Positions 1 to 64,000 of a DNA stretch of 64,000 nucleotides are shown here, piece after piece (position 1 is the stretch's first letter; every line of letters begins with the position of its first letter). This DNA comes from Acidobacteriota bacterium. GTDB taxonomy: Bacteria; Acidobacteriota; UBA890; WLXD01. The stretch spans positions 128,001 through 192,000 of the forward strand of contig CAXWPH010000015.1 in NCBI GenBank assembly GCA_963666055.2, given 5' to 3'. The notes under the pieces were generated by a model, which saw nothing but the letters and a program-made list of their open reading frames with translations, was not told where the DNA came from and did not search any database. Position numbers and translations under genes: made by a program.

Positions 1-2
1 TT

Positions 3-962
3 GTGCTCAAGGCGTCGGAGGAGGGGCCGGCGACGCTGCTGAAATTCGCCGAGCTGATCGACGCGGCGGGGTTTCCACCGGGGGTGGTCAACATCATCAC
101 CGGCTTCGGTGAGCGTTGCGGTAAGCGGTTAACCAGCCACCCCGACATCGCGCGGGTGGCGTTCACCGGCGGCACCGAGACCGCTCGTCACATAGTACGC
201 AACACGGCCGAAAACCTAGCCACACTATCGCTGGAGCTGGGCGGCAAGTCACCGCTGATCGTTTTCGACGACGCCGATCTGGACAGCGCCGCGAACGGTG
301 TCGTGGCGGGCGTGTTCGGCGCTGCCGGCCAGTCGTGCGTCGCGAGCTCGCGCCTGTTGGTTCACGAGAGTGTCCACGACGAGCTGATGGCACGGCTGAT
401 ACCAACCGCGGAGTCGATCCGCATCGGTGATCCTCTCGACCACGCCACCGAGATGGGCCCACTTTGTACGGCGCGACAACGCGACCGTATAGAGAGGCTC
501 GTTGCCGACACGATCGCCAGCGGCGGCACGCTGTTGACCGGCGGAAGGCGTCCTCCCGATCAGCCGAAAGGGTTTTATTGGCAACCGACGATCATCGCTT
601 GCCCGCACGACGGCCTCCCGACCTTCGAAGAGGAGCTCTTCGGCCCGGTGCTGAGCGTGCGCAAGTTCGCCGACGAGGCCGAGGCGATCGAGATCGCCAA
701 CAGCAGCCGCTTCGCGCTGGCCGGCGGTGCGTTTACTCGCGACATCGGTCGCGCTCTGCGCGTCGGCCGTGCGCTTTCGAGCGGCATCGCCTACATCAAC
801 ACCTGGCGCGTCGTGTCGCCCATCGCTCCGTTCGGAGGCAATCAGCACTCGGGCTTCGGTCGCGAAGGAGGCAGCGACGCGATTCGCGACTACACGCGCG
901 TCAAGACCATCTGGATCAACATCTCGGACACGCCGATGGCCGATCCGTTCATAATGCGCTAG
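3..962 (+). CDS. Aldehyde dehydrogenase family protein (5' end outside window)
   Basis: LKASE, FTGG, LELGGKSP, GQSC (catalytic Cys), EELFGPV and PFGG..SGFGREGG motifs. Confidence 0.95.
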   Translation: MLKASEEGPATLLKFAELIDAAGFPPGVVNIITGFGERCGKRLTSHPDIARVAFTGGTETARHIVRNTAENLATLSLELGGKSPLIVFDDADLDSAANGVVAGVFGAAGQSCVASSRLLVHESVHDELMARLIPTAESIRIGDPLDHATEMGPLCTARQRDRIERLVADTIASGGTLLTGGRRPPDQPKGFYWQPTIIACPHDGLPTFEEELFGPVLSVRKFADEAEAIEIANSSRFALAGGAFTRDIGRALRVGRALSSGIAYINTWRVVSPIAPFGGNQHSGFGREGGSDAIRDYTRVKTIWINISDTPMADPFIMR

Positions 963-990
963 CAGGCCGTGGTGAAAGTGTTGTGGGCCT
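959..990. repeat. Solo left end of CTAG-MITE family A overlapping the ALDH stop codon
   Basis: CTAGCAGGCCGTGGTGAAAGTG is identical to the start of the TIR of 34011..34289. Confidence 0.8.
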
Positions 991-1022
991 TTTTCGTAAC
1001 GCCGGGAAGGTGAGGTATTCGC

Positions 1023-1403
1023 ATGGATGAAGGACTGTTCGAGAAAGGCTTACAGAACCGTCGCGCCACTCTGGGAAAGGACTATGTGGATCAGAGCCTG
1101 GCCAACGCCGACTCCCTCACGCGCCCCTTCCAGGAGGCCATGACGGCTTGGTGCTGGGGTTTTGGATGGGGCGACGAGGCGATCGATGCGAAAACACGCT
1201 CGATGATGAACCTGGCGATGATCGGCGCCCTGGGCAAGATGCATGAATGGGAGCTGCACTGCCGCGGCGCAATCGACAACGGCGTGAGCTTCGAGGAGAT
1301 CCGCGCCATCATCCATGTGGTGGGGATCTATTGCGGCGTCCCGCAGGCGCTCGAGTGCTTCCGTGTGGCGCGCCAGGTGCTGGAAGAGCGCGACATGATC
1401 TAG
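1023..1403 (+). CDS. Carboxymuconolactone decarboxylase family protein
   Basis: G...RR..LG..YV N-terminus, CWG..W, ELH.RGA..NG, YCGVP; GAGGT RBS. Confidence 0.9.
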   Translation: MDEGLFEKGLQNRRATLGKDYVDQSLANADSLTRPFQEAMTAWCWGFGWGDEAIDAKTRSMMNLAMIGALGKMHEWELHCRGAIDNGVSFEEIRAIIHVVGIYCGVPQALECFRVARQVLEERDMI

Positions 1404-1541
1404 AATAAACCTGTCTTCGGAGCCAACGTGGGGTGGTATCCGACGCCGAGGCCGGCAACATCGGTCGGCGTCGCGATGCCGGGAGGCAACCGCACGAATG
1501 AAGGCTCTCGAAGTGGCGCTGACCCCGTCACCGGATGGACC

Positions 1542-2429
1542 ATGCAGAGCCTCCGTTGGAAATTCACCGTGCCGATCGACGTGCAGCCACCCCAGCAGGG
1601 AGCAACGAGCAACCTGATATATCTGCCTGTCGCCGCCCTGGTTGCGATTGCGCTGCTGCTATCGGGCAACCCGACACCGGCTACCGAAGGGCCACTCGAC
1701 GCAGCGGAGCAGACTCCGTCGTTCGGCGGCGGTCTACGCTCCATCGTGCTGGACCCGGGTCACGGCGGCCGGGCGGCGGGAGCACCGGGCATCGGCGGCC
1801 TCGCGGAGAAAGACATAACCCTCGATGTCGCCGTGCGCCTGCGCGAGCTGATCTATCGGCGCCTCGGTCTACAGGTGTTCATGACGCGCGAGGACGACGT
1901 CGACCTGGACCTGGATACGCGCACCGAGAAGGCCAACAACTGGCAGGCTGACCTATTCGTGTCCATCCACGTCAACGCCTACCGAATCAGGAACGTGCGC
2001 GGCCCGGAGACCTATTTCCTCTCCGATGCGGCAAGCGACACGATCGCCAGCAGCGTGGCGCAACGCGAGAACGGTGGCGGACCGCAGGCGGTCCGCGGCG
2101 TTGACGGGCAGGCGCTGGAGTTCATCCTGTGGGATCTGGCCCACACCCAGCACTTGCGCGAAAGCAGCCTCCTGGCGGAGGAGATCCAGCAGTCGATGAA
2201 CAGCGTATGGCACCTACGCGACCGGGGCGTCAAACAGGCTCCGCTCCGCGTCCTCAAGGGCGCCACGATGCCCGCCGTGCTAGTCGAGCTGGGCTACCTC
2301 TCCAACCCCGACGACGCCGCCATGATCGCCGACCCGGGGTTCCGCCAGCAGCTCGCCGAAGCCCTGTTTCGCGGCATCAACAACTTCCGCCGGCAGCACG
2401 CCGCGCTCGCCGGCGCGGCCAACCCGTAA
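1542..2429 (+). CDS. N-acetylmuramoyl-L-alanine amidase (Amidase_3); start uncertain
   Basis: IVLDPGHGG, EK, LFVSIHVNA, PAVLVELGYLSN; hydrophobic N-terminal segment. Confidence 0.92.
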   Translation: MQSLRWKFTVPIDVQPPQQGATSNLIYLPVAALVAIALLLSGNPTPATEGPLDAAEQTPSFGGGLRSIVLDPGHGGRAAGAPGIGGLAEKDITLDVAVRLRELIYRRLGLQVFMTREDDVDLDLDTRTEKANNWQADLFVSIHVNAYRIRNVRGPETYFLSDAASDTIASSVAQRENGGGPQAVRGVDGQALEFILWDLAHTQHLRESSLLAEEIQQSMNSVWHLRDRGVKQAPLRVLKGATMPAVLVELGYLSNPDDAAMIADPGFRQQLAEALFRGINNFRRQHAALAGAANP

Positions 2430-2453
2430 GGTCGCGCGGCATGCACAACCGGC

Positions 2454-3074
2454 ATGGCCTCTAACGCTCGCTCGCTCCCATTTCGGGTAGGCGTTATCGC
2501 CGCCACGATCACCATCGGCCTCGCCTTGCTGTTGCTGGTGGTAAATCGTCTGGGGCGACCCGCTGCGCCGAGCGCGGCGCTCACCGACGATCCCAGCGCC
2601 GATGCAGCCCTGGGCGCCAGTCCTGACACGCCGCCGCCTGATGAAGCGGCCCAGATAGCCACCGAGTCCGTGACCCTACAGCTGTTCCTGATCGATTCCG
2701 CGAATCGCCGCCTGGTGCCGCGTATCCAGCGCCTCGAGGCGCCGCTGACGCTCGCGGCCAAGGCTCAGCTGGCAATCGAGCAGCTGATCGCCACGCCGGG
2801 CTCACCGTTGCCCCGGGGAACCGAAGTGCGCGAGGTCTGGGTGTCGACGGCGGGCATCGCCTACGTCGACTTCGGTGCCAATCTACCGATCTCGATGCCC
2901 AAGGGAAGCCTGGCGGAGATCCATGCCGTCTATGGGGTCGTGGGCACGTTGACGACATCGTTCCCGCAGATAAGGGCGGTGCAGTTCCTCGTCGACGGCA
3001 GCAGCGTGGATACGCTCACCGGCCATTTTGACCTCGCCGGGCCGATACTCCCCCATGGCGATTGGCTCTACTAG
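2454..3074 (+). CDS. GerMN domain-containing membrane-anchored protein
   Basis: N-terminal TM segment, AYVDF, AE...VY..V.TL, VQFLVDG....TL.GH.DL; follows the amidase. Confidence 0.85.
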   Translation: MASNARSLPFRVGVIAATITIGLALLLLVVNRLGRPAAPSAALTDDPSADAALGASPDTPPPDEAAQIATESVTLQLFLIDSANRRLVPRIQRLEAPLTLAAKAQLAIEQLIATPGSPLPRGTEVREVWVSTAGIAYVDFGANLPISMPKGSLAEIHAVYGVVGTLTTSFPQIRAVQFLVDGSSVDTLTGHFDLAGPILPHGDWLY

Positions 3075-3131
3075 CAGAGGTTCGTTACGTATCGTGGCGC
3101 GCACCAAGCCCGCTACCTCGAAGCTGGCGCG

Positions 3132-3776
3132 ATGAGCGGCGCGGCGTCGCGGCCAGGCAACAGCGCACGTACCGAGCTGCTCATCGGCACCCACAACCGC
3201 GGCAAGGTCGAGGAGATCGCTGCGCTGCTCGCGGCGGGGCCTTGGCGGTGCCGCGCACTGCCGGAGGGAGCTGACGAGTACCCAGAGAGCGGCGACACAT
3301 TCGCCGAAAACGCCCGAGGCAAGGCGCTGTACTACGCCCGGCTGACCGGGTCCGTCACGCTCGCCGACGATTCGGGTCTGGAGATCGACGCCCTGGATGG
3401 GGATCCGGGAGTCTACTCCGCCCGTTATATCGACCCGGAGTTGTCGCAGCGGCAACGTAATCTCGCCGTGCTCGAACGTCTTGCCGGTGTCGCCGAGACG
3501 GACCGCGGCGCACAGTTCGTGTGCCATGTTGTACTGGCGCGCCCCGATGCACTGGTATGCGAGCACCGCGGCGTCTGTACCGGCCGCATTACACGGCAGC
3601 CGCACGGTGAAGGAGGGTTCGGATATGACCCGATCTTCCGAGCCACGGGTGATACGCGCACTTTTGCGGAGCTGACACGCGAGGAAAAATCACAGCGCTC
3701 ACATCGCGGCAAGGCAATCGCTGCGATGATCGAGTTCCTGCAAGGCTGGACCGCGGGTTCGGAGTCCGGCTCGTAG
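3132..3776 (+). CDS. rdgB: Non-canonical purine NTP pyrophosphatase (RdgB/HAM1)
   Basis: T.N.GK, ADDSGL..DAL.G.PGVYSARY, GFGYDPIF, SHRGKA. Confidence 0.95.
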   Translation: MSGAASRPGNSARTELLIGTHNRGKVEEIAALLAAGPWRCRALPEGADEYPESGDTFAENARGKALYYARLTGSVTLADDSGLEIDALDGDPGVYSARYIDPELSQRQRNLAVLERLAGVAETDRGAQFVCHVVLARPDALVCEHRGVCTGRITRQPHGEGGFGYDPIFRATGDTRTFAELTREEKSQRSHRGKAIAAMIEFLQGWTAGSESGS

Positions 3777-3820
3777 CATGAGGCAACTCTTCGCGGCGTT
3801 GTATCCTGAGCGCTGTACGG

Positions 3821-3894
3821 CGGGGTGTGGCGCAGCTTGGAAGCGCACCTGCTTTGGGAGCAGGGGGCCGGAGGTTCAAATCCTCTCACCCCGA
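3821..3894 (+). tRNA. tRNA-Pro(TGG), CCA not encoded
   Basis: Acceptor stem CGGGGTG/CACCCCG, anticodon arm CCTGC-TTTGGGA-GCAGG, T arm GGTTCAAATCC. Confidence 0.95.
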
Positions 3895-3971
3895 CTTGGG
3901 CAGCGGCCGGCTCGAGGCGCCTCCAAAGGGCGCGGGCCGGTCGCGGCTTTCGCTGGCGAGGAGTCGGAGCG

Positions 3972-4007
3972 CTAAGCAGGCCGTGGGGGAAGTGTGGCTG
4001 CTGCTAG
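3972..4007. repeat. Collapsed family A MITE remnant ending on the CTAG of the rlmI stop
   Basis: ctaAGCAGGCCGTGGggGAAGTGTGG...CTGCTAG. Confidence 0.65.
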
Positions 4008-5209
4008 CCGAGCTTCCTGAGGATCATGCACTTGAGGTAACGGCTCTCCGGCATGCCGATGCGAATCGGGTGATCGCGGCTTTGGCCTCGCCGCTCCACC
4101 AGCACCAGCTCGGCGCGCACGTCGGCGGCTGCCGCCTCGATCACTGCCAGGAACGCCGACTCGCTGAGATGGTATGAGCAGCTCGAGGTCACCAGGTAAC
4201 CACCGGGCCGCAGTAGCTTCATGGCCCGCAGGTTGATCTCCTTGTAGCCACCTAGCGCACCCTTCAGCGCCGCCTTGTTCTTGGCAAACGCCGGAGGATC
4301 GAGGACGATCGTATCGAAGGTCTCGCCCCGATCGCTCAGCTGGCGCAAATGGTCGAAGGCGTTGACGGCACGTGCATCGAGCGTTACGTCATTGATTTCG
4401 GCGTTGTGTCGCATCGCTGCCACGGCGTCATCGGAAATATCCAGCGCGATCACCTCGTCGCACCGCGAAGCAAGCTGCAGCGAGAACGCTCCGTGGTAGG
4501 CGAAGCAATCGAGCAGCCGGCCGTGCGCATAGTTGCGCGCCGCAGCGCGATTCTCGCGTTGATCTAAGAACAGACCGGTCTTCTGTCCGCTTCTCAGGTC
4601 GACCTCCAGGTGAGCGGAACCCTCCCGGATCCGCACTCGACTCGGGATCTCACCGTGCAGCACATCGATGCGCCGCTCCAACCCCTCGAGCAAGCGCACT
4701 CGCCTATCATTGCGCGCCAGGATGGCGGCTGGCGCGACCAACTGCACGAGCAGCTCGGTGATCTCGTCGCAACGTCGATCCACCCCCTGGGCGAGCATCT
4801 GCACGACCAGATAGTCAGCGTACCGATCGACGATCAGCGCCGGCAGTCCGTCGGCCTCCGCGTGCACCAACCGGTAGGCGTCAGCATCGATCTCGAGCGT
4901 CTGGCGGTACGCGATCGCGGCCTCCAAGCGGTCTCGCCACAGCTGGAGATCTGGGCGCGGCCCACGATCACAGAACCGTCGTAGGGCGATCTGCGAAGCA
5001 TCACTGTAGAGCGCGTATCCGACCTGGCGACCTCGCGGTCCCTTGACGCAGACCAGGTCGCCTGCCGCGGCGTGAACCTCTTGTACATCGCTGCGGTAGA
5101 TCCACGGGTGCAGGCCGCGCACGCGCTGCGCGCCGCGACGAGTGAGCACGGCCTCCGGCTGCGGCGGCGTCTTCTCGGATGTCTTACTGGCGGTGGTCAG
5201 TTCGGCCAT
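4004..5209 (-). CDS. rlmI: RlmI-like class I SAM-dependent rRNA methyltransferase
   Basis: HPWIY PUA domain, EADGLP.LIVDRY, GQKTGLFLDQRENR, LDPPAF, SSCS, YLK. Confidence 0.88.
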   Translation of the reverse strand: MAELTTASKTSEKTPPQPEAVLTRRGAQRVRGLHPWIYRSDVQEVHAAAGDLVCVKGPRGRQVGYALYSDASQIALRRFCDRGPRPDLQLWRDRLEAAIAYRQTLEIDADAYRLVHAEADGLPALIVDRYADYLVVQMLAQGVDRRCDEITELLVQLVAPAAILARNDRRVRLLEGLERRIDVLHGEIPSRVRIREGSAHLEVDLRSGQKTGLFLDQRENRAAARNYAHGRLLDCFAYHGAFSLQLASRCDEVIALDISDDAVAAMRHNAEINDVTLDARAVNAFDHLRQLSDRGETFDTIVLDPPAFAKNKAALKGALGGYKEINLRAMKLLRPGGYLVTSSCSYHLSESAFLAVIEAAAADVRAELVLVERRGQSRDHPIRIGMPESRYLKCMILRKLG

Positions 5210-5221
5210 GGCCGAGCCACA

Positions 5222-5256
5222 CTAGCAGGCTGGGAAGTGCGGCGGGCTTCGGCTAG
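5222..5256. repeat. Collapsed family A MITE remnant bounded by CTAG; right CTAG is the GH113 stop
   Basis: CTAGCAGGCtgGGAAGTGcGGCGGG...GCTAG. Confidence 0.55.
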
Positions 5257-6320
5257 TTGTCGTCGCTCCAGTACCGCGAGATCACCTGGCGCATGGCGAC
5301 GCTCGACATCTCGAAGTCGCGCGGTCGGGCATCACCTGGGAACCACTTCCACAGGAAGGCACCCACCACGCTTGGCTCGGCCTGCAGGGCCTCTAACGCG
5401 GCGAGCAGGCAACGACGCTGCAGCTCTTCGGCGTGGGGCCCGCCGACCTCGTAGGCCCACGGCTCGTAGGGGGCCCGCGCCGAGCGATTGTAGCCCAGCT
5501 CGGTGAACACAACGGTCTTGCCGTAGCGTTCGCTGAAGGCGCGCATGCGCTTCATGATGCGGCGCCATCCGGCGTCGAACGCCTCCTGTGGCGGCAGGGC
5601 GGTGGCGTCCCCGGCGCCCGCCTCGAGCACCGGGAAATACGCCTGCACGCCGATGGCGTCGAGAGCGTCCCAGAACGGGATGCGCTGATAGTCGGTCCAG
5701 TTGGCCGCATAAGTAAGCGGCCCATCGTACTCGTCGCGAACGGCGCGAATCACCTCACGCCAGGCGGCCTCGTGGCCGACGGTCTTGTCAAGCTCGGTAC
5801 CTACCGCGAACGCATCCGCGTCGTGGCTGAACCTGGCGATCGCCGCGACCCAAAGGCGGTAGTCGTCGAAGAACCGCTGCCACTCGGCGTCGGTATGGAA
5901 GGAGATCTCGCCCCGCCACGAGAAATTGCCCCAGTACCCCAGATGCGGCTTGATGAAGATCTTCAAGCCCTGTCGATGGGCTTCTTCGATGGGTCGCCGT
6001 AGCCACGTCGGCGCCGTTGTGGCATCGCCCTCGTTGCGCCTCCAGCTCACCGAGCCATCCCGACCGATGCGGGCGTACGGGTGGATGGAGATCCAGTTAA
6101 CCCCGAGCTGCTTGAGCTCGGCAATGGTGCCGACGATGGCATCCTTGCCCCACTCGGCGCTACCGCGCGACGTGGAGACGGTCATGCCGTTGATGTTCTC
6201 GCCCTGTGACGCTGGGCGCGGCGAGCCAACCGTTGCGGTGAGCTCCGCCACCTGCGGAGCCTGGCCGCCAACGAGCAGCAGGCTGATGACGCCTGCCCGG
6301 CAACATCGAGCTGAGACCAT
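5253..6320 (-). CDS. Glycoside hydrolase family 113-like secreted protein
   Basis: KPHL, WRG.I, VGTEL, LTYAANW, FWDALD.IGVQAYFP, FTELGY; signal-like N-terminus; start uncertain. Confidence 0.8.
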   Translation of the reverse strand: MVSARCCRAGVISLLLVGGQAPQVAELTATVGSPRPASQGENINGMTVSTSRGSAEWGKDAIVGTIAELKQLGVNWISIHPYARIGRDGSVSWRRNEGDATTAPTWLRRPIEEAHRQGLKIFIKPHLGYWGNFSWRGEISFHTDAEWQRFFDDYRLWVAAIARFSHDADAFAVGTELDKTVGHEAAWREVIRAVRDEYDGPLTYAANWTDYQRIPFWDALDAIGVQAYFPVLEAGAGDATALPPQEAFDAGWRRIMKRMRAFSERYGKTVVFTELGYNRSARAPYEPWAYEVGGPHAEELQRRCLLAALEALQAEPSVVGAFLWKWFPGDARPRDFEMSSVAMRQVISRYWSDDN

Positions 6321-6520
6321 GATCGCCGAGGTTATCACCCGGCGTTTCGTTGGCGACACCGCTCGCTCTCGCGGCGGCTTCCGCAACCATCTTGCAACCC
6401 GGCGACGGTGCCTGGCGTCCAACCAGTAGAGGCGGCGCGGCGCCAGGGCGCGCGGACGTAAGCTGCCCGGAGGCGTGGTCGGCAACGAGGCGCGGCGCAT
6501 TCGAGATGAAGGAGGAGACC

Positions 6521-7540
6521 ATGCAACACAGTCGTTCGTCAGGTTTGTTTCGAGTGGGAGTCGCTGCCGCGGTTAGCGCCACCGCCCTGATACTGGCGAC
6601 GCCAAGCTACGCGCAAGGAACACGCGAGCTGGTCATGTCAGCCGAATTCGACACCCGGCCGGGCGCCCGCCTGACAATCGACGTTGCGGACGCCGACGTG
6701 CTACTGCGTAATGGTGGCTCCGATCGCGTCGGGTTCGAGGTGTATCTCAGGGCAGGCAACATGGAGCGTGGTCGGGCCAGGTTCGAGGCCATGAACTTCC
6801 GCGCCGACGGTACCGCCAACGAGGTAAGCCTGCGGGCCGACGGCGAACACGGCGTCGGCTGGGATTGGCGCGACTGGGGCGGTTTCGCGATCACGGTCGA
6901 GGTCACCGTGCCCGAAGAGTACGACGCTGACGTGCGCACCGAAGACGGTGACGTGGCGGTGCAGAGCCTGCGGGGCGATGTGCGGTTGCGATCGTCCGAC
7001 GGCGACATCAGCGCGCAGAGCCTTACGGGCGACGTCGTCATCCGCACTTCCGACGGCGACATTGGCGTGCGCCGGATTATCGGCGGCCAGATCGAGATCA
7101 GCACCTCCGATGGTGATGTGAGCCTGGGCCAGTTGCAGGCGACGCGTATCGTGATCGACACCTCGGATGGAGACATCAGCGGCGATCGACTGGCCGCCGA
7201 GGGCATCGAGCTCCACACCAGCGACGGTGACATCGTGGTGAGCGCAGTTGCCGGACCGATCGACGCGCGAACCAACGACGGCAGCATTCACGTCGGCATC
7301 GAACAGCTGGGCGAGACCAGCCTGAGCACCGGCGAAGGCAACATCACGATCCGCGCCACGCAGGAGCTGGCGGCCGATTTGGACCTGCGCGGCGAAGACC
7401 TGTCGATGCGCAACGAGGTGCGCTTCGACGGCACGCTGGATCGCCGCGTCATCCGCGGGTCACTGAACGGCGGCGGGCCCAGCCTCACCGCCCGGGCTCG
7501 CGACGGCAGCATCGTGTTGCGCCTCCGCGCACCAGAGTAA
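6521..7540 (+). CDS. DUF4097 family beta-strand repeat protein
   Basis: Repeated TSDGDI motifs, NGGGP.L C-terminus, signal peptide, GGAGGAG RBS. Confidence 0.85.
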   Translation: MQHSRSSGLFRVGVAAAVSATALILATPSYAQGTRELVMSAEFDTRPGARLTIDVADADVLLRNGGSDRVGFEVYLRAGNMERGRARFEAMNFRADGTANEVSLRADGEHGVGWDWRDWGGFAITVEVTVPEEYDADVRTEDGDVAVQSLRGDVRLRSSDGDISAQSLTGDVVIRTSDGDIGVRRIIGGQIEISTSDGDVSLGQLQATRIVIDTSDGDISGDRLAAEGIELHTSDGDIVVSAVAGPIDARTNDGSIHVGIEQLGETSLSTGEGNITIRATQELAADLDLRGEDLSMRNEVRFDGTLDRRVIRGSLNGGGPSLTARARDGSIVLRLRAPE

Positions 7541-7660
7541 GCGCAGCGATCGATCGACCCGGGTGAGGGATCGCCGGCTCAGCTGACCGTCGGAGGCCGG
7601 ATGTCGCTTCGACTTTCCGAACCCGGAGTACCGCTGAAGTAGGCTTTGGGCTCCGATACC

Positions 7661-8572
7661 TCAGCGTCGACCGTCGATCCAGGCGTCGATGAGGCTGCGC
7701 GAGATCGAGATCTCGGGCGACAGGCGTAGCTCGCCCGCCTCGACCGCCGCGACGATCTGCTCGCGAGTGAACCAACGTGCGTCCTCGAGCTCCTCATCGC
7801 CGAGCGTGATCGTGTCGGACTCGGCCACAGCGCTGAACCCGAGCATCAGCGATGCCGGGAACGGCCAGGGCTGCGCGCTGACGTAGCGGACATCGTCACA
7901 AACAATACCCGTCTCCTCCAGCACCTCGCGACGTACGGCATCTTCGAGGCTCTCGCCGGGCTCGACGAAGCCGGCAAGCACCGAGTACCAGCGCTTCGGC
8001 CACGACGCCTGCCGGCCGAGGAGAATCCGTTCGCCGTGTTCTACCCGAACGATGATCGCCGGATCGGTGCGGGGAAAATGCTGGCGAGCGCAGCCGGTGT
8101 TGCTGCAACGCCGTAGCCAACCCCCGTTCAGCGAGTCAGTGGGGGCACCGCACGAGCCGCAGAACCGATGCGTGGCGTGCCAATGAGCTACGGCGCGCGC
8201 GTAGGCAAGCAGGCCGGCGTGCTCCGGTGCCATCACCGGACCGAGCTGACGCAGGTCGCCGAAGGTTGCGCCGCCCTCGAGCCACGACGGGTCGGGATCG
8301 GGCCTGTCCGGAAGCAACACGGCGAAGCAGGCAAGATCGCCCTCGGCCAAGCCAAGGAAGACGGATTCCTGCGGCGCGACCGGCGGCGGCAACTCCGTTG
8401 CGCGCAGCAGTCCGGCGGCTGGCGCGTCGCCCGTGGTCACCAGACTGCGATCCCGCCATACCGGCAAGAACACCGATGTCGGGTCGGCGGCTCGCTGCTG
8501 GAGCCACGCCTTGTTCAGCCGCATTTGGGCGGCCCGATCGATCCACGAGCTTGAATAGAAGTGGTGCGTCAC
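7661..8572 (-). CDS. nudC: NAD(+) diphosphatase NudC
   Basis: FCGSCG zinc ribbon, FPRTDPAII, Nudix box GFVEPGESLEDAVRREVLEETG, QPWPFP; GTG start inferred. Confidence 0.93.
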   Translation of the reverse strand: MTHHFYSSSWIDRAAQMRLNKAWLQQRAADPTSVFLPVWRDRSLVTTGDAPAAGLLRATELPPPVAPQESVFLGLAEGDLACFAVLLPDRPDPDPSWLEGGATFGDLRQLGPVMAPEHAGLLAYARAVAHWHATHRFCGSCGAPTDSLNGGWLRRCSNTGCARQHFPRTDPAIIVRVEHGERILLGRQASWPKRWYSVLAGFVEPGESLEDAVRREVLEETGIVCDDVRYVSAQPWPFPASLMLGFSAVAESDTITLGDEELEDARWFTREQIVAAVEAGELRLSPEISISRSLIDAWIDGRR

Positions 8573-8591
8573 ATGTCCTATCGTACCTGCC

Positions 8592-9743
8592 ATGCCTACG
8601 TACCCTGGCGTAGCTCGCTCAGTAGCCGGCATGGAGGGCTCCCTGTTCTCCAAGCTGGCCGGCCGTCTCAAGACCCTGAAAGGCGAGATATACCCACTTC
8701 ATGTCGGGGACACGTGGATGGAACCGGCGGACGGGTGCCGCATGCAGGATCTGCGGGTCGAGGAGCACGCCGGGATGCACCGTTACGCTTCGCCGCACGG
8801 GATGCCGCTGCTGCTCGAGCGCGTCGTCGAGCGACATCGAGCCAACACCGCCGTCGATACGACGCCCCAAAACGTGCTCATCACCGCCGGCGCCACCGGG
8901 GGGTTGGGGGCAGCTATCGGTGCGACGATCGATCCCGGCGAGGAGGTGCTGCTGCTCGCCCCCTACTGGCCGCTTATTGCAGGGATCGTCAAGTCGTTCT
9001 CAGCACACCCGATCGCAGTGCCGTTCATCGGCCTTGCCGATTCACCCGACGCCGCGGTCGAGGTGCTCGACGCCAAGCGCACCGAGCGTTGTGCGGCGAT
9101 CTACCTGAGCACACCCAACAACCCGACAGGCCACGTAATTCCGCCGGCAATCGTGGCGGCGGTCGTTGAATGGGCCCAGCGACATGATCTCTGGATACTC
9201 GCCGACGAGGTCTACGAGGACTACGTTTACCGGGGCGAGCACTGCTATGCGCGTACCCTGGCGCCCGAACGAACCTTCTCGGTGCACTCTTTCTCCAAGG
9301 CCTACGGGATGGCGGGCAACCGCTGCGGCTACGTCGTGGGGCCGGCGGAACACATGCGCGAGTTGCGCAAGGTGAGCGTCCACAGCTTCTACAGCACCCC
9401 CACAGCATCACAGATCGCCGCGACGAAGGTGCTCGACGGCCGCGGTGACGCGTGGGTCGCTACGGCGAAACCCTTATACGAGCAACTGGGTGAAGAGATG
9501 GCGGGCATCCTCGGTATGCCAGCTCCGGAGGGCAGCCAGTTCCTCTGGGTAGACGTTGCCGAGAGCCTCGACGAGCGCGGCCTCTTGGGGTTCCTCGAGG
9601 ACTGCCTGGACGACGGCGTTCTGCTGGCGCCGGGGCCCAGCTTCGGACCCTATCCGACCCATGTACGCGCCTGCTTTACAGCAGCCGTCCCGGAGCACAC
9701 GCGACGCGGGATAAAGTTGCTCGCTCAGCACCTGGGCAGGTAA
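8592..9743 (+). CDS. PLP-dependent aminotransferase class I/II
   Basis: PNNPTG, DEVYE, SFSKAYGMAG.RCG. Confidence 0.92.
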   Translation: MPTYPGVARSVAGMEGSLFSKLAGRLKTLKGEIYPLHVGDTWMEPADGCRMQDLRVEEHAGMHRYASPHGMPLLLERVVERHRANTAVDTTPQNVLITAGATGGLGAAIGATIDPGEEVLLLAPYWPLIAGIVKSFSAHPIAVPFIGLADSPDAAVEVLDAKRTERCAAIYLSTPNNPTGHVIPPAIVAAVVEWAQRHDLWILADEVYEDYVYRGEHCYARTLAPERTFSVHSFSKAYGMAGNRCGYVVGPAEHMRELRKVSVHSFYSTPTASQIAATKVLDGRGDAWVATAKPLYEQLGEEMAGILGMPAPEGSQFLWVDVAESLDERGLLGFLEDCLDDGVLLAPGPSFGPYPTHVRACFTAAVPEHTRRGIKLLAQHLGR

Positions 9744-9824
9744 CGCCCGCGGGCTCGGAGAGGAGGGCGCCGAGGAGCCGATGGCTCACTGCGTGGCGGC
9801 GAGCCTCAGCCCTTCCGCCGCGCC

Positions 9825-11099
9825 TCAGAAGCGAAACCCGAGGCCGAAATGCACACGCGTGTCGCCCTCGAGATTATTGGCGACATCGAGGTTCAACCGC
9901 ACCAGCGGCGCCACCAAGAAGACCCCGGCTCCGACACCGTTCTCGAACTGGGCGCGCGATATAGGCAGGCCATACGAGTATGCGGTGCCTATGTCCCAAA
10001 ACACCGTGAAGCCCAGCCGCGCGACGCTGAACGAAGTCGTAACCGGCACCCGCACCTCGACGCCTCCGAAGGCAGCAGTGTCGCCGCTGAGCGCGCCGGC
10101 CCGGTAGCCGCGTAACGACACCATGCCGCCAACATACGGCCGCTCATAGGCCGGCAACGGCGCATCGGTGGTGTGCAGAACGGCGCGCGCCGCTAGCACC
10201 GCTTGGCCGATCAACGTCTTGTAGGCTGCAAGCTCGAAGCGAAACCGGTTGGCGCCGGCGCCGGCGGCAGGGGCCAGGCGTTGCCACCCGGCGCTGGCGA
10301 CCACGGCATCGTACGGAAACGACACGTTGGGGCGAGTGTCGAAGCGCAGGCTCGCACCGTACGTCCACAGGCTCTCGCTCACGCCTCCGAAGTCGACGTC
10401 GGCGTGCTCGGCATCGAGTCGAAGTTGCACCGCATCGGTCAACCGGCGCTCGACGAACGCGGTGGCGTGAAGACGCGTGTCGTCGACGCGGGCATGCGGG
10501 TTCTCGAATCGTCGCACCCCCACCGAGGCACCGACTCGATAGCCACTGTCCCAGTCACGCGTCACCTCGATCGCCACCCGGTCGACACCGCCGTAGATCA
10601 CCGGAATGGAAATCAACTCTCCGCCACCAAGCAGGTTCTTTGCAGCAACGCGCCCGCCGACGCTGAGCTTCTCGTTCTCGTCGTATTGCAGCTCGGGCAT
10701 GACCAGCAGCTTGTCGCTCGCCGACGTCTTCTGGCGTACCGACAGAATCAGCAGCACGCGGTCAGTGGGCGTCAGCGATCGATAGCGAGCGAGCACCTCG
10801 ACGGCCCCAAAGCGGCCGCTGTCGAGCAACCGCTGCTTGATGGCAGCACGATCGGCGGCAGTGACCCGGTCGCCCACCACCACCCCGGCGATCCGCAGCA
10901 CTTCCTCGTCGGAGAGGGAGTAGTTTCCGTGTACTCGCACCTCGACCACCAGCTCGGACCGCGGCGGCGGCGATGCCTCCTGCGCCGACACCACGAGAGC
11001 GCCGCTAAGCGCGGCAGCCGAGGCGGCGATCAACGATACGAGCTGCTGCCCCGGATTGCGTCGCGGCGCGTTTCGGGTGCCGCGAGCAGCATCACTCAT
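9825..11099 (-). CDS. Omp85/BamA-TamA family outer membrane protein (one POTRA domain + barrel)
   Basis: V.VHGN....DEEV POTRA, GG..SLRGY lid-lock motif, C-terminal FGLGFRF beta-signal. Confidence 0.85.
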   Translation of the reverse strand: MSDAARGTRNAPRRNPGQQLVSLIAASAAALSGALVVSAQEASPPPRSELVVEVRVHGNYSLSDEEVLRIAGVVVGDRVTAADRAAIKQRLLDSGRFGAVEVLARYRSLTPTDRVLLILSVRQKTSASDKLLVMPELQYDENEKLSVGGRVAAKNLLGGGELISIPVIYGGVDRVAIEVTRDWDSGYRVGASVGVRRFENPHARVDDTRLHATAFVERRLTDAVQLRLDAEHADVDFGGVSESLWTYGASLRFDTRPNVSFPYDAVVASAGWQRLAPAAGAGANRFRFELAAYKTLIGQAVLAARAVLHTTDAPLPAYERPYVGGMVSLRGYRAGALSGDTAAFGGVEVRVPVTTSFSVARLGFTVFWDIGTAYSYGLPISRAQFENGVGAGVFLVAPLVRLNLDVANNLEGDTRVHFGLGFRF

Positions 11100-12054
11100 C
11101 CTGCTGTTCTAGGCCCGGAATGCGAAACCGAACTTTGGCGTCAACGTCGGTCTCGCGATAGTCGTGGTACTCGAGGGAATAGCGCACATCGTAGGAGCCG
11201 TTGGCGAACGTTACCTCACCCGACGCGCGGATCTCACGCGGTAGCCAGACGTCCTCGTCCGGGAAGGGCCTGTGCATGATCATCTCGGCGCCGATGTCGC
11301 CCACCTGCACCAGCCAGCGAAGCGGCATGAAGTCGAGGCCGATGTTGTCGTAGCCAATCTTGATGATCTGGTGCTCCTCGGGAAGCACCCACATCGTCAC
11401 CAACGAGGTCTTCTGGAACCGGTGTGCCCATTCGAGATCCTCGGGGTCCGACTCCTCGCCCTCATCAACCTCGTCGTCTTCGAAGAGCTTCTTGGGGTAG
11501 TACTCGATCTTGACGAGGTTCATACCCTCGAACTCTTCCCAGCCAGCAACGTAGTAGTTGCCCGGCTCAAACGGGAACCCGAGGAAGTAGTCGCGCTCGA
11601 GCGGCGGCTCATCGCCCGAGTCCGCCGCCTTGGCGGCGCGCTTCTGACGCTTTTCGGCGCGCTTCTGCTCGCGGTCGAGAGCACGCTTCAGCCAATCGCG
11701 CTCGAACTTTTCGCGCTCCGCATCGCTGACCGCGTGTCCGTCGATGCGATCAGGACTGCGGATCATGAAGCCATCTCGAACGTACCAGGTGTACTCGCCA
11801 CGGTAGCTGCCCAAGGCCACCGCCGCCGGACCGGTCACCTCGATGCTCTCGCGATCGCGAACCGTGTATCGATAGAGGTCCTCCCAGTTCGTCACTCGGC
11901 GATGCAGCACCTGCTGCATGAACGTATCGATGTCCTGCTCCTCCTGCCGCGGCGGAGACCCGGCCATGACCGCGGCGGGCGCCATCGCCGCTATCAACGC
12001 CATCACGGAGAGCACTGTGTTGGCTGTGTTACTGCGGTGGGTAGTCATACGCAT
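11092..12054 (-). CDS. Secreted hypothetical protein, beta-rich, possibly LolA/MucB-like; overlaps the Omp85 gene
   Basis: Signal peptide, MWV.PEE.QI.K and VWLP.EI strands, 8-nt overlap with the downstream gene. Confidence 0.7.
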   Translation of the reverse strand: MRMTTHRSNTANTVLSVMALIAAMAPAAVMAGSPPRQEEQDIDTFMQQVLHRRVTNWEDLYRYTVRDRESIEVTGPAAVALGSYRGEYTWYVRDGFMIRSPDRIDGHAVSDAEREKFERDWLKRALDREQKRAEKRQKRAAKAADSGDEPPLERDYFLGFPFEPGNYYVAGWEEFEGMNLVKIEYYPKKLFEDDEVDEGEESDPEDLEWAHRFQKTSLVTMWVLPEEHQIIKIGYDNIGLDFMPLRWLVQVGDIGAEMIMHRPFPDEDVWLPREIRASGEVTFANGSYDVRYSLEYHDYRETDVDAKVRFRIPGLEQQDE

Positions 12055-12178
12055 CTCCGCACGGGTTGCCCCGGCATTGGCCGAACGGGGAGCCCTGGCC
12101 GGCCGTGGTGGAAGTATGGCGGGCCTGGTAACAAGAATACCAAGGCGCGGCCCGGCCCTGCTCGAGGATCGTCGGAGA

Positions 12179-12213
12179 TGCTAATAATCCAGCATTGTGC
12201 TGGTTTTCTAGCA
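12179..12213. promoter_or_regulatory. Tandem 16-bp palindromic operators
   Basis: TGCTAATAATCCAGCA-ttg-TGCTGGTTTTCTAGCA in an AT-rich patch. Confidence 0.55.
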
Positions 12214-12239
12214 TATACATCACCGTCGGACGAGCCGCT

Positions 12240-12371
12240 ACCTCGACTCCGGCGGTGCGCAAGCAGGCGATCTGGGCGCTCGGGATGGTCATCGGCGGCG
12301 GCGACATCGACATCGACTACGCTGACCTGTCGGACCGGCTGCGCCGTGCGCTGCGCGATCGGCAGCGCTAG
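12240..12371 (+). pseudogene. C-terminal remnant of a HEAT-repeat protein
   Basis: Reads AVRKQAIWALGMVIGGGDIDIDYADLSDRLRRALRDRQR*; no start; the stop is a CTAG followed by a CAGGCCG TIR stub. Confidence 0.55.
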
Positions 12372-12428
12372 CAGGCCGCCTCTCCCGAGTACGGCACCAC
12401 ATTGCCTCCGGGGTGCTATAACAAAGGG

Positions 12429-13088
12429 ATGGGCAACGACAGCGACAGCCAGGGGACGCACCGCATGCCCGACGTCCTGCCCGTCTTTCCTCTCGCGTCG
12501 GCGCTTCTGCTGCCCGGGTGCCGTCTACCGCTGCGTATCTTCGAGCCGCGATACGTGCAGATGGTCGAGGATGCTCTGGCCGGCGACCGACTCATCGGCA
12601 TGATCCAACCAGCCGGCTCCGGCACCGACGAGCACGAGCCGGATCTGCAGTCGGTGGGCTGCGCCGGACGGATCGCCTCGCTCAAGGAGGCGGAAGGCGG
12701 GCATTACCTGCTCAGCTTGGTGGGGATCTCGCGCTTCGAAGTAATTCGCGAGATCGCGTCGGATCGGCTCTACCGGCTCGTGGAGCCTCAATGGGAGCGC
12801 TTTACCTATGACATCGGCGCCGCTCGACCCGCGGAGATCGACCGCGAGGGCCTGGTGGCCAACCTGCGCACCTACTTCGAAACCTTCGGGTTGGATGCCA
12901 ACTGGCGCGCCATCGACGACAGCGGCGACGAGGAGCTAGTGAACTCCCTCGCCATGGTATGTCCCTTCGACAACGCCGAGAAACAGGCTTTGCTCGAAGC
13001 ACCGAATCTGGAGCACAGGAGCCGCCTGGTAATCGCCCTCATGAACATGGCAGTACTGCAGGGTAGCGACTCGAGCACCGTGCACTGA
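12429..13088 (+). CDS. Lon N-terminal (substrate-binding) domain protein
   Basis: LPVFPL....LLP...LPLRIFEPRY, VGCAGRI, EKQALLEA. Confidence 0.9.
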   Translation: MGNDSDSQGTHRMPDVLPVFPLASALLLPGCRLPLRIFEPRYVQMVEDALAGDRLIGMIQPAGSGTDEHEPDLQSVGCAGRIASLKEAEGGHYLLSLVGISRFEVIREIASDRLYRLVEPQWERFTYDIGAARPAEIDREGLVANLRTYFETFGLDANWRAIDDSGDEELVNSLAMVCPFDNAEKQALLEAPNLEHRSRLVIALMNMAVLQGSDSSTVH

Positions 13089-13618
13089 TGGGGTTGTTCG
13101 AGTGGGTCACCGGAGGCGCGCCGCGGCCACAGCCAGACGAGTCTGACGTCGAGACGGTACGCCGCATCGTGCGGGAGCTCGATGAGCTCGAGCCCGATCG
13201 GGCACGCTACGTGGCCTGCTTCGCCTACATCCTCGGCCGCGTAGCGCACGCCGATCTGGATATCAGCGAAGACGAGACGCGCGCCATGGAAGAGTTGATC
13301 TCCGAGCGCGCCGGACTGCCTGCCGACCAAGCGGTACTGGTCGCGTCGATGGCCAAGCAGCACAACGAGCTGTTCGGTGGCACGGAGAACTTCCTGGTGA
13401 CGCGCGAGTTCGAGCGCCAGGCCGACCGTGTTCAGAAGCTGGCGCTACTCGACTGTCTGTTTGCGGTGTCGGCTAGCGACGGCTCGGTGTCCGGAGATGA
13501 GAACGCGGAGGTCCGCAAGATTGCCTCCGAGCTCAAGCTCGACCACCGAGATTTCATCGCGGCGCGCTCGCGCTACCTCGAGCACCTCGAGGTGCTGAAG
13601 GACGAACCCACGCCCTAA
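13088..13618 (+). CDS. TerB family protein
   Basis: VAHAD..ISEDE and LFAV.ASDG.VS..E...VRKIA.EL; TGATG overlap with the upstream gene. Confidence 0.85.
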   Translation: MGLFEWVTGGAPRPQPDESDVETVRRIVRELDELEPDRARYVACFAYILGRVAHADLDISEDETRAMEELISERAGLPADQAVLVASMAKQHNELFGGTENFLVTREFERQADRVQKLALLDCLFAVSASDGSVSGDENAEVRKIASELKLDHRDFIAARSRYLEHLEVLKDEPTP

Positions 13619-13653
13619 CCCGACCACGCAAGCCCGCCACCACCGGGTTGACC

Positions 13654-15438
13654 ATGCAGCTCGCTCCTCTGGATCTGGCGATCGTCCTCGCCTTCCTGGC
13701 ACTCTCGCTGCTCATCGGCGCGGCAGTCGCCCGTCGCGCCGGCTCGAGCTCCGGTGAGTTCTTTCTGTCGGGCCGGAGCATGCCGTGGTGGCTGCTTGGC
13801 GTCTCGATGGTGGCCACAACGTTCTCCACCGACACCCCGAACCTGGTCACCGACATCGTGCGGACCAACGGGGTGGCCGGTAACTGGGTCTGGTGGGCGT
13901 TCCTGCTCACCGGCATGCTCACCACCTTCGTTTACGCGCGCCTGTGGCGACGCTCCGGAGTAGAAACCGACATCGAGTTCTACGAGATCCGCTACTCCGG
14001 CCGGGCTGCCGCCTTCCTGCGTGGCTTCAGAGCCATGTACCTAGGCGTGTTCTTCAACGTCATGATCATGGCCTCGGTAACGCTGGCGGCGATCAAGATC
14101 GGCGGCGTGATGCTGGGGCTCAGCCCCGAAAGCACGGTGCTGATCGCCGGCTCGGTGACGCTGCTTTACGCCATGATGGGCGGCCTGACCGGGGTGATAC
14201 TCACCGACTTCGTGCAGTTCGGAATGGCGCTCTTAGGATCCGTCGCCGCCGCTTGGTACGCGCTCCAGCGACCCGAGGTCGGCGGGCTCAGAGCGCTCCT
14301 GGCGCATCCTGAGGTGACGCCAAAGCTCGGCCTCATACCCGATTTCTCCGACTCCTCGCTGGTGGTGGGAATCTTCGTCGTGCCGTTGGCAGTGCAGTGG
14401 TGGGCCACCTGGTACCCGGGCGCTGAGCCGGGCGGCGGCGGCTACATCGCCCAGCGCATGCTGGCAGCCAAGAACGAGGCCCACGCGCAGGGGGCCACAC
14501 TGCTGTTTAACGTGGCCCACTACGCGCTACGTCCGTGGCCCTGGATCATCGTGGCGCTGGCATCGATCGTGGTGTTTCCCGACCTCGATTCGCTTCGTGC
14601 CGCCTTCCCGGATATCGATCCTCGGATCGTCCAGCACGACCTGGCGTACCCGGCGATGTTGACCTTCCTGCCAACCGGCCTGCTCGGCCTTGTCATCGCT
14701 TCGCTAGTGGCCGCATACATGTCGACGATCTCCACCCACCTCAACTGGGGAGCCTCGTACATCGTCAACGATTGGTACCGACGCTTCGTGCGGCCGAACG
14801 CGTCGGAACAGCGCCTGGTGCTGGTCGGCCGTCTGTCAACCGCGGCCTTGATGATCGCCGCGTGCGCCGTGTCGCTGCTGCTGTCCAACGCGCTGCAGGC
14901 GTTTCAGATCTTGTTGCAGATCGGCGCCGGCACCGGCCTGCTGTTCATCCTGCGATGGTTCTGGTGGCGAATCAGTGCCGCCAGCGAGATTGCCGCGATG
15001 ACGATCTCCTTCGCTGTCGCCGGCTGGTTCCAGTTTGCGCATGCGAGCGTCTTCGGTGCGGCGCCCGACCCACATCAGCAGCTGCTGGCCGGCGTTTCCA
15101 TCACCACCGTCGGATGGCTATTGGTAACCTTCCTGACCCCGGCCACCGATCAGGCGACGCTGCGCGCGTTCTATCGGCAGATCCGACCCGGCGGCCGCGG
15201 TTGGGCCGCCGTCGTCGAGCGCGCCGCCGCAGACGGCGAGCCACTGGAGACAGCAGATACCGCGGCGTCTTCGTTCCCGACGGCGCTCAGCTGCATGCTG
15301 TTGGGATCTGCGGCCGTCTACATGACGCTGTTCTCGATCGGTTACCTGCTCTACGGACGCACCGGCAGCGCACTTGTCCTCGCGCTTCTGGCCTTGGGCG
15401 CCACGGTCACAATCACGCGCCTTTGGCGCCGCCTATAG
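13654..15438 (+). CDS. Sodium:solute symporter family protein
   Basis: FFLSGRSMPWW, GGL.GVI.TDFVQF, AQRMLAAKNE, AAYMST; many TM segments. Confidence 0.92.
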   Translation: MQLAPLDLAIVLAFLALSLLIGAAVARRAGSSSGEFFLSGRSMPWWLLGVSMVATTFSTDTPNLVTDIVRTNGVAGNWVWWAFLLTGMLTTFVYARLWRRSGVETDIEFYEIRYSGRAAAFLRGFRAMYLGVFFNVMIMASVTLAAIKIGGVMLGLSPESTVLIAGSVTLLYAMMGGLTGVILTDFVQFGMALLGSVAAAWYALQRPEVGGLRALLAHPEVTPKLGLIPDFSDSSLVVGIFVVPLAVQWWATWYPGAEPGGGGYIAQRMLAAKNEAHAQGATLLFNVAHYALRPWPWIIVALASIVVFPDLDSLRAAFPDIDPRIVQHDLAYPAMLTFLPTGLLGLVIASLVAAYMSTISTHLNWGASYIVNDWYRRFVRPNASEQRLVLVGRLSTAALMIAACAVSLLLSNALQAFQILLQIGAGTGLLFILRWFWWRISAASEIAAMTISFAVAGWFQFAHASVFGAAPDPHQQLLAGVSITTVGWLLVTFLTPATDQATLRAFYRQIRPGGRGWAAVVERAAADGEPLETADTAASSFPTALSCMLLGSAAVYMTLFSIGYLLYGRTGSALVLALLALGATVTITRLWRRL

Positions 15439-15491
15439 AACCTCGTCACCCGGCCGAGACCGTAGGCTGGCGCCGGGCGCGCCACACGACG

Positions 15492-15770
15492 CGAGCAGGC
15501 CGTGGTGGAAGTGTGGGGGGCCTGGTTGCGGCGAGTTGGGGCCAGATGGAAGGCGGCCTGACACTGGCGATGCCCTAGCCATCGTCGAGGAAGGCCAACG
15601 CTGCAGATGGCCCCAAATCACCGTAACCCTTCGGGCGACAGGGGGTTGCGCGCGTATCCTGCGTCGTTCCTCGTCAACGATGGGGTAACCATCGCCTCCT
15701 CCTCTCTCCTTGCCTCCACCTCGCAAGACCCTGTCGCCAGGCCCGTCACGCTTCCACCACGGCCTGCTAG
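15492..15770. mobile_element. MITE family A, full-length 279-bp copy
   Basis: Imperfect TIRs (cgAGCAGGCCGTGGTGGAAG...CTTCCACCACGGCCTGCTAG); highly similar to 34011..34289; no transposase. Confidence 0.85.
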
Positions 15771-15836
15771 ACAGCCTTGCGTCCCGGCGTTAAGGTCTGA
15801 ACATCTCGACCCGTTCCGACTCACGGGGTCTCGCTA

Positions 15837-15890
15837 ATGAGAACGCGCGCAGACCGAGCTCAGCCAACGACCGTAACGCCGGCGAACTAG
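15837..15890 (+). CDS. Putative leader peptide (MRTRADRAQPTTVTPAN) upstream of the MATE gene
   Basis: 17-codon uORF; its CAGACCG pairs with CGGTCTG at 15909-15915. Confidence 0.5.
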   Translation: MRTRADRAQPTTVTPAN

Positions 15891-15957
15891 TCGCCCGCGC
15901 TCTTCACACGGTCTGGTCGCGCCCGCTTCTCTACTCCCTCCTCGCCGGAGACTTCCC

Positions 15958-17349
15958 GTGAGCACTGCATCTACCTTCTGGCACGACTTCAAGGACGCCA
16001 TTCGCGGCACCCAACAGGACTACACCGAGGGCCCGGTCGGGCGTGCCGTGCTGCTCCTCGCCGTGCCGATGGTCCTGGAAACAGCGATGGAGTCGCTGTT
16101 CGCTGTCGTCGACGTCTTCTTCGTTTCCAAGCTGGGCCCCTCGGCGGTCGCCACGGTGGCGCTGACCGAGTCGATGATGACGCTGGTCTTCACCGTCGGC
16201 CTGGGCCTGTCGATCGGGGTTACCGCCCTGGTCGCCCGCCGCATCGGCGAGCATGACCCCGACGCCGCAGCGCGGACAACGGTGCAGGCAATCGGGCTGG
16301 GCGTGGCGATCGCAGCGCTGATCGCCGTCGTCGGCGCAACCACGGCACCGCAGCTGCTCGCCCTCATGGGCGCCTCTGACGAGGTGATCGCCAACAGCAG
16401 CTACACTCGCGTGCTGCTCGGCGGCAACGCCACGGTGCTGCTTCTGTTCCTGATCAACGCCGCCTTCCGCGGCGCCGGCGACGCCGCGGTGGCGATGCGC
16501 GTGCTGTGGCTGGCCAACGGCATCAACATCTTTCTCGATCCGATGTTCATCTTCGGCATCGGGCCGTTCCCGGAGCTCGGAGTACTCGGCGCCGCCGTCG
16601 CTACCAACATCGGACGCGGTACGGCGGTGTTGGCTCAGCTGTGGCTGCTCAGTCGAGCCACCGGCAGACTGCACATCCGTCGCGAGCATCTCCAGGTGCT
16701 GCCAGAGCTGATGTGGAAGCTGGTCCGACTCTCCGGGGCGGGGATGTTCCAGGTGTTCATCAGCATGGCTAGCTGGGTGGGTCTCATTCGCATCCTCGCC
16801 GGCTTCGGCGACCAGGTGCTTGCCGGTTATGCGATCGGTATCCGGCTAATACTGTTCGCGCTGTTGCCGAGCTGGGGAATGAGCAATGCCGCGGCCACCA
16901 TGGTGGGGCAAAGTCTGGGGGCCGGGAAGCCCGAGCGAGCCGAGAAGTCTGTCTGGATTGCCGGTTTCTACAATGTGATCTTCCTGGGCGCGATCGGCGC
17001 ACTGTTCATCGTCTTCGCCCCATTTATCGTCAGCGTGTTCACCACCCTCCCTGAGCCGCACCGCTGGGCCGTGCTGTGCCTGCGGATCGTTTCCTCCGGT
17101 TTCCTGTTTTACGCCTATGGGATGGTGCTCGAGAACGCCTTCAATGGCGCCGGAGATCCGTGGACGCCGACCTGGATCAACCTGTTTTGCTTCTGGATAT
17201 TCGAGCTGCCGTTCGCGTGGTTCGCCGCGTACGTGCTCGACTGGGGTCCGAATGGCGTTTTCATCGCTATGACGGTGTCGTTCTCGGTCCTGGCACTAGT
17301 GACCGGGTATTACTTCCGCAAGGGCACCTGGAAGCTCAAGCGCGTGTAG
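15958..17349 (+). CDS. MATE family efflux transporter
   Basis: LAVPMVLE, RGAGD, NIFLDP.FIFG, LGVLGAAVAT, GQSLGAG; about 12 TM segments. Confidence 0.93.
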   Translation: MSTASTFWHDFKDAIRGTQQDYTEGPVGRAVLLLAVPMVLETAMESLFAVVDVFFVSKLGPSAVATVALTESMMTLVFTVGLGLSIGVTALVARRIGEHDPDAAARTTVQAIGLGVAIAALIAVVGATTAPQLLALMGASDEVIANSSYTRVLLGGNATVLLLFLINAAFRGAGDAAVAMRVLWLANGINIFLDPMFIFGIGPFPELGVLGAAVATNIGRGTAVLAQLWLLSRATGRLHIRREHLQVLPELMWKLVRLSGAGMFQVFISMASWVGLIRILAGFGDQVLAGYAIGIRLILFALLPSWGMSNAAATMVGQSLGAGKPERAEKSVWIAGFYNVIFLGAIGALFIVFAPFIVSVFTTLPEPHRWAVLCLRIVSSGFLFYAYGMVLENAFNGAGDPWTPTWINLFCFWIFELPFAWFAAYVLDWGPNGVFIAMTVSFSVLALVTGYYFRKGTWKLKRV

Positions 17350-17452
17350 CACCGAACATCCCCGCACCCCTGGGGCCACCGTTTCGAGATCACCACCTAC
17401 GAGCCCGACCGGGTACGCGAGCTGCGCGCCTGAGACGCACGGCGCCGCCCAC

Positions 17453-17500
17453 AAGAAAGCCGGCCGATGACCAAGGCCACCGGCCGGCTTACGGTTTCTT
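17453..17500. terminator. Hairpin between the convergent MATE and TonB receptor genes
   Basis: AAGAAAGCCGGCCG...CCGGCCGGCTT...TTTCTT inverted repeat. Confidence 0.55.
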
Positions 17501-17528
17501 GCGCGGGCGAGCCCGCCTGGCGGCTAGC

Positions 17529-20482
17529 TTACCAGTCGAACCTGAGGCCGAGCTGGAACTCACGCGGCGAGCGCGCTGCCGTCGGAATCAGGAACCCGCC
17601 GCTGGTGACGAACGAGCTGCCCTGATTGGAGTAGTTGGTGCGGTCGGTGACGTTGAAGATGTCGAACAGGATTGTGCCCGTGATGCGGGAGCCCATGGCT
17701 ACCCGGTAGCGGAAGCTCACATCCAGGCGCGTGAAGTCCGGCCGGAATCCCCCGTTCTCCCTGCCAGTGGCGGTGATGTCGTCGAGCGCGATGTCCGACG
17801 TTCCACCGGCGCTGTAGCTGCCCGCGGGCGCCACCTCACGCCCGTTGTTGTCCATGCGGGAGGTCAGCTGCGGCGTAAACCGGTCGCCGCTCATGATGCG
17901 GAAGATACCCGAGAACATCAGCCCTTGGTTGGTACCGACCGCGGTACCGGGAACCTGGTACGACCACGAGGTCACCAGGTTGTGGGGGCGAACCCAATTG
18001 GATGCGAAGTCCATGCTGGCGGGGTTGCTCAGCCCGAGGTTGAGCGGCGCGCCGATGAGCGTGCCGGTATCGAAGTTATAGCCCGACTCGGTACGCACCT
18101 GGAAGCGGGCGGGCTCGAGCGACCTCGCCTCGACGTTGCCCGACTGGTTGAGGTAGGTGTACGACACCCGGGCGCTGAAGCGACCGATCGCCGAGTCCAT
18201 GAAGCGACGCTGCAACGAGAACTGCAGCGAGTTCGTGTTGCTCTTGCCGCCGTTGATGTAGGTGCGGACCGAGTTGAGGCTCACCGGGGCGCCGTTCAGG
18301 ATGCTGATATTCGGACGCCCGCTCACCCTCGAGAACGGGTTCAGGTCGACCCGCAGCTGGAGGTCACGGTTGCGTGTATGGACGAAGTCGAACCCTATCG
18401 ACACACCGTTGGAGATCTCGCGCTCCACACCGACGCTAACGGTATCGGCATACGGTGTTACGCGGTCCGGGTTGTCGACCGTCGGCGCGGTGTTCAAGGC
18501 GCCGGCAAGGTTGCCCTCGAGGTCGGCTGCCAGGTGGTCGCGCAGCTGATTGGGGGTGGTGTAGCCGTTGGCCTGCACGATGTCGAAGAACAGCTGTTGA
18601 TCAGAGCCGGAGCCCGGAACCCGCACGGTATAACCGCTGGCCAGGTTGACCGCATCGAGGAAGAAGTCCTCCCAGCTACCGATCGGGAAGCGGTCGTAGA
18701 AGCGGCCGAAGCCGCCACGCACGACGGTGCGGCCATCACGTGCCGGATCCCAGCTGAAGCCGAGGCGCGGCCCGATGTTGGCCTCGCCGACGGTGCTTTG
18801 CCGATCCATGCGAACCCCGAGGTTCAGGGTCACGTTGTCGCTCGGCTGGTAGTCATCCTGGAAGAAGATGCCGAGCGCCTTCTCGTGCGGAATGTCGAGG
18901 TCGCCGCCCTGGGCGCCGCCGACGCGAATCGTGAAGTCGGTGGGGTAGGTGCCGAGGTCGTTCAGGTCCCACTCGGTATCTTCGTCGAAGTCGAACTGCC
19001 CGTTCGCCGTGCTGGCGTTGTTACGGCTCACCAAACGGTCCGAGAAGTGACCGCCGAAGCGGAAGTCGTGGTCACCGCCCAGAAATCCGGTGCGTACAAC
19101 GAGTACGTATCGTCGTACTGGCGCGAGTTGTTGATGCGCGCCGACGCCACCGTGCTGGCCCCCAGCAGGAGGTTGTCGTGGTCTAACGACACGTTGAGGG
19201 CGCGCTGCGCCGCGAAGGTCTTGCCGTTGTTATTGAAGCCGGAGTTGGCGAACGCCACGTCCTCGCGGGTCACGGAAATACGCAGGTTGTTGACCGCCCG
19301 GTCCGACAGCACCGAGTCGATCGACCCGACGAAGCTGGTGTCGCGGTCAAACTCCTCACGCGCGGCCTCGAGCGTGGTATTGCCGCCGATGATCTGGTTG
19401 AACTGCGGCGAATACTCCTGCAGGTAGCGCGCCGCGATTCGATGGTCCGAGCTCGCCTGGTAGTCGAGCTTGACCATGAAGTTCCGCAGCAGGTTCTCCT
19501 CGGTGGTAGTGAAGTTGAACTCCGGCCGCGTAGCGAACTCACGCGCGATGCCCTCGTTCGGGGTCTGACGCTCATAGCTGCCGAAGAAGAACAGCTTGTC
19601 TCTGATAACCGGTCCGCCGAGCGTGCCGCCGATCGACTTGAAGGTGAAGTCGGGCTTCTCGAGGTTGGACCGCCTGGTGAAGAAGTTCGCCTTGTTGATG
19701 CTCGAGTCCTGGTAGTAGTAGAAGGCGCTGCCGTGGACGGTATTGCCGCCGCTCTTGGTGATGGCGTTGAGCACCCCACCGATGGCGCGGCCGAACTCGG
19801 CGTCGAACTGGCTGGTGAGGATCTGGAACTCTTGGATCGCCTCGATCGCGGTGCGCGTCTGCGCACCCGCGGTGGCGCCGATCACATCGTCGTCGTTGTT
19901 GGCGCCGTCGATGTTGAAGGAGTTGCTGTTGTCGTCCATACCGTTGACGAAGATCGAGTCAGAGGCCGTCGACTGGCTGTCCGGCGATACCTGCACGCCG
20001 GGCAACAAGCCGGCGAACACCACGAAGCTGCGACCCTGCGTGGGCAACGATATGAAGTCCTCGGCGGTCAAGTTCCCGCCCACCTCTTTCGAGGCGACGT
20101 CAACAAGCGGGCTCTCGCCGGTGACCGTCACCGTCTCGGTGATACCACCGAGCTGGAGCGTGGCGTTGAGCTCACCGTCCTGTCCTACCCGCAGCACCAC
20201 CCCGGTGGTCTCGGAGGTGTTGAACCCCTGCAACATGAACGTGACGGTATATACCGAGGGTATGAGACCGTTGACGTTGTAGCCGCCGGTGGCCGAGGTG
20301 ACGGTGATGCGCTCGGCCGAGGTCGACTCGTTGCGAACGGTCACCGTGACACCAGGTAGCGGTGATCCATCCGGATCCAGCACCGAGCCCGAAAGATCGG
20401 CACGTGCGAACTGCGCCTCCGCCGGCGCAGCGAAGCTGACCGCCAAGGCCAGCGTTATCAGAGCGATTACGGTACGTCGCAT
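17529..20482 (-). pseudogene. TonB-dependent receptor with carboxypeptidase-regulatory-like N-domain, split by one frameshift near 19081
   Basis: Signal peptide, LPGVTV, ETVTVTGESPLV, AEFGRA.GG..N.ITKSG.N, FFQDD, NLGVR, PR.FQLGLRFDW; adding one base restores DFLGGDHDFRFGG. Confidence 0.85.
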
Positions 20483-20951
20483 TGTGTCTCTCCAGACTGG
20501 GGAAAATCTCACGGCGGCCGGAACCCACGTCCGTCCGTCTCGCGGTTGCCCGCCAATTGCGTGTGAAATCGAATATGTCACACGGCGAAAAATCACACTA
20601 GGGTTGCAAGGATCATGCCCGTCGTCCCCATCCATGGCGTACGATCGGCACCGTGCTAACGAAAGATGTGTATTCGGGCGCCACAGCCGAAGCATACCGG
20701 GCGATTCTGTCAATCGTCCCGAGCGGTCGTCGTTGCACTGGAGGCGAACCCAGCACGAAAGCGAACGCTCTTTGCGGGTCCGCGGCACATCCGGGCGCGA
20801 CTGAATCCAACCAATTGGCCCCGTGCTCCAGTAATTTGGATTTCTCCTGCTTCCGGCCCGAGGGGGTCCCCTTTGGACCCAAACGTGCCACGCCTGGCCA
20901 GACTGCCGCGCCAACCGGGTCGGTGCAGCGAAAAAGGGTTCGGTAGACGGC

Positions 20952-22037
20952 TCAGAGGCTGTTGCGCTCCGCCGGTCCCGCCGCCTCGAAGCGCCAGACG
21001 TTTGGTCCGAGTGCTGCGGCCACTGCGGAGACTGTGCGGCGCTCGCACGCTGCGACGATGCAGCCTCCAAATCCAGCGCCCACGACCCGGGCCCCGAATG
21101 CTCCGGCGCTGCGAGCCGCCTCGACCAATCGGTCGACGGCGGGATGGCTGACCTCGTAGTCGTCGCGCAGCCCGGCATGAGACGCGTCGATCAGCGCACC
21201 GAGCGCCTGTAGGTCCGCGGCGTGGAGCGCCTCGACCGCTGCCTCGACGCGCTTCGCCTCGTCGAACACGAACCCGGCGCGACGGCGCAGCACCGGGTCC
21301 TCGATCGCCTCCACTCGACGGTCCGGCTCACTCACATCGGCCAGCAGTCCGTCGTCGACACCGAGCAACCGCGCTGCGGCCAAGCACTGGCGCACCCGAT
21401 CGTTGTAGAGCTTACGGGCCGCACCGGATTTGGGTGCAGCAACGCCCGAATCGGCCACCACCACTGCGAGAGATTCGGGCATCGGCACCGCTTCTACGCG
21501 CACCGGCCTGAAGTCGATCCGCAGCGCGTGCCCAGGTCGGGCGAGCAGCGCGATCGCGTGGTCCATGCCGCCCGACAGTGTTCCGACGTAATGCTCGGCG
21601 AGCTGTGCCTCCTCGGCGAGCACGGCGCGATCACCGACCGGCGCTAAAGCCAGCAAGCTCGCTACTACCAGCGCCGAGGACGAAGACAGACCGGCCTCGG
21701 GCGGCACGTCACCGCCCACCACGATCTCGAGTCCCGTCGATGGCGGGCGCTGGCGAGCCGCCGCGATGACGTAGTCGACCCAGGTGCCGGCACGTGCGCG
21801 TCGGGGAAGTTGCTCGAGGGGAACCTCTTCACACGGGTAACGGTCCGTCTCGACGTTGCGGATGCGCAGCATGGGCGCACGCCGCGGCGCGATAGCCACC
21901 CATATGCTGCGATCTATGGCCATGGGAAGCACCGGAAAGCCGTTGTAGTCGGTGTGCTCGCCGATCAGGTTCACACGGCCTGGAGCCCGAGCGATGACCC
22001 GGGCGTCGGGAAGCTCGCACAGCACCGCTTGTCGCAT
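20952..22037 (-). CDS. galK: Galactokinase
   Basis: APGRVNLIGEHTDYN signature, P..AGLSSSSA, GGMD, GAR..GAGFGGC. Confidence 0.88.
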   Translation of the reverse strand: MRQAVLCELPDARVIARAPGRVNLIGEHTDYNGFPVLPMAIDRSIWVAIAPRRAPMLRIRNVETDRYPCEEVPLEQLPRRARAGTWVDYVIAAARQRPPSTGLEIVVGGDVPPEAGLSSSSALVVASLLALAPVGDRAVLAEEAQLAEHYVGTLSGGMDHAIALLARPGHALRIDFRPVRVEAVPMPESLAVVVADSGVAAPKSGAARKLYNDRVRQCLAAARLLGVDDGLLADVSEPDRRVEAIEDPVLRRRAGFVFDEAKRVEAAVEALHAADLQALGALIDASHAGLRDDYEVSHPAVDRLVEAARSAGAFGARVVGAGFGGCIVAACERRTVSAVAAALGPNVWRFEAAGPAERNSL

Positions 22038-22201
22038 CGTCTCTCCACCGACTCTCGCCGCCCCGCCGGGCGGCAGCGGCAACCATACCTCGCCGCAAGG
22101 GCGGGCAACCGGCTGCCGTGGTGGTGCCGCCACCGCGTCGATAGAATCCCGCCCGTACATCTCAGCCGTACCGGCAGGTTGGTCAGCAACCAGGAGGCAG
22201 C

Positions 22202-23347
22202 ATGAGCTCGTTACGCCGACGTCTGGGGATCGTGGCCGCCTGCGCTGTCTTGGTGCCAGCCTGCTCCATCGACATCGAGCATCAGGGCGCGTCACCGCGC
22301 CCGATCTCCGAGCTGGAGTCCAGCGTCGATGGTTGGGCGAACGAAGCTCTCGAGAGCAAGGCTGTCGCTGGTTTGTCGGTAGCCGTATCGCGGGGCGACA
22401 AACTGCAGTTCGCCAAGGGCTACGGAAGCGCCGACCTCGAGAACAGCGTTCCCGCAGCTGCCGAGACCGTCTACCGAATTGGCTCGATCACCAAGCAGTT
22501 CACCGCTGCTGCCGTCATGCAGCTGGTCGAGCGGGGCGATGTTGTGCTTGAAAACGACATCGCTGAGTACGTCGACTTCCCCACCGGCGACCACCGCGTC
22601 ACCGTACATCAGCTCCTCAACCACACTTCCGGGATCAAGAGCTACACCGACCTCGGCGAGAAGTGGACCAGCACGATCCCCCTGGCGATCACCCACGACG
22701 TGTTGTTCGGCCTGCTCGCCGACCAACCGTTCGACTTCGCGCCGGGCGACGAGTGGCGCTACAACAACACGGGGTTCTACCTGCTCGGTGTGATCGTCGA
22801 GAACGTCACCGACACGTCCTATTCCGAATACCTCCAGCAGGAGATATTCGATCCGCTAGGCCTCGGCAGCACGAGCTACTGCGACGAGAAGAAGCTCATT
22901 CCCCACCGCGCCGAAGGCTACGAGAGCGAGGACGGTGACCTGGTCAACGACGAGCTGATCGACATGACCCATCCATTCGCCGCCGGGGCGTTGTGTTCGA
23001 ACGTCCTCGACCTATTGCGCTGGCAGCGAGCGCTGGAAGAGGGTGAGGTGGTCAGCGAGGTCTCGTACAAGCTCATGTCGACTCCGGCGACGCTCAACGA
23101 CGGCGCGGCGCTCGAATACGGCTACGGTCTCGGGGTGGACACTCTGGGTGGTCATCGCCGCGTCGCCCACGGCGGCGGAATCAACGGTTTTGTCACGATG
23201 GCGGCACGCTACCCCGACGAAGACCTCAGCGTCATCGTGCTGACCAACACGCCCGGGCCAACCGCCTTCCAGCTCGAAGAGCGCATCGCACGCGCCGCTC
23301 TCGGGCTGCCCGAGGCGAAGGAAGACGAAGAAGCCGAGATCCCGTAA
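22202..23347 (+). CDS. Serine hydrolase / beta-lactamase family, possible lipoprotein
   Basis: SITK (SxxK), LLNHTSG, YNN, HGGGINGF; N-terminal ..PAC lipobox-like. Confidence 0.9.
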   Translation: MSSLRRRLGIVAACAVLVPACSIDIEHQGASPRPISELESSVDGWANEALESKAVAGLSVAVSRGDKLQFAKGYGSADLENSVPAAAETVYRIGSITKQFTAAAVMQLVERGDVVLENDIAEYVDFPTGDHRVTVHQLLNHTSGIKSYTDLGEKWTSTIPLAITHDVLFGLLADQPFDFAPGDEWRYNNTGFYLLGVIVENVTDTSYSEYLQQEIFDPLGLGSTSYCDEKKLIPHRAEGYESEDGDLVNDELIDMTHPFAAGALCSNVLDLLRWQRALEEGEVVSEVSYKLMSTPATLNDGAALEYGYGLGVDTLGGHRRVAHGGGINGFVTMAARYPDEDLSVIVLTNTPGPTAFQLEERIARAALGLPEAKEDEEAEIP

Positions 23348-23402
23348 CGTCGACGACGAGTCTCCGCGCGGCACTGAGGTTGGACCCCCGAGGCCAGCGG
23401 AC

Positions 23403-24506
23403 GTGTTCCGAGCTCGTGCTATCGTGCGCGCCGCCATGCCTTCCCAAGATCCGGCGATCGCCCACCCCGAGCCACTCGAGATCCCGGCGGCTGCCCGCAT
23501 CCTCGGCATCCGATTTTCCGCGCTCGGCGACACACTGCTGACGTTCCCGGCTCTGAGGCTCCTCAGGGCCACCTATCCGGACATCCACCTCGCCTTCCTC
23601 ACCGACACGCGCTGCGCCGGTTTGTTCGACGGGCTCGAAGTCCTCGACGAGCTCCTGACGCTTGACCGCGGCGCACTGAAGAGACTCCGGCCGGGCGCCG
23701 TGGCGCAGCTGCTGAACAGGGTGCTACGACCGGCTCTCTTCGGTCGCTGGGACGTGGTGATCGACTTTCAGGGGTTCACCGAGACCGCCGCGATTGGCGC
23801 CCTGACAGGCGCTCCGATCCGCGTCGGGCGCCGCTACAAGACCGGAGCCCACCGCCTCTATCGACCCTGGATCGACGCACCGCACTTGCCGATCTACATG
23901 ACCGACGCCCACATCGACACCATCGTGCGCGCCGGGCTAGCGCCGGCGCCAGCAGCGCGCCGACAAGCCGGAGCTGCCCGCTTCTATCGGACCCCTGCCG
24001 AGGCCTCGCGACGCTGGCTCACAAGGTGCGCATCAAGGCGCCAACCGACCGCCGAGCAGGCACCGTCGATCGCTTTCTTCGTGGGCGCCGCCAAGGCGCA
24101 CAAGCTCTGGCCGGCGGCCCGGTTCGCACAGCTCGCCCGTCGCCTCGCGGCCGAGCTACCGCACTCGTTCCTGATCTTCGCGGGTCCCGGCGAGCAGGAG
24201 ATCACGCGGCAAGTGGTCGAGGATGCGACGCAACACGGGCTGGCAGATCGTGTTGCTGATGGAGGATGCGGCGACCTCGCGACGCTAGCCGCGGCATTCG
24301 AGCACTGCAGTGCCACAGTGAGCAACGATACCGGCCCGCTGCATCTGAGCGTCGCGGTCGGCACTCCGACGCTGGGTATCTTCTCTACCGGCGACCCGCA
24401 CTTCATACCGCCGCCCCCACACAGATACGTCGTCGCTCCGGGGGGACAGGTCGACGCGATCACCGTCGATCAGGTCGCCACCGCGGTGCACAAGCTGCTC
24501 ACCTAG
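23403..24506 (+). CDS. Glycosyltransferase family 9 (heptosyltransferase-like)
   Basis: RFSALGD, DFQG, K.WP...F, NDTGPLHL..AVGTP. Confidence 0.9.
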   Translation: MFRARAIVRAAMPSQDPAIAHPEPLEIPAAARILGIRFSALGDTLLTFPALRLLRATYPDIHLAFLTDTRCAGLFDGLEVLDELLTLDRGALKRLRPGAVAQLLNRVLRPALFGRWDVVIDFQGFTETAAIGALTGAPIRVGRRYKTGAHRLYRPWIDAPHLPIYMTDAHIDTIVRAGLAPAPAARRQAGAARFYRTPAEASRRWLTRCASRRQPTAEQAPSIAFFVGAAKAHKLWPAARFAQLARRLAAELPHSFLIFAGPGEQEITRQVVEDATQHGLADRVADGGCGDLATLAAAFEHCSATVSNDTGPLHLSVAVGTPTLGIFSTGDPHFIPPPPHRYVVAPGGQVDAITVDQVATAVHKLLT

Positions 24507-24554
24507 TGTCCTGAGTCAGGACACTCTCAGGCCGGGAAGTGTGGCGGCCCGCTA
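24503..24554. repeat. Palindrome AGTGTCCTGAGTCAGGACACT plus a family A TIR stub between convergent stops
   Basis: 21-bp palindrome whose core recurs at 33987-34001; starts in the CTAG of the GT9 stop. Confidence 0.65.
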
Positions 24555-25718
24555 CTGGACTGCGAGCACCTCGCCGCGGCGACTCAGGCCCACGAGCAGG
24601 GCAACGACGCGGCCGTAGCTCTGCACACCCCCCGGCACACGGTTGGAACGCAAGTAGGCATCGTTGATGCGCGAGGCGATTGGCGTGGCGCGGCTGTGGT
24701 AGCGATCCCAGAACTCGCGCATGGCGCGCACGTCGGCGACAGGCCCGTTATCGAGGGTCGCCCAGACCTCGGCGGCCTCGTCGGGGGAATGGCGCGCCAC
24801 GGAGCCGACCAGCGCCATTCCCATGTACAGATGGGCTGCGTAGCGTAGGTAGGGATCGTCGGCACCGGCGCAGGCTATCGCCGCCACCAGGTTGGCTTCG
24901 CCTTCGTCGGTGATACCCCGCTGGTGGGCCTTCTCGTGCGCCACCGTGATCGGTAGCGACGCGTCGGGCACCAGCCGATTGAAGGAAGGCTCGCCAGTGA
25001 ACGGGATATAGATGCCGCTGATGCCGAGATACGAGAAAACCGTCGAGGACAGGAGCGGCTTGGCGCGTGACGCCAGGTTGCCCAGTTCATCGCCAGGCAG
25101 ACGGAGCTCCAGATACCTCGCGTCGATTGCCGCGTTCAACTCGCTCAAGGTCATTGGCAGGCGGCTCGCGGCGTCGACGGCGACTCCGAGTAGCCGGTGG
25201 TCGCGGTTCGCCGCGTCGATCGCCCGCCGGGTGAGCTCGAGTACCTCCGGCGCATCGATCTCGGCGGTCTCGAGGCCCAGCCGGGTCGCCAGCGGCGGCC
25301 GCGCGTAGTTGAAGCCCCACAGAAACAGGAACGCCAGAAACGCCCAGCCCGCCACGATCCAGGCGCGCATCGCCAGCCGGCCGGTCGCAGCCAACGCCCG
25401 TCGAGGCCATGGTCGGGGGGTCGCCTCGGCAGGCCCGCGGCGCCAACGAACAATGCGCCAACCCAGCCAGGCCACGACCGCCAGCAAGCTTGCCTCGGCG
25501 AGCGAGAGAGGGAACCAAGCGTTGGCCCAGGCTAGCGTGTGAGCAACCAACGGATACAGGCCTCGGCTGTAAATGCTCTCGACAAGATCGGGCAGCCCGA
25601 ACGCGATCCGCTGCACCAGCAGAGCCGCCGGCAGGATGAGCAGGTTGACGAGCGCAGCGGGGCGCGACCAGGATCGCCCGCGCCGCCAGCGCGACGCTGG
25701 TAGTCGTGCTTCAATCAA
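24552..25718 (-). CDS. DUF3810 family membrane protein (HExxH, putative metallopeptidase)
   Basis: WGFNY.R, GISGIY.PFTGE, HEKAHQRG...E.EAN, YLRSN, SY; start uncertain. Confidence 0.85.
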   Translation of the reverse strand: MIEARLPASRWRRGRSWSRPAALVNLLILPAALLVQRIAFGLPDLVESIYSRGLYPLVAHTLAWANAWFPLSLAEASLLAVVAWLGWRIVRWRRGPAEATPRPWPRRALAATGRLAMRAWIVAGWAFLAFLFLWGFNYARPPLATRLGLETAEIDAPEVLELTRRAIDAANRDHRLLGVAVDAASRLPMTLSELNAAIDARYLELRLPGDELGNLASRAKPLLSSTVFSYLGISGIYIPFTGEPSFNRLVPDASLPITVAHEKAHQRGITDEGEANLVAAIACAGADDPYLRYAAHLYMGMALVGSVARHSPDEAAEVWATLDNGPVADVRAMREFWDRYHSRATPIASRINDAYLRSNRVPGGVQSYGRVVALLVGLSRRGEVLAVQ

Positions 25719-25809
25719 CGCTCTTGACCTCTGGCGGCTCGTGGTGGAAGTGTTATGCGTCTGGCCGATTGACCGGCTCGACGCCGACAATCCTCCCCGG
25801 GAGGATCGC

Positions 25810-27075
25810 ATGACGCTCGATCTGAGCTCCAAGGATCGCTCATTGCTCGCCGGTGAGCACGGTCCCGCGGGCCGATTTGCGATGTCGATCCTTGTGCGTA
25901 TGGCCGAAGCCTTCGGTGCTGAGCGCATGCTCGACATCTCGCAGGCTCATATCGACAGCACCGTGTATCAGGGCGAAGCAACGCTGGAGTTCGCCGAACG
26001 TCTCGCAGACATGGACGCGCGCGTCGCGGTTCCATCGACGGCGAATGTCAGCGGCGTGGATGCCGACAACTGGCAAGAGTGGGCGGTGCCGGGAGAATGG
26101 GCCGAGAAGGCCTATCGGCAGATGCAGGCCTACGAGCGCATGGGGTGCACGCCGACGTGGACCTGCGCCCCCTATCAGACGGCCATGCGGCCGACCCTCG
26201 GCCAACAGATCGCCTGGGGAGAATCAAACGCCATCGCTTTCGCCAACTCGGTCATCGGCGCACGCACCGAACGCTACCCCGACATGATGGATATCTGCGC
26301 GGCGATAACCGCCCGGGTGCCAGCGCGTGGTCTGCATCTGGATGACAACCGCGCCGGCGACGTGCTGTTGCGGCTGGTGGATATCCCCGAGGCGTTGCAA
26401 CGCGACGATTCGTTCTGCGCCGTCCTCGGCTACCTGATGGGGAAGATCGCCCAGGAGCGGGTGCCGGTTATCGACGGGTTCACCGCCACCCCCTCGGAGG
26501 ATGACCTCAAGGCGCTTGGCGCCGGCGGGGCGTCGGCGGGAGCAGTGGCATTGTTTCACCTTGTCGGCCACACGCCCGAGGCACCGACGTTGGAGGCGGC
26601 ATTTCGGGGTCGCGATCCGGCCGAGACGCACGAGTTGACGGTTCGCGACCTACGCCGGGCGCGCGCCGAGCTCACCACGTTCGACGGCGATCGGCTCGAC
26701 GTCGTGGTCCTGGGGAGCCCGCACTTCTCACTCGAGGAGTTCCGCCGCCTGGCGCCCCTCCTGGAGGGCCAGCGGTGTCATCCCGAGGTGCTTTTCGTGG
26801 TAACCACGGGACGCATGATGCGCGCCCTCGCCGAGCAGGCCGGCTTGCTCGGGCCGCTGCGCGAGTTTGGCGTCAAGATCACGGTGGACACCTGCATCCT
26901 CACCACGCCGATGCTGCCGCCCGAGATCGATACCCTGATGACCAATTCTGCAAAGTACGCTTACTACACGCCAGGTCTGCTCGACGCGGACGTCACCTTC
27001 GGCAGCCTGGAAGATTGTGTTCGTTCGGCGATCGCTGGCCGCGTCGAGCGCGACGAGTCCTTATGGCAGGGGTGA
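25810..27075 (+). CDS. Aconitase X catalytic subunit (DUF521)
   Basis: AHID, TWTCAPY, AWGESNA..FANSV.GART, GSPH, DTC, TNSAKYAYY. Confidence 0.9.
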   Translation: MTLDLSSKDRSLLAGEHGPAGRFAMSILVRMAEAFGAERMLDISQAHIDSTVYQGEATLEFAERLADMDARVAVPSTANVSGVDADNWQEWAVPGEWAEKAYRQMQAYERMGCTPTWTCAPYQTAMRPTLGQQIAWGESNAIAFANSVIGARTERYPDMMDICAAITARVPARGLHLDDNRAGDVLLRLVDIPEALQRDDSFCAVLGYLMGKIAQERVPVIDGFTATPSEDDLKALGAGGASAGAVALFHLVGHTPEAPTLEAAFRGRDPAETHELTVRDLRRARAELTTFDGDRLDVVVLGSPHFSLEEFRRLAPLLEGQRCHPEVLFVVTTGRMMRALAEQAGLLGPLREFGVKITVDTCILTTPMLPPEIDTLMTNSAKYAYYTPGLLDADVTFGSLEDCVRSAIAGRVERDESLWQG

Positions 27076-27479
27076 TCCAGGGAAGGGTGCTGGTGGCCGG
27101 CGACGTCGAGGGCGAGGTGCTTGCCAGCACCGAGCCGCTGAGCTTCTGGGGCGGCTACGATCAGACGTCGGGCGAGATCATCGATCGGCGGCACCCCCTG
27201 TCAGGCTGCGTCGCGGCCGGCAAGATCCTCGCGCTGCCTGCCTCGCGCGGATCTAGCACGACCGCTGCCGTGTTGCTCGAAGCGGTGCGCCGCGGCACCG
27301 CGCCGGCCGCGATCATCACTGACGGCGCCGACACGTTCCTGACGCTGGCAGCAATCGTCGCCGACGAGATGTACCAGCGGACCTTCGCTGTGGTATCGGT
27401 CGACACCGAAGACTTTGAAACGCTGGCGTCCGCCGAGAGGCTGCACGTAGGCATCGACGGCAGCATCGACGTCGTCTAG
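27063..27479 (+). CDS. Aconitase X swivel subunit (DUF126)
   Basis: PLSFWGG.D...G.IID..HPL.G, RGSST. Confidence 0.9.
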   Translation: MAGVIQGRVLVAGDVEGEVLASTEPLSFWGGYDQTSGEIIDRRHPLSGCVAAGKILALPASRGSSTTAAVLLEAVRRGTAPAAIITDGADTFLTLAAIVADEMYQRTFAVVSVDTEDFETLASAERLHVGIDGSIDVV

Positions 27480-27654
27480 CAGGCCGTGGTGAAAGTGTGG
27501 TGGGTCTGGCGACAGGGTCTGGCGAAGTGGAGGCAAGCAGAGAGGAGGAGGCGATGGGTACCCCATCGTTGACGAGGAACGACGCAGCATACGCGCGCAA
27601 CCCCCTGTCGCCCGAAGGGTTACGGCCCACCACACTTTCACCACGGCCTGCTAG
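27476..27654. mobile_element. MITE family A, short copy with one module, followed by an extra right-end stub (27662-27684)
   Basis: CTAG-bounded TIRs; interior is the reverse complement of module B of 34011..34289. Confidence 0.85.
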
Positions 27655-27740
27655 CCTCACGACACTTCCATCACGGCCTGCTAGGCTCGACCACCTCAGA
27701 ACGCCGATCATCGAGGACACCCCCGTTCGCCGAGGCAAAC

Positions 27741-28949
27741 GTGACGCTGGAACTACTCGAGTCAGGCCTACGTATGACCGCCGCCGCTTCCCTGCTGCTG
27801 TGGCTTATCGTCGTGCTCGACCGCCGACGCTGGTGGCCGACACAATGGAGCTTGCACCTGGACGCAGCATCGCGACAGCCGCGGCCTGGCGACCACGGCG
27901 AGCTAGTGCTGGTCATTCCGGCACGCAACGAGGCCGCGCTACTACCACGCACCTTGCCGCGCCTGCTGAAACAGAGCGACTGGTTTCGACGTCTGGTGGT
28001 GGTGGACGATCGCTCATCCGATAACACGGCGTCGCTAGCGACCCGCCTCGCCCACGGAACCGAAGCAGAGGAGAAGCTACGTGTCGTCAGCATCGGCGAG
28101 CTCGAACCGGGGTGGACCGGGAAGCTCCACGCCTTGAATGCCGGGGCGACGGCCGCTCTGCAGGATTGGGCGGGGGACAAAGAACACCAATGGATCCTGT
28201 TCACCGACGCCGACGTGCTTCATCCGTTCAACTCGGTCGGACGGTTGCTCTCAAAGGCCGCCGTAGAAGACCTCGACCTCGTGTCCGTGCTTGTAAGACG
28301 GCGGTGCGACATGCTTTGGGAATGGCTCTTGATCCCACCCCTTCTGTACTTCTTCCAACTCATGTTTCCGTTTCGTAGCGCTTCCGATCCGGGCTCGCGA
28401 ACCGCTGCCGCCGCGGGAAGCGTAATGCTCATTCGCCGCCGAATGTTCGACGACATCGGTGGCCTGGAAGCTCTCGTGGGCCACATCGACGAGCTGGCGC
28501 TGGCAAAGCGAATCAAGCGTAGCGGCGGCAAGTGCTGGTTGGGACTGGATCCAGACTTCACGTCCCTACGAAGCTACGGCTCGCTGGATCGAGTCAGCAG
28601 CACCGTGGAGCGCGCCACCTTCGAGCAGTTGCGCTACCGCTACAGCCTCATTCCGGTCCTGTGGCTGGGCGTGCTCCTGATGTTCGCCCTTCCGCCCGCC
28701 CTGACTATCTACGCCGCCATACGACTCGACGTGCTGATGGGAGCGCCGGCGATGTTGGCGTGGCTGTTGGCCACGGTGCACTTCCTGCCGGTGGTGGGCT
28801 ACCTCGGTGCACCGACGCCTTTCGCGCTGTCGTTGCCGGTCACGTCGGTCATGTACGCGTGGATAGCCACGGTCTCGGCCTGGCGACACATGAGAGGCAA
28901 GCCCGCCGCCTGGCGCCCGGCGGCGGAGGGGCTGGGGCCGGATGAGTGA
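27741..28949 (+). CDS. Glycosyltransferase family 2, HpnB-like (hopanoid-associated)
   Basis: IPARNEA, VDDRSSD.T, GWTGKL.AL, FTDAD, AAAG, R.Y; C-terminal TM segments. Confidence 0.8.
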   Translation: MTLELLESGLRMTAAASLLLWLIVVLDRRRWWPTQWSLHLDAASRQPRPGDHGELVLVIPARNEAALLPRTLPRLLKQSDWFRRLVVVDDRSSDNTASLATRLAHGTEAEEKLRVVSIGELEPGWTGKLHALNAGATAALQDWAGDKEHQWILFTDADVLHPFNSVGRLLSKAAVEDLDLVSVLVRRRCDMLWEWLLIPPLLYFFQLMFPFRSASDPGSRTAAAAGSVMLIRRRMFDDIGGLEALVGHIDELALAKRIKRSGGKCWLGLDPDFTSLRSYGSLDRVSSTVERATFEQLRYRYSLIPVLWLGVLLMFALPPALTIYAAIRLDVLMGAPAMLAWLLATVHFLPVVGYLGAPTPFALSLPVTSVMYAWIATVSAWRHMRGKPAAWRPAAEGLGPDE

Positions 28950-29073
28950 GCCGCAGCGGACAACGGTTCGGCTGGAAGTACACCGCGCCGAAACCGACGG
29001 CTTGGGGATCGTGCCCGTCCGTGTCGCTGCCTGCACGGCGCTGATGGCCAGCAGGCGATGCGTGCAACAGCGC

Positions 29074-29577
29074 TCAGTCGAATAAGTTCGTCTGCGCGAC
29101 TCTCGTCGCCGATGCGCCTTCCAACTCGAGCAACGTGCGCTTGCGCTCGACACCACCGCCATACCCGGTCAGGCTGCCGTCGGCACCGATAACGCGATGG
29201 CAAGGAATAATAATCGCGATCGGGTTGGCGCCATTGGCCAGCCCTACCGCCCGGGCAGCGTTGGGATCGCCGACTCGCCGCGCCAGCTCCCCGTAGGAGA
29301 TCGTCTCGCCGTAGTCGATCATCCGCAGCTGCTCCCAAACTCTGTGCCGAAACACGGTGCCGTGCGGCGCCAGCGGCAGATCGAAGGTACGTCGCTGGCC
29401 GGCAAAGTACTCGTCAAGCTGCCCGGATGTGTCGGCGAGCGCCTCGACGTCTTCGATCCAGTCATCTCCGGGCGCGGCGCACCACGGGCCCTCGAACTCC
29501 AGCATCCGCAGGCCGGCTGCATCGACTGCGCCCAGCAGGCGGCCCAGGGGGGACTCGATCCAGCTATAACGGGTCAT
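29074..29577 (-). CDS. ogt: Methylated-DNA--protein-cysteine methyltransferase
   Basis: SPLG, ARAVG.ANG.NP, PCHRV, GYGGG. Confidence 0.93.
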   Translation of the reverse strand: MTRYSWIESPLGRLLGAVDAAGLRMLEFEGPWCAAPGDDWIEDVEALADTSGQLDEYFAGQRRTFDLPLAPHGTVFRHRVWEQLRMIDYGETISYGELARRVGDPNAARAVGLANGANPIAIIIPCHRVIGADGSLTGYGGGVERKRTLLELEGASATRVAQTNLFD

Positions 29578-29843
29578 CGGGCAGAATCGATGTCGGCAAA
29601 CCGGTTGTAGCACCAGGCGAAAACGCTGCCGCCGTCGACGCCGTCGACGAACGCGAGGACGATACCGGCTACCCAGTCCATGAGCGCACCGCTGGCCTCA
29701 TACCCAGGGAACAGAGCCGCAAACAGACCCAGCACGGTGATGCCATAGCTCGGGAACAGCATGTTCAAGGCACCGACAACGGCTACGGTGCCGCCGAAGA
29801 ACACCCCGCAGGTAAGCGCGAACGCTCGCGTAGATAGTCCCAC
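29574..29843 (-). CDS. Small membrane protein of a family often annotated 'holin-like'
   Basis: AFALTCG...PGY...DG..GG..FAW.YNRF pattern; GAGGAG RBS before GTG 29843. Confidence 0.65.
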   Translation of the reverse strand: MGLSTRAFALTCGVFFGGTVAVVGALNMLFPSYGITVLGLFAALFPGYEASGALMDWVAGIVLAFVDGVDGGSVFAWCYNRFADIDSAR

Positions 29844-29910
29844 GTCGATCTCCTCGGTCACATCCCCGGAGGCTTGGCGATGGATCGCATCATCACCTCG
29901 CCGTGGACGG

Positions 29911-31344
29911 TTATCGGGCGACGGCGAACAGACTACGCTCGCCACGCACGTACATCACGCCGTCCGACAGCGCCGGCGTGGCCATCAGCAGCTCGCCCAT
30001 CGAGTTGGTGGCGATGTGCTCGAAGCTGCTGCCGGCACGCAGCACCAGAATCTCGCCATCCTCGCTGCAGAGATAGATCCGGCCATCGGCGGCAACCGGC
30101 GACGAGCTGAAGCCGGAGCCTAGATGCGGGAGCCGCACCCGATAAAGCTCTCGGCCAGAGGACAGCTCGTAGGCATCAAAGACGCCGTTGTTGGCCAGAA
30201 CGTAGAGCTGATCGCGATAGATGAGCGGCGTGGGCATGTACGGCCCCCTCCCCTGTGAGCTCCAGGCAACGTGGGCGTTGGAGCTCGCACCTCCGGTCGG
30301 CGTGATGTCGCCGCGGGCGCCGGGCCGCACCACGAATATCGGACGCTCCGGGTGCCGGCCGCTGGCGATAACGATGAAGTCGTCGCTGAACACCGGAGTC
30401 GGTGCGGTGATCTTGGAGCTGCCACCGAGACGCCAGAGCTCCTCACCGGTGGCAGGATCGTAGCCGTAGACATAGTTCGAGGAGTTGGTGATCAACTCCG
30501 ATGCGGCCGACCCCTCGTAGACGGTCGGCGTGCCCCACGATGGCAGCTCGTGACGTGGCGTTCGCCAGATCGTCGCGCCGTTCCGCGCGTCGAGCGCAAC
30601 GAGAAAATCCTCCGCCTGCGTGTCGTATTGCGCGATCACCATGCCGTTCCACAGGATCGGCGAGCTCGCCGGGCCCCACTCGTAATCCGCCGCGTCGTAG
30701 GCACCGATGTCGACGCGCCCCGGATCGAAGCTCCAGCGCGGCGTGCCGTCCATGTCGAAGGCGTGGAGTCCCTGCGAACCGAAGGAGGCCACCAGGGTGC
30801 GGCCATCGGTAGCCGGGGTGGAGCTCGCATAGGTCGATTTCACGTGCCGGGTGTCGATCGGCGTGCCCTCGTACACAACTCGCTCCCAAACCGTCTCACC
30901 GCTGTGCTTGTCGAGCGCGAACAGCACCCAGCGATGCACCGAGTGGTCGCTAGAGGCATCGCCGTCGCCGTACAGGCCGGGCCGAAAGCCGACGTCGTCG
31001 CGGCTGCTCACCGCCGAGGTGACGTAGAGTCGGTCGCCCCACACGACCGGGCTGGAATGCGCCAGGCCGGGAACCGTGACGCGCCAGCGGATGTTGTCGC
31101 CGGTCGCACCGTCCCAGGCATCGGGCAGGTTCTGGCCATCGGCAACTCCCGAAGCGCCAGGGCCTCGGAAAGACGGCCAGTGGCCATCGTCGACGACGGG
31201 AGCGGCGACGGAGAGGGCCGCCAGAGCCGCCGCCGAAGCGACCGCTATTGGGACGAACGGTGCGCCAACTGTCCGCTTCAGGGACAAAAACGCCGTTGCA
31301 CGAGACTTATCGTCGTTTGACAAAAATTTGACGGAACCCAGCAT
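29911..31344 (-). CDS. PQQ-binding-like beta-propeller protein; start uncertain
   Basis: [33 protein letters not shown]. Confidence 0.88.
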
Positions 31345-31507
31345 ACGTGGTCTGCGTCTAATCTTGAGAATGGCCGGCTTGATCGGGATCGACCATAGCA
31401 ACCGGACGGCTCGCGGTCAGGCAAGTCGCCGTAGGTAACCTCCGTGTACGCAGGGAAGCCGTCCCCGCTTCCATGCGATGCCATCCCCGATCGCAAGGAA
31501 ACTTGCT

Positions 31508-31759
31508 ATGTCTCCACGAACGGTAACTGTATCCGTGCTGGGAGCCCTTTTCCTCCTGGCGGTCATCGCCGGGGCCACCGTACTAACGGCCCCTGGGCGC
31601 GATGCCGCCGCCGTGGTCGAGCCTGCTATCGAGCTGCTCGACGGTGAGTGCAGCGGCATGAACGAAGCGCCTGCCGGCGGAGCTAGCGAAGCACCGCCCG
31701 ACGTCAGCAACTTCATCGACTGCTTGCAGACGAGCGGCTACGGCGAGCCAGAGTCATGA
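31508..31759 (+). CDS. Small secreted/membrane hypothetical protein
   Basis: AAGGA RBS, hydrophobic N-terminus. Confidence 0.5.
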   Translation: MSPRTVTVSVLGALFLLAVIAGATVLTAPGRDAAAVVEPAIELLDGECSGMNEAPAGGASEAPPDVSNFIDCLQTSGYGEPES

Positions 31760-31863
31760 TGTTCGCATTCCGAATCACTCTCGTGTCAACCGAAGACCTC
31801 GCGGGGGGAAATGCGGAATCCGGCTAGCACCTAGCCCAGGCAAGCGTGCAGAATCCCAGGACA

Positions 31864-32463
31864 ATGGGAAGTCGTGTTCGCTCCATCGGCAAGGAAGTCC
31901 TCGCCATCGCCGCCCTGGCGTTGGTGCTGTTCTCCGGGCGGTCGTCACTCGCCGACCACTACGTCGTGCCGACGAGCTCGATGGAATACACGCTCATGCC
32001 CGGTGATCGCGTGCTCGTCAACAAGACGACGTATGGCTTGCGCGTGCCATTCCTCGGCTGGCAGCTCACCGACGGCAACACCCCACGTGTGGGCGAGGTG
32101 GTGGTCTTCGATTCCCCCGAGACCGGCAAGCGGCTGATCAAACGCGTCGTGGCGATCGCCGGCGACGCTGTCGAGATCCGACGCGGCGTGCTGTTGGTCA
32201 ACGGCGAGAGCCGAAAGATCACTGAGGATGCCTGGATCGAGGGTTTCGGCGAGCGGCAGGCCGAGCTGAACCTTTCGAACGGCGGCGGCGGACCGTACGG
32301 TCCGGTGACGATCGAGCCCGACCACGTGTTGGTGATGGGAGATTATCGCGGCAACAGCCACGACGGCCGCATGTTCGGGCGTATCTCCAGTCAGCATATC
32401 TACGGTCGTGCGATCGCCGTGTTTCTACGTCGCGGTGAAGGATTCGTCTGGCGGCCGCTCTGA
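31864..32463 (+). CDS. lepB: Signal peptidase I
   Basis: PTSSM..TL..GD, LIKRVVA..GD, MGD.R.NSHDGR. Confidence 0.9.
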   Translation: MGSRVRSIGKEVLAIAALALVLFSGRSSLADHYVVPTSSMEYTLMPGDRVLVNKTTYGLRVPFLGWQLTDGNTPRVGEVVVFDSPETGKRLIKRVVAIAGDAVEIRRGVLLVNGESRKITEDAWIEGFGERQAELNLSNGGGGPYGPVTIEPDHVLVMGDYRGNSHDGRMFGRISSQHIYGRAIAVFLRRGEGFVWRPL

Positions 32464-32579
32464 GGACAGGCGGCTCGACGGGCAAGACAGAACATGTGCA
32501 CAGGACCACGTTACAGTGCGCCCAACCGCCGTCAGCCAGAGTCAACCGGGCGCCAAGCCTGCTCAGCTAGGAGCATCTA

Positions 32580-33065
32580 ATGAGCCTGTTCAGTTTCGTC
32601 AAGGAAGCCGGTGAGAAGCTTCTCGGCTTGGACGACGAGGAGCCCGAGGCCACCGACGTACCGGAGATCAAACCGGCAGGAGCGAACACCTCGGCGGCGA
32701 CGCTGCACCTGATGCTGACCAAGCACAACTTCGCCCCCGACGATCTCAGCATCGGGTACGCCGACGGAATCGTAACCGTGCAGGGAACCGTGGCCTCCGC
32801 CGAGCAACGCGAGAAGATCATCCTGGCAGTTGGCAACATCCGCGGCGTGTCGCAGGTCGACGACCAGCTGAGCCTCGAAGGCGATGCTCCGGACCCAGTG
32901 TTCTACACCGTCGAGCGCGGCGACACCCTATCGGGCATCGCCAAGGCGCAGTACGGCAACGCCATGAAGTACATGGTGATCTTCGAGGCCAACCGGCCGC
33001 TACTCGAGGACCCGGACCGGATCTATCCGGGCCAGGTGCTGCGCATTCCACCGCTAGACGACTGA
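32580..33065 (+). CDS. BON + LysM protein (Kbp/YgaU-like)
   Basis: MSLFSFVKEAGEKL, EKIILAVGN..GV, YTV..GDTLS.IA...YG, IYPGQVLRIP. Confidence 0.92.
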   Translation: MSLFSFVKEAGEKLLGLDDEEPEATDVPEIKPAGANTSAATLHLMLTKHNFAPDDLSIGYADGIVTVQGTVASAEQREKIILAVGNIRGVSQVDDQLSLEGDAPDPVFYTVERGDTLSGIAKAQYGNAMKYMVIFEANRPLLEDPDRIYPGQVLRIPPLDD

Positions 33066-33143
33066 GTCCCCTGCAGAAGCGCTCCAAGGTACGCCGTGGC
33101 CACTGCTGAGTCCGCCACCGGCAGGCGCGGCTCCGCCGGTCGG

Positions 33144-33920
33144 TTAGGGCCGCCCAGACGAGAGGTCAACGCTCCGTTCTGTGGTGTCGCCGGCGTTGAC
33201 CGTGAGATCGAATCGCTGTTCGCGACGCTGACCGCCGACCTCGCCGACGGTCGCCGTTTAGTTCCCGGGTAACAGCACCCATTCCTTCGGGTTGGAGGAC
33301 TCGGCCGTGTAGGTACGGCCACGCGCCACCTCCTTGCCGCTGTCGTCGCGAGCACGTGGACCACCGCGTCGATGAGCACGGCGCCTTGCCGCGCGCCGAC
33401 CCGCAGCACACCGGTCTCCCAGGCAGCGCGACGCTCGCTGCGCTCGCCGGGCTGTACGACGACGTCATCGAACCTCTCGCTGGGTCGGTTCGAGATCTCG
33501 ACCGAGCCGACCACCACGTCATAGGCACCCGGGGTGAGCCGGTATACCGCCGGGTTGCTCGACGCGCGTGATCGGCGTACGGCCCTTCGGGTTGAGTCCC
33601 TCGACGCTGGCCCGCATGGCCGCCTTGTCGAGCGGGCCGAGCGGCAGGATGGTCTCGATGTCATCGCAATCGCCCTCGCGGCGGTGGCCGTAGGCAACCA
33701 AACCGGCGTCGCTGTCGGCTGGAAGGCCATCGATCAGATCGCCGAGCACCCGGCGGGCGATGACGATCTTGTTCTCCCCCTCGATCTGCCCCCACATCGA
33801 GCCGGAGGCTTCGAGGATCAGCAGCAGGTCGGGACTCGGCGCGCTCTGCGAGGCGACGGCGGTCACCCCGCCCAAGAGCACCAAGCCTACGGTCATGGCG
33901 CGCGCCAGAGCCGCGTTCAT
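33144..33920 (-). pseudogene. Degraded secreted VWA-domain protein
   Basis: LILEASGSMWG, YGHR..GDC.DIE, P.G.TPI, then an internal deletion/frameshift near 33560, a second frameshift near 33345 and an in-frame TAA near 33258. Confidence 0.75.
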
Positions 33921-34010
33921 TGTCCCTTTCCCCGCAGAGAGTGATCAGTACTGTCCAGATACCTCGAATTCGGCCTCGCTGTCAGCGTCCTGAGTCAGGA
34001 CACTGGTGGC

Positions 34011-34285
34011 CTAGCAGGCCGTGGTGAAAGTGTGGTGGGTCTGGTTACGGCGAGTTGGGGCCAGATGCAAGGCGGCCTGACGCAGGCGATGCCCTAGCCA
34101 TCGTCGAGGAAGGCCAACGCCGCAAATGGCCCCGAATCGCCGTAACCCTTCGGGCGACAGGGGGTTGCGCGCGTATGCTGCGTCGTTCCTCGTCAACGAT
34201 GGGGTAACCATCGCCTCCTCCTCTCTCCTTGCCTCCACTTCGCAAGACCCTGTCGCCAGACCCACCACACTTTCACCACGGCCTG

Positions 34286-34289
<4 letters not shown>
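34011..34289. mobile_element. MITE family A, best-preserved 279-bp copy
   Basis: Perfect 34-bp TIR including CTAG: CTAGCAGGCCGTGGTGAAAGTGTGGTGGGTCTGG; right CTAG is the ahcY stop. Confidence 0.9.
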
Positions 34290-35785
<1,496 letters not shown>

Positions 35786-35796
35786 TCTAATTGCTC

Positions 35797-36756
35797 CTAG
35801 TCAGGGCTCGCCGCCCGGCGTGCCGAGGCGACGAAGATCGCTGGTCCCGACGCGTCGGGGTCCGGCGGTAGCTCGTAGTGGGTGATCGAATTCAATCCGG
35901 CGTCGCGCAGCCAGCCAGCGATTTGCTGGCGCGAGAATCCCAACCAAGCGTGCCCCATGTCGTGCTGGTAGGCGCGCCGGTCGTGCGGCGTCATGTCGGC
36001 GATCAGCAGTCGCCCGTCCGGACGCAGCGTCCGCGCCGCCTCCGCGAGCGCTGCCTCGGGCTGCACGACGTAGTGGAGCACCAGGAACATGATGGCCACG
36101 TCGAGCTCGCCGTCGGCCAGCGGCAGGGACTCCAGCCGACCCTCCCGCACGTCGACGTTGCCGAGCTCGCGCAGGCGATCGCGAGCCGCCCGCAGCATCT
36201 CGCGTGAGCTATCGACCGCCACCACACGGCGGACGAACGGAGCTAACGACTCGGCAATGCGTCCGGTCCCGCAGCCCAGGTCGCCGGCCACCCAGTTCGG
36301 ATCGGCAAGGCCAAGTAACGCCTGCAAATCGATGCGCTCGCCGAACATGTCGCGCCGCAGACGATCCCAATCGTCGGCGGCGGAGGCAAAGAACTCCTGG
36401 GAGCGGCTGCGCCGAACGGTAAGCACGGCGCGCACCCGCGAAGCGTCTTGGCGGGCGGCAGGCAGGCACAACGAGCGCTCCCGCACCAGCGCCCACAACT
36501 CGGCTGCTTCGTGGTCCAGGCTGCGGGCCAACATTCGGTAGCGTCGGCTGGTGCCGTCTGGCAGGACCACCAGCCATCCGTCCTCGGCCAGCACTTTCAA
36601 GTGTCGGCTTACCGTAGATTGCGGCATCTGCAACACGGTGCAGAGCTCTCCGACGGTGAGCTCCTGGCCCTCGAGCACCAGCAGCAGGCGCGTGCGGGTG
36701 GTGTCGGCGAGGTTGGCCAAGAAGTCGAAGATGCGGGGCTCTTCGATCGCGCTCAT
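35797..36756 (-). CDS. sahR: ArsR-HTH + SAM-methyltransferase regulator (SahR-like)
   Basis: [23 protein letters not shown]; FF...A..WD; DLGCGTG; directly upstream of ahcY. Confidence 0.85.
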
Positions 36757-36758
36757 TA

Positions 36759-36774
36759 ATCCGTTCATGCGGAT
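36759..36774. promoter_or_regulatory. Putative SahR operator palindrome
   Basis: ATCCG-TTCATG-CGGAT immediately upstream of the ATG at 36756. Confidence 0.6.
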
Positions 36775-36799
36775 AGACTGATTAATTGAACCGCGACTG

Positions 36800-37939
36800 T
36801 CAAGCCCTATAGATACGGGCCACCCCGACGGTCAACAACGGCAGCGCGAACAGGGCCAGAAAACCGTAGGCCATCATGGTGTATCCCTGGGCCACCAGAG
36901 CGATGATTCCCAGCTGCGATAGCAGCGCCGCGGCAACCAACAGAGCGACGCTGATCAGCCCCGCCGCCGCGGATCCCAGCGGCTTCCTGCCAGCCTCGAC
37001 ACGGCTCACCGAGATGCGGTCGGTGATGGCGTGGATCATACCCACGCCGGTCTCCACCAGGGTCCAAAGCACGACGATCGCGTAGAACGCGATCAGCCAG
37101 CCGCCCCCGGTGCGCTCCAGCATCGTCAGCCAGGGGACCTCGGCATCGAGCACCTCGGGGTCCGGGTAGAACGTCAGGATCGCCAAGAAGGTGAGCACGA
37201 ATGGCACCATCGACAGCAGGCCGGTGATCAGTCCGGCCCCGAGGGTCTGTCTTCGCGAGGTCTGACGATCGATGACGAACAGCGTGCTGGGAAGGCCGGC
37301 CAGGTTGTAGCCGACATAGAGCAATCCAGTGCCGAGGATGGTGCTCACCGGGACCTCCGCCGGCAACGACACAGCCCCGCTGGTCAGCGCGCTGCCCACG
37401 GTGGACCCCGACCGGCTCAGCACCGTCCAGGCGAAGGCTGCGTAGCCGACATACAGAAGCGCCGAGCCGACCGTCTTGAAGCCTTCGATGGTGGCGCGGC
37501 CAGAAGCATTGATGATGCCGACGAGCACGATCACCAGCCCCACGCCGAGCCAGTACGGCACTCCTAACACGCGCTCCGCGACGCTGCCGGTGGCGGCGCT
37601 GACCACGGCGATGACCACTACCGCCATGGCGACGTAGAGCACATCAAAGAGCGGCCAGGCGGGGCCGATGAGCTCGCGAACCAAAGTGCGATAATCGAAC
37701 GCGCCGCTCACGCGAGCGAACTCGTAGCACACTGCGCTGATCAGCGAGAAGCCGATGCCGATCGCCAAGACGCTCCACAAACCGGCGGGGCCGAATCTGG
37801 CGCCGTACTCGACGATCTCGCGGCCGGTGGCGTACGCCCCGCCGATGAGCACCGATTGAAAGATGATCCCGGGCAGCACGTATCGTTGGTAGGCTCGCCT
37901 TATCAAGATCGCGGGCCTCCCCCGATGTTCAGACGCCAC
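36800..37939 (-). CDS. YkvI-like polytopic membrane protein (APC-like transporter)
   Basis: IGG.YATGREIVE, LYVGYN; about 10 TM segments. Confidence 0.75.
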   Translation of the reverse strand: MASEHRGRPAILIRRAYQRYVLPGIIFQSVLIGGAYATGREIVEYGARFGPAGLWSVLAIGIGFSLISAVCYEFARVSGAFDYRTLVRELIGPAWPLFDVLYVAMAVVVIAVVSAATGSVAERVLGVPYWLGVGLVIVLVGIINASGRATIEGFKTVGSALLYVGYAAFAWTVLSRSGSTVGSALTSGAVSLPAEVPVSTILGTGLLYVGYNLAGLPSTLFVIDRQTSRRQTLGAGLITGLLSMVPFVLTFLAILTFYPDPEVLDAEVPWLTMLERTGGGWLIAFYAIVVLWTLVETGVGMIHAITDRISVSRVEAGRKPLGSAAAGLISVALLVAAALLSQLGIIALVAQGYTMMAYGFLALFALPLLTVGVARIYRA

Positions 37940-39864
37940 AACGACTGCCCTATGTCACGCGGGTTGCGGTACAGCAGGGTGCCATGCCGGCGTAGAAACT
38001 CCACCATCAGCCGAAGCTCGCGGGGCGCCAGCGCATCGGACGACAGCGTCAGCTCCTCGTCGATCATCAAGTGTGTGATGCCCTGGTCGCGGAAGAACGT
38101 GGCGACGTCGCCCGGACCGGCGGCCTTCACCAGTGCGCGCTCGAGGCGATAGTGTTCGAAGGTGTAGTCGGAGCGCCAACCATTCGGAAACGGCTTCATC
38201 TCGCCGCGGCCCGGCAGGTCCAACAAGTACCCCCAGGTGCGCATGTTCACCAGATAGAGCCGGTCGCCCGGCCCCAGTCGACGATTGGCCTCGACGTAGA
38301 TCTGATAGGCGACCAACCGCCGCGTCAGGAATTGGTGGCGGGTTTCCTGCCCCGACCAGAACAACTGCGGGCGATCCGCAAACACCATGTCGAGCCCGAC
38401 GAAGATGTTGAGCGCCACCAGCAGCCCGATTGCCGTGGTCCAAATTGGCTTGAATCGATCGGCGGCAGCCACCGCCACCAGGACGGCTGCTATCGGCAGC
38501 ATCGGCAGCAGGAAACGCACCTGCGTCGTGGTCATTGCCCAATAGAAGATAAACCCGGCAGCGAACACCCCTAGCATGCGGATCTCGCGCCGGCGATTGC
38601 GCACCGTGAAGGCCAATGGGGCGAGCAGGAACCCGCTGCCGACCACCCCGTCGTAGGCCGTGTAGTTGGCGTCGGCGGAGGTAAACACCCACACCATCGC
38701 CATCAAGCGCTCCCAGAGAGCACGGTCGTAGCCGGCGCCGTACTGGCGTTGCCAGGCGAGCGCGAGCTCCGACTGGTGGGTGCTCCAGTTCACCGCGTCG
38801 GTGAGCTCGAACGGACCGAGGCGGAAGGGGAACAGCGGCCAGCCCGTGATGCTCCACGTCCGCGCCAGGTAGGGAGCGAACATCAGCAGCGCGATCACAC
38901 CGATTGCGACCGTTCCGTAGGGAATCTCTCGAGGGCGTGTGCGCAGGTGCTCGATGAGCACCACCAGCACCAGCAGCAGCACGAGCTGCAGCGCCGTGTA
39001 CTTGACCGTCCACGCCGCCCCCGCCATCATGCCGGCGAACACCGCCCAGCGGAGCGCCGCGGCTTCGCTCTCCTGGCGCTCGTTCACGTAGCGAATGGTG
39101 CCAACCAGCGCCAGCAAAGCGTACAGCGTGAAGTTCATGTCGATGTACGCCCAGTGACCGATCACCATCACCGTGGGCACGGTCATGAACAGCGCCGTCC
39201 CGAGGACGGCGCTGCGGGTCGGTACAAACGTGCGTACGTAGCTGTACAGCGCGATCATCACCAGCCCGAGGTAGAGCAGGTGGAACATCCGTGCCGCCGT
39301 ATCGCCCGCGATACCCAGGCCGAAGGTGAACAGCATCTGCGGGCCCGTCGGGTAGTAGGCCAACACGTTGTCGGTGAACATCGGCAAGTAGCCGACGCGC
39401 AGGACCTGCGCCGGGATCTCGAGGTGATAGACGATTTCGTCAAGCGACGTGGGAGGCAGGGTCGTTCCCATCAGCATCCAGGCGAAATAGAGCAGCGCGC
39501 CAAGCGCCCCGAACATCAACCAGCGCTCGCGGCCCAGCGCCACGCCGGCTATGCGAACCGCTCCCAACAAGTCGGGAATGCCAACCAGCGCGATCATGGC
39601 GAGCACTCCGAGCAGCACCCACAGCAGGGTCGGCGACAAGACTCCCCCGACGGGCAGCACGTAGCCGATCATCGCCGCGCCGTAGATCAGGTACGAGATC
39701 AGCAGCAAGCCAACGCCGGTCTCCGCCGCGAGCTGCAGCCCTGCGGGTCCCAGAGCCCACCGCGAGCCCATCAGCCACCGACCGATCTGGCGCGCCGCAA
39801 TCGCGGTCACCCCCACCTGCAACAACGCGAGCGCCGTCATGCTCCACCCCCAATGCCGCGCCAA
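37903..39864 (-). CDS. Polytopic GT-C type glycosyltransferase-like protein
   Basis: D...YHL..P, YP, YID, KYT, G.PLFP, Q.RFLLP. Confidence 0.7.
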   Translation of the reverse strand: MARHWGWSMTALALLQVGVTAIAARQIGRWLMGSRWALGPAGLQLAAETGVGLLLISYLIYGAAMIGYVLPVGGVLSPTLLWVLLGVLAMIALVGIPDLLGAVRIAGVALGRERWLMFGALGALLYFAWMLMGTTLPPTSLDEIVYHLEIPAQVLRVGYLPMFTDNVLAYYPTGPQMLFTFGLGIAGDTAARMFHLLYLGLVMIALYSYVRTFVPTRSAVLGTALFMTVPTVMVIGHWAYIDMNFTLYALLALVGTIRYVNERQESEAAALRWAVFAGMMAGAAWTVKYTALQLVLLLVLVVLIEHLRTRPREIPYGTVAIGVIALLMFAPYLARTWSITGWPLFPFRLGPFELTDAVNWSTHQSELALAWQRQYGAGYDRALWERLMAMVWVFTSADANYTAYDGVVGSGFLLAPLAFTVRNRRREIRMLGVFAAGFIFYWAMTTTQVRFLLPMLPIAAVLVAVAAADRFKPIWTTAIGLLVALNIFVGLDMVFADRPQLFWSGQETRHQFLTRRLVAYQIYVEANRRLGPGDRLYLVNMRTWGYLLDLPGRGEMKPFPNGWRSDYTFEHYRLERALVKAAGPGDVATFFRDQGITHLMIDEELTLSSDALAPRELRLMVEFLRRHGTLLYRNPRDIGQSLWRLNIGGGPRS

Positions 39865-39937
39865 CCGCCGCTCAGGCCACTACAATGGACCGACACCTCT
39901 GAGCCCCGACCTGCCCACATCGGCCGAGGACCCCCCG

Positions 39938-41203
39938 TTGCGTAGAAGCCTGATTGCAGCGCTCGTCATCCTACTTGCTTCCGCCTCCAGCAGCCAGGGA
40001 GACAACTGGCCGCAGTGGCGCGGCCCGGCGCTCAACGGCGTAAGCGCCGAGACCGGGCTGCCCACGACCTGGGACGCCGACACCAACATCACCTGGAAGC
40101 TGGAGCTTCCGGCTTGGAGCGGCGCCACGCCGATCGTCTGGGACGACACAGTGTTCCTGAACGTCGGTGACGGCACCAACATCTCGCTCTGGGCAATCGA
40201 TCGGGCCACCGGCAAGATCCGCTGGGGGCGAGTGCTGAGCGGCAATGACCACCGCGAGCGGAAGCAGAACATGTCGTCGCCCTCGCCGGTGACCGATGGC
40301 ACGCATGTGTGGGTGATGACCGGCACCGGCATCCTCAAGGCCTTCGACTTCGACGGCAACGAGCGCTGGAGTCGCGACATCCCGGCCGACTATGGAAGGT
40401 TCGGGCTCAACTGGGGTTACGCATCGTCGCCGCTGCTGTACGACGGCGCCCTCTTCGTGCAGGTGCTGCACGGCATGAAGACCGACGACACACCGTACCT
40501 GCTGCGCATCAACGCGGCCACCGGCGAGACCATGTGGCGTGTCGAGCGCCCTACCGACGCCATCCGCGAGTCTCCCGACTCCTATGGCACACCGGCGTTG
40601 CTGCAGTACGACGACACCACCGAGATCGTGCTCACCGGCGGCGACGTGGTGACCGGGCATGACCCCGGCACCGGCGAGGAGCTCTGGCGCTCCGACGGCC
40701 TCAACCCCGAGAACAACGGCGCCTACCGCATCGTCGCGTCAGCCGTCGTCATGGACAGGGTGATCTACGCGCCGACGCGAGAACGGCCGCTGCTGGCGCT
40801 GCGCGCCGGCGGCCGCGGCGATATCACCCAGACGCACCGCCTGTGGTCGTTCAACGACGGACCCGACGTGCCCACGCCGGTAACCGACGGGCGCTACTTC
40901 TACAGCATCAAGGACAACGGTGTCATCTTCTGCCTCGATGCCAAGACCGGCGAGCGCATCTACGGTCCAATTCGTCTCGCGGTCGGCACCTACAGCGCCT
41001 CGCCGGTGCTGGCCGACGGCAAGATCTACATCACCAACGAGGACGGTCTCACCAGCGTGATCAAATCTGGGCCGGAGTTCGAGATTCTGGCCGAGAACGA
41101 CCTCGGCGACTACACGCTGAGCTCGCCGGCGATCTCCGACGGTCAGATCTTCATCCGCACTGCCAGCGGGCTCTACGCGATCGGGGAGCGGCGCACGGAC
41201 TGA
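39938..41203 (+). CDS. PQQ-binding-like beta-propeller protein
   Basis: Signal peptide, NWPQWRGP, SPVTDG, ASSP, SSPAISDG; GAGGA RBS before TTG. Confidence 0.9.
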   Translation: MRRSLIAALVILLASASSSQGDNWPQWRGPALNGVSAETGLPTTWDADTNITWKLELPAWSGATPIVWDDTVFLNVGDGTNISLWAIDRATGKIRWGRVLSGNDHRERKQNMSSPSPVTDGTHVWVMTGTGILKAFDFDGNERWSRDIPADYGRFGLNWGYASSPLLYDGALFVQVLHGMKTDDTPYLLRINAATGETMWRVERPTDAIRESPDSYGTPALLQYDDTTEIVLTGGDVVTGHDPGTGEELWRSDGLNPENNGAYRIVASAVVMDRVIYAPTRERPLLALRAGGRGDITQTHRLWSFNDGPDVPTPVTDGRYFYSIKDNGVIFCLDAKTGERIYGPIRLAVGTYSASPVLADGKIYITNEDGLTSVIKSGPEFEILAENDLGDYTLSSPAISDGQIFIRTASGLYAIGERRTD

Positions 41204-41268
41204 GCGCATGGGCAGTATCCGGCCACAGCTTGCGGCTCAGGGCGTTGACGGCGCGAGGCACGAAAACA

Positions 41269-44013
<2,745 letters not shown>

Positions 44014-44014
44014 C

Positions 44015-44347
44015 CTACCCGGCCTCCAGAACCTTGCCGACGGCGGAGGCAAATTCACCCCAGGTCGCGAGCTCGGCAGCGAGCTGCTCGCGGCCCTCAG
44101 AAGTCAGGGTGTAGAACCTGGCGCGCCGGCCGGTGTCGGTAACCCCCCAATCCGAGACAACCCAGCCACGCTTCTCCATGCGGTAGAGCGCCGGATACAG
44201 GGAGCCTTCCTCCACCGTCAGTATCTCGTCGGTGGTCGACTGGATTCTCTTGGCAACGGCGTAGCCGTGCAGGGGTCCACTTTCAAGCGTCCTCAGTACG
44301 AGCATGCCAAGCGTGCCGCGCAGCAGCTCGATTCCGTTCTTGCCCAT
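44015..44347 (-). CDS. PadR family regulator (Acidobacterial type)
   Basis: LL.GTL..L.L, HGY, GSLYPAL.R.E..GW, RRARFY.LT..G. Confidence 0.93.
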   Translation of the reverse strand: MGKNGIELLRGTLGMLVLRTLESGPLHGYAVAKRIQSTTDEILTVEEGSLYPALYRMEKRGWVVSDWGVTDTGRRARFYTLTSEGREQLAAELATWGEFASAVGKVLEAG

Positions 44348-44398
44348 CGAATCTCCGTTGCAGGCGACTTGCGTATCAAGCGGCGCGTCGCGATTCCC

Positions 44399-44455
44399 TA
44401 GAAACTCTATCCTTAGCAGTCCTGGGTATTATAGTGACGCGCAGGCGCCCTGCAA
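44399..44455 (-). promoter_or_regulatory. Sigma70-type promoter and TAGA-N3-TCTA palindrome for padR-ADOP
   Basis: TTGCAG-N16-TATAAT on the minus strand (44455-44428); palindrome at 44399-44409. Confidence 0.55.
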
Positions 44456-44462
44456 GCAACGC

Positions 44463-45155
44463 TCAGTCGGGCAGCGCGGGGAGGGCAATAAACCGCAGGT
44501 CGGAGAGCCAGCTGCGCACCTGCGTGTCGGTGTTGTCCGTATCCACCATGAAAGCAATGCCACCGATACGATCGGGCGCCTCGCCGAAGGCGCGCTCGTA
44601 GTCGGCAAGCAGGTCGCGCTCCTCGACGCTCCATCGGCCAGTGGCGTCGGCGCCGCTACGTAACACAACGGTGGCGACCCGCGGGCGATACGGATTGGGG
44701 AAGCGCGTCCCTACAGGTAAATCCCGCGCCCAGACGTAGGCAATGGCCCGGGTGTCGCGGTCCCATATGTCGGTGGCGAAGGCAACCATGATGCGAGCTG
44801 CGTAGTCGTCGCCCGGACGCGTTCGTTCGTCCTCCCGGGTATCGAGCGGCCGATCGATCTTCCAGCGCCATGACAGGCGAGCTCGTGTCGGATGGCGGAC
44901 GTCGACTCGGCGCCATAACGCCGCCGCCGCCGCATCGCTGTCGGCCTGCAAGACCGCCCGCGTGTCGTCGAGGACAACGCTGAAGCGGGTGCTGCTCGAC
45001 GCCATTCGCTGGTGCCTCCAGCGTGCCGCCCAGCCATCGCGAAGGCCGTCGAGCAGATCGACGCCAGCACCGCCAGCTTCCTGGGCGACGCTGCCAAGGG
45101 CGGTTGTGGCACACATCGACAATGCGAGTGCGAGGCACAGGCCAGCCTGTCGCAT
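44463..45155 (-). CDS. DUF3047 domain-containing secreted protein
   Basis: L.WRWK, DDYAAR..V.F, YVW, W..EERD, M.DTDNT. Confidence 0.85.
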   Translation of the reverse strand: MRQAGLCLALALSMCATTALGSVAQEAGGAGVDLLDGLRDGWAARWRHQRMASSSTRFSVVLDDTRAVLQADSDAAAAALWRRVDVRHPTRARLSWRWKIDRPLDTREDERTRPGDDYAARIMVAFATDIWDRDTRAIAYVWARDLPVGTRFPNPYRPRVATVVLRSGADATGRWSVEERDLLADYERAFGEAPDRIGGIAFMVDTDNTDTQVRSWLSDLRFIALPALPD

Positions 45156-45223
45156 GGTCGCCCCTGAAGTCGGACCAGTGGTGGGAAGAAGGTGGTTGCC
45201 CTATACGATACCGGGCAGACCCC

Positions 45224-46402
45224 ATGAGTCACCGAACTCGCCAGCAGAAGCCACCCTTGCACCGCCGGTCGGCGCGCTCGGCGACGATTGCCGCGCTGGC
45301 GCTCGTATCGGCGCTGAGCGTCGGGTCGGCGCGCGGCCACAACTTCGGATTCACTCGGGTTTCGCTGGTGTTGCGCCCAGACGCTACCTTCCAGGCGAGC
45401 ATGCAGATCGACCTCGACGCGCTGGCGCTCGGCGCCGCCCCCGACAGCGACGACGCCGAGCTCGTCGCGGCCCTCGCTGGTCTGTCGGACGCACAGCTCG
45501 CCGAGCGCGTCGATGGCTTGCGCCGCTTGCTGGAGCGGCGCGTCCGCATCCTCTTCGATGGCGAACGCGCCGATTTCCGGATCGAGTTTCCCGACCGGAC
45601 GGCTGGCCTCACCCGCAATGCGTCGCCGCCGACGTTCCTCGGCGTGCGGGCTTGGCTTGCTGGCTCGGTGCCAGCCGGTGCCACGCAGGTGAGCTTCCGC
45701 GCCTCACGCGCCTTCGCGCCGGTACAGTTGACGATCGTCGACGAACGCAGCGGCGCGACCACCCGCGAGCCGCTGGCGCGTGGCGACGAGAGCACCCCCT
45801 TCAGGCTCGATCCGGCGGCCCGACCGACCGCCTCGGAGAGTTCCATCGCGGCCGGCCTACGCTACGCGCGGTTGGGCTTCCTCCACATCATCCCGGCGGG
45901 CTTGGACCACATCCTGTTCGTGCTGGGACTATTCCTGTTGAGTGCAAAGCTGCGTCCCTTGCTGCTTCAAGTATCGGCGTTCACCGTCGCCCACACCGCC
46001 ACGCTCGGCCTTTCCGCCTTCGGTGTAGTGCAGCTATCCGCATCGTTCGTAGAGCCACTCATCGCGTTGTCGATCGCCTACGTTGGCCTCGAGAACGCCA
46101 TGACCGACCGGCTCCGCGCCTGGCGCCCGGTCCTGGTGTTCGCCTTCGGCCTCCTACACGGCCTGGGGTTTGCGGGTGTGCTTGGTGAGATCGGCCTACC
46201 GCCAGACCAGGCCCTCGGCGCCCTGCTCGGATTCAACGTCGGCGTCGAGCTGGGTCAGCTGGCGGTGATCGGTGGTGCCATCCTCGTCGTCGGCAAATTC
46301 CGGAACCGCTCCTGGTACCGTCGCCGCATCGTCGTACCGGCTTCGCTATCGATCGCCGCGGTCGGTCTGTACTGGTTCGTGAGCCGCGCCATCGCCGCTT
46401 GA
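45224..46402 (+). CDS. HupE/UreJ family membrane protein
   Basis: HI...G.DHILF, FTVAHT.TL, VE..IALSI, FGLLHGLGFA, FNVGVE.GQ. Confidence 0.88.
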   Translation: MSHRTRQQKPPLHRRSARSATIAALALVSALSVGSARGHNFGFTRVSLVLRPDATFQASMQIDLDALALGAAPDSDDAELVAALAGLSDAQLAERVDGLRRLLERRVRILFDGERADFRIEFPDRTAGLTRNASPPTFLGVRAWLAGSVPAGATQVSFRASRAFAPVQLTIVDERSGATTREPLARGDESTPFRLDPAARPTASESSIAAGLRYARLGFLHIIPAGLDHILFVLGLFLLSAKLRPLLLQVSAFTVAHTATLGLSAFGVVQLSASFVEPLIALSIAYVGLENAMTDRLRAWRPVLVFAFGLLHGLGFAGVLGEIGLPPDQALGALLGFNVGVELGQLAVIGGAILVVGKFRNRSWYRRRIVVPASLSIAAVGLYWFVSRAIAA

Positions 46403-46593
46403 ACCGGCGATTGCCGGCGCACCGCTGGACACTGCCTTCGGCGCTGCGAACCTTGCACGCTCTGCGGCAGCAAACGTACGATAATCTGACGCTCATGTCA
46501 GATGATTCTGCGCCGCCGACTTATTCCGGGTGGCCGACATGCCGCTTTCGCAGCGCGGCTCCGCCTCTCCGTACCCGACCTCGAGATAGCACC

Positions 46594-48858
46594 ATGCGAA
46601 CATCCCGACCCCGCGGCACGCTTTCCTCACGGCTGACTGTTTCTTCACGATTGACCGTCGTTGCGCTTCTGGCGGCCTTGACGACCGTCTTGGCCTCGCC
46701 GTCTCCGGCCACCGAACCGAACGCCGCTGCCGCGGTACGTGCCGACGAGTGGACGAGCTGGCGCGGCCCGCACCAAAACGGCGTGTCGCCAGCCACCGAT
46801 CTGATCTCCAGCTGGTCGGTAGACGGCGACCATCAGATCTGGCGAAGCGATCTCGTCGGACGCTCGACGCCGGTGGTATTCGACGGCCGTGTATGCGCAA
46901 ACGGCCGCCGCGGCGACACTCACGAGACCGTCGCCTGCTGGAGTGCCGAATCCGGCGAGCTGCTATGGCAGCGCGACTACGTGATCTACAACACCACTGT
47001 GCCGTACACGCGCGTCGGCTGGGGCGGCGTTACTGCCGATGCCGAGACCGGCTATCTCTACGCTCACACGGTCGATGGGCTGCTCACGTGCCTCGACCGA
47101 GACGGCGAAACGGTGTGGGAGATCCGGCTCGGCGAGACCTACGGACGCGCCTCCGGGTACGGCGGCCGCACGCACACCCCCATCGTCGACGAGGACCGCG
47201 TAATCCTGGGGCTGATCGGTACCAGCTGGGGGGAGTTCGGGCCACCGCGCCACCGTTTCTATGCCTTCGACAAGCGCGATGGCCGGGTGGTGTGGACCGC
47301 CAACCCGAGTGAAGAGAACCCCAAGGACATGAACACTCAGGCGACGCCGATTGTCGCCGAGATCGCCGGGCAACGGCTGATGATCGGCGGTGCTGCCGAC
47401 GGCTGGATCTATGCGCTCAAGGCGCGTACCGGCGAGCTCGTCTGGAAATACCAGCTGAGCAAGCGCGGCATCAACACGGCGGTGGTGGTAGCCGACGAGG
47501 TGGTCTACGTCAGCCACAGCGAAGAGAACCTGGATGGCGGCCCGCAAGGCCGTGTGGTGGCCATCGACGCTACCGGCAACGGCAACGTGACCGACACCCA
47601 CGAGAAATGGCGCGCCGACGAGATCACCGTCGGGTTCGCATCGCCGCTGTTACACGACGGCGTTCTGTACCTGCTCGATAACTCCGCCAACCTGCGCGCC
47701 TTGGATACAACCACCGGCGACGAGCTCTGGACGCACAACGTCGGCACGGTGGGCAAGAGCTCGCCGGTATGGGCCGACGGCAAGATCTTCGTCACCGAGG
47801 TAAACGGTAACTTCGTCATCCTGGAGCCGGGCAGCGATGCAGCGACGGTGCTCGATTCGGATCGCATCGATATTCCCGAGGAGAGTCGTGCCGCCGAGAT
47901 CTATGGCTCTCCGGCGATCGCCTACGGTCGCATCTACTTCACCACCGAAGATGGGATCTTCTGCCTCGGCGACCCGGCTCAACCGTTCAGCATCGCGACG
48001 AGCGCCAGCCCCGCGGCTGCCGAATGGGCACCCGACGGGGCGGCCGCCCACGTCGCCGTCGTGGTTCCGACCGACGTGGTGGCCAGTAGCGGGGAGCGCA
48101 TCGCATTCGCGGCCCGCATCTTCGATGCGGCGGGCCGTTACATCGGCACCCGCGCCGCAGAATGGTCGCTAGAGGACCTGTCGGGCTCGTTGAGCGCCGA
48201 GGGCGCGTTCGTCGCCGACCCCGCGGTCGGCAGTCAGGCCGGGCACATCGTCGCCGCGATCGGCAACCTCACCGCCCGTGCCCGCGTACGGATCGCCGGC
48301 TCACTTCCGTGGACAGAGGACTTCTCGTCCAGCCAGAAGCCGCGGCACTGGATCGGCGCCGGACGCTACGCCACGGCGGAGCTCGACGGCGAGCCGGTGC
48401 TGCACAAGCCACCGGCCGCAACCGGTCTCAATCGATCGGTTATCTACACCGGTCCTGAAAGCACGTCGGCGGTCACGGTACAAATAGACATCCTCGGCAC
48501 ACGCGCGGGTCGTCGTCGGCCGGACGGTGGCGTGGTGAACAGCGGCTACACACTCGACCTCATGGGCAACCACCAGCGGGTTCAGGTGCGGTCGTGGGCC
48601 TCCGAGCTGCGCATGGCGCAGCAGGTCCCGTTCGAATGGGACATGGATACCTGGTACACGGCCAAGCTGCGGGTCGATCAGACTGTCGATCGCGCCATCG
48701 TGCGCGGCAAGATCTGGCAGCGCGGCGAACCCGAGCCCGCTGCATGGACGATCACGGCAGAAGATCCGTTGCCGATTCGGCACGGCGCCCCGGGGATCTA
48801 CGGCTACTCCCCCGTCGATCTCTACTTCGACAACTACAAGGTAACGGTGAACGAATGA
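46594..48858 (+). CDS. PQQ-like beta-propeller protein with C-terminal Ig-like and beta-sandwich domains
   Basis: W.SWRGP, GRSTPVV, YGGRT.TP, SPVWADGKI, SPAIAYGRIY, plus an ~300-aa extension. Confidence 0.85.
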   Translation: MRTSRPRGTLSSRLTVSSRLTVVALLAALTTVLASPSPATEPNAAAAVRADEWTSWRGPHQNGVSPATDLISSWSVDGDHQIWRSDLVGRSTPVVFDGRVCANGRRGDTHETVACWSAESGELLWQRDYVIYNTTVPYTRVGWGGVTADAETGYLYAHTVDGLLTCLDRDGETVWEIRLGETYGRASGYGGRTHTPIVDEDRVILGLIGTSWGEFGPPRHRFYAFDKRDGRVVWTANPSEENPKDMNTQATPIVAEIAGQRLMIGGAADGWIYALKARTGELVWKYQLSKRGINTAVVVADEVVYVSHSEENLDGGPQGRVVAIDATGNGNVTDTHEKWRADEITVGFASPLLHDGVLYLLDNSANLRALDTTTGDELWTHNVGTVGKSSPVWADGKIFVTEVNGNFVILEPGSDAATVLDSDRIDIPEESRAAEIYGSPAIAYGRIYFTTEDGIFCLGDPAQPFSIATSASPAAAEWAPDGAAAHVAVVVPTDVVASSGERIAFAARIFDAAGRYIGTRAAEWSLEDLSGSLSAEGAFVADPAVGSQAGHIVAAIGNLTARARVRIAGSLPWTEDFSSSQKPRHWIGAGRYATAELDGEPVLHKPPAATGLNRSVIYTGPESTSAVTVQIDILGTRAGRRRPDGGVVNSGYTLDLMGNHQRVQVRSWASELRMAQQVPFEWDMDTWYTAKLRVDQTVDRAIVRGKIWQRGEPEPAAWTITAEDPLPIRHGAPGIYGYSPVDLYFDNYKVTVNE

Positions 48859-50369
48859 TGCGTCGGAAGCTCTACTTCGGGATCCTGGTGGCCACCATCG
48901 TAACGGGCGTGGCAAGCGGCGCCGCCGTGCGTGGCGCGGTGGCCGGAACGCCGTCCGCAACAACGCTCGCCGTCGCGGCCGACGACGGTGTGGGGATGTT
49001 CGGCGGCGGCCCCGACCGCAACATGGTGTCCGACGAGACCGGGCTTCCCGGGGAGTGGGATACCCGCGCCGGGATGAACGTCAAGTGGTCGGTGGGCGTG
49101 GGCTCGCAGAGCTACGCCGGCCCGGTGGTGGTGGACGGCAAGGTGTTCATCGGCACCAACAACGAGGGGATGCGTAATCCCGATCTGCCCAACGACAAGG
49201 GCGTGATCATGGCGTTCGATGCCGACAGCGGCGAGTTTCTGTGGCAAATGGTGCACGACAAGCTGCCCGTTGGCCGGGTCAACGACTGGCCGCTACAGGG
49301 CATCTGCTCGACTCCGTACATCGAGGGCGACCGTCTTTACTACGTTTCCAACCAGGCCCACGTCGTCTGCGTCGACACCGAGGGACACCATGACGGCGAG
49401 AACGACGGACCGGACACCAGCGAGGAGCACACCTCGCCGATCGATGGCGACCGCATTTGGTCGTTCGACATGATCGGCGAGGTCGACGCCTTTCCGCACA
49501 ACCTGGCCACCAGCTCGCCACTGGTGGTGGGTGATCTGGTCTTCGCCTCGACAGGGAACGGCGTCGACGAGGGCCACGTGGCCATCCCCTCGCCTTTCGG
49601 TGCCAGCTTCGTAGCGTTGAACAAGCACACCGGCGAGCTGGTGTGGGACAACGCCGATCCCGGCGAGGGCATCTTGCACGGCACCTGGACGAACCCGACC
49701 TACGCGGTGGTGCAGGGCCGGCCGATGGTGATCTTCCCCGGTGGCGACGGCTGGGTACGCGCCTTCGTTCCCGAAACTGGTGAGCTGCTGTGGAAGTTCG
49801 ACGCCAACCCCAAGGACGCGGAGTGGCGTCTCGGCGGTCGTGGCACGCGCAACAACATCCTCTCCACGGTGGTGGTGCACGACGACAAGGCCTATATCGG
49901 AGTCGGCCAGGATCCCGAGCACGGCGAGGCCCCCGGTCACTTCTGGTGCTTCGACCCCAGCGGCAGCGGTGACATCACCGATTCCGCCGTCATCTGGCAC
50001 CGGGGCGGGCGCGACTTCCACCGCACCATGTCGACCGCCGCCATCGGCGACGGAGTCGTCTACATCTCCGATCTGTCGGGCTTCCTGTACGCGCTCGATG
50101 CCGACACCGGCGAGCACTACTGGACCTACGACACCTTCGCGGCCGTCTGGGGCTCGGCCTTCCTCGCCGACGGTAAGGTGTACCTCGGCGACGAGGACGG
50201 CGATGTGATCGTGCTACGGGCCGGCAAGGAGATGGAGGAGATCGCCGAGATGAACATGGGCGCCTCCGTCTACACCACCCCGTACGCCAAGGACGGGGTG
50301 CTCTACATCCTGTCGCGCAATCGCCTGTTCGCGATCGAAGAGGGTGCCCAGTCGGAGCCGACGAACTGA
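48855..50369 (+). CDS. PQQ-like beta-propeller protein, translationally coupled to the upstream paralog (ATGA)
   Basis: GSQSY..PVV..GKVF.GTNN, GICSTP, PHN...SSPL, GQDPEHG, GKVYLGDEDG. Confidence 0.87.
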   Translation: MMRRKLYFGILVATIVTGVASGAAVRGAVAGTPSATTLAVAADDGVGMFGGGPDRNMVSDETGLPGEWDTRAGMNVKWSVGVGSQSYAGPVVVDGKVFIGTNNEGMRNPDLPNDKGVIMAFDADSGEFLWQMVHDKLPVGRVNDWPLQGICSTPYIEGDRLYYVSNQAHVVCVDTEGHHDGENDGPDTSEEHTSPIDGDRIWSFDMIGEVDAFPHNLATSSPLVVGDLVFASTGNGVDEGHVAIPSPFGASFVALNKHTGELVWDNADPGEGILHGTWTNPTYAVVQGRPMVIFPGGDGWVRAFVPETGELLWKFDANPKDAEWRLGGRGTRNNILSTVVVHDDKAYIGVGQDPEHGEAPGHFWCFDPSGSGDITDSAVIWHRGGRDFHRTMSTAAIGDGVVYISDLSGFLYALDADTGEHYWTYDTFAAVWGSAFLADGKVYLGDEDGDVIVLRAGKEMEEIAEMNMGASVYTTPYAKDGVLYILSRNRLFAIEEGAQSEPTN

Positions 50370-50434
50370 GCCAATTCCCGGGCGAACCGGCGGGCGCTCC
50401 ACCGGCGGAGGCGCACTTCCGCAAGCTCGAACGC

Positions 50435-50833
50435 ATGTACCTCGGGGCGCCGGCGAACGCTCACTTCGAGCCGCAGATCCGCATCGGCGAAGGCACCGCC
50501 GAGGTGCGCTTCGCGGTGCGGCCCGAGTACATGATCGCCGCCGGCTCGCTCCACGGCGCGGTGTACTTCAAGGCCCTCGACGACGCCGCCTTCTTCGCCT
50601 GCAGCTCGCTGGTGGAAGACGGTTTCTTGCTCACCGCCTCGTTCAACATCCATCTGTTGCGACCGGTCTCGGAAGGCGAGCTCGTGGCGACGGGCAAGGC
50701 AGTGCACCGCTCACGATCGCTCCTGCTGGGGGAGGCGGTGCTCGTCGATGCCGAGGGCCGCCAGCTCGCCCGCGGCAGCGGCACGTTCATGCGCGGCCGG
50801 ACGCCGTTGAGCGAGGCGATCGGTTACGCCTGA
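50435..50833 (+). CDS. PaaI family (hotdog) thioesterase; true start may be near 50366
   Basis: HG.VYFK.LDDAAFFA, LT.SFN...LRPV, G.G.F. Confidence 0.85.
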   Translation: MYLGAPANAHFEPQIRIGEGTAEVRFAVRPEYMIAAGSLHGAVYFKALDDAAFFACSSLVEDGFLLTASFNIHLLRPVSEGELVATGKAVHRSRSLLLGEAVLVDAEGRQLARGSGTFMRGRTPLSEAIGYA

Positions 50834-50838
50834 GCGCC

Positions 50839-51445
50839 TCAGCTGCGACGCCACTCCCGCAGGCGAACCGTATAGACACGCGGCGTCGCCGGCGGCATCT
50901 TGGTCGGATCCAGCAGATCCATATCGAACTCCCAGTCGCGGCTGGGCGCCTGGTACACCGGGCTGCCGTAGCGCCAGTTGCCGGTAGCGCCAGTTGCCGG
51001 TAGCGCCAGTTGCCGGTAGCGCCAGTTGCCGGTAGCGTTGGTCGAGTACCACAGGTCGATCAGGCTGCCGCGATAGGTGAACGTGCACCCGCTCCAACGC
51101 TCGAGGAAGCGCGGCAGGTTTTCGACGCCGCCGTTGTACGCTCCCGGAAACGTCTCGGTGTTGCCGAGCAGGAAGGCGGCGTTGATCGTCGTGTTCGAGG
51201 CCACCCGGGCGTTCAGAATGCGCTGGCTATAGGCGAGATCGTCGTCGCCCCAGGCGTTCGGCAGGATGGTGATCGCGTCGGCCAGCACCGCCGCCGGCTT
51301 CTTGTCCTCGGAGTTGTAGTCGCCCTGGATGTAGGCCGGGTTCGCCGTGACCACGGTCAAGGCGTCGGGAAGCTCCGCGCCGTTCTCGATCTTCAACGCG
51401 AACTCGGTGTTGCCGCCGTCGTAGGGGGCGAGGTATCCGTCCCAC
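50839..51445 (-). pseudogene. C-terminal fragment of a PilX/HpsA-like pilus-associated protein
   Basis: NG.ELP..LTV...NP.YIQGDYN, PAAV.ADAITIL, YNGG.EN.PRFLE.W, P.RDW.FD, PP.TP; N-terminus missing. Confidence 0.6.
50968..51037. repeat. Perfect tandem repeat (GTAGCGCCAGTTGCCG)x4 + GTAGCG
   Basis: Read directly; 16-nt unit. Confidence 0.95.
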
Positions 51446-52013
51446 GCAGATGGCCTGGTTTTCGTCGCCCACGCGCCCGCGGGCGTGCGGCGCCACATCC
51501 GCCACGATCCGTTTCCAGACGCGAGGAGTCATTTGTGACCAGTTTTAGATGTTAAAACGCGTTTTTGATCCTTGATACATAGAAATACACTCCCGTGTCC
51601 GCCGCTGAGAAGCAGAAAATCGCCTCTGGACTCGAATGGCCCCTGGCTTGGAGCGCGCGCATCGCGGGCTATCGGCGGACAGGCGACAGCCGGGATCGTG
51701 TCCACTGGCCAATCTTCCGATTCAGCCAACGACCCCGGCCACCGCCACCTCGCGAGCGTTTCGCCGACTCGCTGCGTGAGAGCGACGGGTCGAGAAGGTG
51801 TCGGTCGCCCTCACCGCCCCCACCGTAGGGCGCTTCACAACCGGACACTTGAGGAACTTCCGCGTTTTCTCTAAGGATTTCCTGATGGCCGGGGCGTTGA
51901 ATCGCCGGCACACACCCGCTAGCGTCGTATCGACAGCGGCCCGCGCATTCGTTTCCCCCGCTCCCCGGGGTCTCGGAACGGCGCCGACCCGAGGTGAACC
52001 CGGAGTTGAAACG

Positions 52014-53363
52014 ATGACAAGCGTGCCGTCGCGCGCCATCGCAAGCATGGCCGTCGCACTGCTCGGCCTGCCGATGCTGGTGACCGCAGCCGACGAGCCC
52101 GGGTCGAACTGGCCGGCACTCGGGGGCGCGGACGGCCTGCGGATCTCCCAGGACACCGGCCTGCTCACGAGCTGGAACCAGGACGAGCATGTGCTGTGGA
52201 AGACGGCGATCCCCGGCCGCGGCCACTCCTCACCGATCGTCTGGGGCGATCGCATCTTCCTGACCACCGCCATCCAGGGCGAGGAGATCACCGGACACAC
52301 GCCGCTGGTGCATTACTTCGAAGGAGAGGTGTGGCGACATCCCGGCAGCTACGGCTCACAGTTCAAGCACGAGTATCGGGTTGTCGCGATCGACGCAACG
52401 ACCGGCGAGATCGCCTGGAACCGTCTCGCCCACGCCGGTGTGCCCTACGATGATCGGCACCGCACCGGCTCGTTCGCCTCGCCCACCGCCGTGACCGATG
52501 GCGAGAGCGTCTACGCCTACTTCGGTGAGCCCGGCGTCTTCGCCTACGACTTCGACGGAAACCGGCTGTGGAGCGCCGAGATCGGTAAGGTCACCGAATT
52601 CGGTCTGGGCGTCTCCACCTCCCCGGTGCTCTTCGAGGACCTGCTGATCGTGCTGGCCGACGAGGACGAGGGCGAGCATTCGTTCATCGTGGCGCTCGAC
52701 AAGCACAGTGGCGAGGTCGTGTGGAAGAAAGATCGGCAGGTACAGTCGAACTGGTCGACCCCGCTGCTCATCGAGCGAGGCGATCAACCACAACTGGTCA
52801 CCAACGGCTTCGAGTGGTTGATTTCGTACGACCCGCGCACCGGAGAGGAGATCTGGCGGGTTCCCGGGCTGCAGAGCAACGCGGTGCACCACCCGTTGCT
52901 GCACAACGACTTCGCCATGTTCACCGCCGGCTATCCGGACAAGGTGCTCAAGGCGGTACGCCTCGACGGCGTCGAGGCCGGCAGCGATGCCGAGCGCGTC
53001 GCCTGGACCTACAACAAGGGCATGGGCTATGTGCCGTCCAACCTGTCCTACGACGGCTACGTGTACCTGCTGAGTGACAACGGCATCCTTACCTGCCTGG
53101 ACGCCAACACCGGTGAAGTGGTCTACGAGGGGGGACGCATGCCGGTTGCACAACGGTTCTTTGCCTCGCCGGTGGCCTTCGAGGGCAAGTTCATGCTGGC
53201 CGGGGCGGACGGCGAGGTGTTCGTGATCAAGGCGGGCCCGGAGTTCGAGGTGCTGGCCACCAACACCCTCGGGGAGCCCATCTTCGCCACTCCGGCGATC
53301 AGTAACGGGCGCATCTACATCCGCAGCGAGCACAATCTCTGGGCGATCGGAACGACAGATTGA
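52014..53363 (+). CDS. PQQ-binding-like beta-propeller protein
   Basis: Signal peptide, NWP, GHSSPIVWGD, WSTP, ATPAISNG. Confidence 0.9.
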   Translation: MTSVPSRAIASMAVALLGLPMLVTAADEPGSNWPALGGADGLRISQDTGLLTSWNQDEHVLWKTAIPGRGHSSPIVWGDRIFLTTAIQGEEITGHTPLVHYFEGEVWRHPGSYGSQFKHEYRVVAIDATTGEIAWNRLAHAGVPYDDRHRTGSFASPTAVTDGESVYAYFGEPGVFAYDFDGNRLWSAEIGKVTEFGLGVSTSPVLFEDLLIVLADEDEGEHSFIVALDKHSGEVVWKKDRQVQSNWSTPLLIERGDQPQLVTNGFEWLISYDPRTGEEIWRVPGLQSNAVHHPLLHNDFAMFTAGYPDKVLKAVRLDGVEAGSDAERVAWTYNKGMGYVPSNLSYDGYVYLLSDNGILTCLDANTGEVVYEGGRMPVAQRFFASPVAFEGKFMLAGADGEVFVIKAGPEFEVLATNTLGEPIFATPAISNGRIYIRSEHNLWAIGTTD

Positions 53364-53815
53364 GTCGTCCAGAAGTTCGTGTGCTGGTGCGCCGGCTGCC
53401 GGGCGCTGAGGACCTGCCACTGCCGAAGTACCAGACCGACGAGTCTGCCGCTGTCGACCTGCACGCGGCGCTCTCCGCGCCACTCGAGCTGGCACCCGGC
53501 GCCATCGAGCTGGTGCCGACCGGTTTGGCGATCGCGCTGCCGTCGGGATACGAGGCGCAGGTGCGGCCACGGTCCGGACTGGCCGTCAAGCACGGCGTTT
53601 CATTGCCCAACACGCCGGCGACGATCGACGCCGACTATCGCGGCGAGATCAAGGTGCCGCTGATCAACCACGGAGCCGAGACCGTGACCCTGACGCGCGG
53701 CATGCGCATCGCCCAGATGCTGGTGACACCGGTCCCACGCATCGTCTGGGACGAGGTCGACGAGCTGCCCGAAACCAACCGTGGACCGGGCGGTTTCGGA
53801 CACACGGGCGAGTAG
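53360..53815 (+). CDS. dut: dUTP diphosphatase
   Basis: SAA.DL, RPRSGLA, TIDADYRGE, RIAQ, RG.GGFGHTG. Confidence 0.95.
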   Translation: MSRPEVRVLVRRLPGAEDLPLPKYQTDESAAVDLHAALSAPLELAPGAIELVPTGLAIALPSGYEAQVRPRSGLAVKHGVSLPNTPATIDADYRGEIKVPLINHGAETVTLTRGMRIAQMLVTPVPRIVWDEVDELPETNRGPGGFGHTGE

Positions 53816-54577
53816 CTACTGGCTCTGCGAGGCCTCGGGCCGCGCCTCGTTGCGCTGTCGGAAACGACCCCTACCGGACCCGCTCATCGATTCTTGATGA
53901 GCTTCCAGCTCCTCGCGAGTCAGCTGTCCGTTGCCGTCGGCGTCGGCGCTCGACAGGCGTTCCCACAGCGTCTCGGGCATGCCCTCGCTGCTCAGGTAGC
54001 CGTCGCCGTCCGCATCGAAGCGTGAAAACAGACCGTCGAGCATCCGCTGGCGCATGATCCCTCGACCTCGTTGATCAACAGCGCCGCCACCACCGCGGCC
54101 GAAGCCGCCTTGGAAGCCTCCAGACCAGTGGCGACCGCCCCCAAGTTCGGGTCGGCTGGTCCAGAGGCCTCCGCTGGCGAATCGATGTCTCCCGAACGGA
54201 CCGAATCGGCGCGCCCCAGCAAAGCCGTGACCCCGGGCAAGGGCGCGACCGGGTCCGAAACGAACCACGGCGCCAAACTCCCGGCCAGCCACGGCGCCGC
54301 CCATGAAAGCGCGGCGTAAACGTCCGCCCTGCTGCGGCATTAGCTCGTCGGCGCTGATAGCGCCGTCGGCGTTCACATCCAGACCCGAGAGCGAGTCCGA
54401 GGCAGCGGCAATCTCGGCCGCCGAGATCTGACCGTCGCCGTCGGCGTCCAACGCCTGCAGTAGCGACATCGACTGACGCCAACCGTCAGGCCGCTCCGTG
54501 GCCGTCTGCGCAAAGCCCGGCGCCGCAACTACCAGCATGGCAACCGTGATCGTTGCCGGAGTTCTCCAGGCGCTCAT
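53816..54577 (-). CDS. Secreted EF-hand protein with Gly/Arg/Phe-rich linker
   Basis: DADGDGQISAAE, DVNADGAISADE, DADGDGYLSSE, DADGNGQLTREE; GGAGG RBS. Confidence 0.85.
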   Translation of the reverse strand: MSAWRTPATITVAMLVVAAPGFAQTATERPDGWRQSMSLLQALDADGDGQISAAEIAAASDSLSGLDVNADGAISADELMPQQGGRLRRAFMGGAVAGREFGAVVRFGPGRALARGHGFAGARRFGPFGRHRFASGGLWTSRPELGGGRHWSGGFQGGFGRGGGGAVDQRGRGIMRQRMLDGLFSRFDADGDGYLSSEGMPETLWERLSSADADGNGQLTREELEAHQESMSGSGRGRFRQRNEARPEASQSQ

Positions 54578-54711
54578 CGCGTTCCTCCGTGATCCGATGG
54601 GCAATGCGACCCAGCGGTTTCCTGTCCACTCCGCGATCCCCTTTGATTGATTGGACCAGACGGCGCCGAGGAACGACGTCGACGGTTGGCAAAGTTGTGT
54701 AAAGAAGTGTA

Positions 54712-54727
54712 GGGGGGGGGGGGGGGG
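54712..54727. repeat. G16 homopolymer
   Basis: Read directly. Confidence 0.9.
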
Positions 54728-54934
54728 TGGAGGATTACTGTGAGTACGGAGATATCCCCATTATTATCAGCAAGTTACAGGAGCTTCGAGCGTAACGGTG
54801 GATCGCCTCAATTACGGTGTATTAGGGGGATTAGCGGGGCCGTTTTGGTACAGATTTGGTACGGCGATCACCCGTAGGGCGTTCCCAGCATGACCGGCTG
54901 AGTACCGTCGATGAGCAGCCTTGCAGTTCTTTTC

Positions 54935-55245
54935 TTAGGGGCGGCGGGCGCGGTCAACTTGATCCTTTCCATACTTCAAGATCAGTGAGTTGAGGAAATC
55001 TGGTTCCACGTCCCGAACGTAGGCGAGTAATCCAGCGAGGCGAGAGCGCTGAGGAGGTTCCAAACGGTCGAGTTGGTGAACCTGGGCTTTGATGCCTCGC
55101 TTTAGAGAGCGCCCTATCGAGACTTTGCCATCGGGAGTTAGGACTAGCCCTGTGACGCGTCTGCGCCCGCGTCGCGATGAGTGGCGTGTTTTGTTTAGGT
55201 TTAACTCTAGCCCCGCTGGGTACGGGAGGGCCTTGAGAATACCGC
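54935..55245 (-). pseudogene. C-terminal (domain 7/thumb) fragment of a retron-type reverse transcriptase
   Basis: L.LN..KT, RRVTGLVL...GKVSIGR..KR.IK..VH, L.GLLAY...VEPDF...L..KYG; no YxDD palm. Confidence 0.8.
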
Positions 55246-55316
55246 GGTAGCCGCGTAATGTGACTCGTGTAACAACCAGTAAGTGTTCCTTCTCATTCCC
55301 TGGAATCCCATACCGA

Positions 55317-55627
55317 TGCACGAGACGAAGCACTCCGATGGACTAGGCAAACTGACTGAGCCGCTGGTCCTCGAAAGTGCAGAAGACGCTCGGCACCTGG
55401 CTATGGCGCTGAAGAATGGCAGGAGCTACACGGCGTTCAGGAAGGACATGTGTCCCCACGGCATCAGGTCTACGGCGTCGCTGCACGGGTGGTGTAGAGG
55501 TAACCGAGTGCCCACGCTGGAGCACCTGATCATGCTCGCCGGGATTGCTGGTGCGCGTGTCGTCATCGAACCCGATCCGGAGCGCACGCCAAAGAGTCAG
55601 GGGGACGGCCTTAACGAGGACGCTTAG
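55317..55627 (+). CDS. Small Cro/XRE-like HTH protein
   Basis: S...F...GIRSTASLHGW.RG.RVPTLE.L..LA pattern. Confidence 0.6.
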
Positions 55628-56223
55628 AGTTCGATCTGCTCGCTGGCCTTCCTTACGTCCTCTCGTGTGATGCCGAGATAGGCGAGTAGCGACGCAGGTG
55701 TTCGGTGCCCGAGCTTGGTCTGGATGACCGCCATCGGGATGCCCTTATCGAGCGCGTGCCGGCCCCACGCTTTCCGCCATGAGTGTGGCGAGTAGGGTCC
55801 GCCCCTGAGCCCGACAGCATCCGCGTCGCGCCTGACGATCTTCCACACCTGGGTGCGGCCCAGGGGCTTGGGCAGGTCCGTGTCGGGGTCGCTGCGGTTC
55901 GACGGGAACAGTGGCGCCTCGAGCTGTTCGGGAGTCGGGTGACCGTCAGCCAGATACTCCCTGATGGCGCGCTCGACCTTCTTGGTTACATCGCAGGTCA
56001 CCGTCTTGCCGGTCTTCTGCTGCGTGACCTGGAACGAGGAGCGCAACTGCCCCTGACGATCGAGGACGGACCCGACCTTCACCGCGAGCAGGTCAGAGAC
56101 GCGCAGCGCCCAGTTCGGAGCTGCGGTCCACAGCAGCGCATCGCGGTAGCTGCCTGCTCCCCGGTGCATGTTCTGAATGGCCCGTACCTTGCCTACAGGG
56201 ATGTATTCAGCAGCGTTACTCAT
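55624..56223 (-). CDS. Tyrosine recombinase, catalytic domain only (199 aa, resolvase-like)
   Basis: RD..L, LRVSDLL (R), QKTGK (K), HSWRK (HxxR), LGH, YLG (Y); AGGAG RBS. Confidence 0.9.
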   Translation of the reverse strand: MSNAAEYIPVGKVRAIQNMHRGAGSYRDALLWTAAPNWALRVSDLLAVKVGSVLDRQGQLRSSFQVTQQKTGKTVTCDVTKKVERAIREYLADGHPTPEQLEAPLFPSNRSDPDTDLPKPLGRTQVWKIVRRDADAVGLRGGPYSPHSWRKAWGRHALDKGIPMAVIQTKLGHRTPASLLAYLGITREDVRKASEQIEL

Positions 56224-56364
56224 CGCGATATCGCTCCTGCCAGTAGTGAACGATACCGACGACACTAGACATGTCTGTTCACTTATGCAACCGAACGGGC
56301 CGCGATCGAGGGTCGGTTATCGTACCTAAGTCATTGCTAAGTATCGGCTTAGGTCGATTCCATC

Positions 56365-56395
56365 GAAGTGAACAGAATCGCTTTCTGTTCACTTC
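56365..56395. promoter_or_regulatory. Candidate recombination core site
   Basis: GAAGTGAACAGA-ATCGCTT-TCTGTTCACTTC; additional half-site TCTGTTCACTT at 56274-56284. Confidence 0.65.
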
Positions 56396-56536
56396 TGCCT
56401 GGGCGGCCCTGCGCCTACTGCGATCGTTGCCGGTGTCCCTTTAGCTCGTAACGGTAGGCGTCTCTTGATACCTACGCACGGGATGCATAGCCTGCGACGG
56501 CGAATTGTTCCCTTTCTCGAACCCCTAGGAGGGGTC

Positions 56537-56932
56537 ATGCTCAACCGCAGAACACTCGCCGTTGTCGTGATGATCGTCGCGGCTTCCGCTATCGGCAGCG
56601 CCCTGTTCGCTCAGATGACCGGCACCGCGGCAGTCCTCCGTGTGGTCGTCGTCCAGACCGCCGATCCGGCTGCCTACGCGGCCGCCATCGCCGAGGGTCA
56701 GGAGATGCTCACCGGGCTCGGTTCCGAGGCTACAATCCGCGTATGGCAGGCGCGCTTCGCTGGGCAGGACGCCGGCGCTGTCGTCGCGTCAATCGAGTGG
56801 CCGAGCATGTCGGCGATGGCCGCCGATGACGAACTCATGGCGGGCAGCGACGAGATGCGTGCCTGGCTGGCCGGTCTCTCGGAGCTGCGCACCATCGTCT
56901 CCGACAGCCTTTACCAGGAAGCCACTCAGTAG
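56537..56932 (+). CDS. Secreted hypothetical protein (possibly dimeric alpha/beta-barrel)
   Basis: AGGAGG RBS, signal peptide, GC-biased coding pattern. Confidence 0.7.
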   Translation: MLNRRTLAVVVMIVAASAIGSALFAQMTGTAAVLRVVVVQTADPAAYAAAIAEGQEMLTGLGSEATIRVWQARFAGQDAGAVVASIEWPSMSAMAADDELMAGSDEMRAWLAGLSELRTIVSDSLYQEATQ

Positions 56933-57140
56933 CTACCAATCTCAAACGCTGCGGCGTCGCTTCTCGTCGCGGTACTCCCCCCGCTTGTCGGCGCATCCAT
57001 CCTTGGATTGCTCACAGCAAACTATCGCCGACAGGGGGGGGGGCGGGGGGTCTAGGGACTCCTGTAAGCAGCGGCACGGATCGGCGCGCGAGGTTAGGAT
57101 GGGCCTGCTGCCGCCCGCCAACGCAACGAAGCGAGATCTG

Positions 57141-58253
57141 ATGTCGAGCACCCCGGCCTTGGAGCCTGATCTAGAGGGCCGCGTCGTCGCCGCGTGCCTG
57201 GCGCTCGATGAGCAGGTGCGAGCCATCGTCGCCTGGCATTTCGATCCCGCCACCGGCTGCCCGTTCTGGTTGCAGTGGGCCACGCAGCAGGACTGGAACC
57301 CACGCGACACGATCGGCGGCTTCGACGACCTGGTGAAGTTCGGCCACTTTCAGGACGATTGGCTGCGCGGCGGCCCGGTGCGACGCTGGGTGCCGAAAGC
57401 GTACGCCGATCGCCCGGTGTTCACGTTCGAGACCGGTGGCACGACGGGCACACCGAAAACCCGCATCAACATCGACGACTTTCGCACCGACTACGAGCTG
57501 TTCTCCGACACGCTCCCCGACGAGCACTTTCCGCCCGGCACCAACTGGCTGATGCTCGGCCCCAGCGGACCCCGGCGCCTGCGGCTGGCGGTGGAGCACC
57601 TGGCGCATCATCGCGGCGGCATCTGCTTCTGCGTCGACCTCGACCCACGCTGGGTAATCAAGCTGATCAGGAAAGGCTGGACCGAGCATCTCAAGGCCTA
57701 CCAGGAACATGTCATCGACCAGGCGGTTACGATCCTCGAGTCGAACCACGAGATCCACTGCCTGTTCACTACCCCGAAGCTACTGGAGGCGCTGGCGCTA
57801 CGCCTCGAGGACAAGGGCACGACGATTCGACAGGCGGGGATCAGCGGAATCTTTTCCGGTGGCACCGAGTTCACCCCGCAGTGGAACCGTTTCGCCCATG
57901 AAGAGCTCCTCGACGGTGCCTACATGACACCGACCTACGGCAACACGCTCATGGGCCTTGCCGCGAGCTCGCCGAGCGGCCCGCACAACGGCTACAAGAT
58001 CACCTACTACGCACCGCAGCCGCGCGCCGCGGTGCAGGTCGTGGATCCTGACGACGCCACCCGGCTCGTGCCTTATGGAGAGACCGGGCGGGTGATGTTG
58101 ACCACGCTCACCAAGGAGTTTTTCATGCCGCGTTTCCTAGAGCGCGACGAGGGCGAGCGCGAGCTGCCCTACGAGGGCTACCCTTGGGACGGCGTCAGCG
58201 GCGTTCGGCCCTTCGCGCGCATCGCCAAGTCGACGACCGTGGGCGTGTACTGA
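57141..58253 (+). CDS. Stand-alone ANL-type adenylation protein (GriC/EhpF/LuxE-PaaK-like)
   Basis: WHF.P.TG.PFW, FETGGTTG.PK P-loop, GPSGP, VDLDPRWV, YGNT.MG, ERD. Confidence 0.8.
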   Translation: MSSTPALEPDLEGRVVAACLALDEQVRAIVAWHFDPATGCPFWLQWATQQDWNPRDTIGGFDDLVKFGHFQDDWLRGGPVRRWVPKAYADRPVFTFETGGTTGTPKTRINIDDFRTDYELFSDTLPDEHFPPGTNWLMLGPSGPRRLRLAVEHLAHHRGGICFCVDLDPRWVIKLIRKGWTEHLKAYQEHVIDQAVTILESNHEIHCLFTTPKLLEALALRLEDKGTTIRQAGISGIFSGGTEFTPQWNRFAHEELLDGAYMTPTYGNTLMGLAASSPSGPHNGYKITYYAPQPRAAVQVVDPDDATRLVPYGETGRVMLTTLTKEFFMPRFLERDEGERELPYEGYPWDGVSGVRPFARIAKSTTVGVY

Positions 58254-58301
58254 TCCGGGAACGGACGCCTCCGACAACCCGAACCGCCTGAGAACAACCG
58301 C

Positions 58302-59720
58302 ATGATTCACTTTCCGGTCCTACGTTGGGGCGAGCCATACGAGAGCCTCGAGACCGAGGAGGTCGTTCACTTCGCCACCGGTGAGCCCATCGCCAAGGTG
58401 AGCCAGGCGAGCCAGGGGATGGTTGCACGCGACATGCGCAAGGCGCAGCGGGCGCGCAACGTGCTGCGGGACGTGGCGCCATCTGACCTGCTGGCGATGA
58501 CCCAGAAGGCTGGCGAGCTGTTCATGACCGCCGATCTACCACTCGGCGACGGCTCCCAGTCGCCCGCCGACTTCGTGCGTCAGCAGTCGGCCACCACCGG
58601 GCTCTCCGAGCACATGTGCCGGATGAATATGGAAAAGCTCCGGTTCGTGCTCGAGCACATGGACGAGATCCTCGAGTCGCTCACTCGCCATCTCGATCTC
58701 AACATCCTGGCGCGCGGCTTCGGCGAGGAGGGCGGGGTCATGCGCAGTTACCAATCGACTACCAACGCCCTCGGCATGGTGCTGCCGTCGAACTCGCCCG
58801 GTGTACACACCTTGTGGCTGCCGGTCATCCCCTTGCAGATCGGCCTGGTGCTGAAGCCCGGTCCGCAGGAGCCCTGGACACCCTGGCGTATGTCGCAGGC
58901 GTTCTTCGAGGCCGGCGTGCCGCGTCAAGCGATCGCTGTCTACCCGGGGGGGCCCGACGTGGGCGCCGGGGTGCTCAACAACACCGAGCGCAGCTTGATC
59001 TTCGGCGGCCTGCCGACTGTCGAGCAGTACCGTGGCCACCCCGGCGTTCAGGTGCACGGTCCTGGGTTCAGCAAGATCCTCTTCGGTGACGATGTAGTCG
59101 ACAACTGGGAGCAACACCTCGATCTCATGGTCGACTCGGTGCTGGTGAACGCCGGCCGCTCATGCATCAACTGTTCGGGCATCTGGGCGTCGCGGCATAC
59201 GCGTGAGATTGCGGCGGCCCTGGCCGGACGCCTGGCCACTGTCGAGGCGCTCCCGCCGGACGACGACGCCGCCCAGTTGGCGGCGTTTACTGTTCCGGGC
59301 CAGGCCAAGGCGATCTCGGAGGACATCGACGCCAATCTCGACTCCGAAGGCGTTGAGGATGTCACCGCGTCGTATCGTGACGCCGGTCGGCTAGTGGAGC
59401 AGGCGCGCTGCGACTACCTACTGCCGACGGTGGTCCATTGCGCCGCTGCGGGGCAGCCAATTGCAGGCAAGGAGTACATGTTCCCCTTCGTGACCGTCGT
59501 CGAGTGCCCACAAGACGAGATGATCGAGGCTATCGGCGACACCCTGGTGGCCACCGCCATCACCGACGATGCTGGATTTCGGCGAAATCTACTGGACGCC
59601 CCGAACATCGACCGGCTGAACTTCGGCGCCATCCCGACGGTGCAGCTCAATTGGTTGCAGCCCCACGAGGGCAACATCGTCGATTTTCTATACCGCGCAA
59701 GAGCTTTTCAGTCGGCCTGA
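58302..59720 (+). CDS. ALDH/LuxC-like acyl reductase (GriD-like)
   Basis: PSNSPGVH.LW, LKPG..EP.TP, HGPG.SK, GRSC.N.S catalytic Cys, E..FPF, PHEG. Confidence 0.82.
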   Translation: MIHFPVLRWGEPYESLETEEVVHFATGEPIAKVSQASQGMVARDMRKAQRARNVLRDVAPSDLLAMTQKAGELFMTADLPLGDGSQSPADFVRQQSATTGLSEHMCRMNMEKLRFVLEHMDEILESLTRHLDLNILARGFGEEGGVMRSYQSTTNALGMVLPSNSPGVHTLWLPVIPLQIGLVLKPGPQEPWTPWRMSQAFFEAGVPRQAIAVYPGGPDVGAGVLNNTERSLIFGGLPTVEQYRGHPGVQVHGPGFSKILFGDDVVDNWEQHLDLMVDSVLVNAGRSCINCSGIWASRHTREIAAALAGRLATVEALPPDDDAAQLAAFTVPGQAKAISEDIDANLDSEGVEDVTASYRDAGRLVEQARCDYLLPTVVHCAAAGQPIAGKEYMFPFVTVVECPQDEMIEAIGDTLVATAITDDAGFRRNLLDAPNIDRLNFGAIPTVQLNWLQPHEGNIVDFLYRARAFQSA

Positions 59721-59753
59721 GCTGCAATAAGACCGATCTCTTCGCTGGCCAGC

Positions 59754-59779
59754 GCCACACTTCCACCACGGTCTGCTAG
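59754..59779. repeat. Solo right end of MITE family A
   Basis: GCCACACTTCCACCACGGTCTGCTAG; shares its CTAG with the family B element. Confidence 0.7.
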
Positions 59780-60053
59780 TGGCCTGTAACAGATGATCGT
59801 TGCAACTCGTGGTGGCGAGTTGGGTGCGGATGCCAGGCGCGACGACGAGACGATGTTTGCCCATCGTGGAGGAGGAGCAACGCCGCAGACGGGCCGATTT
59901 CGCCGCCATCCTGCGGACAGATGGGCCGTTGCGGGCGATCTCGGCGTTGCGTCTCGTCGACGATGCCCACTGCATCGCCTTCCTCGCCGCGCCTTGATCT
60001 CACCCGCAAATCCCATCTGCGATATGCAACGATCATCTGTTACAGGCCACTAG
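59776..60053. mobile_element. MITE family B, 278 bp
   Basis: Perfect 29-bp TIR including CTAG: CTAGTGGCCTGTAACAGATGATCGTTGCA; two inverted hairpin modules inside. Confidence 0.88.
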
Positions 60054-60286
60054 GCGTTGGGAAGCACGGACACCTGGCCCGAATCGATGATCCGCTGGTC
60101 GGCCGTTGCCAACGTAAGGTCGAAGGCCCGCGCAGTGGCTACGAGGAATCGGTCGGCCGGGTCGCGGAAGGGCAACTTCAGCGTCGCCATCTGCAGCGCG
60201 ATAAACCGAGAAACTGGGGCGTCTCGCATCGGAACGCGGCGGAGCCCAACCCGCACCGCGATCGGTGACCCCTCAGGCTGGAGCAC
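60050..60286 (-). pseudogene. C-terminal fragment of a PIN/VapC toxin
   Basis: DPADRFLVATA....LTL.TAD..I motif; the N-terminal DT motif and an antitoxin are absent. Confidence 0.75.
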
Positions 60287-60301
60287 TCTGCGGTATCGGG
60301 C

Positions 60302-63300
60302 TCAGCCGCCGTTTGAAAGCAGTCGCTCCAACCGTTCTAGATGGCCGTCGAGTTCCGCTTTCAGCTCCTCGTGGCGTGCGCTGGCGTCGCCGCTGGGGCG
60401 CTGATCGGCGCGATTGAGGTTGTCGTAGAGGTACTGCAGTTGGTCGACCAGCATGACCGGCGAGTAGCGTCGGGGTGCGTCCACCAAAGCGTTCAAGACC
60501 TCACGCAGCTCGCCAGCGAGTTCGTCGTCGTCCTTCGCCATCGCCTCGTTGATGCGAGCGACAGCAACATTGGCAGCGCCGTAGGTGTCGCGTACCCGCA
60601 ACGACAACTCCGCCTGGGCACGTACGTCGGCCGCCGAGATACCCTCGTGAACGACGCGCGGATCCATCACCACGTCGAACTCGACGCTCGATGACCAATC
60701 TCCGTGCGAGAGTCGAGCCGTATACTCGCCAGGCGGCACCATGGGGCCACCTTGCCCCGCCCGTCGCCCGTTGCCGTCGGCGTACCACGGTCCGGGATAG
60801 CGCAGATCCCAGGTGTAGCGATGCGACCCAACGCCCGCCTCGAGCTGCGGCGTGCCGGCGCGCTGGAGACGCCGATGGCGCATGCCGGGCTCCGGAACGA
60901 CCACCGTTTCCCCCGGCTCGACATTCGATAGCTGCCGGATCACGCGGCCGCGAGCATCCAGTATCTCGAGTGTCAGCTCGCCCTGAGGCTCGTCCGCCAG
61001 CCAGTAATCGATGTTGGCGCCTACCTGCGGATACTGCGGGTCGGCGGGACGTGACCGAGCAGACGAGGATCCGCCACCGCCGCGGAACCGCACCGCGTCG
61101 CCCGTATCGAACAGATGCGATGCCGACACCACCACAGCGTCGTTGATCTGCCGCAGCGGCGACAGGTCGTACATGATCCAGAAACTGCGGCCCATGGTCG
61201 AGAGCACCAGGTCGCCGTCGACCACCTTGATGTCGGTCACCGGCACTGCCGGCAGGTTGAGCTGCAGCGACTGCCAACGCTCGCCGTCGTCGAATGATAC
61301 GAACATGCCGAACTCGGTCCCGGCATACAGCAGCCCCTCACGACCCGGGTCCTCGCGCACGACACGCACTGGATGACCCGCCGGAATGCCGTTGTCGCCC
61401 GTCGTGATGCGCGTCCAGCTGGCCCCGTAGTCCTGGGTGCGGAACACGTAGGGAGCGAAGTCGCCGAGCTGATAGCGCAGCACCGAGACATAAGCCTTGG
61501 CAGGATGGTGCGGAGACACCTCGATGGTCTGCACGCGTCCGTAACGGCCGAGCTCGGAAGGCGTGACGTTCTGCCAGCTGGCCCCGGCGTCGCGGGTGAT
61601 GTGGATCGGCCCATCGTTGGCGCCCACCCAGATCACCCCGTGCTCGTGCGGGCTCTCCTGAACCTCGTAGAGCACGCTGAAGTGTTCTTCGCCGGTCACA
61701 TCCAGCGTGATCGGCGCCCCCGAGACCACCTGGGTCTCGGGGTCGAAGGCGGTCAGGTCGGGCGAGATCGTCGTCCAGGTAACGCCACCGTCCGCGGTCA
61801 CATGCAGGAACTGGGAGGCGTGATATACGCGATCGGGATCGTGCGGCGACACGTGCACCGGCACGGTGCGCTGGAAGCGATACGGCAGGTCTTGGGGGTT
61901 ACGGCCGTAGAGGTTCCAGTAGCCGACGTAGTAGTGCTGCTCCTGGCCCGTGCGACGGTTGAACACGCCGAAGCGGCCCTTGCAGTTTGCATACACGATG
62001 TCCGGATCGCCGGGCTTCGGCACCGCCGGCCCGGTCTCGCAGCCACCGTGTCTCTGCCAGTAGGCCTGCTGGCCGCCGACACGGTTGGTCAGCGGCAGGC
62101 TGGGAACCGAGATCGTGCTGTTGTCCTGCTGTCCAGCGAACAGCCGGTAGGGGAACTCGTCGGAAATATCGACCTGATAGAGCTCGGCGGTGGGCTGGTT
62201 GGACTGCGTCGACCAGGTGGCGCCGCCGTCGCGGGTGATGTTGGCGCCGCCGTCGTTGCTCTGGATCCAGAGGTCCGGGTCGTCGGGGTTCACCCACAGG
62301 TCGTGGTTGTCACCGTGCGGTACCCGCAATGCCTCCCACGTCTCGCCACCGTCCTCGGACTGATGAAATCCCTCCGCCATACCCCAGAGCCGGTCCGCGT
62401 TGGTCGGGTCAGCGTGCAGGTTGCAGTAATAGAACGGACGGTTACGGATGGGCTGGAAATCGGTCACCTGCGACCAGGTCTCGCCGCGGTCATCGGAACG
62501 GTAGACGCCTCCAGCGGATTCCGGCGCCTCGATGAGCACGTAGACACGCTCGGGAGCGGCGGCCGACACCGCCAGGTCTGACTTGCCGCGCAACCCGGTG
62601 GGCAGGCCGTCGGTCAATCGGTGCCAGCTGTCGCCACCGTCCTGTGACCTGAAGACGCCGCCCTCCATGCCGCCCGAAAGGATGGTCCACGGCTTACGCT
62701 CAGTTTCCCACATGCTGGCGTAGATAATCTCGGGCCGTCCCGGCGCGAACTCGAGGTCCACCGCACCGGTCTTGTCGGAGATGAAGAGCACCTGTTCCCA
62801 ACTGCCGCCGCCATCGCCGCTGCGGTAAACGCCACGCTCCGGATTGGGCGCGAAAGGATTGCCGATGGCGGCGACATAGACGATGTCAGGGTTGTCGGGA
62901 TGAACGAGCACCGCTCCGGTATTGCCGGTAGCCTCGAGCCCGAGGTGCGTCCAGGTAGCGCCAGCATCGGTCGAGTTGTACACCCCCTTGCCGATGATGA
63001 CGTTGCTGCGCAGGCCGTCGGAGCCGGTCGACACATAGAGGATGTCAGGGTTCGAGTCGGCGACGGTGATCGCACCGATCGAGCCGGTGGCGAAGTAGCC
63101 ATCGGAGACCGGGAACCAGTCGTGGCCGTAGTCCGTGGTCTTCCATACCCCGCCACCGCTGGCGCCCATGTAGAAGGTGCCCGGCTGCGCACGGTGGCCG
63201 GCCACGGCGGTCACCCGACCGCCACGCGACGGGCCCACCATGTGGTAGCGCAACCCGGCCAGCATTGGCTCGGGAACCGCCGCATCGAGGGCCGGCAGCG

Positions 63301-63385
63301 TCAGCCCGACGTGTGCGCCGCTCGGCCCGGCGGACAGGACGGCGATCAGAAAAGAGGCGCACGCAATGGCCAACTTGTAGCGCAT
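60302..63385 (-). CDS. VPS10/BNR-repeat glycosyl hydrolase-like secreted protein
   Basis: GP..GGRV.AV, repeated S.DGG.TW Asp-boxes, HGDNH.LW, LLYAGTE.G; GGAGA RBS. Confidence 0.88.
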   Translation of the reverse strand: MRYKLAIACASFLIAVLSAGPSGAHVGLTLPALDAAVPEPMLAGLRYHMVGPSRGGRVTAVAGHRAQPGTFYMGASGGGVWKTTDYGHDWFPVSDGYFATGSIGAITVADSNPDILYVSTGSDGLRSNVIIGKGVYNSTDAGATWTHLGLEATGNTGAVLVHPDNPDIVYVAAIGNPFAPNPERGVYRSGDGGGSWEQVLFISDKTGAVDLEFAPGRPEIIYASMWETERKPWTILSGGMEGGVFRSQDGGDSWHRLTDGLPTGLRGKSDLAVSAAAPERVYVLIEAPESAGGVYRSDDRGETWSQVTDFQPIRNRPFYYCNLHADPTNADRLWGMAEGFHQSEDGGETWEALRVPHGDNHDLWVNPDDPDLWIQSNDGGANITRDGGATWSTQSNQPTAELYQVDISDEFPYRLFAGQQDNSTISVPSLPLTNRVGGQQAYWQRHGGCETGPAVPKPGDPDIVYANCKGRFGVFNRRTGQEQHYYVGYWNLYGRNPQDLPYRFQRTVPVHVSPHDPDRVYHASQFLHVTADGGVTWTTISPDLTAFDPETQVVSGAPITLDVTGEEHFSVLYEVQESPHEHGVIWVGANDGPIHITRDAGASWQNVTPSELGRYGRVQTIEVSPHHPAKAYVSVLRYQLGDFAPYVFRTQDYGASWTRITTGDNGIPAGHPVRVVREDPGREGLLYAGTEFGMFVSFDDGERWQSLQLNLPAVPVTDIKVVDGDLVLSTMGRSFWIMYDLSPLRQINDAVVVSASHLFDTGDAVRFRGGGGSSSARSRPADPQYPQVGANIDYWLADEPQGELTLEILDARGRVIRQLSNVEPGETVVVPEPGMRHRRLQRAGTPQLEAGVGSHRYTWDLRYPGPWYADGNGRRAGQGGPMVPPGEYTARLSHGDWSSSVEFDVVMDPRVVHEGISAADVRAQAELSLRVRDTYGAANVAVARINEAMAKDDDELAGELREVLNALVDAPRRYSPVMLVDQLQYLYDNLNRADQRPSGDASARHEELKAELDGHLERLERLLSNGG

Positions 63386-63554
63386 GTGATTCTCCATGAG
63401 ACAAGGCTCGGAGAGCTCGCCGTCACCGAACGGCCCGCGCTCGGCAGCAGAGAACATGTTCCCGGGCGCACATTATCCTGCTGCGTTCGCCAGGGCGATT
63501 ATTTGTACCGTGGTGATTTTCACCGTTCACCGTCTTGTTTTCGCCTCATCGACC

Positions 63555-63665
63555 GGGAAGGTGGAGGCGAGAGGTACCCTATCGTTGACAAGGAACGACG
63601 CAGCTTACGCGTGCAAAGCAAGACCCTGTCGCCAGACCCGCCACACTTCCACCACGACCTGCTAG
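63555..63665. repeat. Degenerate family A MITE (core fragment + right TIR) on the M20 gene stop
   Basis: GGAGGCGA...ATCGTTGAC.AGGAACGACGCAGC...CCAGACCCGCCACACTTCCACCACGACCTGCTAG. Confidence 0.75.
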
Positions 63666-64000
63666 ACGCGCAACATCGCCTGGGCGATGGCTTGGTAACC
63701 GTGGCAAGCCTCCTGCAGCTGCTCGACTTCCAAGTACTCGTCGATGACGTGCGCCTGATCTTCCCCTGAAGGGCCGTAGCCAATCGTTGGAACCTCGGCG
63801 TAGCCGGCGCTGTACGTCGCGTTAGTGCAGAACTGGTAGCTGCGCAGGCCCGGTGACTGGCCGATCCGGCCCAAAGCTTGCAGAGCTCCCTGTACCAGCT
63901 CGTGGTCTTCGGGGAGCTCCCAGGGAGCAAACCACTTCGGTATCTCCCAGCGTATCCCCGTGTAGGTGGTGTAGTCGGCATTGGCTAGTCTGATCTGGGC
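63662..64000 (-). CDS. M20 family metallohydrolase (YgeY-like), 5' end outside window
   Basis: TYTG, W....DH..V, FCTN, PTIGYGP..E..AH..DE. Confidence 0.8.
   Translation of the reverse strand, partial: AQIRLANADYTTYTGIRWEIPKWFAPWELPEDHELVQGALQALGRIGQSPGLRSYQFCTNATYSAGYAEVPTIGYGPSGEDQAHVIDEYLEVEQLQEACHGYQAIAQAMLRV

Follow-up and report, generated by a model that had tools for sequence, protein, structure and literature searches.

In the window (the whole 64,000-nt stretch of DNA that was analysed), two adjacent genes, here called A and B, encode an adenylation enzyme and an ALDH-fold protein:

57141..58253, + strand: gene A, EhpF/GriC-type adenylation enzyme, 370 aa from ATG, identified by its EhpF match and motifs
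58302..59720, + strand: gene B, EhpG/GriD-type ALDH-fold protein and likely acyl-adenylate reductase, 472 aa, with N164, C288 and E391 kept

Both ORFs are on the + strand with a spacing of 48 nt, and an alternative in-frame ATG at 57099 would give an A protein of 384 aa. Re-reading the sequence bore out the coordinates and motifs given for both ORFs in an earlier, sequence-only reading, and located ETGGTTGTPK, YGNT and ERD at residues 97-106, 266-269 and 334-336 of A, and GRSCINCS at residues 285-292 of B. No sigma-70 promoter or terminator pattern was seen in 56200-60400. The pair had been assigned to the EhpF/EhpG and GriC/GriD type; in agreement, A matches EhpF over its length and is truncated, and its adjacent, Glu-less ALDH-fold partner groups with EhpG.

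Similarity of A to EhpF (PDB 3L2K/3HGU) extends over residues 24-359 (E 1.6e-39), and a profile of the A family retrieved EhpF at E 6e-61, with the next-best match no better than 0.006. The ANL C-terminal subdomain is absent and the protein ends in VGVY, a G-x-Y end that was invariant in 13/13 EhpF-type rows of a co-terminal alignment. The last Cys of A is C207, i.e. the C-terminal thioester-forming Cys of LuxE type is absent. Identity of A to EhpF-type proteins is only ∼31-37% and A falls in a clade of its own (support 98/99), so its substrate is not transferable from EhpF or GriC. Relatives of A on plasmids carry the annotation 'arylcarboxylate reductase', and plasmid A/B relatives adjoin chorismate-processing genes in 4/8 loci read. 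Plasmid relatives in 3/8 loci have no B neighbour and lie beside PKS, malonyltransferase or mqn genes; A by itself is therefore no proof of reduction. A PaaK-like gene of the source genome (G000 C15:477422-478555) was rejected as a system member, being ∼30% identical to operon-linked PaaK genes and on a long branch.

Aldedh was the only Pfam family matched by B (E 1.7e-18). Cys288 and Asn164 are kept in its active site, the nucleotide-binding residues K185 and E391 are kept as well, and His252 occupies the hydrolytic Glu position, as it does in 18/18 system rows. These proteins thus depart from the Asn/Glu/Cys triad of irreversible oxidative ALDHs, and EhpG likewise lacks that (ELGG) glutamate. 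The available text of PMC12041015 describes the triad as universal in irreversible oxidising ALDHs, the Glu as lost in reductive families and a His at its position in AlDH18; it also gives Glu loss as typical of CoA-acylating oxidising ALDHs, e.g. MMSDH. Judged by its residues, B is probably an atypical ALDH and not an ordinary oxidative one, as the sequence-only reading had it. The catalytic Cys placed in GRSCINCS by that reading corresponds to C288, which is invariant and at the nucleophile position, whereas C291 varies and is not the nucleophile. Its label 'ALDH/LuxC-like' holds for the Aldedh fold with an atypical site but not for LuxC: the LuxC profile PF05893 had a sole match in the source genome (G000:C15:2167739-2168809), which is not B. 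A quick tree placed B in a group with EhpG-position proteins and separated it from two ordinary ALDHs (SH-aLRT 100).

A and B are predicted to form a complex. The folded pair scored 0.75 in three runs, against 0.00 for the best of 3 controls, and the mark for this score is reached by 116/157 solved complexes and by 2/215 mismatched pairs. Contact agreement among runs was at least 67% and partner pLDDT at least 91. The predicted interface includes the family-invariant residues K213, Q247, R250, F251 and E255 of A, and S15 of B. With a 370-aa A and an ALDH-fold B as the only components, the carrier-free conversion of acid to aldehyde proposed earlier is the likely reaction, and by analogy with the known pairs we consider it highly probable that A/B acts as a reductase.

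An operon of about 16 genes, split in the source genome

The pair is conserved together, as had been expected, with B near A in 72/80 related loci. More than 570 genome stretches from at least two phyla were matched. A was conserved and mostly single-copy (23/26 genomes of the same taxonomic order, source genome included), and its orthologues share 59-95% identity within Acidobacteriota. Counts of gene presence rest on reciprocally checked tblastn matches or on genome searches, because gene calling in GC-rich loci wrongly selects shadow frames.

In four relatives (G075, G097, G108 and G029) the pair lies within a contiguous operon. The gene order in relatives is two propellers, A, B, Fe-ADH, propeller, radical SAM, halogenase-like flavoprotein, symporter, GT4, thioesterase and ABC/FtsX, the last comprising a LolD-like ATPase and an 1100-aa permease with duplicated FtsX. 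The operon also carries importers (an SSS/DUF3311 symporter and a TonB receptor), and no carrier gene was recognised in the operons read. Among the 80 loci, the neighbours of A included ABC (43), FtsX (38), GT4 (35), prop504 (16), prop735 (14) and Fe-ADH (13). An apparent second ALDH in the neighbourhood proved to be an artefact of chained clustering, the gene being GT4.

In the source genome, the operon is split between B and the Fe-ADH gene, and its other half lies 1.5 Mb away (G000:C15:1662276-1678280, i.e. 1.66-1.68 Mb). Besides A/B, two operon genes are in the window at 46651-50369, 7-10 kb upstream of A, and twelve are elsewhere on the same contig:

46651..48858, + strand: prop735, PQQ-like beta-propeller, start uncertain; opens the contiguous operon in relatives
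48855..50369, + strand: prop504, PQQ-like beta-propeller; immediately precedes A in contiguous operons
50435..57140, no strand: 6.7 kb stretch between prop504 and A, absent from contiguous operons

This stretch holds a thioesterase, a propeller, a dUTPase-like ORF, an EF-hand protein, a retron-type RT fragment and a tyrosine recombinase. Next to the Fe-ADH gene of the second locus are two PhzF-family genes in divergent orientation; none was seen beside the operon in the portions of relatives' loci that were read (in part for G075, G097, G108 and G029).

Rather than the orphan, stand-alone system first described, the pair forms the central part of a conserved ∼16-gene operon and is a displaced fragment in the source genome. 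That no cluster is visible is true of the window by itself, but two of the operon genes are in it and twelve more are on the contig. An apparent orphan pair in a 64-kb window can thus be a fragment of a dispersed operon.

Co-occurrence of the pair with a propeller family

The source genome encodes 27 paralogous PQQ-like propeller proteins of a family predicted to be exported. They are closest to the non-enzymatic BamB, and inspection gave no obvious conserved catalytic residue. Members of this multi-copy family in the window are:

29911..31287, - strand: propeller-family member (family profile)
39938..41203, + strand: propeller-family member, modelled; BamB-like eight-bladed propeller class
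52047..53363, + strand: propeller-family member (family profile), not a fixed operon gene

We sampled 111 Acidobacteriota and 101 Planctomycetota genomes. An A orthologue was found in 27/111 Acidobacteriota; GT4 and prop735 were each present in these 27 and one more, radical SAM in 25/27 and the flavoprotein (E<1e-100) in 24/27. The propeller family occurred in the 27 plus two others, and in none of the other 82. Among Planctomycetota, A was present in 19/101 genomes and radical SAM in exactly those 19, nested within 26 genomes with GT4 (19+7) and 28 with propellers (19+9). Eight Planctomycetota genomes with only a distant EhpF-like gene had no radical SAM, GT4 or propellers. In both samples, the propeller family (by a profile that includes operon-proximal members, with analyst-chosen thresholds) was confined to genomes that carry the pathway or its late module. 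Fisher tests gave 8e-24 and 4e-14, values that overstate the association because the sampled genomes are related and that were not counted as evidence.

In the sampled genomes of the two phyla, the pair occurs only with the propeller family, and a functional link between the A/B system and the propellers is likely. The coupling to 27 paralogues is a testable handle on propeller function. Propeller-bearing genomes without A make up 9/28 in Planctomycetota and 2/29 in Acidobacteriota; in five that were tested, B was also absent and FtsX kept. The GT4 genes of such genomes adjoin NuoEFG-like and 4Fe-4S genes rather than importers, so simple salvage is unsupported.

Proposed pathway and alternatives

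A chorismate-lyase-fold gene lies between radical SAM and the flavoprotein in four planctomycete operons. In Acidobacteriota it was found in 8/111 genomes, 8/8 with A; it is absent from 19/27 A-bearing genomes and unlinked in the source genome. These chorismate-lyase-like proteins were found by tblastn, Atlas and a fold search in which the fold also matches GntR-type effector domains. Pfam gave nothing for them, and Pfam Chor_lyase had no match in the source genome. The flavoprotein carries WFWYIP and FPHKHS, which we take to be halogenase-type motifs, and its best NCBIfam match, below cut-off, is the halogenase CmlS. The chorismate-lyase-fold gene suggests a 4-hydroxybenzoate-type substrate, and it is reasonably probable that the substrate of A is aromatic.

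Based on the gene content, conserved order, co-occurrence and catalytic-site residues observed, we favour, with some confidence, an A/B that is a carrier-free, two-protein acid reductase. It would probably convert a 4-hydroxybenzoate-type acid to the aldehyde as one step of a ∼16-gene set, with a product likely exported for propeller use. The acid may come from chorismate via the chorismate-lyase-fold protein (optional), or enter the cell through the SSS/DUF3311 symporter and TonB receptor. As for EhpF/EhpG and GriC/GriD, A would adenylate the acid with ATP. With A docked on B as predicted, the acyl group would pass to Cys288 and be released as the aldehyde by NAD(P)H; we propose that the thioester is not hydrolysed because there is no Glu to activate water. 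Going by gene content, the flavoprotein may halogenate or hydroxylate the ring (in a step order that is not fixed), the HemN-like radical SAM enzyme may add a carbon, Fe-ADH would reduce the aldehyde to the alcohol, GT4 would conjugate the alcohol, and the LolD-like ATPase with the 1100-aa FtsX permease would carry the product across the inner membrane.

An aliphatic, LuxE/LuxC-like substrate, from which a fatty-alcohol glycolipid or lipid anchor would be extracted into the envelope by FtsX/ABC with the propellers as BamB-like scaffolds, is unlikely. It would suit the LolD-like ATPase, duplicated FtsX permease, GT4 and thioesterase of the operon, the closeness of the propellers to BamB, and the squalene-hopene-cyclase-like and polyprenyl synthase genes that adjoin GT4 in some planctomycetes. 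However, the A profile leads to EhpF and not LuxE, B is unmatched by the LuxC profile, genes for a chorismate-lyase fold and a halogenase-like protein are embedded in the operon, and A lacks the C-terminal Cys that the available text of PMC12041015 gives as the transfer residue of LuxE. We also doubt that, in a pair that activates the acid, B is an acyl-transfer enzyme giving the aryl group to an amine or an alcohol, or an oxidative one in an uptake and catabolic route from alcohol through aldehyde to acyl-adenylate that the SSS symporter and TonB receptor supply. Loss of the Glu is shared with MMSDH-type enzymes (PMC12041015, in its available text), importers are present in the operon, and a distant A/B pair in Halalkalicoccus follows a sodium:solute symporter next to an amine oxidase; yet GriC/GriD is described as a pair that adenylates and reduces 3,4-AHBA (PMC10179220, in the text available), a biosynthetic role suits the radical SAM, GT4, chorismate-lyase-fold and exporter genes, and B keeps K185 and E391.

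The proposal of the sequence-only reading, a stand-alone reductase of general metabolism, would make the linkage an accident of ancestry. High conservation (59-95% identity within the phylum) would agree with it, as would the position of the pair away from both operon halves in the source genome and some relatives. It is largely refuted, and in our view very improbable, given that the pair and GT4, radical SAM, flavoprotein and propellers are almost always present or absent together in two phyla, and given the contiguous operons in distant families. Nor does core metabolism, taken as phylum-wide, fit the presence of A in only a quarter of the Acidobacteriota and 19/101 of the Planctomycetota sampled. 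Least plausible by far is a tailoring role for A/B in phenazine or 3,4-AHBA synthesis from genes at another site of the genome, a reading that the two PhzF-family genes might suggest. The source genome, 95.7% complete, gave no match for PhzA/B (0 tblastn matches with the Pantoea protein; the family search was empty and its control unmatched too), for the GriH/DHQS family (control matched) or for a condensation domain (control matched), and its only matches to the phenazine/AHBA core were unlinked isochorismatase, TrpE/PabB-type and PhzF-family ones. The earlier statement that the window holds no phz, AHBA or NRPS genes agrees with a Pfam scan of part of its proteins and, for the families searched, holds for the whole genome.

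Returning to the reductase reading, the use made of the product can be proposed only tentatively. It might be a cofactor or bound ligand of the propellers, although we think this rather doubtful. In the fullest and equally speculative form of this idea, the operon would make an undescribed 4-hydroxybenzoate-derived cofactor or prosthetic group, probably halogenated, methylated, reduced and sugar-conjugated, which would be exported by FtsX/ABC and loaded into dozens of 'PQQ-less' PQQ-like propellers of Acidobacteriota and Planctomycetota; genomes with GT4, FtsX and propellers but without A/B would rely on salvage or on a different, anaerobic route for the upstream steps. If so, a mis-annotated BamB-like family would become a new class of periplasmic enzymes. 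No published description of the operon or the propeller expansion was found in a literature search poor in subscription journals.

Comparison with known systems

EhpF/EhpG of the D-alanylgriseoluteic acid (phenazine) cluster of Pantoea agglomerans (PDB 3HGU, 3HGV, 3L2K) is likewise a truncated ANL enzyme followed by an ALDH-fold protein without the ELGG Glu. Identity is 31% for A and 24.5% for B (to the Pantoea EhpG-position protein), and among solved structures only EhpF is closely related to A. In contrast, A/B lacks phenazine core genes, forms a separate clade, is much more conserved across phyla and belongs to a propeller/GT4/FtsX operon. We presume that A/B is directly homologous to S. 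griseus GriC/GriD. In grixazone synthesis by Streptomyces griseus, this AMP-binding protein and reductase convert an aryl acid to the aldehyde via acyl-AMP (available text of PMC10179220, citing Suzuki 2007). The likeness is one of described reaction, and no GriH was found in the source genome. In the LuxE/LuxC complex (PDB 7XC6), an adenylate-forming subunit is joined to a reductive subunit of the ALDH superfamily (PMC12041015, available text); the subunit pairing is the same, but A has no C-terminal Cys relay, neither A nor B matches Lux sequences or the LuxC profile, and no luciferase genes were noticed.

Among halogenation loci, the chorismate-lyase-like/halogenase adjacency of baaA/baaB and the bmp loci resembles four planctomycete operons here. 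In Planctomycetales strain 10988, the chorismate-lyase-like gene putatively assigned to 3,5-dibromo-p-anisic acid adjoins a flavin-dependent halogenase, and the available text of bioRxiv 10.1101/723874 mentions no reductase, radical SAM, GT4 or exporter. Nocardia-type CAR (A-T-R) unites a phosphopantetheinylated carrier domain and an SDR-type reductase in a single chain; A/B has neither. An aryl-acid reductase that works without a carrier and without phosphopantetheinylation would, if confirmed, be a useful biocatalyst.

The cofactor systems PQQ (PqqU) and mycofactocin (glycosylation) involve export and salvage. The operon resembles them in its small-molecule tailoring enzymes, glycosyltransferase, import and export transporters and many co-occurring paralogous candidate clients. 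It differs in that no precursor peptide was seen, the enzymes are others and the candidate clients are BamB-like propellers; a PqqC family search of the source genome was empty, with its control unmatched too. A/B is carried by bacteria from at least two phyla that abound in soils and sediments and in association with hosts. Together, a known type of pair, studied only in antibiotic and pigment clusters, is here a conserved part of an uncharacterised pathway.

The A/B gene pair and its divided operon

The window (G000:C15:128001-192000, from a genome 95.7% complete) holds two open reading frames with the coordinates and strand described in the sequence-only reading, in a region of ordinary G+C relative to the window:

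57141-58253, (+): gene A, 370 aa, predicted EhpF/GriC-type adenylation enzyme
58302-59720, (+): gene B, 472 aa, predicted EhpG/GriD-type ALDH-fold protein

The genes lie 48 nt apart on the same strand, and each is single copy in G000. In a scan of species genomes, relatives were encoded in at least 573 of 580 candidate stretches, and among the loci listed, the closest named ones to the window were from Acidobacteriota; a protein search gave at least 8000 relatives, every one of the 8000 candidates scored being at E ≤ 1e-10. Conservation as a pair, proposed earlier as a check, was observed: B accompanies A at 72 of the 80 loci listed, ≤1 kb downstream in 66 of these 72, and seven of the eight loci without B terminate ≤2.9 kb from A.

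The same reading regarded the pair as an orphan with no visible cluster, which did not hold, since operon neighbours occur at many of the 80 loci. Reciprocal matches to G000 genes were found for the ABC ATPase (43 loci), FtsX permease (38), glycosyltransferase GT4 (35), the PQQ-like beta-propeller proteins prop504 (16) and prop735 (14), Fe-ADH (13), DUF3311 (12) and the sodium:solute symporter, SSS (11). The G000 orthologues lie in two places:

Window 46651-50369: prop735 and prop504
C15:1662276-1678280, (-): second half, orthologues of A/B-locus neighbours, together

The second half begins with Fe-ADH, a 361-aa propeller (prop361), a HemN-like radical SAM protein, a propeller, a TonB receptor and a halogenase-like flavoprotein, followed by DUF3311, the symporter, GT4 (with an N-terminal CGSC motif), a thioesterase, a LolD-like ATPase and a 1121-aa FtsX permease. 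In four relatives (G075, G097, G108 and G029) all of these genes form a single contiguous run, in the order prop735, prop504, A, B, Fe-ADH, prop361, radical SAM and an optional propeller plus TonB receptor, then flavoprotein, DUF3311, SSS, GT4, thioesterase, ABC and FtsX. A few genes in these runs were masked by shadow ORF calls, and their positions were confirmed by separate genome searches. Planctomycete operons contain the same genes in shuffled order. The second half is on the same strand as the pair, 45-70 kb downstream, in G002, G004 and G006, which belong to the same genus or family as G000; the split in G000 (a 1.5-Mb separation plus inversion) is therefore a rearrangement. In conclusion, A and B belong to an undescribed pathway, widely conserved and tied to an expansion of propeller proteins, from the rest of which they are displaced in G000; the literature searched contained no account of the operon.

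Within the second half, the propeller preceding the TonB receptor (L082:13366-14669; G000:C15:1673365-1674668) is divided into a 372-aa ORF and an overlapping 81-aa ORF holding the C-terminal blade, by a frameshift or assembly error. Two PhzF-family genes (L083:990-2646; G000:C15:1678989-1680645) are divergent from the Fe-ADH gene; none was seen adjoining the operon in other loci, and they are probably unrelated to it. Other features flank the pair:

Window 54935-56265, (-): truncated reverse transcriptase of retron St85 type, C-terminal part only (match to model positions 197-289, E 2e-20); a 213-aa tyrosine recombinase precedes it
Window 59776-60053: 278-nt element just after B, with 73-nt inverted terminal arms
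Window 60053-60286, (-): short ORF between this element and a Vps10/BNR gene

The reverse transcriptase fragment and recombinase, between prop504 and A, look like a decayed mobile island. The 278-nt element appears MITE-like, with nine genome copies including this one (94-100% identity over ≥260 nt) and many diverged. The short ORF had no Pfam match; its matching counterpart at the equivalent position in locus L002, a longer ORF of 131 aa, resembles a PIN-domain protein.

Co-occurrence of the operon genes in two phyla

Among 111 Acidobacteriota genomes (≥90% complete), A matched in 28 and 27 were retained, G048 being set aside for a distant EhpF-like gene (33% identity). GT4 occurred in these 27 plus G105 and prop735 in the 27 plus G112. 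The radical SAM gene was confined to the A carriers and present in 25 of them. The flavoprotein had 30 matches at 1e-45: 24 below 1e-100, all in A genomes, and six weaker, all in genomes without A; one of the six, the unpublished G046, is used for no conclusion. A profile built from 17 propellers separated 27 G000 proteins (>200 bits) from all others (<100 bits). This family was present in 29 genomes (the 27, G105 and G112), at 5 to at least 16 copies per carrier, and absent from the remaining 82 by profile search. Some 25 further PQQ-dehydrogenase-like propellers (510-735 aa; e.g. C15:867020-869463) are encoded at many other places in G000; a PqqC search of G000 gave no match, and its control was also silent.

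In 101 Planctomycetota genomes, A matched below 1e-100 in 19 and distantly (1e-34 to 1e-47) in eight. The radical SAM gene was found in exactly these 19, GT4 in 26 (the 19 plus seven) and propellers in 28 (the 26 plus two); the eight genomes with only distant A had none of the three. Five genomes with propellers and no A also lacked B and kept the FtsX permease. These two-phylum profiles therefore indicate nesting of the upstream enzymes within a late module, and of that module within the propeller family. The genomes include kin and are not independent, and cut-offs were set by the analyst; the carriers come from many families, and both phyla show the pattern. Counting against the overall interpretation, the propellers model as BamB-like and no clear catalytic signature was found in them.

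In A-less planctomycetes, the GT4/FtsX/propeller genes adjoin NuoEFG-like, 4Fe-4S and prenyltransferase-like genes, so the late module can be combined with a different upstream set. Six such GT4 loci were compared:

L118-L123: GT4 loci of A-less Planctomycetota G146, G192, G138, G140, G139 and G172

At these loci the genes linked to GT4 encode iron-sulfur flavoproteins of NuoE/F- and NuoG-like type, a 4Fe-4S membrane protein and an NHL protein; three loci of the six also carry FtsX/ABC and prop361, and two a squalene-hopene-cyclase-like gene. This arrangement is possibly an anaerobic variant of the system.

Candidate substrate

Four planctomycete operons encode a 180-210 aa protein between the radical SAM protein and the flavoprotein. 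Its G000 orthologue is unlinked to the operon:

C15:877711-878292: chorismate-lyase-fold protein

The fold resembles DUF98 AF1396 (E 8e-9), the chorismate lyase of E. coli (2e-5) and also GntR effector domains, and the protein's Atlas clusters carry Chor_lyase (17%) and Rv2949c-like (11%). Judged by coordinates, G065 and G090 have the gene in the interval from radical SAM to flavoprotein, and in G070 it directly follows radical SAM. It occurs in 8/111 Acidobacteriota, all eight with A; its absence from 19 of the 27 A carriers counts against our reading. Together, this gene, the 4HBT-type thioesterase and the motifs of halogenase type suggest that the putative A/B substrate is an acid of the 4-hydroxybenzoate type, which would be made in some genomes and is probably imported in others. 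One planctomycete that produces 3,5-dibromo-p-anisic acid carries a chorismate-lyase-like gene next to a halogenase gene (bioRxiv 10.1101/723874). A search of the genome for the phenazine and AHBA families found neither route, in agreement with the sequence-only reading.

Relationship of A and B to known enzymes

EhpF is the sole close solved relative of A (E 1.6e-39). With a 19-sequence A-family profile it scored 6e-61, followed only by weak matches, in the P-loop, to the CoA ligases of 4-chlorobenzoate and phenylacetate. Like EhpF, A ends where the ANL C-terminal subdomain would start, and a G-x-Y terminus was present in 13/13 EhpF-type rows of an alignment with plasmid relatives. In a 26-protein tree, 15 system members formed one clade (support 98/99) within the EhpF-like group, with PaaK apart (long branches flagged). 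Streptomyces plasmids (L085, L091 and L092) carry EhpF-like genes named 'arylcarboxylate reductase' that have no ALDH partner; they adjoin a type I PKS, a malonyltransferase or genes of the futalosine pathway and may serve in starter-unit activation. The missing B neighbour in three of eight plasmid relatives of A counts against the overall interpretation, as A by itself does not imply reduction.

Structure searches found no solved EhpF-EhpG complex. For the predicted complex of A with B, three runs gave a score of 0.75 (best control 0.00), a value attained by 116/157 solved complexes and 2/215 mismatched pairs, with contact agreement ≥67% and partner pLDDT ≥91; the model supports binding of A to B.

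The second protein had been called ALDH/LuxC-like, and the ALDH part stands, as B belongs to Pfam family Aldedh. LuxC was rejected: its profile matched G000 only at a separate locus, which has ACP and ligase genes of its own. The LuxC-family reductase found there lies inside a polysaccharide-type locus (G000:C15:2163784-2168824), beside SDR, ACP-like, AMP-ligase and LuxE-like genes, named from sequence inspection. B is 24.5% identical to the protein following EhpF in the Pantoea phenazine cluster. N164, C288 and E391 are invariant in 18/18 system rows, and His252 occupies the hydrolytic Glu position in all 18. A review describes the N/E/C triad as present in all irreversible oxidisers, with reductive or acylating families having lost it (PMC12041015). 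By sequence, A and B belong to the EhpF/EhpG-type reductases. A has no C-terminal Cys, unlike LuxE as described in that review (PMC12041015). B resembles EhpG-type proteins, which likewise are without the ELGG motif.
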